64,000 nt of DNA from assembly GCA_017654855.1 (NCBI GenBank), contig CM030336.1, positions 4,774,001-4,838,000 of the forward strand. Reading direction: 5' to 3'. Of the stretch, positions 1-64,000 are shown in pieces. The DNA is from Podospora anserina (lineage: Eukaryota). Every line of letters begins with the position of its first letter. Positions within the stretch are counted from its first letter, which is position 1. The notes below the pieces were generated by a model. It did not search any database and was not told the DNA's origin. It saw only the letters and a list, made by a program, of their open reading frames with translations. The translations under genes and the position numbers were made by a program.

Positions 1-3000
1 TCATCCAGGCCATGGAGATCATGAAGATACTCTTTGAACTCCCTTGTCATTTGGCAAACTTGCCCAAAGTCCTTCTGATCCAAAGTTGGGCCATCATGCT
101 CCTTCTTGTCAGTCTTTTGCAGGAATCGGAAGTCTGCCAGAGCGACGGCAGTTTGGAATGCTGCGCACCAAAAGCTTCGTCAGTACATCGCCACGTGGAC
201 TTGATTAACTGGTCTTACCATTGCGATTTTCCCGGCCGTTCCATTCCAGCCTCTTTACGATCTCATCTTCCAAGATGTATCGTTTGGCTCGCCCAGTGCT
301 GATGAAGTCGTGACGCTCGTTGGTGAGTTTGTCGACGAACTGTGTCCAAATCTGGCGGCGATTGTCTTCACTGAGCTGATAGTACTTGATGATGTGGATC
401 CTGGAAATGAAGGCGTCGTCGAAATGCCCGACGCGGTTTGTAGTCAAGAACAGGATTTCTCGGTAATATTCTATACAACGAAGAAACACTGTACATTCAG
501 GGTCAGTATTACTGGTGTACTCAGATGAGGATGCTGACGCAGAATCTCACCACATACAAGGCTGTTGCGCCGAAGGTCACTAACAACGCGCCGTTCCAGG
601 TAGATATCAGCCTCGTCAATCAACATGACAGGCCCCATTTTTCGGCCATTCTGAACCACTTGGAGAGCTGCTGTTCCATCTTGACTTCGTCTGTGCCAAT
701 GTCTTCACAGGTGAGAGATAGTAGAGGACGGTTCGTATACTCCGCGATACATTCGGCGGTCTGATGAGGGGCAGAACTGTTAATCGTGCACGGTTAAGGA
801 TAAATGTATGCCGACCTACATATGTCTTCCCAACACCGGGACCGCCATGTAGCAAGAAGATATGACCCTCTCCATTGTTTTCAATAAAGTCGGCGCGCCA
901 CGATGTAGATAAGCCTGGTGTTGGGCTCATGTTGCTGTACTTCTGAACCAATGCCTTGATCATATCTTTGCGTGGCGCAGGCATGACTAACATGTCAATA
1001 GCCCTCGGATTGAGTTTAGGCTCCAAGCAATAGGCTACAATATGGACGCCTTGAATGGTAACAACAAATTAGTAAGCCTTGTAGTTATCAGAGAGTCCTC
1101 TATGTGTAGGTAGGGAGTTAAGGGATCTTAGCACCTACCCCAAGTTCTGGACTTCAAGAATATTCCATAGAGAAGAGAGTCACACAGTAGATATCGATGA
1201 TTGGAATCATGCGCCCCGGACTCCAGTGTAAGATTCTCCACCATTGTTGGATCCAGCAAATCGTAGGATGCGTACCGAAAGTTAGCTGGGGGATGGGGCC
1301 GTCTGCCATAACTGCGATCGGGGTTAGTCAGGCATATTCATCCCGAGTAAATGCGCTGGCCCTGCACCCAGTCTAAGGGTTTGTCTCACCACTCTTCACA
1401 CCCGCACATCGCCAAATTGCGTCCGATATCATTGACGTTGCAGATTTCGGGTGCTTTCTCTTCGAACTCGTAGTAGTAGGCTGCAGAATCGACGTACACT
1501 CGACCGCTAAGCTGATAGTTGCAGTCAGATACGTGTCAGAAGGCCATACTCCCGGGTACATGAGTGAAGCCAAAATACTATCAATGGTGCTTTGGAGGAG
1601 ATGGACATACCAAACCCGCTTTCCTGGCTTTGCGTATATTGGGCTTGTGACTAGCAGCATCCTCAGAGTCCATACTTTCCTCACTTGCCTTCCTCCTAAC
1701 AACGTGTCTGTTTTGGAGAACAAGTGCCGCCCGGTCAGACGGGTCGCATTGATAGAAGGCCGGCTGACTACGTAAGAGTTTGAACCATTGCCTCCCCTGC
1801 GCTTCCAATCTCGCTTTGGTCTCGCCACCGTCTTTCTTGTCGAAAAGTTCGGTTGGGAAAACCTTCAGTGATGTGATTTCACGTTCTTCCCGGAATGGTG
1901 GCACAACAACTGACGTCGTGCTCCTTCCAACAAATCTGCCATCAAACCTTAACGACCACAATAGGATCTGATGCGGCCCAAAGTCTCGACGGTTGTCCGA
2001 AAGAATGGCGGTGTCATGAACCATGGCATGGACCACATGGGCAGCGAGTTTACCTCCCGATTCCACGTATACTGTCGTGCCCGGCCTGAAGAGAAGCCAT
2101 AGCATCTGGAAAGTACACATATTCCTCCGATGCAGCTCCTGTTCGGTCTCGATCCTTCCTTTGTATACCTTTGTCTTGAGATAGTTATGAAGCAGTTCCA
2201 GATGCTCGGCGGTTGTTTCAACCAAGGGGTCATCCGGGTTAGCGTTCTCGTCCGGTTTGACTTCACCCTTGTGGTGACTGGTTTTGCATCGTTCATGGAG
2301 TGCTTCAAGCTCGCTCATGTGGTGACCTAGGATAGTGTAAGGTTCGTTTAGTGACAAGACTTTATGGTCAAGATCAACGAAAGGGTAGTATGAGACTACC
2401 GAGCGTAGAGCGCTGAGGGCTTTTGACTCGATAATGATTCTCATGGTATGCACGTGTACAGCGATGTTTTCGTCGGTGAGTATTCCGGCTACTTTGTCGG
2501 CTCGGGTATCATCGCTGAGAAATCGGAAATTCTCTGGTGCGTGTGATGTCTGGAGAACAGTGACAACACTAAAAACAGAAGCTTGATGCTTTGAGACACC
2601 CTTACGGGCCGCCGAGAGATCAAATGGTGTTGCATATCGCTGTTTGCCAATGTACTGACCCTTTGTGTCGAGGTATTCCACGGAGTAGGATATTTTTGGC
2701 TGCTAGGTATCTTCGTCTTCGCCTGACTCTTGTTCTGTTCTCGGAAGAGGAATATGGGGTGTTTCTCCGCGCGTTCGAATATCGAGGCAACCGATGCAAT
2801 GGCATCGTGGGTTGAATTTGCGCTTGGCTTCCTTGTCACGCTCCTTCGCACCCTTCTCAACTTTCTGTTATCCTGGGGCTTGATACGTCGGGTTGTCCCA
2901 CATAGACATCCCACACCGTGGACAACGAGGGAGCCCAAAATCTTGAAGATGTCCGTGAGACCGACCGTTCACCACACAGTACAGGGGAACTTTTGACGTC

Positions 3001-3214
3001 CATTTTCCCTTCTCCTCTGCGTTCATTGTCGATGGGGCTGTTTGATCATCGCTGGTATGTTGTTTGGGTTAGAAGATACTTGATCATCGACCTCTGTGGT
3101 TGACGTCTGTGGATCGATAGGTTCTTTAGTCGTCTTCTCACTTGGGGATTTATCAGTGGGTGATACTGGCTGCCGCGCGACGGGATGGCGGGCTACGGCT
3201 TGCAAAGAGGCCAT
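1..3214 (-). pseudogene. Fungal AAA+ ATPase (long N-terminal region + single AAA domain), disrupted; 3' end runs off the left edge
   Basis: Walker A FLLHGGPGVGKT, then TAECIAEYTNRPLLSLTC, Walker B VMLIDEADIYLERR, FLRCIEYY..LFLTTNRVGHFDDAFISRIH and WNGRE.RN/AFQTAVALA across several exons. Lesions: 1-nt deletion near 630 (TGG GGC CT GTC ATG breaks WGAVML), in-frame TAG at 2703-2705 just before QPKISYSVEYLD, and frame breaks near 3030 and 1770. Candidate ATG at 3214. Confidence 0.85.
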
Positions 3215-3535
3215 CGAGAAGAATTGACGGTCACACGTGGAGATCAACAAAGATTCAACTGGGGAACGAGAGTGAAGGACAGGACCGGGAGGCACGCGGG
3301 GTAGGAAAGAATACCCTCGCAATTACCCCTCACTGATGACACGGTCACACACAGGTCGGCTTTATGATTGTGCCTTTCGGATGCATTTTTAAGCGGCTCA
3401 AGAGTGACAACTCAGGCAGCACCATGCCCGTGGCTCTTTTGGATTTTTAGATTCCCACTGCTGCCCCACACCCTTCATCCCCATGTCAACAACTGGAAGG
3501 TCCATGGAGCAATAGCATAGGTGTTTTCTTGGACC

Positions 3536-5942
3536 ATGGCGTCATTTAGACCAGCAGATCCTAGGACTACCACAGCAGCAGTTCGATCCTACAGTCTCAA
3601 AGTCGAAAAAGAAAGGCCAGAAGATTCTTTATCCCAAGCACTCGGTGCCACGGTTCAGCAGGCAGACCATCAACAAAGTATTCAACGTGTCAAAGCACAT
3701 GAGTGGGTTAGTTGGCTCCAGAATGACTGCTCTAGGTATGTGAGCACATAAGGATATGCTAACCGTGCATCGATGTGTTCATACGTCTGAATTCACTAAA
3801 TGTCCATACCAGTGATCCGATTTTTGATCCCTTAGAGCAACAGCGCAAAGAGTTGATTCGAGTCTGGCAAGAGTTTCAAAGACTCTTCGTCCCTCCAGGA
3901 GACGTAATATCCGGGACCACTCACTCGTCACTTCCTAGCATTGCAACATTGCAAGCGGCAGTCAATGACACCCGTGTTTGATGGGAGGCCAAGCATGAGA
4001 CTGGCATTGGCCTCGCCAGGAATCGGTTCCTCCGCTTCATGGAGACAATGGATGATCACTCATTCTTATTCAAGTTTGTTCCGACAGAGGACAAGTACAT
4101 CAGCCTCCTCACCGGAGTCGTGACATCGGTTGTCAAGGTATCTTACCCAGCACCACCCTCCATCGTAAAAAAGCACCTCGTTTTCCTCTATCCTGTCTAG
4201 TTGACGCTAATGTGTTGGTCAGGCCTCAGTGAACTACCAGAAAATTGCCGAGGGATTCTCACTTGCACTTGTGGAAATAAGTGAGAACCTGAGATTGGTG
4301 CAGAAGAAAACACAAGTGGCAAACACAAAAGAAATGCAGAGGCTTGTCGTGGCACTGTATGTTCAGGTCTTCATATTTCTTTGTCACGCCATGTCTTTTC
4401 TCCATAAACGGCACAAGAGATTTCTGGCCTCATTCAACAAAGGATTTTATGACAAGACGGTAAAAGCCACGGTTGATGGTATCCAAAAGACAATCGGCGA
4501 CATCCGCAACGAGGCGCAACACACCACTGAGCTCCGCATTGAGCACATGCATCAAAAGATGAACGACCTGGAGCCAATTTTGGCCAGGCTGCAACAGCTT
4601 GGAATCCAGACTCACGCGGACACACAGCAGCAGGTCAATGCGAAAGTTGCCGCAGCAGCACAGGGCTTTCAGAGACTGGGTGAGAATGCTGTGCATCAGC
4701 TCGAAGGTGTCGATGATCAGGTCACACACGGTAAGTTGGCCATTCTCTTTCATCCTAAACCCACAAATGGGCCGCAGGGCCTTGAGTGTGCCGCGGGGCC
4801 TCGAATCACTGTTGTCACAAAGAGTGTCGGTCCACTTTTGAGTTACCACCTCCATTGTGTCCTGATTTCCACCTGTCTAGGTAATGCTGCGTGTGGTATC
4901 CCACAACGGCGCCTTTGCTGCTGCAACTAATTCAACGAGTTCCAACGTCACAGACATCACTACGCAGTCTCCACAGCAAAGCTCACACACCCTGCCCACT
5001 TTGACAGTTAACGAGTCAGCCAACAAGCCAGCCACGGCGAAACTTCCCAAAACAGGACAATCAACAAACCCTACGGAGGGTAAGACAGCCAGCCATGATA
5101 TCTATATCAGCACTTGCACAACTTAACTAACATCATCGTGGCCTGCAGAGACCACAATGTCCGACTGTTCGCGAATCCAACAATACGCCGAAGCCCTCAG
5201 ACCATTTATCGAGAGTGACGAAGACTTCCACAGAGCCCACCAAGAGCCAACCATGATCCCGCAAGAGGTCTATGAGCGGCTCAGCAGATGGATATCTGAT
5301 TCTGCCTCCAAGATAATGTGGGTAGAAGGCCCGGCGTTTTCCTCTGGCAGCACCGCGCTTTCCAAGGCGGCCTTGGAAGCCACCGACAAAGTCTTGAGCG
5401 CTGGCATTCCTTGCATTTCATACTTTTGCAAGTCCCGCTCCAGCTTTGCCAGGAGTAACGCCGGCGGCAGTGGCGGCGGAAGTGGCAGCACACCAAGATT
5501 ACGCCACAGAGATGACGCAGTCATATCTCTCTGCTACTCCATGATCCGCCAACTCGCCTATGTTCTTCCCCTGGAAGGGTTCAAAGCAGACAAAGCCCTC
5601 GACGCTAACCAATTCGAAAAGCTGGATGGAACTCTCCACAGCCTTCCCACCGCGTTGAACATCATGAACGCGCTGTTTGAATACGCACCGCCCGTGATCT
5701 GTTTTGTCATCGACGGGCTTCAGGATGCAGGAGACAGGGACAGCATCAAGTACCTCTGGAATTTCATAATCCTATTGCGTGAGCAAATGAAGGATTCCAG
5801 TCGGGTATGCAAGATCTTGTTCACGACTGATGGGCGGAGTGAAGTGCTGGATCGTGGCACAGAGGTGCGGGAGAGGGTGGATGCATCTAGGCCGGTGCAA
5901 GCCAGGGGAGGAAGATCATTCCCGGGTGGTGTTTACATCTAG
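3536..5942 (+). pseudogene. NACHT-associated helical N-terminal domain (DUF7708/Goodbye-like) + degenerate NACHT/NPHP3_N-like P-loop fold, no C-terminal repeats; premature stop
   Basis: Multi-exon model (introns approx. 3737-3812, 4138-4222, 4731-4880, 5080-5148). Motifs HSFLFKFVPTEDKYISLLTGVVTSVVKASVNYQKIAEGFS and MQRLVVALYVQVFIFLCHAM; last exon RLSRWI..MWVEGP..ISYFC..ICFVIDGLQ..KILFTTDGRS. In-frame TGA at 3979-3981 with the frame open on both sides. The exon 3/4 junction phase is unresolved. Confidence 0.7.
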
Positions 5943-5967
5943 GCTATCAAGACGTCAAAGAGCAGGA

Positions 5968-6462
5968 CTCTTCTTTTATCGTTCGTTCTTTTTTATAGTT
6001 TGAGCTTCATCCCAGCATCAAGCATATTTACCCCGCCTTCGGATAGATCTTGTCCCAACTTAAAATAGGCATTATCCCAGCGTAAGACCAATATTCCCAG
6101 CTTTAAAAAGACAGTATCCCAGCTTGAAACCAATATTTCCAGCAATAAAAAGACATTATCCAGCTTAAAAAAGATATTATCCCAGCTTATGATTAATTAT
6201 CCTAGCTCCAAAGGGCATGATTCTTCTTTCGTTCCTTCGTTTTGGTCTAGTTTTTATCCCAATATCCGCCATACTTTACCCCAGCTTAGGATAGACATTA
6301 TCCCAACTTACCCAAGAATAACATCATCAGTCTAACTTCTCTTTACCCTTTGCCGCAATTATTCTCCAAAACTTATTTCTCATCTAATTCATTTAATTCA
6401 CAAATGTATTTATCGCATCATCCCAGCTTGAAAATCACAATTATCCCAGTTTGAAAATCAAC
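5968..6462. repeat. Degenerate AT-rich minisatellite, core (T)ATCCCAGCTT, about 21-bp period
   Basis: Cores at about 6011, 6032, 6054, 6076, 6096, 6118, 6138, 6159, 6181 and 6201, with more at 6255-6310 and 6420-6450. The block 5968-6062 is repeated degenerately at about 6221-6310. Confidence 0.8.
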
Positions 6463-7254
6463 CTCATTTAAACTTTGCAGTATTCTCCAGTACAAGAGCA
6501 CATTACCTCTGTTAAGAAGGACATTATCGCACTTTAAAAGGACCATGTTTTATCCGAACTTGGTTGATGATCCTCAGCTGCTTCAGTCTACATGCCCGTG
6601 TGAGACGAATCTGCATAAGATAATGGAAAAACAAATGCGGAAACTCGTACCCTAACCATACGAGCCTACCAGTAGGCAGGGTGCCAATGGTGTAGCCGGG
6701 AATATGGCTAGTCTGCTCTAAGCTGACATCAGTCAGCGTCCGCGCATCAAGCAAGGATGATTACATACGCAGTAGGATTAGGAGCGGTGAACACTACCCC
6801 TCAAAGCCATTATACGATACGGTATCATCAACGCACTCAATACAACAGGCGTGATTCATTTGTCAGCAGCTAGAGCTACATCAACGTTGGTCTTCGACAT
6901 TTGGGGTTGAATTTGACCTCTACGAGCCTCCGCTGTTGGTAGTGCTGACAGGAAACAATGATTTCGAAGGGGTAAAATTACACGAGAACGGGGCTAGAAG
7001 AAGTAAAATACAAAGTTGCGACTCGCTTAGGGGATCGTCACTGATGAAATACTGATCACAGACTTCAACCTTCCTAAAAAGGTACCATTCCCAAAGGCAG
7101 CTTGAAACCCTGAGCATTGTGAACGCAAATATAAAGCACATTAAGTATAAAGCACATTGCCTCACCGACTTTTGTCTGGCTTCATCACTCTCTCCATCGA
7201 CATCCTCCACAACCCTGTCTCCTCAGCCTTCAACAAAAAGCCTCCCTCGCCAAA

Positions 7255-7644
7255 ATGGTCAGCGCCAAGTACCTCCTCCTCGCACCTACCAGCTGCCTCA
7301 CCGTTACCGCCAACGGCAGCGTCTGGTGGCATACTTGCGGGTTAGTGTCATCTTATTCTATGACCTCATCAAGAATGCCTCTACTAACAGTGTTCTTAGC
7401 AACTGCAAGTGTCCCCACACTGGCTCTTACGAGGGTTTCAGTGGTACCAGCCCCTGCATCAGGCTCGACAGCTCCATCCGCTCGATCGGGCTCACCCACG
7501 TCGGCACCAAGTCGACCACTTGCAGCATCTTCTCTGACAACAAGCTGCCAAGACCAGAGGCAGAGCGTAGGCTCCAGTGGGACGTACGCTTGCACGGCGT
7601 TCAACCAGAACTCGGGGAGCATGAGGTGCTACTACAATGTCTAA
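7255..7644 (+). pseudogene. Small secreted cysteine-rich protein (8 Cys in the mature part) with a +1 frameshift
   Basis: Signal-like MVSAKYLLLAPTSCLTVTA; intron 7341-7399 (GTTAGT..CTAAC..TAG); exon 2 NCKCPHTG..PCIRL..TCSIFSDN. An extra A at about 7542 shifts away from SCQDQRQSVG..YACTAF..SMRCYYNV*. Confidence 0.7.
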
Positions 7645-7887
7645 GCGCTCGAACCTGGGGTTGGAAGGTCAACTGAGAGGGCATAGATTCATGACACGAT
7701 GTATCTGTGGGATGGTAGATTCGTGAGACAATTGTTGGTGGGAGACTGGGTCATCTTGTCCATAAGTCGACTCCTTGTGGCGATGCTTTATGGGCAAACA
7801 TTGAGGTTCAGCAGTCATCGGACAGAAGCATCGTATACTGGTGTCGATATTCCTCTTCCTCTAGTAACTCTAGACTCTCCAAGACCT

Positions 7888-10013
7888 TCAGAAACTTCGC
7901 CTATCTTGCAGATTCCAATTGTTGTGATCGATTCCCATGCCAACCCCCCTAGTTACTCGTCTTAACCCATGAACCGAGTGATCCTTTGGGGCCACTGGCA
8001 ACTCCCAATGGTCGTGTTCGACGCTGACTTCGACTCTTTGCACCGACATCCGCGCACTGTCCCTCACTGTGTTGTTTGCTAGTCCTGATGGTTCCCAGTA
8101 ACCACAAAGCCTATCAAATTCCGGGTTGTAAATTGGCATCTCCATGATTGGAGATTTGCTGGAATGTTTTAGAGGCAGCGGCCACTGGGCGGTCTTGTTT
8201 TTTTCTTTCTTGGCTTTCTTGTGATGATGGATCATCCAAATCACCAGAGAGACTATGATAGCCAGAGCAAGCATTCCCCCGGCTCCGGCTCCTGCGATAG
8301 CCCCGACTGGAGTTTGAGTCGTTGAGAAATCTTGTCGTGAGTCCGCTTGCTCTGTGCCATTGGGGATGTCTGGTAGCTTGCTAGGCGCGCTCCCTGGAGG
8401 TTCAGCGTCCGTATCTGTCACAAACAGGGTCCTCACCTGCTCGGAAGACCAGACAACCTTGTCCATACTTCTACACGTAGGACAGCATTAGCCTCTTCTC
8501 GCGATGGAACCAGTATTGCCTTTTGGAGATGACATGTAACTTGAAACTAACCCGTTCTGATACCACTCGTCCAGACTTTTAGCCCGAACATAATTCTTGG
8601 CTTTGGCGTCATAGTTATCGTTCCAGGTTTGGGCAGTCATGTCAAAGAGTAGTAAGCCTTGTGGAGCTGCATCCACGGACTTGATTTTATCAGTGACGCC
8701 GCCGATACTGAGCACCTGATTTCCCATAGAGACACACGCACTGGAATAATTGAACTGTCAGTGCGGATTCATGGTGAATATTATTGTAAAGACCGACTGG
8801 AAGAATCGCGGCCCTGCCGGAGGAGTTGGAACCAGGGTCCACACGAAGCCTGGCAGGCTGAGAATGTAGGCATCATCGTAGTAGCTCTGCTGCGCTTCGT
8901 TCCGTCCTCCAAATATAAAGCTGTTAAACCATCAACGACTGTGTTACCAAAGTATTCTGGTTATTTGGCAGAATTTAAACTTACACATCATAACCAACCC
9001 CTGCTATAGCGAAGCCGGTGACGCAAAAGTGAGCCCGGGGATAAGGCGGTATATCTCCTGTGGCAATTTGCCAATATCTTTCTCCTGTTTCCGGGTCGAA
9101 GAATGACAAGTTCCTAAAATCGAAGCCAGGCGAGTCTTCGAGGCTGACCTGTCGGTCGACATAAGACCTGTGGCCCCCCAAGACCAGTATCAACCCCTGC
9201 TGGCTTTTCGTGCCAGTGTTAGCCGGGATGAAGTGAGCCCTCGCCCCAATAAGTGTCTCGAATGGGCTTCTGTTGGAGCCCGCATCGTTGGCTGTGCCAT
9301 TGCTGATCTCCTTAGTTCGCATGTCAAATGAGACCATGCCTGGGATGGCCTGAGTGTCTGTGAAGCCCAGTTGTGTCCCACCCCAAACGGAACCTCCAAT
9401 TAGAAAGCCTTTGTCGTCCGTGTTAGCATAAGCTCCCCTCTCTGGTGATAACAAAATTTTAAAGGCCTCCGGATTTGCAAAATCCTGGAAAAGTGACCAG
9501 CTCCCTCCCCCTCTGCCATCTGCGCTGAACTTCCACATCTCGGACCCGGTCACAGATCTTCCCAATGAGAAAACACCACCCCAAGAGTAGAATCCGCCCG
9601 TTCCTTCCTTGTCTGTCCATATCATCGGCGCGTTTCTAGGAGCGTTGGGCTTCCCTATCGTCCGGATAGAGACATCGCTTGTAGTCCAAGAGATGGAGAT
9701 GTCAATGGACAGTGTTGAGTTCACTAGGATTGAATATTGAGATTAGACTGGTATTCCCGTCACCTGCTGGGCGAACAGTTGAGGCACATGGGGAGCTACC
9801 TTGGTAAACTGGAGCCTCGTCTATTGTCCCGTTCTCGAACTGATTGATCTCACCCCCGTCGATGTAGACGTAATCACCAATCACTGTGGCGGCGACGTTC
9901 CATCTCCTGACGAAATCTTCAACTCGAGGTACATCAAGTCGTACTCCTTGGACTGCCGCTGGGATGGCTATCAAAACGAACCCAAATAAAGAAGCCAAAC
10001 GAGCGGGAAACAT
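7888..10013 (-). CDS. Kelch-repeat-like secreted ectodomain + single-pass transmembrane protein
   Basis: Signal peptide MFPARLASLFGFVLIAIPAAVQG; VIGDYVYIDGGE, NSTLSIDISISWT, LILVLGG, FIFGG..YILSLPGFVW, QVLSIGG..LLLFDMTAQTW; TM GAIAGAGAGGMLALAIIVSLVIWMI followed by a basic stop-transfer. At least 4 introns. Confidence 0.8.
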
Positions 10014-11693
10014 GTTATCAAACGGCAAAAGTGAAAGAACAAGCAACAGAAGACCGCAAGTAGATGCAAATGAAGGTAAGACAACAAAGTGTTGTGGGTT
10101 TCAATTTCCTCATAATAATAGAGGGGTCTAGCCCACCTGAAAAGGGTCAGAGCTTCGAGATAGGGGCAAGTGAACTGCCGCCTAGCCATGGGGGCCATTT
10201 GAAGAGTTGACCGTCCAGGTTGGGTCTGCCTAGGCCGGCCATTCCAGTTTGCGTCTCATTAATATGGCCAATCATGGCGTGGACCACATCGACGTAACAT
10301 CAATCTGTGGCTGTATCAATGAATGTCGGAAATATAATTCATGTCGCTGGTGTTGCATTGTTGCGGTTTACAGTGCTCGGGTTTGGAACCAATCAACCCT
10401 TTCTTCGCCCCTTATTTTCCATTCAGACCCATCAAACCTAGGCCTCCAGGGAGTTTGAATGCCCCATGAACCAGGTAGATATCTTCCGTTATTTGGTTTT
10501 TAACCGCCCGGCCACCGTGCAGGTTGTACGCTTCTCTCTGTTCGGTATCACCAGCCCGGACACCCTGAGACAACGAGGATGAGGCCACCCCAGTACTGTC
10601 ACCAGGTGAATTTGCCCAATTACCTACGCTAGAAACTATGAGTACTGATCTTGGAATGCAACCGTGTAACAAGAACTAGTTTCAACGTGGAATATCTCCG
10701 AGAGGCGAGCCGACCGCGAGCAAACACGAGATGCGGGATAACTGTTGGCTAGCGTACCAACTCCAAGACATGAGTGGCACAGCATCCGAGACAATGTAAC
10801 AGCGTCTTGAAGCCAGCCATGTTGATGGTATATGACGTCAGCGGGAGTATGATAAAAAAATATCGTTTCTGTGAACTAGGTCTCTTTTGCATTGTGGATG
10901 GGTCGCTTTGCGCAACGCCAAAGAGACGGACAGAACAAAAATCACACCAGGCGGAGAAGCGCTACTCAAAGAAGCCACGACTCCAAGAAGGGTGGACGGA
11001 GTCGGGCATTTCGCAGTTGAAGATGGATTTTGGCCCGGAAGTCTGTGCTTGGCTGGAAAGTGCTGTTGAATAGCGCAAAACTTAAAAAAGTGTCGTGGCT
11101 GCTGTCAAAAGGCGCAGCGCTTTGACTGGCGTGGGAAATGGCAAATTCCTTCCTTGGTCTCGGCCCGGACTCCAGGACTCGGTCAGTTGCCGCGCTCCGG
11201 GGCCGTTGAGACATGTGGTGCTGTGATGCTACAGAATTTGCATCAAGGTCGTGGTTGTGGTAATCTTCGGTGTGGCTCAATGAAGGCTTAACCTACCTAA
11301 ACATGGCCGTCTGAGTGTGCTCAAAAAACACGACCAAATGGGCGTAAACGCCCATCCCTCAACAACTGGTGACTCGGATGGTGTGAATCACCACCTATGG
11401 GCATCAATCCTGAGCGCTTCGAAACTTCAATTATGCAGTGTATTCGGCCTGCATACGAGCGCGGGAATGGTGTGGCCCCCAAACCCCGGAATCTCCGGCC
11501 TTGATACAGGGATCGTTTATAAGCGGCTTATGAATACACAGCTCCTGTGAACTCGGCGACCGAAGAATATTCCGAGCGGGTGCTTTTCTATCTTATCTCA
11601 ATCCTTCCATATCTGATTCATAACCGAGGAGCCTCGCCTTGGCTTCTTGGCCTTTCTCTCCTGCCAGGGACATATTTTGTTTACTTCTCCAGA

Positions 11694-13169
11694 ATGGCTG
11701 TCCGATTATACCCGGGGGGTGACGTGAAAGCCAACCTCACAGACAGCGAAAGCCTCAGAACCCCATCCCTAGTTCGTGGCGAGACCAAGTCGCCATCATC
11801 ACCACCGCCACCCCACCAACAACCACCTGCACCTCCAAGACCGGGTCATGATGACTTCCCAGAAGGCGGCGCCCGCGCCTGGCTGACTGTCAGCGGTGCA
11901 TCAGCCTGTCTGTTTGTCTCGTTTGGCTGGGTCAACTGCGCTGGTATTTTCCAGTCGCATTACCAGGCCAATCAGCTCAGCAACTACACACCATCGGAGA
12001 TCTCATGGATTTCCGCGCTGCAGATATTTTTCATGATATTTTCTGGAATCTGGGTGGGGAGAATCTTTGACAGCCATGGCCCAGCGGCTTTGCTTTTTGT
12101 GGGGAGTTTTATGCATGTGTTTGGGATGATGATGATCAGTTTGTCGACGACGTATTATCAGATTCTTCTCAGTCAGGCAATATGCTCGGCGGTTGGGGCG
12201 TCGATGGTGTTTTTCCCCGCTTTTACTTGTGTGAGTCGCCAGCACCTCCCGAGATGTTTATGCAATCATCACCAACTGACACCTACCTCAGGTCTCGACA
12301 TGGTTTCTTAAGAAACGCGGTGCAGCAATGGGTCTTGTCGTCTGTGGCTCCTCCATCGGCGGTGTCATCTTCCCTGTCATGTTGATCAACCTCATCCCCA
12401 AAGTCGGATTCCCCTGGGCAATCAGAACATGCGCCTTTCTCGTCCTAGCCCTCCTCATCTGGGCCAATTTCACAGTCCGTACGCGCATCCCACCGGTGAA
12501 GCGTCCCTTTGAGTTCACGGCCTTCCTCGCACCTTTGAGAGAGCTGCCATTTGCTTTATTGACTGCCGGAATTTTCTTCTTTTATTGGGGCATGTTTGTC
12601 CCGTTCACCTTCATTGTTGTTGAAGCACTTGCGGGTGGCATGTCAGAAAATCTCGCCAACTATCTTGTGCCCATTTTGAATGGTGCTAGGTTCGTACCCT
12701 CCTCCATCCACTGAACAGTTGCAATATGCCAACATTTCCCAGCATCATCGGCCGAACAATACCCAACGCCATGGCGGACAAGCTTGGCCATTTCAACGTC
12801 ATGATTGTCATGGCGGCCTTCACCAGCATTCTCATCCTCGCTGTATGGTTACCCTCCTCAGGCGACGCGGCCATCATCACGTTTGCCGTGCTGTTTGGCA
12901 TCGGTTCAGGTGCTGGCATTGGTCTTACTCCCGTGTTGATTGCTTCCATATCCCCCATCCAACAGATCGGTGCCCGCACCGGCACAGCTTTCGGCATTGC
13001 TTCGATTGCGGCGTTGACTGGGTCGCCAATCGGTGGTGCTATCCTGACATCTGCAAACGGCGCGTTTCAAAGCACAAAGATTTTCGGTGGTGTTGCCTGT
13101 GCCGTGGGTACTTTGCTGTTTATTGCTGCACGGGTTGCTTTGGTGGGCGTAAAGCCCAAGAAGTTCTAA
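11694..13169 (+). CDS. MFS monocarboxylate-type transporter (Mch/MCT family)
   Basis: FPEGGARAWLTVSG..FVSFGWVN..GIFQSHY, GRIFDSHGP, STWFLKKRGAAMGLVVCGSSIGGVIFP, ADKLGHFN; introns approx. 12231-12291 and 12690-12742. Confidence 0.92.
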
Positions 13170-13356
13170 TGAGATGATCTTTTCTTTATCAGTGACGATA
13201 TTTGGGAAGAAAACTCTTTTCAGTGTATTATATACTTTGTTTAGACTCGTTTAATAATGACGTCTGAAAACAGTTTCTATCATGCACTTGCCATTTGTCC
13301 TCACATAAGTTGTCCAGGAGTAAGTCCACCTCACGTTCCAAACTCAGAGAACAACA

Positions 13357-14300
13357 ATATGACCACGGTCAATGTCCCGGTGCCTCCAGCCGGGCGTATC
13401 TCCCAAGAAAGCCAGCTGGAATATCTCAAGAAGGAACAGGCCTGTTTCCTGCAAGCTATGACAGTCCACGGTATTTGCGGAAGGGACCATGGAAGGTGTC
13501 TGGTTGTTGTGATCCTCAGTGTCCCACAAGGGTTGGAGCAGGAGAACCACAGAGTTCTTGGAGCAGGTTATCAGGGAGACAGCAAGGCTTCACATGATCT
13601 GGATCTGGCCAATTGTCCGTGTAGGCATACCAGAGGATACGATTACAAAAACGAAATTCATTTGAGAGCACGCTTCACCTACTTCCTGAACGGCCACCTT
13701 CTCACCCAGCGCATGTTTCTCCTGATGTCGCCTCCTTCCTATCCTCCCTACGAGCTTTCCCAGCTGAATTGCCAGTGACAATGACCTCATACAGTGTTGA
13801 TCTAGAGCCCTGGACGAAAGTGGAGGTCCCATTACTTCCCCAGGCAGCCAATGAGGGATACTGCAAAGAGCCCAGGCCAGAGAAAGAGGGCAAGTGGAGA
13901 ACTCCTTAAACTGCGGCTGCCGTCAATTGTTAGCACATGACGGCCCGGGCCATGCTCCTTCCCTCAGATGCCCGTCCCGTGATGCCTCGAATATCAGATG
14001 GCCACTCCTTGATGGTATTTTCATGCTTGAAGATGCCGCCAATGCCATGGATGGCCGGATATTCGGAAGCGATGAGAACCAGGAAGACGGTCCCGTGGCT
14101 TTGTCCTTGCCAAAGACAGTATCGAACGGAGCCAAAAAGTCGGAAACCACTCGCCAACCTTGGATCACGAGAACGTCAAGAAGCAGAATTTTCATCATCA
14201 CTCCGTCTTCGATCGATTTCGTGCCCGTGGCCTCTACTCTCCATTTTCGGGGCCCACCAGCGTGCTTGTGATCTCCCAAGAGACAGGTATATCTTCCACA
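13357..14300 (+). other. Possible degraded gene remnant of unknown family
   Basis: Chain of short protein-like plus-strand ORF fragments in changing frames starting at ATG MTTVNVPVPP; no recognisable motif. Confidence 0.25.
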
Positions 14301-14424
14301 CTTGTCCTCCGACTTGCCATCTCCTCCCTCTCCCAAACCACCGACAACCGATGACAATCTTGCAGCTACACGTCAACTTCAATCTTGCAACTCAACACTG
14401 AGAACTCGAACCACTTCCATCATC

Positions 14425-15026
14425 ATGCAGCTCAACAAGCTCACCGTCACCCTTGTTGGCCTCTTCACAGCCGCCATTCAGGCCGCCCCCGCCGTCCCCG
14501 AGACTGGGGTTGCCCCTCCCTCTGCCGACTCCGGCTACACCGAAGTCAGCGACGGTGTCTGGTACAAAAACAAGACTGACTTCTTCAAGGGCGACAGCTT
14601 CTGCAACTCTGACTACGAATACTGGAACAAAACTTCGGAGAATTCCCCTTTAGTCCTTGACTGCTGGCACATGTACAACAACATCAAGGAACCAGGCAAT
14701 TGGTATGTCCTATTGCATCCCCATCTTCTGATTGATAGATAGATTGATTGATTGATTGACGCTGACGCTCGACGATGTGATGCAGGGTCGGCGCCGGGGG
14801 CCACAAAAAGCTCATCAGCAAGGACTCGTGTGCGTATACGACGTGGGCCGAACACAACGGTCTATTATACACGCTCGGCAATGAGGACCTCCGCCTCACG
14901 ATCAAGAAGGCGATTCAGAAGTTTGGCACTCTGTTCCCCGGCGAGAAGGACTACAAGATCGGGGCTTATGGCAAGCTGCGTTGCCAGGCGCTTGTGATCA
15001 ATTGGGAGATTTCTCAGAACTCGTGA
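14425..15026 (+). CDS. Secreted Ecp2-effector-like (Hce2) protein
   Basis: Signal peptide MQLNKLTVTLVGLFTAAIQA; C..Y.NKTSENSPLVLDCWHMYNNI..GNW; intron approx. 14703-14785 containing (GATT)n; exon 2 ..LISKDSCAY..LGNEDLRLTIKKAIQKF..KIGAYGKLRC..INWEISQNS*. Confidence 0.8.
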
Positions 15027-15398
15027 TTGGCAGGTGGGAGGAGCATCGGGATGATGGTATTGCAGCGTGGTGGATAGCAGGCGATCTAGGGTGAAGGGAG
15101 TAGATCGCTTACCACAAAAAGTATCTTCGGTTCATGACAATGCGATTGTCTGATCTCTTTCTGGTGCATTCTTGGATGAGTGGATTCCATGAAGCAGTGT
15201 TTCTCTTGTGTTGGCACGCAAGGTACTGTGAAGTTCACGTGGACTGTGCCGTATCTCGTTCTATATCTTACCAAGATGATTAACCACGGTCCACGCCCTC
15301 TCGTCCGTGGCCAGCTTCCGTAAAGAAATCTTGTGATTCTATGCACCTAGCAGAAGTAATCCACTGAAAAAGACCAGAAGGACAAAACAGACCAATCC

Positions 15399-16935
15399 CT
15401 ACAACAAAGCAAATGTTGTGAGATTGAGACCGCTCTGTTGTAGTGCTTCCTCCGACATCCTTGGATCAAAATTAACCAGTTCACCAGTGGTAATATTTCT
15501 GAATCTCTCGGAATAATCCGGGTCGTCGGGCGTTCGATCGTTGCCGACCCGCTCCCATTGTGGTGGCAGTCGACCCAGGCGTGGACCATCATCTGTTGTG
15601 CGCTTGGTATTGAAGTTATAGTATCGATACGCGTTCTGGTGTCCATTTTGGTCGAGTAGTACTTGCACAGACCAGCCTACTGGGAGTGGTCCGAGGAGAG
15701 CTGTTGCATCATGTGATCCATACACCATGGACTCGCCAATAAAGTGATACTTTCCATCTCCGGCATTACGTAGTATCACAGGGGCATCGAAGCCCAGGAA
15801 GACAGCGATGATGTCTCCTATTCATACTAATCAGCTTCACACATTTCAAGGTGATTGGATGTGTAGGAAATGCATAGCTACCATTGCTCATCCCCTTGGG
15901 ACCTGGCCCTACTAGACCATCCGTTGTGAAGAAGAGTTTTCTCTGAAAGTTAAAGGTTTTGACTGCGTCAAGGATATAAGTGTCAACATTCTCATTCCTT
16001 TCGATAGGCCCCTCTCCGCATATGAGAGTGTCGCGGCAATACTCTGTCCACTCATGAGCTGTTGTATAGTAATGATTCCACGGCACCCTGTTTCTGGATA
16101 TCATGCCACAACGACTCAGGGTCCAGGAAAACCCTTCCAGAAATGTTCCGCCGCCAGGATAGGAGTTCTCGACCATGTCGCGGAGCTGCCACCTTCTCAC
16201 AACCTGCAGGTCCCCCTTCATCGTGTCTGCCACCTCATCACGCACAACAGCAACTTCACCTGCATGCACGCCGCACACCTCCAGTACATGGGGAGGAATA
16301 AAGCGCGTCACTGAACGGGTCATGGCCGAAGAGAACTGTCCACGCCTGGACAGAGGCCGAAACGGGCGCGTTCTGAGATCAGGAACCCATGTTGGTATGC
16401 CCTCGGTTGCCGAGACGTCGTCTCCCAAGCCCGAACATCCAACCAGAGGTTCCGGACGACCAAATTGTTCCATCTGGGCGAGAGCAAACACCTTGTACAC
16501 TTCGGCCGCCGAGAGCGAATAGTCGACCTTGACACGTGCAGGTAGCGACGCTGACAGGAGTCCCAACAATCCGTAAACCCTATCCGACGGGTTCGAGCAT
16601 TCAAGATCGTCAAAATAAACGCACAACTCGCGACAGCGGATCAGGCAGGGTTATACTCGGCCAACCGCCTAACATGTCCCATCCTGTCGCGAAACTCGGC
16701 CGATGGCAAGCTGTTTTTGGTGGATAGGCATCTGATCGCGCGGCGTATCGCAGGCCATGGTAGTATCTCGTCACCACACTGCACCGCTGCGCGAGAGGAA
16801 TGGACCAGCGTGATCTCCTGCAGGATGCACACCCGTGTGAGCCAGTCGCGATGGAAGAGAGCCTGCAGCGCGGCCCATGTTCTCTCGTCGTAGGGTAGGT
16901 CGCCCTTTAGCATGTGCCAGTTCAACGTCCCTCGC
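15399..16935 (-). pseudogene. HET-domain (HET-6-like) protein, 5'-truncated and disrupted
   Basis: End of a HET domain (ALFHRDWLTRVCILQEITL; cf. W.TR.W.LQE), CSNPSDRVYGLLGL, PTWVPDL, RKLFFTTDGLVG, and C-terminal GD.IAVFLG..PVILR..YHFIGESMVYG, DPRM. Stop and frameshift near 16641. The N-terminal part of the HET domain is missing. Confidence 0.85.
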
Positions 16936-19850
16936 TGTACACTTCCCGGCTGGCTGATCATGAAGAGGAATTGATACCGCCGAACCTCTCTCTGGAAGAG
17001 GCATATGGTGGATTAGCCACCTTGTCCAGCCACTTGATTGCGGTCCTCAACAAAAAGTCCTCAGCAGGTCTCGCAAAACTTCAGGAAATCGCTGAAGACG
17101 TCAAATATTTGAGTTATGCTCACCGGAACCAATTGCACGCGGATCTGGAAAAGTTACAGACCAGCACCGGCATTGTTCAATTTGACCTTGATATCATGGT
17201 CATTGGACCAGAGTCAAAAGCGAAGAAATCGCCAGAAGTCTGTCTGCGCACAGCCTTTACTTGCAAGAGCCCTATTTCATGCTTGAGCAGTATCCCTACC
17301 GCAATCCGCAGCACCTCGAAATTGAACACTATGAGCAACAGCCCTCTCTAGATACGGAGCAATGTCTTGATCATCGCAGTCAAGATGAAGATGTCGATAT
17401 CTCGGAGCCGTCGCATCTGGAGTTGATCCTAGCTGCAATTGACAACCTACCGGAGAATGGCAGGCTCGGTCCGGCACAGGTAGACTCGCGCATACAAACG
17501 CCACTACTAGAGTATATCCGCCCGGGTTACACCACTCCTAGTCAATGTAACTGCCCGAGTGGTAGGCATCAAAGCAAGGCAGTAGACTTCATCATCGGCA
17601 GGGAAAACGGTGACCACACCAAGTTCACATCTTTGTGGAAGGAAACCGAGGAAGGCCGGTCTTCAATGCAGGTTCCGGGTACCATGTTACCTTTGTTGCA
17701 CTTTACTCATTATGAATGCAGATTCCAACACGTCATTACTGGCTCCAAGAGCCTGTCTCCAGATGATGTTCGGGGTGGCCTACTGGCAGGGGAGATGGGC
17801 TTGGGGAAACATTCAGCATGATTTCTGCCGTCGTCACGGCCATGTCATGCGCCGAGAGCTATGCAAGGTCAACCCAAACTAGATCAGGGGTTACACCAAC
17901 CCTCTCCACACTTGTGATAGTGCCATTTTCGCGTAAGCCGCATTGGAACCAGCACCAAGAATCAGGAAAACTAACAGCAGCAACCAGTTCTTCTGGAAGG
18001 ATGGGTTGAAGAGATAGAAAAGTGAGTTTCATCTGATTGCGCCACCGAAGTCTTTTGCAGTGGCCAGTATGACAGCTACTCGCTGGGCCTAAAGAATCGG
18101 CCGTTTCGTTGTCAGCCCGTTCTGTAGGCCCAACGAGCATGCGCATTTGCGCTCCGGGGATGTCTCTTCCTTCATCTTCTTCATCTTTTCATCATCTATT
18201 AGTGTTACCGGCCGTGATAGTCGCTCACAGACCCCTTAGGCATGTCAAACCTGGCGTCATCACCCACTACAAGTATCATGGGCCCGACAGGCGGCTGGAT
18301 CCGTCCAATTTGCCATCAGTGGTAATATCGACATACGGAACAGTGAGCACAGAGACCACACGCGCCAAGAGTATTTTCAGACAGATACACTGGTATCGGA
18401 TAGTTCTGGACGAAGGTAAGTCCTGGACACGGCCTCGTGCCTAAGCTTCCGCAAACTCCACAACTAACCCTCAGAAACCAGCACACATCATACGTAACTC
18501 GTCCACCAAGCAGTTCCGGGCCATGAACAGCCTATCATCCCATATTCGATGGTGCATGACCGGCGCCCCGGTGCAGAATGGCGTTGGCGATATCGGCTCA
18601 CTAGTTCGGTTTCTTCGTGTCCCAGTAATGGGAGACGTCGCCAACTTCCGGAAGCACATCCTAGGCAAGACCAAACTCACCTCTCTCGAGTCATCAAGCC
18701 ATGACTTTGACAACCTGCGCCTTCTCCTATCCTCTATCTGCCTGAGACGAAACACCTCTGTCCTACAACTGCCAGGGGTCAAATACGAATGCCGACGGCC
18801 GCACTTCAGTGCGGTGGAAAAGGAGGCACATACCAAGCTCATTCTCGCTTGCCAGAAAGCCATTGATCGGTCTGATCTCGGCAACCCAAACAAAGTTGTT
18901 GCGTTTCAGAAAGGACTTGGTTTGGAGTCTTCAAACGGAGTACTTGAATCACTTCTCCGGCTCCGTCTTTTCTGCGATCGAGGGCTAGCTTTGGGACCGT
19001 CCAAGGGGGGACTCCCCTCGACACTCGATGAGGCTCTCAGCCTTGTGCAGCAGAAGGGCATCTCGAGATGCGGGGACTGCGGTAACGACAAAATGGCCGC
19101 CGGGATGGAAGGTACCCATCTGACCAATTGCCACGCGTTGGTATGTTCTGAATGCCCCATCAAATTTCACGATGAGCTGCTTGAGAGTCGCTCGTCCAGT
19201 GGCGTAGGTGGGAACCTGTCCATTCTGTGGAGAATATGACAATGGCGAGAACCTCCTACCGAACCAGCAATCGGTCAGCTCAAATAGCATAGGGGTCGAC
19301 GTCCCGTGCCCGTCAAAACTCGAGGCATTGATGGAAGATCTTTGCAAGATGGCGCGGCACGAGAAGAGGTATGTCCCGACCCTGTTACAACGCTACCAAA
19401 TCAACCGCTAATCCGCCCAGTATCGTATTTTCTTTCTGGATGAAATCTCTTGACCTTGTCGAGAACCTCCTCAAGAAACACGATATTGCCTTTCGACGCG
19501 TCGACGGCTCGAGATCAAAGAACGACAGGAGGGCTTCGCTGCACGACTTTCGAACGAAAGATGTGCCGGTGCTCTTGATGACATTCGGAACGGGATCGAT
19601 GGGGTATGAACACGACCTGTCACCTTGAAACCTTGAACACTTGCTGTTAGCTAACACTCATTCAGGCTCAACGACCTGAATGTGGCGCGCCGCGTCCACA
19701 TCCTCGAACCGCAATGGAACCCGTCTGTCGAGAACCAAGCCATCGGTCGCGTGTCGCGGTTCGGCCAGACGAGAGAGGTGACGGTGATTCGATATGTGAT
19801 GAAGAAGAGTATCGAAGAGGTGAGTGATTTCAAGCCGTTGTTTGAGTGCA
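16935..19850 (+). pseudogene. SNF2-family (RAD5/HLTF-like, RING-type insert) helicase, disrupted and probably 5'-truncated
   Basis: RGGLLAGEMGLGK (D to G in LADEMG, immediately followed by a frameshift), STLVIVP, VVISTYGTV, WYRIVLDE, RWCMTGAPVQN, CGDC..CHALVCSEC..CPFC, SKLEAL, IVFSFW, RVDGS, VHILEPQWNPSVENQAIGRVSRFGQ. Frameshifts near 17230, 17805 and 19210. Confidence 0.88.
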
Positions 19851-21134
19851 CTCGGGGTGATGCTGATACGCCACCGACCTCCCGACCGTCATTCCTCCCC
19901 ACCGACTTCCCCGGATTTTCCTTCAGCGGAGCAGCAGCTAGAAAGCGGGCCGCGCACGATTTCCGATTTCCCCAGACACCAAGTCACATCGACCCCGCAG
20001 CTTTCGCGATGCATGACAAGGATCAGGGGAGGATTGCCGAGGCTCTAGGACGTTGGGAGGAGGGAGGGGTTTGACATCTGATTCTGGAAACAGAGAACGG
20101 AACATCTATGCGCTATGTCGGTAGATTCGGTGGCTGGACACTCACTAGTATGACTCCTGATGGTAGCTTTGGTGGCTGGACTAACTTGCCAGCCTACACG
20201 GCCATAGGACAGCCCAGAGCATCTGGAACAGAGTTGAAGTCAAAACTGCGATTTCGGGCCTGATGCCTATTTTCTCAGGTTGACGGCAAATTAGAGATAC
20301 GGAAAGCAGCACAAAGTTAAGCATGTGGATCGGGGGAACTTCCGGTTTTGTCTGCTTGGTAGTCAGAATCAGCAGTCACACTGGGTTTGCGAGAACAGTT
20401 GTCTTTGCGGGGAAAAGGATGTTTTGCGATCTTGGCCTGTGAGTTACCCTGGAGCGAGGTCGTATCATGGAGTAGCAACCACTCGGTGTTACTCATCACT
20501 ACCACCCGAGCCGGCCTGCTTGGGAGCAAAGCCGGATGTAAATACTCATGGGAATCGTCCTACCTCTGGTGTACTTCAGGCTAACAACAACCCAGAGCCC
20601 AGAAGGATGAAGCCATGCGCATGCCCACCTGAAATTCAAGCATATGTCTCGAGAAGATGCCGATGATATTGCTTGAAGACCAACATTCAATTTTCCCACC
20701 CATGACGCACTTTTGCCCTGCACGATACAGGTTATTTCTACACACTAGAAGACTGCATGATGACCCTTCTGGCAAGTTCCTGCATGTTGGGCTGCAGAGG
20801 TATCTCGGTGTCACCCTCCACGAGACAGCAAATCCGGGGAAACAGGGCTCGTCGTTCTCCACAGCCATCTCAAGAACGAATGAAATCCTTGATATACATC
20901 TATCACAAGCATCTACAGCTTCTGGTTTAATCTACTACTAATCTTGCTGCGGGCCAAGACGTGGTACATGCGGAGAAGCTCGTGATGGCTGCTCGCTGCT
21001 CCGCTGTCAGAACCAACAGGCGGAAAGACCTTGAGGCCTGGTATAAAAGCTCTCGACCCTGATCACGCTATTCAAGAAGAAGAGTCTTTGGTCACCCCCT
21101 CCTTTTATTTACAGGTTTCATAGGGACCTGGGCT

Positions 21135-22775
21135 ATGATGGTATCTTCTACCGCAACTGTGCCCATCCTCTTGGCAGCAGCAAGCGGCGTCCTCGCTCTT
21201 GTTCCCACTCCCGTTCTTCAGCACAATGGCCGATCCGAAATCACACCCGGTCCGTCCTGCGGCGAGTTCCCCTGCGGCTCAGAACTAGCAGCCATCCCCA
21301 GCTGTGCCATCCCTTGTATCGAGTCAGCGGGCTTGGGTCTAGGCTGCGCGACGGCCGACTACGGATGCCAATGTGACAACCTCGACGCCCTTCAAGGAGC
21401 TGCAGTCAACTGTGTCATCGACGGCTGTGGTGGTTTCGACAATGCTATCCCGGTGGTGTACTCTGCTGTGGCCATGTGCCAGTGTGTGGGCTCCAACAGC
21501 CCCCTGCCTACACCCTGCCCATCGACCACCACCACAAGCGAGGAGCCAGTCATCACCGAGGCTCCCTGCGGTGACTTCCCTTGTTCCGCCGAGCTTGAAG
21601 CCATTCCCAGCTGTGCTATACCATGCATTGAGAACTCGGGCGAGAAGTTTGGTTGCGGCAGGACAGAATACGGCTGCCAATGCCAGAACCTAGATGCTAT
21701 CCAAGGCGATGCCGTACTGTGCGTTATCGATGCTTGTGGTGGCTTCGACAATGCTATTCCCGTCGTGTACTCTGCCGTGGCCATGTGTCAGTGTGTAGCG
21801 AGAAACACGCCGCTGCCGACTGCTTGCCCGACGACGAGGACTGTGGGGACTACGTCGACAGCTGAGACGTCGACTGAGGAAACCAGCGCCGTTGAGACCT
21901 CCACCGTGGAGACCAGCGCTGTAGAGACATCCACCGCCGAAACCTCGACGGTAGAAACCTCGACGGTCGAGCCATCCTCCACCCCGACGTCTGACTGCCC
22001 CGAAGAATCGACCACCTTGGACATCTCTACACCGCCTACACCCTCCATCACCACACCCTCTATCGTCACGACCACCACAGCAGTAATCTGCCACACCCCC
22101 TGCGCTGGCCAAGCATCCGCCATTCCCGTCTGCGCAACGGCCTGCATCGAGTCCGCCGGTGGTGCCATCGGCTGCGAAAGGGGTGACCACAATTGCCAGT
22201 GCGCGTCGAGCGATGCCATTCAGGCGACTGCTGTCAACTGTGTGCTTGGGGCTTGTGGGGGTATTCCTGGAGCGGTGAAGGTTGTTGAGTCGGTTGCTGC
22301 TATGTGCGGGTGTGTCAGTGCTAGCCGGCTGAGTTCTTGTGAGACGACTACGAAGACGATTACGGTTGGGGATGGTGATGATGATGGGGGGTTTGTGATT
22401 ACTACTCCTGGGGGGAGTCAGCCTGGGAGTGGGTTTGTGAGTGTTACTAAGACTGGGGGTGGTGGTGGAGGGCCGGTTGAGACGTCTCAGCCTGGAGATG
22501 GTGGTGATGGAGATGGTAGTGATGGAGATGGTAGTGATGGAGATGGTGGTGATGGAGATGGTGGTGCTGGAGATGGGGATGGGGACAGTGATGGAGGTGA
22601 TGGCGATGATGGTGGTGACGGTGGTGATGGACCCGGAGATGACGACGAGCCCCAAGGCCCTACACCAACCACCTCACGCCCACCTGTCGTCACCGCAGGC
22701 GCCTCTTCTAATACTATTTTTAGTGGCGCTTCAGGCTTCACTGGTCTCCTGATGATGTTGGCAGCTTTTGTGTAA
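21135..22775 (+). CDS. Secreted, probably GPI-anchored protein with three CFEM domains
   Basis: Signal peptide; three copies of IP.CA..CIE..GC...Y/N.CQC..AVNCV..C..AMC.CV; ETS(T/A)V pentapeptide repeats; Gly/Asp-rich spacer; hydrophobic C-terminus after VVTAGAS. Confidence 0.9.
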   Translation: MMVSSTATVPILLAAASGVLALVPTPVLQHNGRSEITPGPSCGEFPCGSELAAIPSCAIPCIESAGLGLGCATADYGCQCDNLDALQGAAVNCVIDGCGGFDNAIPVVYSAVAMCQCVGSNSPLPTPCPSTTTTSEEPVITEAPCGDFPCSAELEAIPSCAIPCIENSGEKFGCGRTEYGCQCQNLDAIQGDAVLCVIDACGGFDNAIPVVYSAVAMCQCVARNTPLPTACPTTRTVGTTSTAETSTEETSAVETSTVETSAVETSTAETSTVETSTVEPSSTPTSDCPEESTTLDISTPPTPSITTPSIVTTTTAVICHTPCAGQASAIPVCATACIESAGGAIGCERGDHNCQCASSDAIQATAVNCVLGACGGIPGAVKVVESVAAMCGCVSASRLSSCETTTKTITVGDGDDDGGFVITTPGGSQPGSGFVSVTKTGGGGGGPVETSQPGDGGDGDGSDGDGSDGDGGDGDGGAGDGDGDSDGGDGDDGGDGGDGPGDDDEPQGPTPTTSRPPVVTAGASSNTIFSGASGFTGLLMMLAAFV

Positions 22776-23821
22776 GCCAGTCGACCAGTGATGATCGACT
22801 GGTAGATATTTTGTAGAAATCCCTGCCACTTTAATGGAGGGAAAATCGACATTGATTCCTCTAATCCGACATACCTCGTGAAAGTTCCTGTGTTCGTGAT
22901 CCAAACATTTCCATGTATTAGGGCATTCAGCCGCAGAAATTGTCATCGTCATCCGACCTTTGGTTGATGTCCCGGAGCTTAGATGCCAAAGCAGAGTTGG
23001 TTAGGTACGTTGGGCAACGTCACGGCTTGACAGCAATCAGGTCACCCGCAGCAACATGATTATCAACAGCAACATGATCATCAGCAGCTGCCAGACTATG
23101 AGCAACAACCAAGCAACGGGAAACACCCAGGCTGCCAGCAGCAAACCCTCCATCAGCACCAACAAGCCCATGGGCAGCCGTCTGTCTATCAGTACCAAAC
23201 ACCCCATCACCTGCAACAGCCAGCCCACGGGCAGCAACCTGCCTACCCACAGCAACAACCTTTTCCTCGCCCTTCACCATAAGCCGCAGGTTTAGCCCGG
23301 CCTCATGGCTGGGTTGTTAGCTGGGAATATCCCGATGTCGTTGTTTTATATGGGATGACTACAGGGATTGACGATATACTGCTGAATTACTGGGATTATG
23401 ATTGCCTGGTGTTTGACATCGTTGTTTTGTGTCATATACCTTCCTATCATGGGGGAAGACTTCGAGGGGCTTACCATAAACTCGTAACGGTGTAGGGATT
23501 GTTTTTAAGAGTCTTGTTGCAGGTTTAACAGGAGGCTGAGTTGGTCAACTGGTACGAATGAGCGCAAAGTGAGAAGTTGAAGAAGATAAAATATATTCCG
23601 ACATTGAGCCGTCTCAGCAACGGTCTCTCATGTACTCCTTGCGTAATGTCAAGCAATAAATCACCACCAACTCCAAACACCTCTTCTCCGTTTTTTATAT
23701 GCCCAATCCCAACTCCTTGATGTGTATACCCGGGTATCTCCTCACCCGTCATCAGAAGAAAACATTATACATGAATCACTTAAAAATCTGACAAAGGAAA
23801 TCCCCCCATTAACTCCCGTCT

Positions 23822-26800
23822 TTACTTCCAGTAAACATCCATCCAAAACCAGTTCTTCGGATTAACAGCCGCCGCGCCCGTCCTAGCCCTCCCTCTCTCC
23901 TTCTGTCTCGGACCAGTGACATGCTGCTGCGCAAGTCCCTCACTGTTACCCACAACCGCTCCATACTTCTTCACTCTAGCAGGCTTGGGTTGAGTTGGTG
24001 GACGGGGCGTCATCTCATGTCTCTGCTCGTCGATGTTTTCCCACTCTCCGTCAGTTTTCTGCGCTGCCTTCCCCTTTCCTTTGTCCTTGTTTTTGTTCTT
24101 GACAGTAACTGCTTTCTTCGCTCTTGAACGAGTGAACAAGCCCCTCTTCTTCTTAGGTTTGGGTGGCTCGTCAAACTCAGCTTCGTTGTATTCAGGGATG
24201 GTCTGTTGCCATTGTTGAGGTGTCTGCTGCTGGCGAGCATTAGGTCCAACAATGGCCCCAACCGCGGAAGTGCGTCTGTTTGGACCTTGCATGAGTTGCG
24301 GGCTGCCAGACTTGACACGACCCACACGGGCTATTTGGTCGTCCTGGGTGTTCATCTTGCCCATCTCGATGTCGTCGGTAGACTGGGTCTTTTTCTTGGA
24401 AAGAGAGAACAGTCTGGCCCAGAAGCCCTTCCTTTTCTCCGGTTGCTGAGCGTCGATATCAGGTGAACCACCCGAGACGGCCTCGCGCGGGCTGGCTCGT
24501 GGTGACTGTTTTTGTAGTTGAGACTTCTTGCCAAATAACCGGGCCCAGAATCCTCGCTTTTTAGGTGCTTCGTCAACCTTGTCGGCGGGTAGCCGTTCGG
24601 CTGCCATCATCTGAGGCGATTGGAAATTCTGTGGGCCACGCTCGACTGTTGCCATGTTGCCGAAGTTGGCGCTTTGTCGTGTAGGCTCCATGGCGCGGGC
24701 CTGGCGAGTGTTCTGCATTTCGTATGACTCTTGAGGGATCGGACTGGGGGCTTCAACATCGGTGACCACAGTCTTGTCGCGTCGGCCGAACCATGCGAGG
24801 AAGCCCTTCTTCTTCGGCGCAGGTTCCTCAACGTTGGTGTCGTTGGCAAAGTTCCACTCGTTGGCCGGCTGAGGCGCTAGGCTAGGTGTCCGTGAAGTGT
24901 TGTTTTGCACAACATTCAGTCCGCGAGAACTTGTCGCGTTGGGAGGCGTTGGTTGAGAAACTGGCCGAGATTGCTCCGTCTGCTTGACAATCGGAGAGTT
25001 GCCGCTGCTCCCGGGCGTTTCTGTGGTACTCTGCTTTTGCTTGCCAAATCCAAAGAGACCCTTAAATGTCCACCCAGATGATTTGCCGGTGGAGGTATGA
25101 TACTGCTCCTCGAGTGATTCCATGCCAAATCCAAGCGTTGCTGTAGCCATGAGAGGAAGCAGCCACAAGTACCTTTGGGTGTTGCCGCCGTGCTTAGCAG
25201 TAACATTGGCTTTTGCCGCGTCCTGAGTGTTGTTATCCGAGACACTGTTCAGCTGCATTGGTTCGTTGACCTGATATGCGTCCTGACTGTTGGATCTTAG
25301 CCCTGGGTTGGCACTTCGAGTCTGTTGCTCCGTTGGGTGCGTTTGCTTGGGAAAGAGACTCATTGGGCGGCTTGGAGGTGGAGGTGGAGGGGGAGGTTGA
25401 TATTGTTGTTGCTCGACAACTCTCTCCCCCTGCACGATAATGGCGGGTGATGATTTATAACTATGATACTCTGGCTGCTGTTGGTCGTAGCCATCCTGCG
25501 CAATCTGCTCTGGTTGGATATAGGTGTAATCTTCGTATGGGCTTGCTGGTTCATCTTGCATGTACTCTTCTATGGATGGTCGATCATGAGGAACTTGGTA
25601 ATCCACCGATTCCACTCGCACCGGAGACACTGATGTTTGGCGGGCAGAATAGTCTTTGGAAACACGTTGTGGTGACTGAGGTGGCATTTGGTGGGAGACT
25701 GGAGAACGCTCAACCGGGGCGTATGTGTCGAAATTTCTGGCATCCGCATTTATGATCTCAAACTCAGGTTCCGAGAGTCGTCGATCGTCGCCAATGGAAT
25801 CAGGCTCCGACAAGTAAGTGTTAATATCAGCTGCGGGGGACTGAGCGCTTTCCATCGGGCTGGGGGGTGCGGCAAACCCACGGGTGCTTTGTTGAACGGG
25901 AAACTTTGGTGGTCTAGGCCAAGCAGCAGGGTATATGTGGTCAACCTCCGCAGGGGTTTGGGGCGCAGTCATTGCGTTCTCACCAGCCCAGCCCGTATGG
26001 TCGTAAGCATCATCTTTTTCCTCGATGTCCTGTTCCTGGTGATAGTGCTCGGTGGAAGTGAATCGACTATCGACCAGTGGGCTTTGCTGAAAGGTAAGAG
26101 GTGAGAGCATCTCGTGATCGTGAGGGTCATCAGGCGGCGTCACGGGTCTGTGTTGGCTTGCATCCCATCCAGGCACTGGGCTCGAGACATACTCGACATC
26201 TTGTTGCATATCTTCGGGTGGCGGGGTGAGCGGTCTTGGAGATAGTAGCTGCGAGTCACGTCCCCAGTTAGAAGCAACTGCAGGGCTCTTCAGATGGTTG
26301 TTGAAGGATGGAGAGAGTGCATTGGATCCGTAGGTGTCATCATCTGGGGTGATTGGGCGGGGGAACTGCTCGTCTGTGTGATGGGGCTCTCCAGAGGTCT
26401 CCTCGGGATTGTAAGGTTCTTCATCCAAGGCCTGATGAATCTCTTGTGCCACGGGATAGACCACCTCTTCATCAGAATAAACGATAATTGTCTCGCTCTC
26501 ATCCTCTCGGGTCTCAGGTTCCAGCTGTGGTTGGTTTAGCGGTGGGGATGGGGGAGGCGAGAGATCGTCAATTGGCCCTTGATAAGACGGCGTGGGCTCG
26601 GGGTGGACGGGCAGAACGTCATCCTCTGGTTGAGAATGAAGTTCTTCATGATATTCGGGCTGCTCGTCAGTGTATGGAGCTTCCTCTTCTGTCAGATCAC
26701 CTCCCCAGCCTTGTCCAGAATACAGGTCTTGCCCTGGCTCCTCGTAGCTTTGTTCCACTGGGACTTGGCCATGTTCCTGATTTGGCTCTTGGACCATATT

Positions 26801-29800
26801 CTGATACTCCTCTTGGGAATGTGGAGCAATTGGCTCATCGAAATCCTCTTGGGCTAGTTCGTCGTATGTCGCATCTTGCGGTTGCTCTTCGAGGTCCTCC
26901 TGGATATATTCATCTGTCGCTTCGTTGTATATTTGGTCTTCGACGTACTGTTCCGATACCTGCTCGACTGCTGGTTCATTGTCTGGTTCTTCGTAGGTAT
27001 GTTCCGGATATACTTCTGCAGTGGCTTGCTCGTTTGCTTGGACAATCTCTTCCTCGGAAGCTGGCTCCTCGTATGCTGGTTTGTGGTGAGATGGCTCATC
27101 GTATATCGGCTCACCGTCTTCCTCTTGAGATGCTGGCTCCTCGTAAACCTCCGCGGAAGAATTATCATAGACAGGTTCGTCAGCAACCTCTTCAATGGGC
27201 TGTGAAATATGCTCCTCATATGCCTCCCCATCAGGCTGCTCGTATACCTCCTCACTTGGCTCCTCATAGAAGTCCTGCGCCGGCTCCTCATTCTCCTGCT
27301 GAATCGGCCCATCGTAGGCTTCCTCGGCCAGCTCCTCATACACATCCTGAGCCGGCTCTTCAAATAGATCTTGAACAGGTTCCTCATTCAACTCCCCGTA
27401 CACCTCTGGCCCCTGTTCCTCATATACCTCCTGAATTGGCTCTCCAAACTCCTCTTGAAGAGGCTTATCATACGCATCTTCTGCAGCAGGCTCCTCTGTA
27501 ACAGGCTCCTCTGCAGCAGGCTGCTCATACACCTCTTCAGCAACGGGTTCTTCGTACACCTCTTCAACAACCGGCTCTTCGTACAGCTCCTCCACTGACT
27601 CTTCGTAAACCTCCTCAACTGGTTCTTCATACGCCTCTTCAACAAGGGGTTCTTCATACACCTCCTCAGCCGGTTCTTCATACACCTCCTCAGCCATTTC
27701 TTCATACACCTCCTCAGCCGGTTCTTCGTACACCTCCTCAGCCGGTTCCTCGTAAAACTCGTCCACTGGTTCTTCGTAAAACTCCTCAGCTGGCTCCTCA
27801 TAGAACTCCGCAGCTGGCTCTTCAAATGCTTCTTCGACTGGCTCCTCATCTTGAAAGCCCTCGTCGAATACCGCATCGTCCTCTTGCACGAAGTCAACGT
27901 CTTCCGCAAATACTTCGCCTTCCGCATCGCCAAACTCCTCTTCCATGGGCTGTTCGGGTTCAAGCGCTGGTTCTGGTTCCAGTTCTGGCTCATAGTCACC
28001 AATCTCCTCCTCTACATACACTTCAGGCTCTGGCTCCGGTTCATATACCGGCTCTGGTTCAGACTCATAAACTTCTTCAGGTTCAGGCTCTGCTTCGAAG
28101 GTACGGTCAAACTCAGCTTCAAATGCTGGTTCAGGCTCGGGTTCATATGCTGGTTCGGACTCGAGCTCATACGCTGGTTCTGGCTCGGGCTCATATGCTG
28201 GTTCAGGCTCGGGCTCATAGGCTGGCTCAGGCTCCGGCTCGTAGGCGGACTCCGGGTCGTATGAGGGCTCTTCCAATGCTGGTTCGTCCGCGGGCTCTGG
28301 CCTGTAGCCGTCTTCAAAACCGGTATCCATGGGCTCCAAGGTGCGGTCGCCTTCGTCATACATTTCGTCCTGAGTGGCATCCTCGTACATGGCTTCTTCT
28401 GGTTCACCAAACTCTTCAACTGGGCCCTGGTCATCCGGATACTCCCCGTCCATGGGAGCTGGGTCTTCGTCAAACCCCTCTTCCATGATCTGCTCCTCCT
28501 CATATACCTCCTCCTCCACTGGAGCCTCCTCAAACAGAGGTTCCTCCTCAAATGGAGGCTCTTCCTCAAATAGAGGCTCCTCCTCAAATGGAGGTTCCTC
28601 CTCAAATGGGGCTTCCTCTCCGAATGGGGCCTCCTCTTCCTCCTCTCCAAACTCCATGTCTTCGCCCCGATCACCCTCTTCGCCAAACTCATCACCCATC
28701 TCCTCAGCATATTCGTCGCCTTCTCCAAGCTCTTCGCCCACATCCTCGCCCATCTCTTCGTCGAACTCATCACCTGTGGAATTGTTAGCAAAGTTGTCTG
28801 TCGTCATGTGTGAAATGATGGTGAGCTCGCCTTCAGGATAGTCTTGGGCGAATTCCTCCTCGGCAAGCTCCTCCTCGAACGGTTCGCCGGCCTCTTCATC
28901 GTCGAAACCGCGCTCGCCATCCTCGGCGAAGTCTTCTTCCAGCAAACCATCCTCAGCATATTCACCCTCAGCAGCCTCGCCATCTGCGAATCCATCCCCG
29001 AATTCCTCACTATTGGCGAGCTCACCATCTTCCTGGTACTCACCTTCTGCAAACTCTTGTTCCCCTTCCGCACCCTCGCCATCGAAGTCCTCGTCCAGAC
29101 CCCGCTCACCGTCTTCAAAGTCGCCCTCCTCACCAAACTCACCCTCCTCACCAAACTCTCCTTCTTCGCCAAATTCGTCGCCTTCGGCAAACTCTGCACC
29201 TTCACCTTCAAATTCTCCCTCCTCAACATACTCTCCCTCGCCGTTCATAAACTCGTCATCATCTAAACCACGCTCACCATCCTCAAACTCACCGTCCATT
29301 TCTGGATCAAATTCGCCCTCGCCCTCTTCACCTTCCTCATATTCACCCTCCTCACCTTCCACGTACCCACCTTCTTCTTCACCTTCAGCATACTCACCTT
29401 CCTCCTCACCCTCCATGTACCCACCCTCCTCGGCAAACTCACCTTCTTCCATCTCCTCATCCAAGCCGGGCTCGCCATCCTCTTCATCATAGCCCTCACC
29501 TTGCTCCTCCCCTTCAAAGCCTTCCTCTTCAGCGTACTCTTCCTCGCCTTCGAGGTACTCTTCTTCAGAGAGCTCCTCCTCTTCACCCTCCTCAACATAC
29601 TCCTCCTCGTCCTCTGCAATCTCGTCCTCATCAAGCTCCCGCTCACCATCTTCCTCGTCAAGGAATTCTCCCTCTTCAGCTTCACCCTCACCATCCTCAA
29701 GATACTCTGGTTCTTCCAACGACTCACCCTCAACATACACCTCCTCTCCCTCCCCATACACCTCCTCTCCATCCTCTCCCTCCTCATACTCCTCCTCATC

Positions 29801-32800
29801 CTCATCCTCATCCCAGCCAAGGTCGTGAGTCATACCAGGCGGACCATACATCGCCGCAGCAGGAGTATCAAGAACAGCATACATATTCTTCTCAACAGCA
29901 AACTTTTCCTCGTCGTCATCGTAGACGGTGAAGAGGTCGTCGTCATCTTCTTCGTCGAGCAACTCAGAGACAAGCTCGTCCTCGTTGAAGTCGTCTTCGA
30001 ACTCAGCAGCTTCGTCTTGACCGGAGAGGTATTCACCTTCTTGGTCGTCTTTAAGCAGGTCTTGTCCTTCCTCGGCTTCGAGGAAGATATCGCGTTCGCC
30101 ATCTTCGCATTGATATTCTTCTTGGCCTTCAAAGTCCTCTTCCTGGTCGTTGAATTCTGGTTGTGCGTCAAGTTCCTCCCGACCTTCAACGTCCTCTTGG
30201 CCATCAAATTCCGGTTGGTCGTCATAATCTTGCTGACGGTCGAAGTCTTCTTGGTCCTCCTCAAGATCCGACCCACGCTCGCCATCGTCGTCGAAATGCT
30301 GATCGTATTTGGGCTCTTCCTGGTCTTGGTACTCATCTTGGTTGTCAAAGTCCTCTTGCTGATCGAGGTCCTCATTCCCATCAAGTTCACCCTGGTCGCC
30401 AAAGTGTTCTTGATCTTCAAGATATTCCTGCTCATCTTCAATATCCAGGGAGCGCTCGCCGTCGCCGTCGAGATCCTCTTGGCCTTCGAAGTCTTCTTGC
30501 TCATCAAAGTTGTCTTGGCTTTCGTGCTCCTCCTCGTCTTGACCCTCAAGCTCTTCCTGGCCGTCGAAGTCTTGTTGCTCTTCGAGGTCGGCTTCGCACT
30601 CAAAGACCTCCTCAGCCTCGGGATCTAGCTCTCCATCTCCTTCTGGCTCTGCACATTTCTGATTTTGAAGCTCCTCAAAGGTGATGTGGTCGTCAGCGGT
30701 AGGGATCTCGAGAACACCCAAGTCACCAGAGATGGTGTTGAGAAAGTCGGCGTCAAAGGCTTCCTCAAGTTCACGGAGCTCTTCTTCGGTCATTCGAGGT
30801 TCTTCAGGCTGAGCTTCGTCTTCGAGAGCAACTTCTTCACAGACTTCTTCCTCGAAGCCCTCTTCGTCGACCTGTTCGTCGCCAAGGGGCTCTTCGTCAA
30901 GCAGCTCTTTGTCAATCGGCTCTTCATCAAGGGGTTCTTGGTCAGTCGGCTCCTCGTCAAGGGGTTCTTCTTGAAGGGGCTCCTCGTCAAAAGCCTCGTC
31001 GTCAATAGCGTGCTCGTCGTAGTAGTACTCATCCTCCCTGTCCTCAAGTGGCTGATCATCAACAGGGATGCCATCGCCCTCAAAGACCTCATCATCAAGC
31101 GAGCGTTGACCGTCGACAAATTCGTCATTTTGTGGGGTGTACTCGCCATCTTCCAAAGGAGCCTCTTCATCGTACTGGGCGTTGTCTTCTCCGGCATATT
31201 CGCCGTCATCGACGGGTGCTTCCTCCTGATACTGAGCGTCATCCTCAGTGTACTCGCCGTCCTCAACAGGTTCCACTTCGTCAAACTGGTTGTCGCCGTT
31301 TTGAGACGGATACTCTTCCTCTTCGTAGGCGGGGTCTTCTTCGTATTCTTGGCCTTCAACAGGGATTTCTTCGTCGTAATGCTCCGAGTCGTCGTGATCA
31401 ACGAAACCTTCACCGTCAGCTTCTTCGACGAAATCCTCAGGTAGAGAGCGCTCCCCGTCGATTAAGTCCTCTTCCTCCGGCTGATACTCATTTTCCTGGA
31501 GGAGATCTTCGTCGTATGGCGGAGCATCGTTGTCGAGGGCCTCGGTGTTGAGTTCTTCCTCGCCATTGGTGAACTGCTGCTGGTCATATTCGGGGTATTC
31601 ATCATCTTCCGGAGCAGGCTCCTCGTCGTATTGATCGTCAGCAGTAAACTCGGCATCTTCGTCGAAGTATTCCTGGTCGCTGGGTTGGTACTCTTCATTG
31701 CAAATCTCGTCTTCAGCGGGAGGTACTTCAGATGCGTAGCCATCTTCGTCGACGAAATTATCGTTGTCCGGGGGATTGTCTTGGGCATCTTCATCGTAGA
31801 GGGCTTCATCAACAGGTGCCTCTTCATCAGTGAAATACTGGGTTTCAGAGGAATAGTCGACTTCTTGGCCGGCAACAGCCTCCTCAACGATATGCTCGTC
31901 TTCCAATGCTTCTTCCTTCTCGTATTGAACCTGACCGTCATCAACGGACTGAGAAGCGTCCTCGTCGAGATATTCACCGTCAGACTGAACTCGATCCTCT
32001 GGGAACTCGTCACGAATGGGGCTCTCAACAGGAGTCAAATCCTGGGGCGTGAACCCTCCGTCGACAGAACTGTTTTCGAATGAGCGATCAGCCTCAATTG
32101 CTTCATCGGCATCTTCCAGAGGATAATCATCATCTTCCACAGCAAGGGCCTCCTCCTCTCCATATTGGACTTGGTTTTCGTCGGCGGGGCAGTCTTCCGC
32201 TGGAAGATCCTCTTCTTGGTCTTCAGGTGTCATCTCGGCGCCATCTTCATCCACAACTTGCTCGTCGTCCGAGGCAGCAGGGGTGAATTCATCAGCGTCT
32301 TGCCCCAGTAATCCCTCCTTGCCGTCAGAGGCGTTCTCATATGATGTCTCCGCCTCCTCGCGAAACTCGTCATCAAACGATTCAGCATGTGGAGAACGAG
32401 CCTCGTCATCTGAGGCGCCGTCTTCAGTTTCGAGGGTATCTTCTGGAAAAGCGTCGTCTGAGGTAGGGGTAGCCTGACTTTGCGCGTAGTCGTCTTCAGC
32501 GCAGTCGTCTTCTGAAAGCTCGGCATGGGCAAGGTTTTCGGGGGCGTTGGTTTCTGGCAGGTTTACATCCTCTTGATGGACGGCTTCCTCCTCCACAGTC
32601 TCATCAACCAGGTCGGGAGACCGATCCACCTCTACGTTCGCCTCCTCATCCTCAGCGACGTATTCGCTTTCCTGTTGGTCCTCGCGAGAGAAATCCTCCT
32701 CAGGGGAATCCTGCTCGTAAAGCCCATCATCATTGACCTCGTCCTGGCCAGGCTGAAAATCCTCGTGGTCGGTCCCCATGGGGCGCTCTCCATTTTCATC

Positions 32801-34876
32801 AGAGGACTCGGGATCTTTCAGGCTGTATTCCGCCTCCTCAAAGTTGTCAGAGATCACCTCATCCTGGTTGATGTCTTGGAAGCTTCCATCCTCGGAAGCT
32901 TGGTCATACTGCTCAGAGTCGGAGATGTGCTCCTGGGCGAGGTCATCGTCGGCGGCGACATGTTCTTGGTGCGCGGAAAGGGTCTCGGCATCGGCGGGCT
33001 CCTGGGTTTCTTCATCTTCCGGGATGCTCTGAGAATCGACGGCGTCGTCGTCGTCCTGAACCAAGTCCTCTGGTTCCGTTGAAGGAAGAGGGGAGTCCAA
33101 CGCCTGGTCGACATCGGCCCGAGTCTCTTCGTCATTTGATGCATCTTCAATGATGGGGGTTTGAGGCTGGGAGATGACATCGTCGTCGACTGCGATATCC
33201 TCGTCTTCATCGACCTCGCCGTGATCAAACTCTTCCTGTTCAACCTCCTCGTCATGATCGCCGTCTTGCTCAACTTGCTCGTGCTGGTCGTCCTGCTGAG
33301 CATCGTCTTGGTCCACCTCCTCGTCGTCCTGAACAGGCTCCTCATGACCAACCTGCTCCTGATCAATCTCTTCATCCAGCTCTGACTCAACACCCTCGCC
33401 ATCAGAAACCTGTTCTTGGCCATCATGCTCTTCATTTTCGTCAAGGTTATCCTCAACGGGCATTTCTTGGTCCAAACCAGCCTCTTCATCTTGCAAGGAT
33501 GCCGATTCATCACCAGCGACGGATTGATCACCAGTGGAGACTTCAAGGCCAACATCTCCTAGGTCAAGCTCATCAGACTCAAGACCTTGCTCTTCCGCAT
33601 CATCCGCTCCTGAGGTAATATCGTCTGACTGGGGATCGTCATTCTCTTCATCGGCAGCATGTTCCTGCGGTCCAGAAACGACAAACTCGAACCGTGGTTG
33701 ACCTTCGAGACTCTCTGGCTCGAAATCAGGCTCATCTTCCAATGGCGGGTTTTCTTGGTAGTAGTCGTCAAGTGTCTGCCCATCTTCTTCGTCTTCGCCG
33801 TACGGGATAGTCGGTGGAGGGTTGTAGTATGAGCCGAGATCAGCTGTTGTTTGATCATCGTATGGGTTGGAAAGATGTCGCTCTTGATACAGTGGGTGGT
33901 CCTCTGGAATGCCATCATCGCCGTAGTCCCCGATCGTGAAACCAGGTGAGTCTAGTGGTTCGTCACCTTCGACCTCTAGTTGTGGGGATGCCGGGGGTTG
34001 GTCTTCTCCTGGAGGCTCATCGACTGGCGGTTGCGGTGATGGTGATGGCGAGTCTGATGGTGTAGACAGGATTGATGGCTCTGTCTGTTCCGGCTCCGAT
34101 GGAACAGCAACGGGGACTGGAACAACCTCATTCTCTTTTGGTACCTCGACGGTGAAATCCTTCTTGATGCATGGATTTTCCCGTCTCCGCCTCCCATTCT
34201 TCCTCGGCCCGTAGCAGTCCTCCTTTTTGTGATCTTTCCCAACCCTATCCCGGTGCCACTCCAAATTCCAATGCCATGGCCCTCCCTCAGCAACCTTCCT
34301 CCCATTCCACGTGCCAAGATAAATGCTAAACGGGCTAATAACCCAATTCTCCTCGCTGAACGGAGCATTACACTTCTTGCAGGCCGTGTCCTCCGCATAA
34401 TCCGCCACCTTTGGCGCCAAAAACCCATTAAAAGCCCCATCATCATCAAAAGTATTAATGGCCTCACACTCCCCACACCTCCACGCCTCGGGAGTCTGAT
34501 CAAACTCTCCCACAACCCTCTTGTCGCTGGTGGCAATCTCCCGTGACCCAGAAGAGTTCACAATCATGCAGTTTGAGCAGTCGACAAAGGCATGATCACA
34601 CTCCCCGCACTCCTCGAGCGGCTTGAACAAACTGCTCGATGCCCAGCACCTGCAGCATTTCCGCCGCCCGGGCACGCCCTTCCTCTCTTCTTCTGTAAAC
34701 TCCTCTGGTGATTTGGCGATAGGAAGTGAAAAGTCCCCTCTCACAAAAGAGATCCCCGGTGGCTTTTCCACCAAAACATTGTCGTGGTGGCCACAAGGCC
34801 AGACATACTCGATGAGGTTCGGAGATCGTCGTGTGGGTCCCATCTTGTCCTTCTGTGTAAGTAATTCCACGCTCAA
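23822..34876 (-). CDS. Giant (about 3670 aa) hyper-acidic, largely disordered protein with N-terminal Cys/Zn-ribbon cluster and basic C-terminal tail
   Basis: Uninterrupted 11-kb ORF; first ATG at 34843 (MGPTRR). CxxC-type pairs in the first 200 aa; about 2800 aa E/D-rich with [14 protein letters not shown] and EEGEFG repeats; probable in-frame 57-nt intron at 28774-28830. Confidence 0.9.
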
Positions 34877-34955
34877 CTACCGAGCGTGCGTTCTTTCGTC
34901 TGTTTGGCGTGTTATTCTCTCTCTCTCTCTCGTAAAACCTGGTGTTAGTCAAGCA

Positions 34956-35119
34956 GCAACAACAACAACAACAACGGGATGAATGGCCCAAACCAAGCCA
35001 GGGTCATTCGGAAGTCGGAGAATATGACGAAAGGGAAAAGAAATCCAAAAGGTGCGACCGTGAACGGCCATGAAAAGAGTTTTAAGAGAGCCATCAACAA
35101 CAACAACAACAACAACAAC
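34956..35119. repeat. Two (CAA)n microsatellites upstream of the giant ORF
   Basis: (CAA)n runs at about 34956-34975 and 35095-35119. Confidence 0.9.
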
Positions 35120-36317
35120 GCTGTTGTTGGACTAATACAATGAGACGGTGGTGGCGATGGGCTGGGGCTGGTGTGTGGGCGACCCGACCTGTCGGTTGCC
35201 CGTGGTCGAAACATTGAGAGGGCTTCCCAATAATACCCGCGTTTCAAAACATTGAGGCCATGGCATGGCTCTTTTCGGAGTTGAACAGCTTCGAGAGCGG
35301 CGTGTTGGCCCAAGTGATGACCGTGACAAGTGCCCTGTTCCATATCCAACCCTAACCCCATCACGGCACAGCAAAGCTCTTCCGTTGGTCTGTCATCTTG
35401 GCGGTCGGGGCGAAGCTCGGTAGGCGATGTTTGAGAAACACGGCCGGTTCTTGTCGATGTGTGTGTATACAGGGTGTCTTGGGCGAGAACATTGCGCGGG
35501 ACATCACTGGGAAGCACTTGCTTGGAGGTTCCTGGCTGTCGTCATTCCGAGTCTTGATGTTGGCATTTGGCGGCTCTGGGCGGATCAGAATGGAGCAGGG
35601 TGGAAATGTTGATGTGGCCCCGTGTGACGTTGATGTCGGCAGATGAAGTCGGTCGGTTCGGAGGACGATGGCGATCATCCGGAGTGAAGTCCATAGGTCC
35701 ATGGCAAACATCGTGTTCTATAATAGCGACGGCCGGTCGCTGGGTTTGGCGGCGCCGCCTGGAAGCCCGGCCACTTGTTCTCTCTCAGTCAGCGACTCTT
35801 CTGTTTGTGAGACGCCCCCACTTCTGTTGTTACATGGCCCCAGGCCGCTGAGCTGGCCGCAGCCAGGGAAAAACATCAGCAGAGCATCATCCAGTGGTCG
35901 GAATGTATGCTTAAAACATCCGACGGAATATTATTGTTTGTGCTGGCTGGTATTTCTGTGTCGATGATGGGAATCCCTTTTGTTTCACTGTATCCTCACG
36001 GCCATGTTGCACAGCTGTGGTGCTTCAGTGCTTGTTCACTAACATAAACCCCATCATTCCCCACCACACCACTGCTAGCACACAATGACATGTCCACCGA
36101 CCCCTCCACTCCTTCTTACTCCAGTCCCGTCCTCCTGCTGCATCCTCACCCAAGAAATCTCATGTCAAAACGGACAATGACATCAGCAGTCGACGCTTAG
36201 TGTTGCCACATCCCGATACCTCAATAAACCGCCGACATGTTGATATATCACTCTTTTCCCCCTCCTGTTTGTCACACCCACCTTCCAACTGCATTCCACC
36301 CTTTTCCCACGCTTTAG

Positions 36318-37222
<905 letters not shown>

Positions 37223-37453
37223 GTGCATCGTCTGAATGGGAGATGATGGGGGGTCAGATGTTAGTTATTAATGCGGTTTTTGGTAGATAGAGGGGCTCAG
37301 GGCTAATAAAACCAAACTTCTTTTCTTGCCCTCCGATTTCGCATTAGCCAGCGGAATGACTCTCCTGCGCAAGAGAAAAACAAAACAAAAACAAAACAAA
37401 AAAGTTGACAAGTGACTTTTAAAAGGAAAAAGAGTCGTCTAGGACGGGAATTG

Positions 37454-37540
37454 AGCCCGACGTGGGGGTCGAACCCACAACCTTGAGATTTCGGAGTACT
37501 CCATAAGAGTCTCACGCTCTACCGATTGAGCTAGCCGGGC
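37454..37540 (-). tRNA. tRNA-Lys(CTT) with 14-nt intron
   Basis: GCCCGGC/GTCGGGC acceptor stem, TAGCTCAATCGG A-box, TGAGA-CT-CTT-A[intron TGGAGTACTCCGAA]A-TCTCA anticodon arm, GGTTCGA T-loop, downstream T-run. Confidence 0.96.
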
Positions 37541-38228
37541 AGGCCAACCAATGTTGTTGTTTTTCCACGCTGGACGTAGCTCCCAAGGAGCAAATGAAGC
37601 ATTCTCGAGGCAACCTCCCCAGTGACCTCTGCACTCATGGCTCACATACTCCAAGAGCATATTCAGGGATCTTCGGTGGTACCGAATGCCAGCCATGTGG
37701 TAAGATATCTCCTCATTTGATCGGAAAGGATGCTATGCATGATCAACCAGTCACAACGTTGATGAGGTGAGATGTGCGATCCCGTGTTTTTCTCCAACCT
37801 TTTCATCATGACTGGACGCACACAACCCAACAGGTCTTCCCGTCAGCATGTCATCAGATTTCCTCAAAGGAATTCCCAACGCCGCTCAGCACGTGGCCAA
37901 TAGACCGAACCAAGCTGTCGGTTGCGAAGTCTTGGATCAGCATCACCAGGTCCAACCAGATTACCAACCATTAGAAAGCGAAGAATGGTTGCGTTCATTC
38001 TGTGGGGCGATGCAAAACATTGGTTGTAAACCCGCCCGATCGGAGTTATTCTTCGCGATGACGCTGTAAATCCCGAAGGTGCTGGGCAATGCAACGTCGT
38101 TGTGAGCATGTACATCAGCCTCATGTTGGGAGATATAAGAGATGTGGTAGACCGTTGTCTTGACGACCCGATGGCTGGTTTTTATTCGCAGACCTATCTT
38201 TTCAACAAGTGACGGTCTTGGTAACACC

Positions 38229-39782
38229 ATGCACGCCAATCATCTTGGGGTCCTCCTCTCGGGACTTCTTGTCTCAGCCAAGAGCGCCTCAGTTTCATCG
38301 ATCCTATTCTCCGGAGGCACAATCATTACCTTTGACCGCGCAACAAACTCTCTCGATGTCATCCGCAATGGCTCTGTCTTGGTAACCGACGACCGCATCA
38401 CCAGCGTCTTTGCTGGGTCAATTCCACCCTCTTCGGTCTCCATCCCGTCAGACGTGGAAGAGGTAGACATCACTAACAAAATCCTCACTCCCGGCTTCAT
38501 CGACACCCACCGTCACGGCTGGCAAACAGCCTACAAAACCCTCGGCAGCAACACCTCCCTCGTCGATTACTTCAACCGCTTCGGCGAGTTCCCCACCGCA
38601 GCCAACTACCCCTTCACCCCAGAAGAAATCTACTACAGCCAACTCGCCGGCCTGTACGAAGCCCTCAACGCAGGCGTGACCACCACCCTCGACCACGCCC
38701 ACGGCACCTTCTCCAACGCCACCTCCTCAGCCAGCTTCCAAGCCTCCATCGACAGCGGCGCTCGCGTCTTTTGGGCCTACGCCTTCCACGAACTAGAAAA
38801 CTACCCCCTCTCTGAACAATTCGCTCACTACCGCTCCATTTTCACCGAAGCCCCCCACCTTAACACCCCAACCACCCTCGGGATAGCGTACGACGGCTTC
38901 GGTCCCAACCCAAACCAAGAAATAATCTCCACCATCATCTCCCTCACCCACGAAACCAACGCCTCTGTCTTGACAACACACTCCGTCCAGGGACCATATG
39001 GAATCACAAACTCCCCTGAGGACTTCGCCGCCCAGTCTTTATTCACCTCCCTCCCCCCAACCACGCCAATCGTCTTCTCCCACGCATCATTCCTCTCCGC
39101 CGTCGGTGCCCAGCTCCTCCGCACATACAACCACACCATCAGCATAACACCCGAGTCGGAAATGCACTACGGGCATACCCACCCCACCTCCCATCTAATC
39201 CTCGACCGTGCCTCGATCGGGGTGGACACGCATTTCACTTTCTCGACTGATATCCTAACCCAAACACGCATGTGGCTGCAATCTGTTCGACGGCTCCTCT
39301 ACGCAGAAGTACTAAACCGTTGGCAGGTGCCAGTTAACAACCCCATGTCTGCGAACCAGGCTTTTTTACTTGCCACGCGGAACGGGGGGCTGTCGCTGAG
39401 AAGAGAGGATCTGGGGATTATTGCCCCTGGGGCGAAGGCTGATTTGGTGATTTGGGATGGAGGGACGGGGCCGAATATGTGGGGGTGGAGGGACCCGGTT
39501 GCGGCGGTGGTGTTGCACGGGAATGTTGGGGATGTGGAGGGGGTGGTGGTGGATGGGAAGTGGAAGAAGAGGGGTGGGAAGTTGACGGATGAGAGGTTTG
39601 AGGAGGTGAAAATGAAGTTTGCGGAGGTTGCGAGACGGGTGCAGGATAGGGTTGTTGAGGCGGAGGTTGGGTTGCCTGGGGAGGGGGAGAGGTTTGTGGT
39701 TAGTGGGCTGGAGTTTGGGAACAGTACCGTGGTTGATGTGCAGGTTGGGGAGGGGGATGGGTATGGGGGGTTGTTTTTGTGA
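38229..39782 (+). CDS. Secreted amidohydrolase-superfamily metalloenzyme (SAH/MTA-deaminase-like)
   Basis: Signal peptide; PGFIDTHRH (HxH), EALNAGVTTTLDHAH, VFSHAS, SITPESEMHYGH, IGVDTH, ATRNGG..LGIIAPGAKADLVIWD; single exon. Confidence 0.9.
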   Translation: MHANHLGVLLSGLLVSAKSASVSSILFSGGTIITFDRATNSLDVIRNGSVLVTDDRITSVFAGSIPPSSVSIPSDVEEVDITNKILTPGFIDTHRHGWQTAYKTLGSNTSLVDYFNRFGEFPTAANYPFTPEEIYYSQLAGLYEALNAGVTTTLDHAHGTFSNATSSASFQASIDSGARVFWAYAFHELENYPLSEQFAHYRSIFTEAPHLNTPTTLGIAYDGFGPNPNQEIISTIISLTHETNASVLTTHSVQGPYGITNSPEDFAAQSLFTSLPPTTPIVFSHASFLSAVGAQLLRTYNHTISITPESEMHYGHTHPTSHLILDRASIGVDTHFTFSTDILTQTRMWLQSVRRLLYAEVLNRWQVPVNNPMSANQAFLLATRNGGLSLRREDLGIIAPGAKADLVIWDGGTGPNMWGWRDPVAAVVLHGNVGDVEGVVVDGKWKKRGGKLTDERFEEVKMKFAEVARRVQDRVVEAEVGLPGEGERFVVSGLEFGNSTVVDVQVGEGDGYGGLFL

Positions 39783-39786
39783 AGGG

Positions 39787-39787
39787 G

Positions 39788-39832
<45 letters not shown>
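39787..39832. repeat. (GTT)n microsatellite, about 15 units
   Basis: Perfect GTT run directly after the amidohydrolase stop codon. Confidence 0.95.
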
Positions 39833-39833
<1 letters not shown>

Positions 39834-40288
39834 AACTGTTGATGTTATTTTGTAATCATCACTTGGACTGGTCTCGATCCAACAGGCGTCAGGTGTTCAG
39901 GGGCAAAATCCATCTGATCTAGAAGCAGCACAGAGAAGGTAGTGATTATACGCTCCTGTCCATGCTAGCAATTCCATTCGGATATATGAGCTATCAGGTC
40001 TGGATCACTTCCAAATTATCCGCCTGGTGACACAAAACGGACGGTTGGAGCAGGCAAAGCCGCTGCCGTGTCGGTGGTGCCATGGTAATAGAGATATGGG
40101 TGCGGAGAAGCGGGGATGACTGAATTCCTGCTCGGGACATAATTCAAGATCCCGATATTCCAAAAGACCCTTGTTATCAACAGGCCTGCCTACCTAGGTG
40201 GTAGAAACTTAATGCAAAGTCAAGTTATCAAGTCAAAGACAGCAGTCACAGATTCTTTCACCACATCTATCTTCGCCATTGACCCACA

Positions 40289-41734
40289 ATGGCCCTTGAA
40301 AAAGTAATAGTCGTCGGTGCCGGCCCCTCCGGCCTCCTCTTGACCCTCCTCCTCTCCCGGGCCTCCATCCCCGTCGAGCTCATCGAACAGACCGAAGGCC
40401 TCGACACCAACCCCCGCGCCAGCCACTACAGCCCCGAGTCCTGCTACGAATTCGACCGTGCTGGTATCCTCGACGAAGTCCGAGAAGCAGGATTCATCCC
40501 TGACGGAGTATCATGGCGAAGACTGGAAGGCGAGGACAAGCGTCGACTCATCAAAATCACCAACACGGCCCTCAAACCCGGGGATGACCCAGAATCAGCC
40601 GCCTTCAGACATCGCATGGTCTGCCTTCCGTTGCACAAACTGGGGAAAATATTGGAGACACATGTGAAGAGTCAAGGCACAGCTGAGATCAAGTATGGTC
40701 GGAAGGTTGTCGAGATTGGCGAGTATGCTGATAAAAGCAAGGCTTGGGTCAAGGTTGAAAAGGCCGATGGGAGCACCGAGATACGTGAGGCAGATTACGT
40801 TGTTGGCTGTGATGGCGCGAATAGCATCATTCGGCGGAAATTGTTTGGTGACTGGGTGTATCCAGGGTATACCTGGGACAAGCAGATTGTTGCGACAAAC
40901 ATCTATTATGATGGGTTCAAAGACGTTGACTTTGATGACAGTCAGTTCTTTGTGCATCCTGAACATTGGTGAGTCAGCAACTTTCTTGATATCGAGCGTT
41001 GCCGTCAACTGGCTCTGATATGACTCAAGGCACATGGTTGCAAGGATACAGCCTGATGGGCTTTACCGCGTAACTTATGGCGAGATCGGTGGACTCACCT
41101 ATGACCAACTCAAGGAGAGACAACCAGCCAAATTTCAAGCAATCCTACCCGGCAATCCAACCCCTGACAAATATGGACTTGTCAACTTCAGTCCGTACAA
41201 AGTCCATCAGCGATGTGTTGACAGGATGAGAGTTGGACGCTTCTTGCTTGCGGCTGACGCAGCCCATCTTTGCAATCCATTGTAAGTCATTATCCGGCCA
41301 CAGGTCCTAGCGGAAGACCCGTTGCTGACTGCAAATCAGTGGAGGCATGGGTTTGACTGGAGGCATCGCAGATGTTGGCAGTTTGTATGACTCCCTTCGC
41401 GGCATTGACAACAACAAGGCAGATGACTCTATTCTCGACAAATACGATGAAGTGAGACGGAGGATCTGGCACGAAGTCATTGATCCTATCTCTACGGAAA
41501 ACATGCAACGTCTCTTCCAGTACCAAAACGCGGATGAGTTTGTCAACAAGGATCCGTTGTACAAGCTGGTGAGGGAGATGCAGAATCCCGACAAGAAGCT
41601 TGAGAAGGGCGGCCCTCCAAATGCAAGTGTCACTGTTTCCCAGCGGTGGTTGTGGTCATGAGTCGCTGACATGGTCGAAACAGCCCGGACTGCCACCACT
41701 GACGTACGACATGACACAACATTATGTTGCATAA
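40289..41734 (+). CDS. FAD-dependent monooxygenase (FAD_binding_3 / aromatic hydroxylase type)
   Basis: [49 protein letters not shown]; introns approx. 40969-41030, 41282-41339 and a GC-AG intron 41623-41683 giving the C-terminus PGLPPLTYDMTQHYVA*. Confidence 0.9.
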
Positions 41735-42193
41735 TCCCGTTGTTACTGTCGACTGAGACTTTCTCAGCCACTTACGAGTAGCTGGAATTGGGGTTTCAAT
41801 GTCTTGGAAACTCCCCCGAAAGACCCGCTTCCGGAATGCAAATGCCTTTTAGCCGGACGGAGGGAATTCCAGAAAACTGGTAAATACTAGCCACCGTTCT
41901 GGGAAGGTCGGAGGTTAGAGCTACGCCAAGTCTTGACGGCTGGTTGCATAGCAATGGGTGAATCCTGATATGTAACTGTACCGGGTAACGTTGAGTGGAA
42001 TGCGGGGAATATCAGAGACATTGTGACGATCTCAATCTCCATATCTGAATGCAGGATCCCGATTTTACCTTCACGTGCATGCCAGGCATGGATGGGATGA
42101 TGACATGACTTTTGATCTTTTGCTCCTCCGATCATCTCTTCGGTGTTGATCCCAAACATCCCGAAGTGTCAGCTTGCGGCACAAACACCCACC

Positions 42194-44881
42194 ATGCGGC
42201 TCCAACCGTTAACCGTTGGCGTTTCTGCTGCCGCGAACTTGCATTCGGTCGCGGCCGACCCGTTGGTATTCCTGAACGGCCAGGTCACGGCCATCCCATC
42301 GTGGGACCTCCAGTCATCAGCAGAGATCGGTACAGATCTTGCGGCTCTGTCGAAAACAGGGGTCGACACCTCATCATGGCGCCACATCACCACATCGAAG
42401 TGCACTCTGATGGGCTGCCTGATCAACGCCGGGGTTTACAATGAGGATGATCTGTTCTACTCAGAAAACATGAAGAGGGTGGATGACAGGCAGTTCTCAG
42501 TCCCATGGACGTACCGACAGGAATATTCGCTCGAACCTGGCCCTGGGAAGCACTTCTTCCTCAAGACGCATGGAATAACATCACGAGCCGACATCTTCTT
42601 GAACGGAAAGCAAGTCGCGTCAAAAGATCAGCAAGCCGGTTCGTTTGCTGGCAAGAACTATGACATCACCAAGCTAGTCGCCAAACAGAATGCTCTTGCT
42701 ATTCAGGTGCACCCTACAAGCTACTACCACGATTTTGCTCTTGGGTGGGTGGATTGGAACCCATGGCCGGCCGACAACGGGACCGGCGTGTGGAGGGACG
42801 TTGAAGTCAAGCAAACGGGACCTGTAGCGCTGGAGAGCTTGCGGATCATCACAAAAGTTGGACCGACGGTTGAGAGACTAAAGGACCCAGCAACTGTCAC
42901 GCTCAAGTCTCGTGCTGAGAATTTGGAGGACAAACCCATGGTTGTGACAGCTCATGGTTCCGTCTTTGCACCGTTTGGACGGAAGGCAGCCCCGATAACA
43001 TGGAGCAAACAGCTCACCCTTCCACCACGATCCATCACCGACATCGTCCTCGAAACCACCGTGACCGACCCAGCCATATGGTGGCCAAAACAATGGGGCG
43101 ATCAACCCCTCTACAGCGGAGCCCTCGCCATCACCGTCAACAACACCCTCTCCGACTCCATCACCCAACAATTCGGCTTCCGCAGCGTCACCTCCAAGCT
43201 CAACTCCCACCAAGACGTCACCTACATCGTCAACCACGTCCCCTTCCAAGTCATTGGCGCAGGCTACACCCCCAACATCTTCCTCCAATTCGACCCCTCC
43301 AGATGGGAAGCCGAACTCCAGTACGTCCTCGACCTCGGCCTCAACACCGTCCGCCTCGAAGGCAAAAACGAGCACCCCATCCTCTACGAAATCGCCAACC
43401 GCCTCGGGGTGTTCCTCATGCCAGGCTGGGAATGCTGCGACAAGTGGGAGTCCTGGTCCTACAACCACGACCTCTTCCTCAACCCACCATTAGTCTGGTC
43501 AAACGCCGATTACACCATCGCCAACAACTCGATGCTCCACGAAGCAGCCATGCTCCAAACCCACCCCTCCGTCCTGACCTACCTCATCGGATCAGACTAT
43601 TGGCCTGACGAACGCGCCACACCCATCTACCTCAACGCTTTGAAACACTATGACTGGCAGACTCCCATCATCGGGTCGGCTTCCAAAAGGGGGTACTCCC
43701 CCCTCACCGGCCCTTCGGGCATGAAAATGGAAGGACCCTACGACTGGGTCCCCCCAAACTACTGGTACGAGACCTCCCCTCCCCGCGCAGGCTCAGCTTT
43801 CGGTTTCGGGTCAGAACTCGGCGCCGGAGTGGGAACCCCCACCGTATCCTCCCTAACGAAATTCCTCTCCCCTTCTGACCTTGACGACCTCTGGAAAAAC
43901 CCGACAAAACCATTATATCACATGTCCCGCGAAGGATCAGAGTTCACCACCCGGCAAATCTACCACTCTGCACTTTCCGCCCGGTGGGCTAGTCCGACAT
44001 CATTGGAGGATTATCTCATGAAATCGCAAATAATGGACTACGAGGCTACAAGAGCGCAGTTTGAGGCTTTTGCGGTGAAATGGAGTGATAGGAACAGACC
44101 GGCAACGGGATTGATATATTGGATGCTGAATAATGCGTGGCCGTCGCTGCATTGGAATGTTTGGGACTATTACATGAAGCCGGGGGGGAGTTATTATGGT
44201 GCGAAAGCTGGGGCTAGGAGGGAGCATGTTGTTTATGATTATATCACGAAGGAGGTTTGGATGGTTGATAGGACGGCTGATGATTTTTATCGGGAGAGGG
44301 AGGTGGAGATAGAGGTTGTGGGGTTGGATGGCGGGGTGAAGTTTGGGAGTTTGGTGAAGGTGGAGAGTTTGCCTAATGGGAGTGGGAGGGTGGCGGGGTT
44401 GGGCGGGGAGGGGGCGTTGGGGAATTTGACGGGGGGGGTGTTTTTACGGCTGGTGCTCAGGGACGGGGATGGGGGGGTGCTGAGTCGGAATGTGTACTGG
44501 TTGAGTAAGGAGCTGGATCGGTTGGATTGGGGGGAGACGACTTGGTTTGTGACGCCGGTGGGGAGGTATGCGGATTATAAGGAGTTTAATACACTCAAGG
44601 AGGCGGAGGTGACAGTTGGGGTGGAGAGGAGGGGTGAGAAAGAGGTTGTGGTTAATTTGGAGAATCGGGCTAGTGTGCCGGCGTTTTTTGTTGGTTTGGA
44701 GTTGTTGGATGGGGGTGGGAATGATGTTTTGCCGTTGACTTGGGAGGATAATTTTGTCACTTTGTGGCCGGGGGAGAAGATAAGTTTGGTTGCGAAGTCG
44801 GTTGGTTCACGAGGGTGGCAGCCGGCGAGTGTTCGTGTGGGAGGCAAGAATGTCAAGGAGATGCTTGTCAGTGTATCTTAG
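42194..44881 (+). CDS. GH2 exo-beta-D-glucosaminidase (CsxA-like)
   Basis: GWVDWNPWPADNGTGVWRDV, WWPKQWGDQPLY, GLNTVRLEGK, MPGWECCDKWE, LIGSDYWP, SGMKMEGPYDWVPPNYW, FGSELGAG, IYWMLNNAWPSLHW; single exon. Confidence 0.92.
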   Translation: MRLQPLTVGVSAAANLHSVAADPLVFLNGQVTAIPSWDLQSSAEIGTDLAALSKTGVDTSSWRHITTSKCTLMGCLINAGVYNEDDLFYSENMKRVDDRQFSVPWTYRQEYSLEPGPGKHFFLKTHGITSRADIFLNGKQVASKDQQAGSFAGKNYDITKLVAKQNALAIQVHPTSYYHDFALGWVDWNPWPADNGTGVWRDVEVKQTGPVALESLRIITKVGPTVERLKDPATVTLKSRAENLEDKPMVVTAHGSVFAPFGRKAAPITWSKQLTLPPRSITDIVLETTVTDPAIWWPKQWGDQPLYSGALAITVNNTLSDSITQQFGFRSVTSKLNSHQDVTYIVNHVPFQVIGAGYTPNIFLQFDPSRWEAELQYVLDLGLNTVRLEGKNEHPILYEIANRLGVFLMPGWECCDKWESWSYNHDLFLNPPLVWSNADYTIANNSMLHEAAMLQTHPSVLTYLIGSDYWPDERATPIYLNALKHYDWQTPIIGSASKRGYSPLTGPSGMKMEGPYDWVPPNYWYETSPPRAGSAFGFGSELGAGVGTPTVSSLTKFLSPSDLDDLWKNPTKPLYHMSREGSEFTTRQIYHSALSARWASPTSLEDYLMKSQIMDYEATRAQFEAFAVKWSDRNRPATGLIYWMLNNAWPSLHWNVWDYYMKPGGSYYGAKAGARREHVVYDYITKEVWMVDRTADDFYREREVEIEVVGLDGGVKFGSLVKVESLPNGSGRVAGLGGEGALGNLTGGVFLRLVLRDGDGGVLSRNVYWLSKELDRLDWGETTWFVTPVGRYADYKEFNTLKEAEVTVGVERRGEKEVVVNLENRASVPAFFVGLELLDGGGNDVLPLTWEDNFVTLWPGEKISLVAKSVGSRGWQPASVRVGGKNVKEMLVSVS

Positions 44882-45181
44882 TTTGTAGTACAAAAAAAGT
44901 GTTGCTCTGCAGAGATGACTGCCTAAAACACGTGTGGCAGGATGATTGTGAGATCAATGTTGGTTTGTGGTGTGACCAAACATAGGGGGTATGGGTGTGG
45001 TAGTGGGTCCACAGATGATTCAGGGGTTCAGGGGTCATGTTTGGGTGTTCTCCCTATTTTTATGTTTGGTTTCGGTTTTCGTGACTCTGACCATGTGGAA
45101 TTTTTTCGTGCCCTGCTTGTTGTTCATTGCAGACACCGGGACCCTTAAAATGGGTTCACCACTCGATGTGGGGTTTTATTC

Positions 45182-47657
45182 ATGTCTTGTTCCCGTCAGT
45201 ATCTTCGCTCCGCGTCACGTCAGAAGCTCTGCGCTGATTCCTCAGGAGACATCAATATACAAGTTCCGATTTCAATTCCTCCTTCTGCCACTTCCCCTCA
45301 ACCCTCAAGTTCTTTCAGATCCCTCACACTCCAAACCAGAGATGATACTGGTGTGGACAAGCCTCTCTCCAAACTCATACCGACTTTTGCAGTTGATGTC
45401 TCTGGGAGTACCTACCAGAATGGAGCTCTAGTTGCAGATAAGAACGCCATAATCAAGATCTCCGACCTTCTTGAGGATCAGTGGTCATCCCCCATTCTCC
45501 CTTGGAACTATATCGCCCACCCTCCGTGTGATCGCAAGACCATCGGTACACTGAAGCACAAGTATGGGACCAGACCGGGCTGCGTTGTTTGAAGGCACAG
45601 AAAGTCTAAAGATACTACGGAATTCCCCGGTATGGTTTCTTATGATGGATGGAGAGATTGGAAGGGATGAGCTACAGAAATTCACCAGCCACTTTCGCGA
45701 AAATGGCGTCCACGGTATTGCTGCAGTAGTCATTGTCTTTGGACACAGACACCGTCACTTGTCACCCTTCCACTGCAATGTCTCAGTCGGCATATCCGTT
45801 TATGGGATTGCGCCCCACGCCATCTTCTTGTTTCATGATATTCAGACCGGCATCGTCTCAGTCTTCGAGGCCAAGGGTCATTTCTCGAGAGTTATTCCTA
45901 ACGAGCGGCGGGTCACTCGACTGTGTAAAGATCCGAAATGGGAAGATCTGGTTGAAATCACGTATGATGACTTGGTCAAGGTCTCCATTCCCAAGCCATA
46001 GCTACCGGACCGTCATGTCATCAAGCTTCCTGACGGCGAGACCATCAACATGGAGGATCTTTACAGTCACTCGCTGCCATCTGACGAGATTTTTGATTTT
46101 CTTGGCTCCGCCACTGCCCTTGACGCCATGATTATTACTTCCGAGACCGCAGGGGACGGAGAGAGGCTTTCTGAAGCGCTCCGAACAGCCCTGGCGAAGG
46201 GAGTTGATTCTGCCCAGGCCGGCATCAATCTGAGCTCTGTTTACCTCAGGACCATTCTCCAAGACGCATTCGATGCCAGCGGTGCTGATACCCAGAAGCC
46301 CAATGCCATGTGGCTTGCATTGAAGCAACATAAGTTCACCCAGACGGTTGATATTGAATCCATGAAGGCACATTTACGACAGGAACACCGAGACACTCGA
46401 GCGCGTGTCAAGGCTTGTTCGACTTCTGCGCAATCCGTCACCTTTCTGGAAAAAATGTCACAAAAGGGCAAGTGGCAAGAAAAACAGAGGCACTGGCATG
46501 CTGAGGCCGCTTCTCAGAGGCCTACCAAGTCCGATGATTTTGATGAGTGTTCAACTCCTTTTAGATACATCACATCGCCTCCCGAGAAAGGCGGAAAGTT
46601 AGCGAACGGGAAGTCGGAACGACGTGATCCACCCTCGCCGGCGACCGTCGGGAGGTCAACATCATCCGTTACCTTGGATCATGAGTCACATTCGGGTGAC
46701 GGGGATAGCTACGTCCATGTCAAGGATGTAAGCACTCCCGTCTTGGATGAGAAATCCATTCTGTTGCGACCCAATTGGGACGACTTCCAGGTAGACGCGC
46801 AAGACCTTCACGACTGCTGCATCTGTGGTGAGCAGGAATGTTTACAGATGTTTTTGCTTCGACCCCATAGGAGTTATGGTATTGATCACGAGCGTAGGGA
46901 GAGATTTGTGCCTTTCATTTTCCCCATCACTTGTTGCGATAGTTGTTTTGGCGTCTTGCACCAAATGGGCAAACTGCCGAACGGTGAGGATCGCCCTACC
47001 GAGGCTGTGCCAGACCTGACACAACTACCTGAAAGAAAATCAGCACGGAAGAGATGGCTGGCTCCTTTGGAAAACATGATTGACTTCAACACCCTGCGGA
47101 CTATATGGGATACGCATGATGGCATAAAATCGTGGTTGGATTACCCCCTCGAGAACTTTATTCAGCTGATTCGACTTTGTTCACTTCACCCCGAGAACTA
47201 GGATCACGACAGACCTCAAATCCTGATCTGGGACAAGTTCTTTTACGAGCTAGCGGATAGACATTTGAAGCTATCTGCTGAGATCGGACATCATGAGAGC
47301 CTACAGAGACTGAAAGACATCCTGCCCCATCTGTCTTCTCTTTCACACAAAAGTACCAGGGCGCTGCAAGACCTCCTAGGAACATATTTGGTGCCCCAAG
47401 AAAGTCTCGATTTGTTTACGAGCTGTTTCAACGGGCACTGCAATTTCTTCGAGGCAGTAGCATCTGGCAGGTGTGACTCGGCACTACTGATTTTTCCGTT
47501 TTCGCTGGTGGCGGACTTGGAATCCATGCAGGATTCTGACTCTTTCGACCTGCACGAATTTCTGTCTAGGATGAGGAACAGCATCGGGAGGCCGGATCAA
47601 ATAGCCGCCAAAGACGCCCAAGTGTTGATTCAGCTGACGAAAGACTTAAAGGATTAG
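45182..47657 (+). pseudogene. vWA-like (DxSGS) domain protein with Cys-rich C-terminal part, disrupted
   Basis: FAVDVSGST..ILPW..GT.P..VWFLMMDGEI pattern; +1 frameshift near 45578; in-frame TAG stops at 45999-46001 and 47199-47201 joining three same-frame ORFs; CCIC..CCDSC motif. Confidence 0.65.
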
Positions 47658-47841
47658 ATGCCTAATGGCATTCAATTGGTACACAGATTGAAGGCAGACG
47701 GCCACAGGAGGTTGCGTTGATGAATAGGCAGTTAGCTTTTGCCATAGCGTTCTTAGTATGCTCATAGAAAACGCAACTTAGGTACCTAGTACCTATGTAA
47801 ATACCAGCTGTTTGTATTGCTAGTATACCGTCTTCACGATT

Positions 47842-49457
47842 TTAACGCCAAGGTACCTTACAACTTGATTCATTGGTTATGGTCTTCCTGGCTTTGATGT
47901 AGCAAGGCCACGAGTGTTGGACAACCGTGAAAAAGGCTTGCCACTTCCACTCCTGCTCCGGATTTACCTGTGAGATGTCATAGTCCCTGGCCAGCGTGGC
48001 CGCAATCTTGCTCAATTCAAGTCTTGCAATATTTTGTCCGGGACAAGAGTTGTAGCCATAACCCCACTGTACACATCAGTCAGTCAGTTTTCATAACAAC
48101 ATCACTAAAGGCTTTCACTCACAGGCATAAACCACCTGTCCAACTCCCCTGCATCCTCCCTCAACCACCTCTCTGGCTTGAACTCCCCGGCGTCCTCCCC
48201 CCATATCTCGTCCGAAAAATGCATAACCCAAGAATTCACAGACAAAATCGACCCCTTCTCAAAGCGCCTCCCCCCGATCTCCAATCCCTCAGGTCCCACC
48301 ACCCTAGGCAAGTTCATCGGCACAGGTGCAAACATCCTCAGTCCCTCATTCAAACAAGCCTGCAGATAAACCAACCTCTTCGCCTGCCCCCAGCTTACCA
48401 CCCTTTCCTCTCGTCCCCCTTCCTTCTCTTGCAGCTCGATCACCTCTTTCCTAGCCCTTTCCCAAGCCCCAGGAGTCCGTATCATGTAGTACACAAAACT
48501 CTGCAACGCGCAACTAACAGTCTCACTTGCCGCTCCCACCGTACTGACAGTAACAGCCTGTACATCCCTCCACTTTATCTTCTCAGGATGCTTCTCCATC
48601 GCCCTAAACCAATACTCCACACTATCAAACCTCGATTCGTCTCTCTTGTCCTGTAAACGGGCTTTCATCGCTTTGATGGCTGTATCAAAGAGATGTCCAT
48701 ACGGTAGGATATTAAGCCAGGTGATAAACGGGTTCCCCAATAACGCGACGTGGATGTGATAAAAAAACGCCATGGCAGACGCGTACATTGACAGCCAGTA
48801 CCCATTCGCAATCGCATTACCGACATCAGTCCCTGTCTCGAGGAAACCGAATTGACTCGAGAAGAGGATCTCCCCCGCTACATCGAACGAAGTGAACGTA
48901 AAATACTTATCCAAACCCACCTCCTTCCCCGTCCTGGCAAAACCATCAAGATGGCCAAGAAGCAAAGAGATGACGTTGTCGAGCTGAGGCTCTGACCGCA
49001 GCACGTTGGTGAGGGCATACCCCGAAGCAAAAGCCTTGCTCTTCTCCATTTTCTTTTTTGGGTCGGTGGTCGCCATGGGACTCTGGAAGCGGTAGTCTGG
49101 AATGGCAGTCATGCGGTACCAGGGACCTTTCTTGAGCTGACTCCCGAGGATTTTCTTGATGGCGTCGGGATGGGAGACGGAGACTTCATTGTGGGCGAGG
49201 CGGACAAAGTGTCCGTGCTTTTTGTGGAGGGAGACGAGCTGGAGGTTTTGGTCGCCTTTGAGGATGTGGTAGATGTGCCAGAGACGGGAGATGGAGGCGA
49301 AGGGTGGGCCGGGGATGGGGGAGAGGGGGTGGAGGTGGCGGCGGTAGATGATGATGGAGGTGATGGTTGCTAAGAGGATCTGGATGGCCAGAGTCCAACT
49401 CAGGGTCAGGCCTTTGTCTAGCAAGAGATCCATTTTCATCTTAGGAGCAAAAGACAT
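47842..49457 (-). CDS. Cytochrome P450 (pisatin demethylase / CYP57-like clan)
   Basis: N-terminal TM + HPLSPIPGP, I-helix GAASETVS, EGLR (ExxR), FKPERW; intron approx. 48068-48122; heme loop WGYGYNSCPG in the last exon. Confidence 0.93.
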
Positions 49458-49939
49458 TAGGAAGTCCTGAGGGCTTTGCGAAGACAAGAGAATTTAAATG
49501 ACTCGATTCATGTCACAAATCTGGTTATCTCGCCAGTGATTAGGTTCCATCCCGCACAGCCCAAATGCCTTGCATACTGTTTCATCAGACCACGTTTAAC
49601 AAATCAGAAGTGTTGATATGATTCGGAGAGTCGGAGTCTGTGGGTCTCTCGGCAATGCACGATCATCGCTGGACATGCCTCAAAGGAGAGGTAACAGCGG
49701 CACTATGGGAATAGTGCTGACTGTGCACACCAACATACAACTCACATGTCAGCCGAATACTATTAACGGACCAAATGCTGCGGGAAACAAGACATTGATT
49801 CGAACCTCATCGAGACTGCCAGGAGAGGTCATCATGACCAAGCAAGTTCAGTGCATTACCTGCTTACCCCGAGCCACTGACTACCCTAGATTTGTGGTAC
49901 AGAGCCATCAGTCTCTGCGGGAGACTCGTTCACCTTCCC

Positions 49940-50576
49940 CCATTTGTTTCCCTCCTGCTTCTCCTTCAATTAATCATACAATTTCCGGAATGCATACTCA
50001 TCATGTTTCTTCTGCGAATGACAAAAACCTCCTCATACCATCCCGGCGTTCCGCACGACTGTAATCTCTGCCCATACGGCGCGCAGCCCCAAAAGTCGAT
50101 CAAGACTGGCATGCCATCTCTCATCATGATATTCTGAGGATTCAAGTCGTTGTGGGCCAGTCCGATCGAGTGCAGGTAATAGATGGCCGACTGAACACCA
50201 GATAGAAACTTGTCATGGTTAAGTGGCTCAAACCCATCGGGAGCGTTGAAGTCATTGAGGTGGTCAGGCGCGATTTTGAGCTTGACGTCGCGTGGGACTT
50301 GGGGGAAAACCACTTCGTCTCCGATTCGCTGCAGGAGCTGGGTGAACTCATCAAATGTGGGTCTCTCTTGTTTCTCGTGGTCTTGCCGTAATGTACACTT
50401 TCATCAGCGGTGACATGGTAGAACATGCAGGATTTTGCTATGCCAGTGACTGGATCACAACCGGACTCGATGATGGTGAGGTCGCGGTAGGATGTGATGG
50501 TGGGAATGGGATGCCCCTCATCCGCTGTTGCGGTGCCATTGTTGGACTCCACGACTGTCTTGTCAATGGAAGACAT
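49940..50576 (-). pseudogene. Small atypical protein-kinase-like gene, frameshifted and internally deleted
   Basis: SAIYYLHSIGLAHNDLNPQNIMM..PVLIDF..CGTPGW catalytic loop. The N-lobe appears to be missing, and the frame breaks near 50355 and 50020. Confidence 0.7.
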
Positions 50577-50946
50577 GGTGGATTGATCTTCTTGAATGGA
50601 ACGTTCAGTTTTGTGATGTGCGAGATGGAGTCCAGAGACAAACGGACAGTGCTGTTGATGACGAGAGACGAGGTTGGTGCACAAAACATGCAGTCGCACA
50701 GCCAAATAATTATTGGGTGGCTAAAATCCCACTGTAACCTATGCCAACAGCGCATAGGAGCTTTTTCGTGTCCAAGTCAAGAGCGATGTCACAGAATGTG
50801 GTCGACGTTGAGGACAGTCGACTGTATCTCCGAAGAGAATGCTACAATGAAGTATTGGCAAGCAATTCGACATCAACCCTCTCGTTTCCACCCCCTAGCT
50901 GAAATCTACACCGCATTCATCAAAGCTCCATCATCTTATCCAAATA

Positions 50947-51399
50947 CTAGCGCGTCTGTGAAAACCAGTTGTGAAGGCCCCTTTTAGCAGGGGCCTCAGC
51001 CTCAGGTTCCAACGAGCGCTGAAGATTCGCCCTGTTTATCCCCACAACCTCCACATTGGCCGAGTGAATCAAGTCCTTAAGCAGCTCATCAAACTTTCTG
51101 TCTGACCTCTTATTGAAGCTCGTTACCTCCTTCTTCGACACAATAAGCACTCTCTAACAGCTCCCATAAGTCTAATAGCCTGGTTTAAAGCCCTGGTCAT
51201 GCACAAATCCAATCAGTTTATCCAATTGTACTCTATCAAAGTCCAATTCCTTGACGGTTTCGGCAACGTTTAGTCGGCGTGCGAAGGCATCCCAGAACTC
51301 GGCAAGCTGCATGGAATGGCGGCTCGGATGGGGCGGAGGAATTCGAGAAATGCCGAGTTGAAGAGGCCCTCGTCGCGGATGAAGTAGTTGTACTCGTTA
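50947..51399 (-). pseudogene. 3' part of an unidentified gene cut by the transposon block
   Basis: Protein-like frame MQLAEFWDAFARRLNVAETVKELDF..GY*TYGSC*RVLIVSKK..HNWFSQTR* with two in-frame TAG (51172-51174, 51154-51156) of RIP type; abuts the AT-rich block. Confidence 0.55.
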
Positions 51400-52603
51400 A
51401 GTAAGTAAGTTAAGTTAAGTAAAGCCTATTTTTGGTTAAGCCAAATTAAGCCTTCCTATTAGTTTAACTTGTAAATTCGGTAAGCTCTACTATTTTTAAC
51501 CTTTTATAAAAAGGCGTAATACCGTAGGTATAATAGTAAAGGTATTACTATTAACCCTACTGTTAAATGTACTAGCATTAATTATCCAGCTTTACCTAAA
51601 ATAAGAATTTTAATTTTTAATAAGTTAAATTATAGAAATTGTTTTTAGAGTAATGGAATTGTTAAAGGAATTTAAAAATAAAAGTTTAAAATTTCATTTT
51701 AATTATCAACAAATTATTTTAACGTACATTATAAGCGAGTGAGCCATATAAGCGAGTGAGCTACTTTTTCGACGCGGCGCGACCCTCCACCTACAATATA
51801 CCACTCGACAACAACCAACTATGCCTGCCACCTAATACGAAGCTAGGGTAAACTTAGCCCTTAAAGCTCTTCAAAATGACGAAAATCTAAGTGTACGGGC
51901 CGCTGCTAAGATCTTCAATATTGATCGTACAACTCTTTCGCGGCGGCGCGCTGGCAAGCTGCACGGCGCGACACTACGCCTAATTCGAAGAAGCTTACTC
52001 AATTAGAAGAGGATACTATTATTTAATAGATTATTAAGCTATATACGCGAGCTTTTTTTACTAAGATTGCGTAGTGTAAAAAATACAGTTAACCAACTAC
52101 TATACGTACGCGACGCGCCTCCTATTAGTAAGCTCTAAGCATATAACTTTGTTAAATGCTAACTATAGCTCTATACGCGTTTTACGCGTAAATATAACTA
52201 TTAAAGAGCTAAGTGCGAGGATCTAAAGGTTATAGCCGAGTAGTTTACGCTCGTACGGCACACTAAAGCTAAATAGAGTATTATACATAACGATATCTAT
52301 GACTTCCACGAAATTAACTTTATAATAAATATTTATTTTCATAGGTATAATAATTACGACTTCGGACGGCCTTAGTAAAGTAAAACTAGCTTAGTTTAAT
52401 AATTACGAATAAATAACGGTAATTTAAAAAGTTAATACTTTCGGTTAACCTATCTTTCTTTTTATTATTTTAGCCGTATAATATTACTTTATTAATCAGT
52501 ATGCCGAATATAACTTACCGTTTATGTAGCGTATTATAATTACCGATAATAATTTATCTATTAAAATAATAGGCTTAAATGAGTTAAATATTTCGATTAT
52601 TAT

Positions 52604-53341
52604 TAGTTTGGAGTACGGCCACAGGCCTAAGAGTATAAGTAAGCAAGCGGGGCTCTCAGAGGCCTCAGGGGTTCAGTGGGGCTATGTATATAAGCGGTCT
52701 GCTTCGGACATTCTATTTTAGACAAGACATCGACTTTTATTTTCTTCGTATTTCGTGCCTTGCACGCGTGCAGGCAATCTGTCACGGACCTGACATAAGT
52801 GGGGAGCGCGGGGCGCGACCGTCCAACCACTGGAACGGAAAAGTGGGGAAGTCGGATTATCACTAGTGCCAAGGGTGATAATCACGATTATCACCAGCCT
52901 TCGATGAACGACGAGTGATAATCGACATTATCACTGGTGATAATGGTGATAAACCGGTCTATATATACGGAGGAACTGGCTGGTGTAGATAGACAGTTCC
53001 GCAGTATGCAATTCAGCTTGTATTCACAGTATCTAGTGTTTACATTGAGACATCTTGTTGTGCACTGTTTAGCTGCACCGAACCAGGATTATTCAGAAGT
53101 TACCTTCAACCAGTATCCCTTTCAGAGGTTCTGGATAGGGGTTCGTCACACAATCCTGGCCCTCTGATCAGGCCAATCCGGTGCTTATTATGTGGCCTGC
53201 GAGCCCATAGTGTCTTTTCTTTGTCCTACGTGAAGTGCGGCCTGCGAGCGAGCCACTGTCACGCAGGTGTATTCATTTTGAGACCTGTTGAGGGTACATT
53301 TGTGGTGTTGTGGTTGTTTTGTGTGTTTTCTCGCCATTTCA
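52604..53341. mobile_element. Probable solo LTR (about 360 bp net) inserted in the Fot1-like transposase
   Basis: The transposase frame is split exactly here. Ends are TA (probably RIPed TG)..CCATTTCA with duplicated TTAT; TATA-like TATATAAG inside; more GC-balanced than the host element. Confidence 0.6.
52780..53150 (+). mobile_element. Intact solo LTR, 371 bp, with perfect 5-bp TSD
   Basis: TGTCACGGACC..GGTTCGTCACA imperfect inverted ends, TSD CAATC at 52775-52779 and 53151-53155, internal TATA box; CpA/TpG retained. Confidence 0.92.
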
Positions 53342-54010
53342 TTATATATCGTTCCGTATAAAAGGTAAATACCGGTTATTAATCCTCCACGGTTACGAGA
53401 GCTATCATTCGACCAAATTCGAGTATTATTATTAGTAAAATAATATTATTATACTCTATATACCTTTATATTCCTTCTACTACCTTTAGCTACTTAATAT
53501 CGGCTACTTGGGATTACTAAAGTAAGCGTACGGTCGCTAAATCGAGGACTTAATATATATATATATTAACTATATTAGTAAGCTCGAATTTCTTTATACC
53601 TTCCGAAAAGCTTTTTTTACTTTTTTACTTTTATAACAAAGAAAAATATATGGGATAGCTTTATAGATACTAACTTTACGCCGTACGATTTTAATAAAGT
53701 ATTTTTTAAACTAAATGTAAAGCTTTATACGCTAATACCCCCGCCCTTACGGCCTAATACTTTATGACCTTAGGTATTTTAAATACTATAAAACCCCTAA
53801 AAAACTATTTTATAGTTAGTATTTATTAAAATCTATTTTACTAATTATTAAAATAATTTCCTGACTTTAATATTAATTATAGTAGACTAGCTTACTAAAA
53901 ATATAACGGCTATAATATAGTCAATAACTATTTCCTAACTTCCTTAATAATTGGCTAAGGGCGTCCTGCGCCCCGTATACGGCGCGGCTTAATGTTGGGT
54001 TAACTGTAAC

Positions 54011-54174
54011 ATAGTTTCGTAATATATAATTTAAATTATAATAATTAGTATTTAAACTATTATAATTAAGATAAGCTATTTATTATATACTATCTAGCTA
54101 TACCGAACTAGGATTATTTAGAATTGCTTTTAATTGGTATCCCTTTTAGAGGTTTTGGATACAGGTTTATTACA
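54011..54174 (+). mobile_element. RIPed 3' half of an LTR of the same family as 52780-53150
   Basis: Aligns by eye to about 52992-53150 with mostly C>T/G>A changes (AACTAGGATTATT vs AACCAGGATTATT; TATCCCTTTTAGAGGTTTTGGATA vs TATCCCTTTCAGAGGTTCTGGATA); ends in TTACA. Confidence 0.85.
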
Positions 54175-55558
54175 TCACTTTAGTTTTCAAAAACTTTAAT
54201 TATTATTAAAAGTCGTTTATAAAATTAAACATTACTTAAAGATTTCTACAGAACCTATTAAAAGTCGGATTTCTCTAAATTCTATAATATAACTTTAAAT
54301 TTATTACTAATTATTTAAATATTAATTAACTATGAAAGGTTATTTAACGTAGTTAAATTAATAAATAATTGTTAAATTATAAATTAAATAAATAAACTTT
54401 TAATAAAATAAGTGGTGTAAAGTAATATGTAAAGGCCGATATTTATAACTATAGTAAGCAATATTATTGACGCCGTTTCACAAGGTGTAGTGTGGCAAGG
54501 TATGGTGAAAGGTAATGAATATTAGAGGGAATTCCCGGAAGTGTAGAAATTCCTTTAACTACTGCTCTCTGGCTAGTGCGCGCGTGGCCCCACTTGCAGG
54601 AGCAGGCAGGGTGGACTCCACTAAGAAGGCGGTGAGGCATGGTAGAATCTTTATCTAATCTATTAGATAAATCAACGAACCCAAGTTACGGCACTAGTTA
54701 TAATTTAAATATAAATAATTAAGTAAGGATATATTCACTTTTTTAAAAATTGGGCTGAAAAAGTATTTCGGGTCTTATTAAGCACCACTTACAAGTTAAA
54801 TTTGTAAGGGTATTAAGTAAGTAAAAAGTAAGGTTAGTTAAGTTAAGCTAAGGAAGACCCCAGACTTAGCTTGGCTTGACTTATTGCCACCCTGGGATAT
54901 CTATTCAGGAGATCGTCTTTGGAGATGTATCGATGGCGCGCGCGGTCGAGGTCAGTGTTGAACCGTTGAGGGGTTAGTTCTCCTTTTTTTTTTTTCGCTG
55001 AGATTCATGGGCACGCTGTTGAGGCAAGAGTTGGCAGATCCGTGAGGTGTTGGAAAAGTTGGCAGAAGAAGTACATCACATGAATGATTTCACTTCACCA
55101 ACCAAATAGCGTCAACGGCGTTTGCGCTGATGATACCAGGGGCTTGATAGGATGCCCGATATCAACCCCTCCCATTGCCGCGGTTTGTCACACAAACAGG
55201 TCTCTGTCAAGCGTTTATTCAGTAATATCACACTAGTGAACGATTGGGTTATGTACAAGTCAGGCCGTTCCGGGCGCAGTCTGACATGCAATCAAGTCAT
55301 TCTTCAGTGTAACTTAAAACCCAAAGATACAACCAGAGATAAAAAAAGGAGCAAGATATTGTAGGCTGAGTTTGAAGCGTCGTGGTGATCTGGTAAGAGC
55401 CTCGCCTCATTGATGTCTCCATATTTGCTGCCTAAAGAAAACAAGACAGACCCAATGAGGGAAAGTCGCGGCTAGACAGGGCTATCGTTTTGCTTGGGCC
55501 TGTTTTCCAGTCAGCATCCAATCTAAAGACCCATAGCAATATGCTCTTGTTGAAGAAC

Positions 55559-56815
55559 TTACTTGGTTGCCTTTTCATTGGTTCGATCGACCTTGTACTC
55601 GAGTCTCTGCATGACTCCTGACTCGGGCTCGCTCCCTCTATCGTCATTTCCCACAGGAGAGGATATCTGCGTAGTGGTGGTGGCTGCTCCAGTCCATCCC
55701 TGCTTGGGCACCAGATTAGGGACCGAAGTGTGGCCAGTCTCCACCTCCAGCTCAGGCCTCACTCGAGATGCCGTGTGGACTGTGTTCGAGGTAGTCCCAG
55801 TAGCTCCACTGGTAGTTTGAGTGAAGTCGGTGTCTTTTGTGAAGAAGATTGGGTCAGGTCGGGTCGGTGGTCTTCCGCCCCTCGCCATGCGTCTTCGGAC
55901 ACGCTCAATCATGCTTGCCGTCGGAGCTGGCTTTTCTGCTTGCCGGGGCTTGGAGCGAACGAAAAGTTGAGGGAAGGAGGAAAGACAGGCGATCAACAAA
56001 TTGATATAGGCTTCCACCGACCACCAGAAGATGAAGGCTACAGGGTCGATAGCGCCCTGATTGAAGCGAGTCGTGTAAAGGATGGAGACGCGTACAATGC
56101 CCACAATGACGGTGATGATGGTGAGAGAAAACAAGCCAATCAACGCTGCCTTCTTCTTCCGCCGGATTTTGAGATTCCAGACCATGGTGACAGGAATGGC
56201 CAGAATCATGAAATCAGTTATGATGCTGAAGGCTGTGAGAATGGTCGAGATGATGAGGGATTCAGTGACGAACCAACCGCTGTTGCAGTGGTCATTTTGA
56301 TATATAAAGTCGTTCATGTAACACTTGTACTGAATAATCGTCATGGAGAGGATGAAGACGATTGCGCAAGCGACTACGCAGCTCCACCAGTATATTCGCT
56401 GTCGCCTCGTTTCAGAATTACCGTAGAGTCGCTTGAAGAAGAGCAGGAGGGCGAGCTTGACAATGAAGATGCAGATGAAGACGAGCAGCTGCATGGCCAG
56501 CATGCAATCCATCCACTGTCTGATATCCTTGAGCGGAGGCGGGAGTGGCTGCTTCCCAGATCCCCACCAAACGATGGCATACATATTCCACCACTGTGTT
56601 GCCCACACCACCGAGTTTACAAAGATTATAAGCCAAGCAAAAATAACCAGGATGTCGTCCCAGAAGAGCTTGCGGAACGTCCTCCATCGTGTTGCGAGCC
56701 GGACGCTCAGGGTGATCAAGTTGACTCCCGTCAGAGTCCAGACGACGCCGTGGAAGGCCTGCCAGGGGATGAGAGCCTCCCCGTAGCCACCCTTGGATAC
56801 AGCGGCTTCAGACAT
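55559..56815 (-). CDS. PTH11-like / fungal rhodopsin-domain 7TM membrane protein (no CFEM)
   Basis: VRLATRWRTFRKLFWDDILVIFAW, VKLALLLFFKRL, TDFMILAIPVTMVWNLKIRRKKKAALIGLFSL, WWSVEAYINLLIACL; single exon from MSEAAV. Confidence 0.9.
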   Translation of the reverse strand: MSEAAVSKGGYGEALIPWQAFHGVVWTLTGVNLITLSVRLATRWRTFRKLFWDDILVIFAWLIIFVNSVVWATQWWNMYAIVWWGSGKQPLPPPLKDIRQWMDCMLAMQLLVFICIFIVKLALLLFFKRLYGNSETRRQRIYWWSCVVACAIVFILSMTIIQYKCYMNDFIYQNDHCNSGWFVTESLIISTILTAFSIITDFMILAIPVTMVWNLKIRRKKKAALIGLFSLTIITVIVGIVRVSILYTTRFNQGAIDPVAFIFWWSVEAYINLLIACLSSFPQLFVRSKPRQAEKPAPTASMIERVRRRMARGGRPPTRPDPIFFTKDTDFTQTTSGATGTTSNTVHTASRVRPELEVETGHTSVPNLVPKQGWTGAATTTTQISSPVGNDDRGSEPESGVMQRLEYKVDRTNEKATK

Positions 56816-57949
56816 GGTGACAAGACGGCGAGATTGAGACGGTGATACGGAATGGCGTGGTGCAAGATCCTGAACAGGTTGAGGGCATGGTGCCTGTTCT
56901 GTTCGCTCCACAGAAGCATCGTCTTGGCTATAAGCAGGGGATCCGTCACAAAGAAGCGACACTTGAAATGCCACCCCAAGTTCTAGATGCTCACCTTCGG
57001 GGATAGCAAGCTTCCATCGGTGGGGTAGGCTTGATACAAAGAGACTCGTCAGGAGCTCATCAATCTCACTGGTCCGGAATGGCAAGACCGACCAATCCCG
57101 TGCAAGATCATCGCAGCTGACTGGCATTAAAGTGTCAAAGGTCTTTGTCCATGGTGAAGATCGCTCAGCAAGCTTCTGGACGCAAGCAAGACTCAACAAC
57201 GACGTCTGATGATCTCCTCTCGAGGACGAAAGCCAAGCAGCAGCATCATTCTGCAAACCGCCCTACTCTTATCTACAAAGTATACGTGGCTTGAGAACCA
57301 GCCTCGCTAGATTACAGGTAGCTCAATGAAACATATGTTGTGATATTCCAAGAAATATTCAACAACAACAGAACTATAAGAGGCTATTGCAAACCGGAAA
57401 GTTTTCAGATATGATCAAGCTCCATACATAGCTGTAGCGGCAAGGGAGCGGGAACTTTCTCCGACGTGGTGGCAAAGGCACGCTATTCTTTGTTAAAGGC
57501 CGGGCGGGACATTGCCCGATCACGACAACTACCCCGCCTAACCGAAGCTATTGAAGCTGTTCAACAACGGGACTTTATCACCATGCCGAGGGAAGACAAC
57601 AACCTGAACCCGTCCCTGGACGGCTCAGATGCATCGGTTTTTACACCACATAGAAACAACTTCCGGGTCGCCTAGCGTTAACGTGCGCGATGAGGGGCAG
57701 GTTGATCTGCCGTAGCATTGCCAGTGATTGGCGCGCTTGCAAGAGGTGAATGAAGTCCCACGACTGGCGGAGAAATATTCTAGGGCTCGCAAGTTCCCAT
57801 AAAAACCAAAGGGCATAAGACCACGGAGAATTTGAATGGCAATGTCAACTGATATCTTTGAGTGTCTCTCAGGGGCTACCTCGCGGAGTCGTCTGGTCCG
57901 GCCTACGTGAGTGCTAGGTGCGCGGCAGTGCACTAACAATTACCTAGCC

Positions 57950-58036
57950 GCCCGGCTAGCTCAATCGGTAGAGCGTGAGACTCTTATGGAGTACTCCGAA
58001 ATCTCAAGGTTGTGGGTTCGACCCCCACGTCGGGCT
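57950..58036 (+). tRNA. tRNA-Lys(CTT) with 14-nt intron
   Basis: Identical to the copy at 37454-37540 including the intron; T-run terminator at about 58058. Confidence 0.96.
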
Positions 58037-58188
58037 CAATTCCCGTCAATGACGATCTTTTTTTCCACTCTGTATCCTCCGTCCTCTTTTTGGGGTTGAT
58101 CCATCTTGGAGATACTTAAACACCCCCTGAACCATCCATTAAGAACCAAGATGTCTCGTCCACCACCACGTCCCTCCAAACCATCACA

Positions 58189-59820
58189 ATGTTCCTCCAC
58201 ACGCTCACCACCACCCTCTCCGTCCTCCTCCTTCCCCGTCTAGGCCTCTCCCAAACAACCCTCACCAACCCCGTCATCTGGCAAGACCACCCCGACCTCG
58301 ACGTCTTCCGCATCGGCCACACATTCTACTACTCCTCCTCCACCTTTGCGTACTCCCCCGGCGCCCCCCTGCTCCGCTCCTTTGACCTCGCCAACTGGGA
58401 AGCAGTCACCCACTCAGTCCCCTACCTCAACTTTTCCCCCGCCAACGCCTACAATTTGACCTCGGGCTCAAGAGCCTACGTAAAAGGCATCTGGGCCAGC
58501 ACCCTCCGCTATCGCCCCTCAACCGACACCTTCTACTGGCTCGGCTGCATCGACGGATCCAAAACCCACATCTGGACCAGCCCGGGCGGCAACGCGCGCC
58601 AAAACGGGGGGGAGGTCCCCCCCCAAGCGTGGAACTGGTCCCCCCGGCCGGTGATTAGCAACTGCTACTACGACGCGGGGTTGTTTTTTGACGACAAAGA
58701 CGACTCACAAGCTTACGTCGTTTATGGAAACACCCAGATTAGGATGGCGCAGTTGGTGGTGGACCAGAATGGGGATTTGAAAGAGGTGAGGAATCAGGTT
58801 GTTTATACTAGTGGTGATATGACGCTGGAAGGGGCGAGGTTGTATAAGCGGAACGGGGAGTACTATGTTTGGGTTACCAGACCGGCGGATGCGCAGTTTG
58901 TACTTAGGGGGAAGAGTCCGTGGGGGCCGTTCGAGAGACGGGTGTTGGTTGATAGGATTGGGGGGCCTTTGTCGAGTGCGGGCTTTGCGCATCAGGGGGG
59001 GATTGTGGATACGCAGGATGGGAGGTGGTTTTATTTGGGTTTTTTGGATGCTTATCCCGGAGGGAGGATTCCTGTTGCCGCGCCGTTGACGTGGGGGGGT
59101 GATGGGTGGCCGAGTGTGGTTAGGGATGGGGGGAATGGATGGGGGAGGACGTATCCTTTGCCTGTGAACACGACTAGAAAGGTGAATGTGTTGGGGCCGA
59201 GGGTTGATGAGTTTAAGGGGGGGAAGTTGGGACCAGAGTGGGAATGGAATCATAATCCTGATAATGGGAAGTGGTCGTTGAGTGATGGCCTGGTTTTGAA
59301 GACGGCGACGGTGACGGGGGATTTGTTTGCCGCGAGGAACACGCTTACACATCGGATTGTTGGGCCGAAGTCGAGGGGTACTTTTAGGATTGATGTTGGA
59401 GCTATGAGGGATGGCGATCGAGCTGGCGCTGTGCTCTTCCGGGACAAGGCTGCCTACATTGGCATTCACAAGACCGGAAACACTGCGTCGATCGTCATGG
59501 TTGACAACTTGAACTTGGTTGAGGGTTCATGGACAACAAGTTCTACCGGTCGAGTGGCGGCGACTGGGCCGTCTGTCACCGGAGAGATCTGGCTCCGAAT
59601 TCAAGCCGATATCACGCCCGCCTTCGGGACGAACACTGGACGGCAAGTCATCTTCTCTTACAGCACCGATGGCAGGACTTTCACGAATCTTGGACCCGCC
59701 TTCGCCATGAGCAACTCTTGGCGATACTTTACTGGGTATAGATATGGCGTTTTCAACTTTGCGACCAAGGCACTGGGAGGCGAGGTGAAGGTCAAGAGTT
59801 TTGCGATGGAGATGGTGTAA
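58189..59820 (+). CDS. Secreted GH43 beta-xylosidase/arabinofuranosidase with C-terminal beta-sandwich
   Basis: Signal peptide; NPVIWQDHPDLDVFR, SFDLANW, GIWASTLRY, CYYDAGL, LEGARLYK, HQGGIVDT, WEWNHNP; single exon. Confidence 0.93.
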   Translation: MFLHTLTTTLSVLLLPRLGLSQTTLTNPVIWQDHPDLDVFRIGHTFYYSSSTFAYSPGAPLLRSFDLANWEAVTHSVPYLNFSPANAYNLTSGSRAYVKGIWASTLRYRPSTDTFYWLGCIDGSKTHIWTSPGGNARQNGGEVPPQAWNWSPRPVISNCYYDAGLFFDDKDDSQAYVVYGNTQIRMAQLVVDQNGDLKEVRNQVVYTSGDMTLEGARLYKRNGEYYVWVTRPADAQFVLRGKSPWGPFERRVLVDRIGGPLSSAGFAHQGGIVDTQDGRWFYLGFLDAYPGGRIPVAAPLTWGGDGWPSVVRDGGNGWGRTYPLPVNTTRKVNVLGPRVDEFKGGKLGPEWEWNHNPDNGKWSLSDGLVLKTATVTGDLFAARNTLTHRIVGPKSRGTFRIDVGAMRDGDRAGAVLFRDKAAYIGIHKTGNTASIVMVDNLNLVEGSWTTSSTGRVAATGPSVTGEIWLRIQADITPAFGTNTGRQVIFSYSTDGRTFTNLGPAFAMSNSWRYFTGYRYGVFNFATKALGGEVKVKSFAMEMV

Positions 59821-60646
59821 CTCTATGTCCAGCAGTGATGGAACACCATGGTGTTATTGTTTAAGAGAAGTGCAAGGCTTGGCATAGTTACAATCGAATC
59901 AAAGAACTCTCAGGGTGGCTCCACCGAGCGATGACAAAGAATATTCCAGAACCGTGCTAGTGGGGCCACCTTTTTTCTTCTGGAAGATAGCAAAACCGAT
60001 CTTACAAAGCAAGACTGGAGTCGAAGATTGGGGAAAACTCTTCATTTTCTAGATGTCGATAATGGTGGGTCTGTTTTTTGTCGGCGAAACCTTTTCCCAA
60101 TTGCCCGTGTAGCTCGATGCTGACAAGAACATCAGCGATATGGCATTGAGTTAAAATTTGTACCTAAGCAAAAGCAATTAAAAAGCATTGTCAGGGATGG
60201 GCGTTAGTCATGAGGTGTGATGTGAGCATTGGCGACATCAAAAAAACATGGGCAGACCACTCTCTGCTGACTGTTTGCCATTATGCATGCACTCTAACAA
60301 CCCAGACACTAACTTTAGAGCTTATTCATCATGCTAATGACCAACAACACTCTAGGGCTCGACCGGGGATTCTCCCAAGAAAAAATGTCTCCACATGGCA
60401 TCGTGGTATCGTAGCTATGACGTTGAATATCTGCGGGACCCGGACGACAACCGACCAAATTGTGACCCCAGAGGAGGTAGGAGCTTGTTTTGCTTGAACA
60501 GATATAAAAGCCCTCTGGCTTGTCTCGACCTAGAACCTGTTCATCCTTTTTACTCTCTCATTCTCAATTCATACCCCACAACCCCCTTTCACCCCCTATC
60601 ACCTCTCCAATCTCAGCTTTCATACGGTTTATCACCAGTCATCACA

Positions 60647-61741
60647 ATGTCGATCCCCAAGACCCAGAAGCAGTGGCTCATCACCGGAGCCGACAAGGGC
60701 CTCGACGGCCTCGTCTACCAAGACGCTCCCGTCCCCACCCCCGGCGACCATGAGGTCCTCGTCCACCTTCTCGGCGCCTCGCTCAACTACCGCGATCTCA
60801 TCATCCCCAGGGGAATGTATCCCTTCCCGCTCAACCTCCCAGTAGTAGCCTGCTCCGACGGCGCCGGCGAGGTTGTCGCTGTTGGGTCCAAGGTCACAAA
60901 GTGGAAGAAGGGCGACAAGGTCCTCACCCTCTTTAACCAGGGCCATCAGAGAGGTGATATGGACATTGCGGCCAGCAAGACCGGTCTTGGCGGCTGCTTC
61001 GACGGCACCTTGAGGCAGTATGGTACTTTTGCCGAGACTGGTGTCGCCAAGATGCCCAGCAACTTGAACTACGTCGAGTCTGCTTCGCTTGTCTGTGCTG
61101 GTCTTACGAGCTGGAACGCTCTTTATGGTCTGAAGCCGTTGAAGAAGGGCCAGTGGGTTGTCACCCAGGGTACTGGTGGTGTTAGTTTGTTTGCTCTGCA
61201 GGTAAGAATTTCTCTTTCAACAAATGAAACATGAGGGCGTGCTAACAGAAAACAGTTTGCCAAGGCTGCTGGCGCGCATGTCATCGCGACGACATCTACC
61301 GCCGAGAAGGCCGAGATGCTTAAGAAGTTGGGCGCCGACCACGTTATTAACTACAGGGAAGATGTCAACTGGGGTGAGACTGCCCGTAAGTTGACCCCCG
61401 GTGGTGAGGGTGTTGAGCATGTTATTGAGGTTGGCGGTGCCGACACTTTCACCCAGAGCTTGAGCGCTGTTAAGATGGAGGGTGTCATCTCCGTCATTGG
61501 ATTCCTCGGCGGTGCGGCTCCCAAGGACAACATTCTCGAGACCCTTTCTCGTGTCTGCACTGTCCGTGGTGTATACGTCGGCTCTCGCGAGCAGCTTGAG
61601 GCCATGTGTGCCGAGATTGAGAAGCACGACATCCACCCTGTCATGGACAAGACAGTCTTTACTCTCGAAAAGGCGAAGGAGGCTTATGAGTACATGTGGG
61701 CCAAGAAGCACACTGGCAAGATTCCCATCACGATTGAGTAA
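60647..61741 (+). CDS. Medium-chain dehydrogenase/reductase (zinc-type ADH-like, MDR7/quinone-reductase type)
   Basis: SLNYRDL, SDGAGEV, CAGLTSWNAL, QGTGGVSLFALQ-FAKAAGA, LGADHVINY, HTGKI; intron 61202-61255. Confidence 0.93.
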
Positions 61742-62660
61742 CGGGGTCAAAAGGGGGATTTGTGCAACCTTGTATATAAGAACCTAATGATGAGATCTGC
61801 TTAACGATGAGAACTGTCACAGTCATTATCACCCGTGTGTATAGTGGGACCGACCGGGCCAGTCACGCAGGATGTGCCGACCCGAGCTTGAGCGTCCGAT
61901 GCCGTGGTAAATTGGACTCTATGGGTAACCCATGCCGCATTTTCCTTCATGTTACCTGCCGAGCTTGACTGAGTGCCGGCCGCGCTTGTTCTGACTGGCG
62001 CCAGCTTATGCAAGGTGTCAACCGAGTGTTGACGAACCAGCATATAAGACTGATAGAATAGCAAATGCAACATTAGATAAGCGGCCAAAAAACACCAGTT
62101 CCATGGAGATAAACCTCATGAGCTCTACATTTGTCCTACCACCCCGCTCCTGAGGCGTGGTCTAGAGACAATAGGCACTGTCGTGACACCCACCATCAGA
62201 ACTGAAATGCCGGCTAAGAGCTCAATCCCACGTTGTGGCTGCCAAGAGACCCTGTCAATGCTGCTGACTGCAGATGTACCGTAGAAATTAATCCCGGTAT
62301 CAGCATTGGCTGCCGGGTAGCGAGTGAGCAGGTCCTATCGGATGGACTCCTCATAGGGCCGACAGTACGAATTGCCACACTGAGTGCCCATTATCATACA
62401 CTATCGAGTTGGAGATGGCTGGGCGGCAAGACCCTCGCAGAACCGAAACTCTCAGTGGCACCCAACCAACGTGGAGGCATCATGAAGAACTTGCATGTGC
62501 TTACATGGACTATTGGATGGTGCCCAAGATGCGCGGGCCAACATCCTGGCAGGAGAAAAAGTTGAGATTGCGGCAAGCATAAATAACACAAGCTCCTCGC
62601 GGGAATTGTTCAGACAGAGCTTCCACGGCACCTCGTCCCCAATCTTCACACACAGCCACC

Positions 62661-64000
62661 ATGAAGCTCCTCACAGGCTACCTTCTCCTCCAAACTGCCG
62701 GCCTAGCCACGGCTCTGCCCCCCAAGCTCGAGGACTTCAAGCAAAAAGCAATCGACTCCGGCGTCGCCCTCAAAGCCCTCAATGGCATCGCCCTCGCCAA
62801 AGCCCTCACCAAATTCAGCGGCACATGCACGCCCTCCAAAGTGAAATACCGCCGCGAATGGCGCACCATCTCCAAGCCCGACCGCAGAAAATTCATCGCC
62901 GCGGTCAAGTGCATCATGGCCAAACCCAGCACGCTCCCTCCGGAGGAAGTCCCCGGCGCCAAGTCATTATACGATGACATCGTCTGGGCCCATGCGCGAA
63001 GAAGCGGTCTCGTTCACAACAGCGTTCGCTCCCCTTCTCCTCCGCCCCCCTTTTTCCCACTTTACTAATCCTCACAGGGAACCTTCCTCCTCTTCCACCG
63101 CTACTACCTCCACACCTACGAAACGGAACTCTCCGCCTGCGGCTGGACCGCAGGGCTCCCCTACTGGGAATGGGGCCTCGACATAACCGGGCCCCATCTC
63201 TCCCCCATCTTTGACGGTTCCGACACATCGTTAGGTGGTGACGGCGAGTTCATCCCTAACCGCCCCCCTTTTTCAATCCCTTGGATCGACCCCCTCACAC
63301 CGGAAATCATCATCCCACCCGGGACGGGAGGTGGATGCGTCAAGACAGGTCCGTTTGTCCATCATAAAGTCAGACTTGGGCCGTTCAACATGACAGAGAC
63401 GTTCCCTGTCGAGCCGGAGGATGGGAGGGGGGATAATGAGAGGTGTTTGATTAGGGATTTGAACAAGGGGGGGATTGAGAGGTGGGCGAGTTTTAGGAAT
63501 AGTACTGAGTTGATTTTGGGGAGTGGAGATATCTTTGAGTTTCACGTCAATGCTGTGAGTGCTTCTGACTGGATTGAAAGGTACCGGGAAGGGGGAGTGC
63601 TGCTGACATGCCGGGTGATATAGGAAGGGGATCCGAGATGGGTACCGACCAAGCCGATGGGTGTTCATGGTGGTGGGCATTCGTCGATTGGTGGGGTGGG
63701 CGGGCATGCTGCTGATCCGGTTATTTCGCCGTATGATCCTGCTTTTTGGTTGACGCATGGGCAGTTGGATAGGGTTTATTGGATTTGGCAGATGTTGGAT
63801 TTGGAGAGTCGGAGTGTGAGTTCTGCTGAGCGGAGTCGTTTGTTGTGTGATATGAAAACTGACTTGGCTTCGGACAGGACGTCTTTGGGACTGGCACGTG
63901 GCTCAACATCCCGCCTAGTCCTAATGTTACTGTGGAAGACAGCATCGATGTGTTGCCTCATCAGCCGCCGAGGAAGTTGAAGGAGTTGATGAGTACGGTT
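62661..64000 (+). CDS. Secreted tyrosinase-like di-copper protein (runs off the right edge)
   Basis: Signal peptide; RREWRTI, FIAAVKC, CuA YDDIVWAH..VHNS-GTFLLFHR, LPYWEW, CuB GVHGGGH..SPYDPAFWLTHGQLDR; at least 3 introns. Confidence 0.92.

Follow-up and report, generated by a model that had tools for sequence, protein, structure and literature searches.

A decayed head-to-head pair of AAA ATPase and DUF7708/pseudo-NBD genes in Podospora anserina

Layout and lesions of the locus

The window, that is, the whole stretch of DNA that was analysed, comprises 64,000 nt of Podospora anserina assembly GCA_017654855.1 (contig CM030336.1, positions 4,774,001-4,838,000 of the forward strand). Within its positions 1-5942 lies a pair of divergent genes. 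The sequence confirms the arrangement given in a preliminary description of this DNA: the ATG of the minus-strand gene is at 3214 and that of the plus-strand gene at 3536, which leaves a gap of 321 nt. The following features were defined.

1..3214, minus strand: DUF7025 + AAA + AAA_lid_13 ATPase pseudogene, 3′ end cut by the window edge (Pfam; tblastn against P0001 and P0003; spliced contigs)
~1-160, 219-489, 554-760, 820-1048, 1138-1311, 1390-1511, 1611-3214, minus strand: exons of the AAA gene
161-218, ~490-553, 761-819, 1049-1137, 1312-1389, 1512-1610, minus strand: six introns of the AAA gene (GT..AG joints in X15 and X17 contigs)
~630-634, minus strand: 1-nt deletion between EKWG and VMLIDEAD, just ahead of Walker B (sequence, alignment; no indel difference in 4/4 runs)
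846-823, minus strand: Walker A GGPGVGKT of the AAA core (ORF list, homologue alignment)
2705-2703, minus strand: in-frame TAG in the AAA gene (ORF list, sequence, alignment; identical in 4/4 runs)
2870-2868, minus strand: in-frame TAA in the AAA gene (ORF list, sequence, alignment; identical in 4/4 runs)
3025-3023, minus strand: stop codon ending the 63-codon frame that starts with ATG 3214; ATG 3026 begins the main frame (ORF list, sequence)
3215..3535, no strand: shared divergent promoter region of 321 bp (sequence; flanked by transcript contig ends)
3536..5942, plus strand: DUF7708 + pseudo-NBD partner gene, five exons, 650 codons + stop (Pfam, tblastn, spliced contigs)
3536-3735, 3813-4137, 4223-4730, 4954-5079, 5149-5942, plus strand: exons of the partner gene
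3736-3812, 4138-4222, 4731-4953, 5080-5148, plus strand: four introns of the partner gene (GT..AG joints in X15 and X17 contigs)
3979-3981, plus strand: in-frame TGA at codon 123/650, the sole lesion of the partner (ORF list, sequence; identical in 4/4 runs)
5319-5363, plus strand: degenerate P-loop WVEGPAFSSGSTALS, lacking the Lys (ORF list, family alignment)
5703-5723, plus strand: Walker-B-like FVIDGLQ (family alignment)
5940-5942, plus strand: stop codon of the partner gene

The minus-strand gene had been taken for a fungal single-AAA ATPase, and this identity holds. Pfam detects DUF7025 (9.7e-21) and AAA_lid_13 (7.5e-13), which together with the AAA core and its Walker A are the family features of fungal DUF7025-AAA-AAA_lid_13 ATPases. 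The gene overruns the start of the window, as at base 3 the alignment with the A. backusii homologue has reached only residue 937/960 (tblastn). Due to the 1-nt deletion and the two in-frame stops, no intact frame extends as far as Walker B and the lid: the deletion throws Walker B (623-606), together with sensor 1 and the lid, out of frame, and the shifted frame stops at 622-620. Judged from the sequence, the stop at 3025-3023 is probably a further N-terminal frame break, or else it ends a uORF. Homologues and L001, a metagenome contig described below, have ~70-110 residues ahead of the W..C..NGRSH motif. The N-terminus of the plus-strand partner is formed by the all-helical DUF7708 domain (Pfam, 8.9e-11).

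All lesions are unchanged, with no indels, in 4/4 sequencing runs from four studies (X7 and X10, DNA; X15 and X17, RNA-like), and they are therefore not assembly errors. Nor is the assembly indel-ridden, since an intact 3684-codon ORF is found elsewhere in the window. The ten introns of the two genes are all removed as GT..AG joints, in the contigs of X15 and X17 only; these two runs are presumed to be RNA. On the AAA side the spliced contigs extend to 3294 and 3242 (X15 and X17, respectively). With the minus-gene contig ending at 3294 and that of the plus gene beginning at 3406, the gap between the transcripts is at most ~112 bp.

Most of the apparent frame breaks are not lesions: a reading of the many frame changes as frameshifts is rejected, ten of them being introns that are spliced in the X15 and X17 contigs. 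The claim of the preliminary description that both genes are inactivated was upheld by the TAA, the TAG and the 1-nt deletion in the AAA gene and by the TGA in the partner. We also considered a C-terminal truncation of the plus-strand gene by an AT-rich repeat, which lies at 6045-6189, beyond its stop codon, and rejected it because relatives end at the same point. The locus is thus a pseudogenised copy that is still transcribed and spliced. The module is dead in the P. anserina window, with an AAA protein that lacks everything from Walker B onward and a partner that ends at codon 123.

The two protein families

By profile, the nearest solved relatives of the AAA core are VAT, Msp1/ATAD1 and p97 (E 4e-9 to 1e-5). 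Walker A and Walker B are kept in 19 orthologues, and intact orthologues retain the lid. The N-terminal region of ~600 residues contains Cys-rich motifs and DUF7025, and no solved relative was found for it. The minus-strand gene is a classical-clade AAA ATPase.

The partner domain forms a family of 599 cluster representatives, and the atlas neighbours of the partner are DUF7708/NPHP3_N/NACHT clusters. Among 30 members searched with Pfam, DUF7708 was present in 30/30 and NPHP3_N in 15/30, while repeat families were found neither in these 30 nor in the window partner. At the Walker A position the window partner reads GPAFSSGST, which departs from the GxxxxGK[S/T] consensus, and GK[S/T] occurs in 0/151 aligned relatives. 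At the Walker B site (consensus hhhhD[GAS]hDE), 136 of 160 aligned sequences have the Asp and 133 of 160 the Gly; three positions after the Asp the residue is Q (82), E (38), H (16) or D (10). The degenerate Walker A and the absence of repeats had both been pointed out before. They are genuine as features but not as marks of decay: because a large family shares both, lack of the Walker A Lys and of sensor repeats is the family norm.

In full-length relatives the NBD extends to the C-terminus (e.g., residues 395-642 of 656), and the partner ends ~15 residues past the last NBD strand, without a winged-helix module or sensor repeats. The AF2 model of the C-terminal domain (pLDDT 89.8) matches Avs3 (Z 11.4, rmsd 3.7, 184 aligned), ZAR1 (Z 11.2), CED-4 (Z 9.8) and Apaf-1 (Z 8.9), and these STAND matches are tied with Cdc6/ORC (Z ~10.5-11). 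Model and fold matches predict a P-loop NTPase nucleotide-binding fold for this domain. A search of solved structures with its sequence gave nothing below E 0.3. Thus, of the helical N-terminus and NACHT-like fold described previously, the helices (DUF7708) and the nucleotide-binding fold stand, but the latter amounts to the NB subdomain only and not to a full NACHT module.

To the N-terminus of the partner we assign no fold, because the matches of its model are limited to CAMP factor, designed helical repeats and the like (Z at most 8.7). Foldseek returned nothing for this model at E ≤ 0.001. The MLKL N-terminal domain (6ux8) and AtMLKL3 both score Z 5.1, a value that does not rise above the noise expected of helical bundles. 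Pfam Goodbye has no match in 30 members at E ≤ 0.01 nor in 6 members at E ≤ 10, and HeLo has no Pfam match in the members searched. One UniRef name labels P0191 “Goodbye”. A link of DUF7708 to the pore-forming Goodbye/HeLo/MLKL domains is accordingly weak.

Conservation of the pair

Linkage of the homologues was confirmed in several lineages. The two genes have consecutive GenBank accessions in 7/7 genomes (Sordariales, Nectriaceae and Apiospora) in which both were matched and looked up. Neighbours were covered for 8 of the 20 AAA matches listed and for a minority of the named partner-family proteins. Following GenBank numbering practice, consecutive accessions are read as adjacency.

T. verruculosa: KAK4195605/604
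A. hydei: KAK8071311/312
A. backusii: KAK0716572/573
Chaetomium sp.: KAH6630497/496
D. estremocensis: KAH7123500/501
D. macrodidyma: KAH7131325/326
C. hubeiense: g2379/g2378

In an eighth genome, N. abortiva, both genes are on one 167,975-bp contig (ids 284378 and 284376). A metagenome scan with an 8-sequence alignment gave one locus, on contig L001, where the AAA N-terminus (minus strand, 1047-1) and the partner (plus strand, from ~1654) are head-to-head and both frames are open up to the contig ends. The accessions point to adjacency of the homologues, and L001 shows the divergent layout; orientation was read directly for the window and L001, whereas the seven accession pairs give gene order only. 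Separate searches with each gene recover the same genomes. Of 10 partner-family representatives picked blind, 1/10 belonged to a genome that is also among the AAA matches listed.

The paired AAAs are scattered over all major clades of the tree of the 20 AAA matches listed, in which the window AAA clusters with A. backusii and T. verruculosa (97). As to the proposed co-phylogeny, the two gene trees have 4/6 splits in common, including every split with a support of at least 99, and so agree at all strongly supported nodes. Taken together, it is very probable that the window holds a decayed copy of a conserved divergent two-gene module of filamentous ascomycetes. In the literature searched, no paper names DUF7708, DUF7025, AAA_lid_13 or Pa_1_21520, and nothing on this pair was found among work on fungal NLRs with a divergently transcribed AAA ATPase. 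This points to an undescribed module.

Possible function and known systems

As the best overall explanation, with a probability of about 0.5, we favour a conserved pair in which the AAA protein operates its pseudo-NBD partner in an NLR-like pathway. The DUF7708/pseudo-NBD protein would be unable to act as a nucleotide switch alone, so that the adjoining AAA motor would supply the ATP-dependent step in trans. The DUF7708 protein would then be its target, to be remodelled, activated or held in check, and the pathway may be one of NLR-like cell death, immunity or allorecognition. That the two proteins are directly coupled in function we rate at even odds, and a cell-death or immune role of the pair is put forward tentatively. 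A predicted complex of P0003 130-864 with P0022 405-665 scored 0.20, 0.43 and 0.00, values that speak neither for nor against binding. Within the Podospora group, divergence is faster in the partner NBD than in its N-terminus, and some copies have been lost or split, a pattern that would suit a part in allorecognition or immunity. The boldest version, which we consider unlikely, is an ancient, undescribed “split NLR” of filamentous ascomycetes, a death-domain-like DUF7708 protein with a burnt-out NBD run in trans by a dedicated head-to-head classical AAA unfoldase. The nucleotide switching that canonical NLRs do in cis would there fall to the AAA, and sensing might as well.

The pair could instead be kept by its bidirectional promoter only and serve one non-immune process, such as protein quality control or Msp1-like membrane extraction, with no cell-death output. 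Such an explanation draws on the kinship of the AAA core with unfoldases and extractases, on the lack of MLKL or HeLo matches above noise, and on the spacing of the ATGs and transcript contigs, as co-regulation alone could explain a shared promoter. It is nonetheless rather improbable: DUF7708 at the N-terminus and NPHP3_N as the NB domain are hallmarks of fungal NLRs, and a large, fast-evolving partner family with lineage-specific loss and splitting in Podospora is more typical of immune-type than of housekeeping genes.

The preliminary description had proposed an obligate pair whose pseudo-NTPase would serve as adaptor, decoy or antitoxin for the AAA enzyme. In such an addiction-like pair, with one product harmful alone and neutralised by the other, loss of either would select for co-decay. 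Both window copies are indeed broken, and close linkage is seen in 8 genomes and on one metagenome contig. However, one instance in which both genes have decayed is no proof, and the order of the lesions is unreadable because they are fixed in 4/4 runs. P. bellae-mahoneyi has an intact 662-residue partner, which is split in P. anserina and P. comata, and no long Podospora AAA is present among the 20 AAA matches listed; that absence, if real, would argue against obligate co-retention. We therefore give this explanation little weight. Two large paralogue families might also have met by chance, as the partner family is sizeable and DUF7025-AAA genes are common. This is contradicted by the consecutive accessions, the N. 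abortiva co-location, the layout of L001 and the congruence of the trees at supported nodes, and its probability is negligible because the adjacency recurs across genomes of thousands of genes.

Work on fungal NLRs has so far centred on lone tripartite receptors, on gene pairs that signal through amyloids and on pairs of gasdermin and protease. If the AAA does operate its partner, the conserved pairing of an active AAA motor with an NLR-like protein that has neither a working Walker A nor sensor repeats would be a new way of wiring such systems, and the pair would give a first functional handle on three uncharacterised Pfam domains, DUF7708, DUF7025 and AAA_lid_13. The pairing is directly testable because intact pairs occur in culturable saprotrophs such as T. 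verruculosa and A. backusii; the window copy matters chiefly as a natural knockout.

With canonical fungal NLRs (DUF7708/Goodbye-like + NACHT (NPHP3_N) + ANK/WD40/TPR) the partner shares the N-terminal Pfam domain and a homologous NB domain, but it lacks the Walker A Lys, winged-helix and repeats and is paired with an AAA gene. The AAA core resembles VAT, Msp1/ATAD1 and p97/Cdc48 by profile, with Walker A, Walker B and lid conserved in orthologues; it differs from them as a single AAA module behind a ~600-residue Cys-rich + DUF7025 region, with the fungus-specific lid AAA_lid_13. Plant sensor/helper NLR pairs, as PMC12258605 describes them, are likewise head-to-head with a short shared promoter and labour divided between two proteins. 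Both of their partners are NLRs, whereas here one is a classical AAA ATPase, which places the pair outside the paired NLRs. The same study counts 13/225 two-NLR clusters of Sordariales as head-to-head NLR-NLR pairs, and its passages on such pairs mention no AAA partner. In P. anserina itself, het-S/nwd2 (PMC4344463) is likewise an adjacent pair in which the receptor/switch is split from a putative executioner. There, signalling runs through an amyloid motif that both share, and NWD2 is a complete NLR of the NACHT-WD40 type, whereas the second gene of the present pair is a classical AAA ATPase.

Gene models and lesions

The window is fungal, with Podosporaceae as the nearest group. As read from the sequence, the two genes diverge from ATGs at 3214 (minus) and 3536 (plus) across a 321-bp spacer, as the preliminary description had it. 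The AAA gene matches DUF7025 (9.7e-21) and AAA_lid_13 (7.5e-13) in Pfam and contains the Walker A motif GGPGVGKT; its final ~23 codons lie outside the window, past its start. The plus gene, its partner, matches DUF7708 (8.9e-11), ends at 5940-5942 and aligns to a 662-residue Podospora bellae-mahoneyi protein with 79% identity across 633 columns. Ten segments with GT..AG ends are skipped in contigs of X15 and X17, two RNA-like runs from two studies, and are retained in the DNA runs X7 and X10. Thus, both genes are transcribed and spliced. Most of the apparent frame breaks were rejected as frameshifts, as they are introns skipped in X15 and X17.

Introns (X15/X17 contigs) and lesions of the gene pair
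161-218, minus, AAA gene intron
~490-553, minus, AAA gene intron
761-819, minus, AAA gene intron
1049-1137, minus, AAA gene intron
1312-1389, minus, AAA gene intron
1512-1610, minus, AAA gene intron
about 630-634, minus, 1-nt deletion in AAA gene; Walker B, sensor 1 and lid pushed out of frame
2705-2703, minus, in-frame TAG in AAA gene, true lesion
2870-2868, minus, in-frame TAA in AAA gene, true lesion
3736-3812, plus, partner intron
4138-4222, plus, partner intron
4731-4953, plus, partner intron
5080-5148, plus, partner intron

The spliced plus gene has 650 codons, and its sole internal stop is a TGA at codon 123 (3979-3981). Both copies are indeed inactivated, as claimed before: the lesion sites are identical to the window in 4/4 runs with no indel reported, while the runs differ from it at four other sites (553, 799, 2582 and 5343). 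It follows that the lesions are genuine and arose before this diversity among strains. A further frame break in the AAA gene is probable near 3025. Two copies of a 10-nt direct repeat, TTGATCATCG (plus strand; 3042-3051 and 3080-3089, 38 nt apart), flank the point where the frame of ATG 3214 diverges from the main AAA frame.

Immediately 3′ of the plus gene lies a tandem-repeat array (21/22/42 nt, unit containing TATCCCAGCTTAAAA, 6045-6189) in an AT-rich stretch (6001-6500, GC 0.37 versus about 0.50 in the surroundings). Truncation of the gene by this array was considered and rejected; the array does not shorten it. Elsewhere in the window, an uninterrupted 3684-codon ORF (23822-34876, minus) is extremely acidic (E 21%, D 11%), carries 48/75-nt tandem repeats at 27541-27823 and matches no Pfam family at E <= 1e-5.

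A conserved head-to-head module

Searches with an AAA exon, the last partner exon and a 30-sequence partner profile gave 20, 7 and 14 matches, respectively. Seven genomes gave matches to the AAA exon and to at least one partner query, and in 7/7 the two proteins have consecutive GenBank accessions, which bears out the proposed linkage: Triangularia verruculosa, Apiosordaria backusii, Chaetomium sp. MPI-SDFR-AT-0129, Dactylonectria estremocensis, Dactylonectria macrodidyma, Cylindrodendrum hubeiense (locus tags g2378 and g2379) and Apiospora hydei. By GenBank numbering practice, consecutive accessions would be neighbouring genes. Neighbours were checked for 8 of the 20 AAA matches and for a minority of the other named partner proteins. 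Ten blindly chosen partner representatives yielded one further shared genome, Nemania abortiva, with both proteins on a contig of equal size (ids 284376 and 284378). The head-to-head layout is directly visible in L001, a 2743-bp metagenome contig, where about 600 bp separate the AAA N-terminus (1047-1, minus) from the partner (from about 1654, plus), with both frames open to the contig limits.

Paired AAA genes occur in every major clade of the AAA tree. The expected agreement of the gene trees held in part: for nine shared taxa, 4/6 splits are common, including all with support >=99, and two conflict, both on long branches with support 58-94. We conclude that the pair is a conserved head-to-head module whose copy in the window is dead. 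One AAA homologue, the 1628-aa Xylaria curta protein P0007, is annotated with DUF7025, a HET domain and AAA_lid_13 in a single protein, probably a gene model merged with a HET-domain neighbour.

The partner family

The partner C-terminal domain is found in 599 cluster representatives (E <= 0.001). In full-length members it runs to the protein C-terminus, so a lack of repeats is normal for the family. GK[S/T] is present at the P-loop in 0/151 aligned relatives. The lack of sensor repeats and the degenerate Walker A described for this gene are thus present, but family-wide. The Walker B Asp is retained in 136/160 aligned sequences, and NPHP3_N was found in 15/30 relatives. The AF2 model of the domain (pLDDT 89.8) has an AAA+/STAND nucleotide-binding fold (Avs3 Z 11.4, ZAR1 Z 11.2, Cdc6/ORC tied), and Foldseek returned ORC, Cdc6 and TnsC at E about 5e-4. 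The domain is a pseudo-NTPase, conserved as such in the family. Over its first 350 residues the partner protein is modelled as all-helical (pLDDT 80.7), with no fold match above noise. At 5343, X15 and X17 have C where the window has T, a Ser to Pro change within the degenerate P-loop (GPAFSSGST to GPAFSPGST); Pro is frequent there among relatives.

Among the plus gene, the P. pseudocomata model P0021 and another Podospora-group protein (P0199), identity is 87-89% over the N-terminal 345 residues but only 58-70% over the NBD. Elsewhere the gap is smaller (76 versus 73%, 92 versus 82%, 80 versus 74%). The Podospora divergence could stem from rapid evolution of the NBD, from paralogy or from gene conversion. 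P0021 starts at the Met directly after the position of the window TGA. In the P0195 cluster, the P. anserina relative is annotated as split fragments (Pa_1_21520, 291 aa), the P. comata relative is likewise split (291 + 392 aa, consecutive accessions) and the P. bellae-mahoneyi relative is intact (662 aa).

Possible function and known systems

The AAA homologues retain Walker A, Walker B and lid, and their closest solved relatives are VAT, Msp1/ATAD1 and p97. In our preferred reading, the NLR-like partner, which lacks Walker A, would need the AAA motor to carry out an ATP-dependent step of a cell-death or immune-type pathway. The recurrent adjacency effectively excludes a chance meeting of two genes. 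It could also be maintained by co-regulation in a non-immune process, which we consider unlikely though worth keeping in mind, while an addiction-like pair, again with linked genes, seems distinctly less probable. For DUF7708, DUF7025, their PF numbers and Pa_1_21520 no paper was found in the literature searched. In the portion of text available for PMC9815663, Goodbye-like domains are related to HeLo/MLKL bundles; as far as the accessible part of PMC12258605 goes, its Sordariales survey of head-to-head pairs is restricted to NLR-NLR pairs.

What the first reader, a model, noticed from the sequence alone, without database searches (positions are those of the whole stretch)
23822..34876. Giant polarised polyanion: Zn-ribbon head, about 2800-aa acidic spacer, basic membrane-seeking tail
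Seen: an 11-kb open frame in a region full of pseudogenes. The head has [30 protein letters not shown] (RanBP2/zinc-ribbon-like). The body is overwhelmingly Glu/Asp with zoned repeats. The tail is Gln/Pro- then Lys/Arg-rich and ends [10 protein letters not shown]. No signal peptide is evident. Known: very long acidic disordered tethers exist in these fungi (Leashin, the Woronin-body tether), but I cannot see its conserved ends here. Inference: an undescribed molecular tether or ruler, a cation (Ca2+) sponge, or an osmotic/gel-forming protein, perhaps in the ascus or at the septum.
Basis: partly seen in the sequence, partly recalled or inferred. Interest (0 to 1): 0.75.

Follow-up and report, generated by a model that had tools for sequence, protein, structure and literature searches.

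The report
Giant acidic orphan protein, Sordariales fungi
This is a real gene for a 3,673-residue fungal protein with a zinc-binding head, a huge negatively charged floppy middle and a basic tail; it belongs to an unstudied family that is not the known Woronin-body tether Leashin, and its job is still unknown.

Summary
On the minus strand, 34843..23822 is one open frame of 3,673 aa. It is 32% Glu+Asp with net charge -1015. Simulated sequence of the same make-up never exceeded 262 open codons. The gene is colinear with a 3,498-aa Triangularia setosa protein.

Every relative found is a "hypothetical protein" of Sordariales. The head found only 25 relatives among 1.84 billion representatives, none of Leashin size.

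The head folds confidently (pLDDT 79.9). It has no Pfam family above cut-off and no PDB fold match.

Five short relatives of 667-876 aa keep the head and the C-terminal ...NWF tip. Their linker is basic and Ser/Pro-rich. One tree branch (95/100) separates them from the acidic forms; the direction of change is unresolved.

"Region full of pseudogenes" is not supported, because a tested frame break is a canonical intron.

Best reading (0.35): a membrane-attached polyanionic tether or spacer that works like Leashin but is unrelated to it. Function, localisation and expression are untested. The head-tip binding test could not be run.

The parts
23822..34843 (-). Whole coding sequence, 3,673 aa plus TAA stop, apparently one exon
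   Evidence: Colinear from first Met to last Lys with the T. setosa protein P0002: 2,053 of 3,241 aligned residues are identical. Simulated open runs reach 262 codons at most.
34154..34843 (-). Head, residues 1-230: compact, beta-rich, Cys/His-rich domain (probably 3-4 zinc sites)
   Evidence: C17, C63, C64, C66, C79, C82, H84, C89, C92, C123, C126, C155, C158, H197 and C210 are kept in 21-29 of the rows that cover them. AlphaFold2 gives mean pLDDT 79.9 and pTM 0.79. No Pfam family reaches its cut-off. Foldseek against the PDB gives 0 matches at E<=0.001. Zinc binding is inferred, not shown.
33824..33940 (-). Two short conserved islands, FTIGDY (302-307) and DLGSYY (335-340)
   Evidence: Present in Podosporaceae and Chaetomiaceae forms and absent from the 5 short forms.
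29924..33643 (-). Acidic zone I, residues about 401-1640: extra acidic sequence seen only in the window protein and T. setosa
   Evidence: The TPAA island lies at residue 1658 (window) and 1532 (T. setosa), but at 399-470 in four Chaetomiaceae-type forms. Identity to T. setosa is 23-72% here, with many indels.
29810..29881 (-). Conserved island [24 protein letters not shown] (1655-1678), ending in a Trp followed by an acidic run
   Evidence: Found in 6 of 9 long forms by pattern; sequences.
26444..29773 (-). Acidic zone II, residues 1691-2800: zoned repeats (GE-rich with [24 protein letters not shown])
   Evidence: Tandem repeat rows at 27480-29809. Windows of 100 residues are 27-58% D+E. Mean hydropathy of residues 401-2800, which include this zone, is 0.345 against a disorder boundary of 0.557.
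28904..31456 (-). Six DGER(G/S/E)(L/F) punctuation motifs (residues 1130, 1462, 1733, 1856, 1912, 1976), spanning both acidic zones
   Evidence: Similar motifs recur in all long relatives and in 0 of 5 short forms.
25184..26443 (-). Near-neutral Pro/Ser/Gln-rich linker, residues 2801-3220
25100..25171 (-). Conserved hydrophobic segment [24 protein letters not shown] (3225-3248)
   Evidence: It is the most hydrophobic 19-residue window of the protein, Kyte-Doolittle 1.26. It is conserved in 7 long forms. This is marginal for a membrane span.
24113..24814 (-). Four basic-aromatic motifs: [14 protein letters not shown] (3344), [13 protein letters not shown] (3428), [16 protein letters not shown] (3470), [17 protein letters not shown] (3561). 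The conserved DIEMG...[12 protein letters not shown] block (3491-3517) lies among them
   Evidence: Between 1 and 6 GF(W/F)xRLFG-type motifs occur in each of 9 long forms and none in the 5 short forms.
23825..23980 (-). C-terminal module (3622-3673) ending in the tip [13 protein letters not shown] (3661-3673)
   Evidence: N3664 and W3665 are invariant in 14 of 14 full-length rows, long and short. The motif R.RT.A..A..P.NWF is shared by both forms.

Best explanation
The frame is a real, apparently intron-less gene for a cytosolic giant protein. It belongs to an uncharacterised family found so far only in Sordariales.

Two elements are common to all full-length members:
- a head of about 230 aa, a multi-zinc, beta-rich domain with no known fold;
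- a short basic/aromatic C-terminal tip (R-x-R-T...P-x-N-W-F).

The linker between them evolves freely. In the Podosporaceae and Chaetomiaceae branch it is a polyanion. That branch also has short conserved islands, a hydrophobic segment and several basic-aromatic GF(W/F)ARLFG motifs near the C-terminus.

I propose a polar tether or entropic spacer. The C-terminal 450 aa sit on the cytosolic face of an acidic-lipid membrane. The polyanion is repelled from that membrane and from itself, so it extends. The head holds or samples a partner tens to more than 100 nm away.

This is the way Leashin is thought to work, but the protein is not a Leashin homologue.

Shown: the gene, the family, the architecture, the conserved pieces, and the lack of similarity to anything known.
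Inferred: disorder, zinc binding, membrane binding, tethering, and the distance.
For: Real gene:
- 3,684 open codons against at most 262 in 300 simulations.
- Colinear with a 3,498-aa orthologue. Identity is 93% and 89% over residues 1-100 and 101-200, and 83% at the tail end.

Family:
- 5, 3, 25 and 29 hits. All 15 named organisms have Sordariales names; 7 species and 1 family were checked.

Folded head, unfolded rest:
- pLDDT 79.9 and pTM 0.79 for the head.
- The body lies far on the disordered side of the charge-hydropathy boundary, 0.345 against 0.557.

Both ends kept, linker free:
- The 5 short forms share the head (44-51% identity) and the NW(F/W) tip.
- Their net charge is +8 to +37, against -130 to -1015 in the 9 long forms.

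Membrane-type elements only in long forms:
- A conserved hydrophobic segment and 1-6 basic-aromatic motifs.
- Clusters of basic and hydrophobic residues bind acidic lipids non-specifically in other proteins (PMC6960411, abstract seen in the listing).

Precedents:
- Leashin has a binding N-terminus, a poorly conserved acidic repetitive linker and an anchoring C-terminus (PMC2690989, passages).
- A. fumigatus Lah is anchored by a membrane segment near its C-terminus (PMC5345055, passages).

Size estimate:
- Contour length about 860-1,220 nm. End-to-end distance about 60-160 nm for scaling exponents 0.6-0.7 (a rough polymer estimate with recalled constants).
Against: - No localisation, expression or binding data exist for any member.
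- The hydrophobic segment scores only 1.26 on Kyte-Doolittle, below the usual threshold of about 1.6 for a membrane span (threshold recalled).
- A helical hydrophobic-moment scan did not single out the basic-aromatic motifs.
- The tail is only mildly basic, +29 over 453 aa.
- The same basic clusters (PKPKKKRG, and [11 protein letters not shown] in the head) look like nuclear localisation signals.
- The short forms lack every putative membrane element, so membrane attachment is not a property of the whole family.
- GC3 of 0.53 shows no strong codon bias.
- The partner of the head is unknown.
Confidence: 0.35

Rival explanations
1. Nuclear or chromatin polyanion. The zinc head binds nucleic acid or a chromatin protein, the basic clusters act as nuclear import signals, and the acidic body acts as a DNA mimic, an autoinhibitor or a sink for histones and other basic proteins.
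For: NLS-like clusters occur at 214-225 (G217, R218 and P224 invariant) and at 3561-3577. Zinc ribbons are common in nucleic-acid machinery, and the best local Foldseek hits are such proteins, though none is significant. Many eukaryotic DNA/RNA-binding proteins carry strongly negative D/E-repeat disordered regions, some autoinhibitory (PMC10250230, abstract seen in the listing). There is a sub-threshold Pfam match to Ima1_N, the zinc-finger end of an inner-nuclear-membrane protein: 19.5 bits against a cut-off of 28.9, in 7 of 30 members.
Against: All structural and family matches are below significance. A protein of about 400 kDa with -1015 charge would be unusual nuclear cargo. The conserved hydrophobic segment and the GFWARLFG motifs are not explained.
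Confidence: 0.2
2. Head-to-tip self-association. The C-terminal aromatic tip docks on the head, within one molecule (closed loop) or between molecules (chains or a polyelectrolyte network or gel).
For: Head and tip are the only elements shared by the short and long forms. They co-occur in 14 of 14 full-length rows, window included, with N3664 and W3665 invariant. Everything between them, even the sign of the charge, changes.
Against: Co-occurrence is equally expected if each end has its own partner. The direct tests could not be run. The complex prediction was never accepted (last answer).
Confidence: 0.15
3. The polyanion is a tolerated runaway low-complexity expansion with no function of its own; the function lies in the head and tip alone.
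For: Linker length ranges from about 360 to 3,360 aa and its charge changes sign across the family. There are many indels even against the closest full-length relative: 432 window residues face gaps and the relative has 257 extra. The DNA repeats are degenerate, 67-87% matches.
Against: Acidity is kept in all 9 long forms from two families. Conserved islands (FTIGDY, DLGSYY, the TPAA island, DGERGL) are embedded in it. Zone II is 54-81% identical to T. setosa over residues 1701-2300. The frame stays open over 11 kb in several species.
Confidence: 0.15
4. Cation (Ca2+/Mg2+/polyamine) sponge or osmotic, gel-forming protein.
For: Charge density of -0.40 per residue over 2,400 aa. Any such polymer will condense counter-ions.
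Against: No signal peptide, and a cysteine/zinc head, point to the cytosol, where free Ca2+ is very low (textbook knowledge). The conserved ends and islands are not needed for a buffer. No EF-hand or calsequestrin-type family was found.
Confidence: 0.1
5. It is a diverged Leashin (Lah) family member, i.e. a Woronin-body tether by descent.
For: The general plan is the same (PMC2690989). There is a hydrophobic segment near the C-terminus, as in Lah (PMC5345055).
Against: Leashins are 5,936-10,821 aa, are reported in all sequenced Pezizomycotina, and have N- and C-termini conserved between Aspergillus, Chaetomium and Neurospora (PMC2690989). Here the head finds only 25 proteins in 1.84 billion, the longest 2,703 aa, with no Aspergillus or Neurospora name. 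Searches restricted to 2,020-6,428 aa found only this family. Chaetomiaceae members are 1,623-2,703 aa. The body is not Leu- or Ser-rich (L 4.5, S 3.5%).
Confidence: 0.03

Closest known systems
Leashin / Lah (N. crassa LAH-1 and LAH-2, Aspergillus Lah), the Woronin-body tether
   Same: A giant protein with a binding N-terminus. It has a poorly conserved, highly acidic, repetitive and presumably extended middle, and an anchoring C-terminus with a hydrophobic segment (PMC2690989 and PMC5345055, passages).
   Different: No detectable sequence relation at either end. It is a third to two-thirds of the length. The head is Cys/His-rich. Composition is E/D/P/G/Y/F rather than P/E/L/S. Distribution is limited to part of Sordariales rather than all Pezizomycotina. 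Short non-acidic family members exist. No Leashin sequence could be fetched for a direct comparison.
Ist2 of budding yeast, an ER-plasma-membrane tether
   Same: It connects two sites through a long intrinsically disordered region (PMC12617493, abstract seen in the listing). That it binds the plasma membrane through a basic C-terminal lipid-binding stretch is recalled, not from a call.
   Different: Ist2 is anchored by a TMEM16-type membrane domain and its linker is a few hundred residues (recalled). Here there is a soluble zinc head and a polyanion of about 2,500 residues. No sequence relation was seen.
D/E-repeat disordered regions of DNA/RNA-binding proteins
   Same: Long runs of Asp/Glu attached to a nucleic-acid-type binding module, with a possible electrostatic autoinhibition or mimicry role (PMC10250230, abstract seen in the listing).
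   Different: Those tracts are tens of residues long; this one is thousands and is patterned with aromatic residues and repeats. Nucleic-acid binding by the head is not shown.
Zinc-ribbon families: Ima1_N (PF09779), zf-Sec23_Sec24 (PF04810), and the ESM Atlas lead Zn_ribbon_double (PF26652)
   Same: CxxC...CxxC knuckles at C123/C126 and C155/C158. There are sub-threshold Pfam matches. The Atlas neighbour cluster of small Ascomycota proteins scores 0.87 with 168 of 256 shared features.
   Different: No family reaches its cut-off. The whole 230-aa head has no PDB fold match. PF26652 did not appear in the Pfam copy on hand, so that lead is untested.
Titin PEVK region
   Same: A Pro/Glu-rich extensible segment, the analogy Ng et al. 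drew for Leashin (PMC2690989).
   Different: PEVK is roughly charge-balanced (recalled), whereas this body has 39 K/R in 2,400 residues. The parallel between Lah and titin is itself called speculative (PMC5745230, passages).

Membership tests
Leashin / Lah | N- and C-terminal sequences conserved across Pezizomycotina (Aspergillus, Chaetomium, Neurospora), with homologues in all sequenced Pezizomycotina (PMC2690989) | tested here: not met
   Head: 25 hits in 1.84 billion representatives, the longest 2,703 aa. Named hits are Sordariales only, none Aspergillus or Neurospora. Tail: 3 hits, all in-family, among proteins of 2,020-6,428 aa. Caveat: no Leashin sequence could be fetched for a direct comparison.
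Leashin / Lah | Size 5,936-10,821 aa (PMC2690989) | tested here: not met
   3,673 aa here; full-length relatives are 1,623-3,498 aa, and short forms 667-876 aa.
Leashin / Lah | Poorly conserved, highly acidic, repetitive central region | tested here: met
   Net -959 over residues 401-2800. 18 tandem-repeat rows. 23-81% identity to the closest full-length relative, with many indels.
Leashin / Lah | Central region enriched in Pro, Glu, Leu, Ser (PMC2690989) | tested here: not met
   The body is E 27.8, D 13.8, P 7.2, G 6.9, L 4.5, S 3.5%.
Leashin / Lah | N-terminal ~344 aa bind the Woronin-body protein WSC | not testable with these tools
   This needs localisation or binding experiments.
Leashin / Lah | Membrane-spanning segment about 220 aa from the C-terminus that is required for septal targeting (PMC5345055) | tested here: inconclusive
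   A conserved hydrophobic segment lies 447 aa from the C-terminus, but its Kyte-Doolittle score is 1.26, which is marginal. No sequence similarity was found.
   Not among the families listed at E<=1 or at E<=10 for 30 family members.
Ima1_N (PF09779) | Score at or above the Pfam gathering cut-off of 28.9 bits | tested here: not met
   19.5-19.6 bits, covering only residues 116-157; 7 of 30 members match at E<=10.
Zn_ribbon_double (PF26652) | Match to the Pfam model | not testable with these tools
   This is only an ESM Atlas lead, score 0.87 with 168 shared features, which the tool text calls a lead only. The family was not among the Pfam results for any of the 30 members. I cannot tell whether the copy on hand holds it.

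The most novel reading that the evidence does not exclude
This is an independent, second invention of a giant polyanionic tether in filamentous fungi, within one order. A small zinc-head protein with a basic Ser/Pro linker had that linker replaced by an acidic chain of 1,300-3,400 residues (net charge from about +30 to as low as -1015). It also gained membrane-binding elements. The conserved aromatic tip may plug into the zinc head, so that molecules close into loops or link head-to-tail into a charged cytoplasmic network.
Probability: 0.25. Interest if true: 0.75.

Novelty: new variant of a known kind. Interest (0 to 1): 0.55.

Why it matters
If the tether reading is right, fungi built giant acidic tethers at least twice from unrelated parts. 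That would argue that a long polyanion is a general physical answer to holding things at a set distance in a streaming cytoplasm.

The family also offers a natural experiment. The same two ends are joined by a short basic linker in some species and by a polyanion of 1,300 to 3,400 residues in others. Linker length and charge can therefore be tested by swapping natural alleles in Podospora-type fungi, which I recall to be genetically tractable.

The head is a confidently predicted multi-zinc domain with no solved relative, so it is a structural target in its own right.

If instead the spacer is a neutral expansion, it is a striking case of how far low-complexity growth can be tolerated in an expressed gene.

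Tried and rejected
Tools that did not run or gave nothing
- Cluster look-up for names of unnamed relatives: switched off.
- Complex prediction of head (1-235) with tip (3610-3673): never accepted. The queue was full, and the tool was declared unavailable. No result of any kind.
No result.
- ESM Atlas on the tail: no usable hit.
- PDB sequence searches: head profile best E 0.59; tail 0 hits; residues 1340-1700 0 hits.
- Helical hydrophobic-moment scan: did not pick out the basic-aromatic motifs.
- Internal duplication of the head: none; best E 0.44 over 5 residues.
- NCBIfam scan: failed on a frame error of mine and was not repeated, because that library covers bacteria and archaea.

Literature
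- Searches found nothing on this family. One search term was rejected.
- Han et al. 2014 on the Leashin middle region (PMC4135730) is not held.
- These searches cover open-access text only, so 'undescribed' means not found there.

Window features that stayed unexplained
- AT-rich block at 52-56 kb: 0 of 9 frames hit Pfam, and no repeats were found.

Ideas considered and dropped
- Secreted gel or ascospore appendage: no signal peptide, and a zinc/cysteine head.
- Di-lysine or PTS1 C-terminal signals: the tip does not fit these patterns as I recall them.
- W-acidic kinesin-light-chain motif for [10 protein letters not shown]: only a resemblance from memory, not tested.

The genome collection holds only bacteria and archaea, so no orthologous DNA was examined.

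Full report
1. What is there

On the minus strand a single frame is open from 34876 down to 23822 (3,684 codons). The first ATG is at 34843, giving 3,673 aa that end [13 protein letters not shown]. The ATG has A at -3 and G at +4, and an in-frame TAG lies just upstream.

The coding frame has 1 stop, while the other five frames have 40-352. In 300 first-order Markov simulations of the same 11,055 nt, the longest open run averaged 149 codons and never exceeded 262. The frame is therefore not a by-product of T-poor composition.

The protein is E 21.1% and D 11.3%, with net charge -1015.

2. Anatomy

- Residues 1-230 form a Cys/His-rich head.
- Residues 231-400 are a Pro-rich, already acidic stretch with two conserved islands, FTIGDY (302) and DLGSYY (335).
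- Residues 401-2800 are the polyanion: E 27.8, D 13.8, P 7.2, G 6.9, Y+F 8.5%, only 39 K/R, net -959. Mean hydropathy is 0.345 against a charge-hydropathy boundary of 0.557, so disorder is expected.
- The polyanion is zoned. It contains D/E/Q-rich low complexity, EEPL-type units, Q/G-E-F units, GE-rich units with Tyr or Phe, [14 protein letters not shown] and EEPAEEVY repeats. At DNA level there are 18 tandem-repeat rows, periods 15-75 nt, 67-87% matches.
- Six DGER(G/S/E)(L/F) motifs punctuate it. A conserved island [24 protein letters not shown] sits at 1655-1678.
- Residues 2801-3220 are near-neutral and P/S/Q-rich.
- At 3225-3248 lies the most hydrophobic segment of the protein, [24 protein letters not shown]. 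Its Kyte-Doolittle score over 19 residues is 1.26, which is marginal for a membrane span.
- The last 430 residues are mildly basic (3221-3673 has net +29). They carry four basic-aromatic motifs ([60 protein letters not shown]), a conserved DIEMG...[12 protein letters not shown] block and the aromatic tip.

3. Relatives

- The head (1-250) searched among proteins of 2,020-6,428 aa found 5 proteins of 202 candidates. They were Triangularia setosa (3,498 aa, 87% identical), Thermothelomyces heterothallicus (2,194), Trichocladium antarcticum (2,341) and two unnamed (2,703 and 2,290).
- The tail (3190-3673) found 3 of 4,855 candidates, all from the same set.
- A full HMMER pass of the head over 1.84 billion representatives found 25 proteins at E<=0.001, 20 of them at E<=1e-30. 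One of the weakest, P0027, is a repetitive zinc-knuckle protein and probably spurious.
- Among shorter proteins, 29 of 689 candidates matched.
- Every name given by a source is 'hypothetical' or 'uncharacterized', except a JGI auto-label 'collagen type V/XI...' on 6 rows. I take that label as an artefact of Gly/Glu-rich low complexity.
- The 15 named organisms all bear Sordariales names. I checked 7 species and 1 family in the taxonomy: Podosporaceae, Chaetomiaceae, Naviculisporaceae, 'Lasiosphaeriaceae' and incertae sedis. The rest rest on my own knowledge.
- No Neurospora, Sordaria or Aspergillus protein appeared.
- Many hits of 300-800 aa end inside the acidic region and are probably truncated gene models or contig ends.
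- The window protein is colinear with the T. setosa protein from first to last residue: 2,053 of 3,241 aligned residues are identical. Identity is 93% and 89% over residues 1-100 and 101-200, 88% for 301-400, 23-81% in the body, and 83% at the end. Indels fall in the low-complexity zones. This supports one uninterrupted gene.

4. The head

In an alignment of 30 heads, these residues are kept in nearly all rows that cover them: C17, C63, C64, C66, C79, C82, H84, C89, C92, C123, C126, C155, C158, H197 and C210. That is enough for three or four zinc sites, which is an inference.

AlphaFold2 with this alignment gives one compact, mainly beta domain, with mean pLDDT 79.9 and pTM 0.79; four of the five models score 76-80.

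- Foldseek against the PDB returns 0 matches at E<=0.001. The best is E 0.057 with TM 0.14. Only 35-50-residue zinc-ribbon pieces (archaeal ribosomal proteins, rubredoxin-like modules) superpose.
- Pfam gives nothing above cut-off. Ima1_N scores 19.5 bits against 28.9. zf-Sec23_Sec24 appears in 10 of 30 members with best E 0.013. There is no zf-RanBP hit.
- A profile search of PDB sequences gives a best E of 0.59.
- The two halves of the head are not duplicates of each other.
- The ESM Atlas places it nearest to clusters of small Ascomycota proteins labelled Zn_ribbon_double (PF26652), at 0.87 with 168 shared features. By the tool's own text this is a lead only. I could not test it.

5. The short forms

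Five relatives of 667-876 aa have the same head (44-51% identity). They include Bombardia bombarda (on a 3.19-Mb contig) and a Naviculisporaceae species. They end ...R-R-x-T-[LV]-x-x-A-[FL]-K-x-K-N-W-[FW], which aligns with ...[15 protein letters not shown] of the window protein. N3664 and W3665 are invariant in 14 of 14 full-length rows.

Between head and tip they have about 360-570 residues that are Ser/Pro-rich and basic. Whole-protein net charge is +8 to +37, against -130 to -1015 in the nine long forms. They contain none of the following: FTIGDY, DLGSYY, DGERG, the hydrophobic segment, or the GF(W/F)ARLFG motifs.

I built a maximum-likelihood tree of 27 heads. Fragments under about 60% of the head, and P0027, were left out. 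One branch (95/100) separates 18 acidic or truncated Podosporaceae and Chaetomiaceae rows from 7 short or Rhypophila rows. The two distant outgroup rows have very long branches, so the direction of change is not resolved.

The TPAA island lies at residue 399-470 in four Chaetomiaceae-type proteins but at 1658 and 1532 in the window protein and T. setosa. About 1,200 residues of acidic sequence are therefore specific to the latter pair.

6. Is it Leashin?

According to passages of Ng et al. 2009 (PMC2690989), Leashins have these properties:
- They are 5,936-10,821 aa.
- They occur in all sequenced Pezizomycotina, Chaetomium included.
- Their N- and C-termini are conserved between Aspergillus, Chaetomium and Neurospora.
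- Their centre is acidic and rich in P, E, L and S.
- They bind WSC through residues 1-344.

Leonhardt et al. 2017 (PMC5345055, passages) add a membrane segment about 220 aa from the C-terminus.

Here both ends find only their own small family. The size is outside the Leashin range. Chaetomiaceae members are 1,623-2,703 aa. The body is poor in Leu and Ser. Only 'acidic, repetitive, poorly conserved centre' is met, and 'hydrophobic segment near the C-terminus' is inconclusive.

I could not fetch a Leashin sequence, so no direct alignment was made. I rate homology at 0.03. The functional analogy remains the best available model.

7. Mechanism

Shown:
- a conserved folded head;
- a conserved tip;
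- a linker that is free to change in length and in the sign of its charge;
- in the long forms, a set of conserved short islands and basic-aromatic motifs.

Inferred:
- The tail binds the cytosolic face of an acidic-lipid membrane. Basic-hydrophobic sites do this in other proteins (PMC6960411, abstract seen in the listing).
- The polyanion is extended by self-repulsion. Contour length is about 0.9-1.2 micrometre, and end-to-end distance about 60-160 nm for exponents 0.6-0.7 (rough).
- The head binds a partner.

I give this 0.35.

Evidence against:
- the weak hydrophobicity of the segment;
- the modest basicity of the tail;
- NLS-like clusters that fit a nuclear role equally well;
- the absence of all membrane-type elements in the short forms;
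- no data on expression, with GC3 0.53 showing no strong codon bias.

The rivals are a nuclear polyanion (0.2), head-tip self-association (0.15), neutral expansion (0.15), a cation sponge or gel (0.1) and Leashin by descent (0.03).

8. Surroundings

The neighbours are ordinary fungal genes: CFEM, amidohydrolase, GH2, P450, fungal rhodopsin domain, GH43, SNF2, MFS, ADH and a FAD-binding protein.

The in-frame stop in the SNF2 gene lies in a canonical intron whose removal restores the DEAH box.

The giant gene shows no RIP signature (TpA/ApT 0.26-0.60). The block at 52-56 kb does (1.38, with a second index of 0.63).

9. Verdict

This is a real, conserved, lineage-restricted giant polyanion with a new zinc head. 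It is unrelated to Leashin by every test available here, and its function is unknown. I found no published description in five full-text searches, which cover open-access papers and bioRxiv only.

Interest is 0.55. It is a striking protein and offers a clean natural experiment on linker charge and length, but no function is in hand.

Noticed in passing
proteins P0016 (133 aa) and P0020 (108 aa), matching window 34103..34819 (-): These two database proteins are identical to the window's head except for 32 of 32 and 29 of 29 substitutions. All substitutions are of the coding-strand C-to-T type (P>L/F, A>V, H>Y, R>W, S>L/F, T>I/M). They look like a C-to-T-converted copy of this same gene, by bisulfite-type conversion or RIP.
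   Followed up: partly
window 18416-18481 (+): A canonical 66-nt intron (GTAAGT...CTAAC...CAG) in an SNF2-family helicase gene contains an in-frame TAA. Splicing restores the DEAH box.
   Followed up: yes
window 52001-56000: This AT-rich block (GC 0.36-0.41) has RIP-like dinucleotide indices: TpA/ApT 1.38 and (CpA+TpG)/(ApC+GpT) 0.63. 0 of 9 frames hit Pfam, and no direct or inverted repeats were found.
   Followed up: partly
window 37454-37540 (-) and 57950-58036 (+): There are two tRNA-Ile(UAU) genes of 87-88 nt with the same Rfam score (56.3 bits). They are probably intron-bearing copies about 20 kb apart.
   Followed up: no
window 14272-14742 (+): The end of this small frame matches the start of the Hce2 domain (putative necrosis-inducing effector family) at 25.1 bits against a cut-off of 25.
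   Followed up: no
window 26488-32083, + strand: Several long frames of 205-453 aa lie antisense to the giant gene. They are most simply by-products of its low-complexity, stop-poor composition. They were not searched.
   Followed up: no
window 1581-2702 (-) and 4211-4930 (+): These frames carry DUF7025 and DUF7708, domains of unknown function.
   Followed up: no
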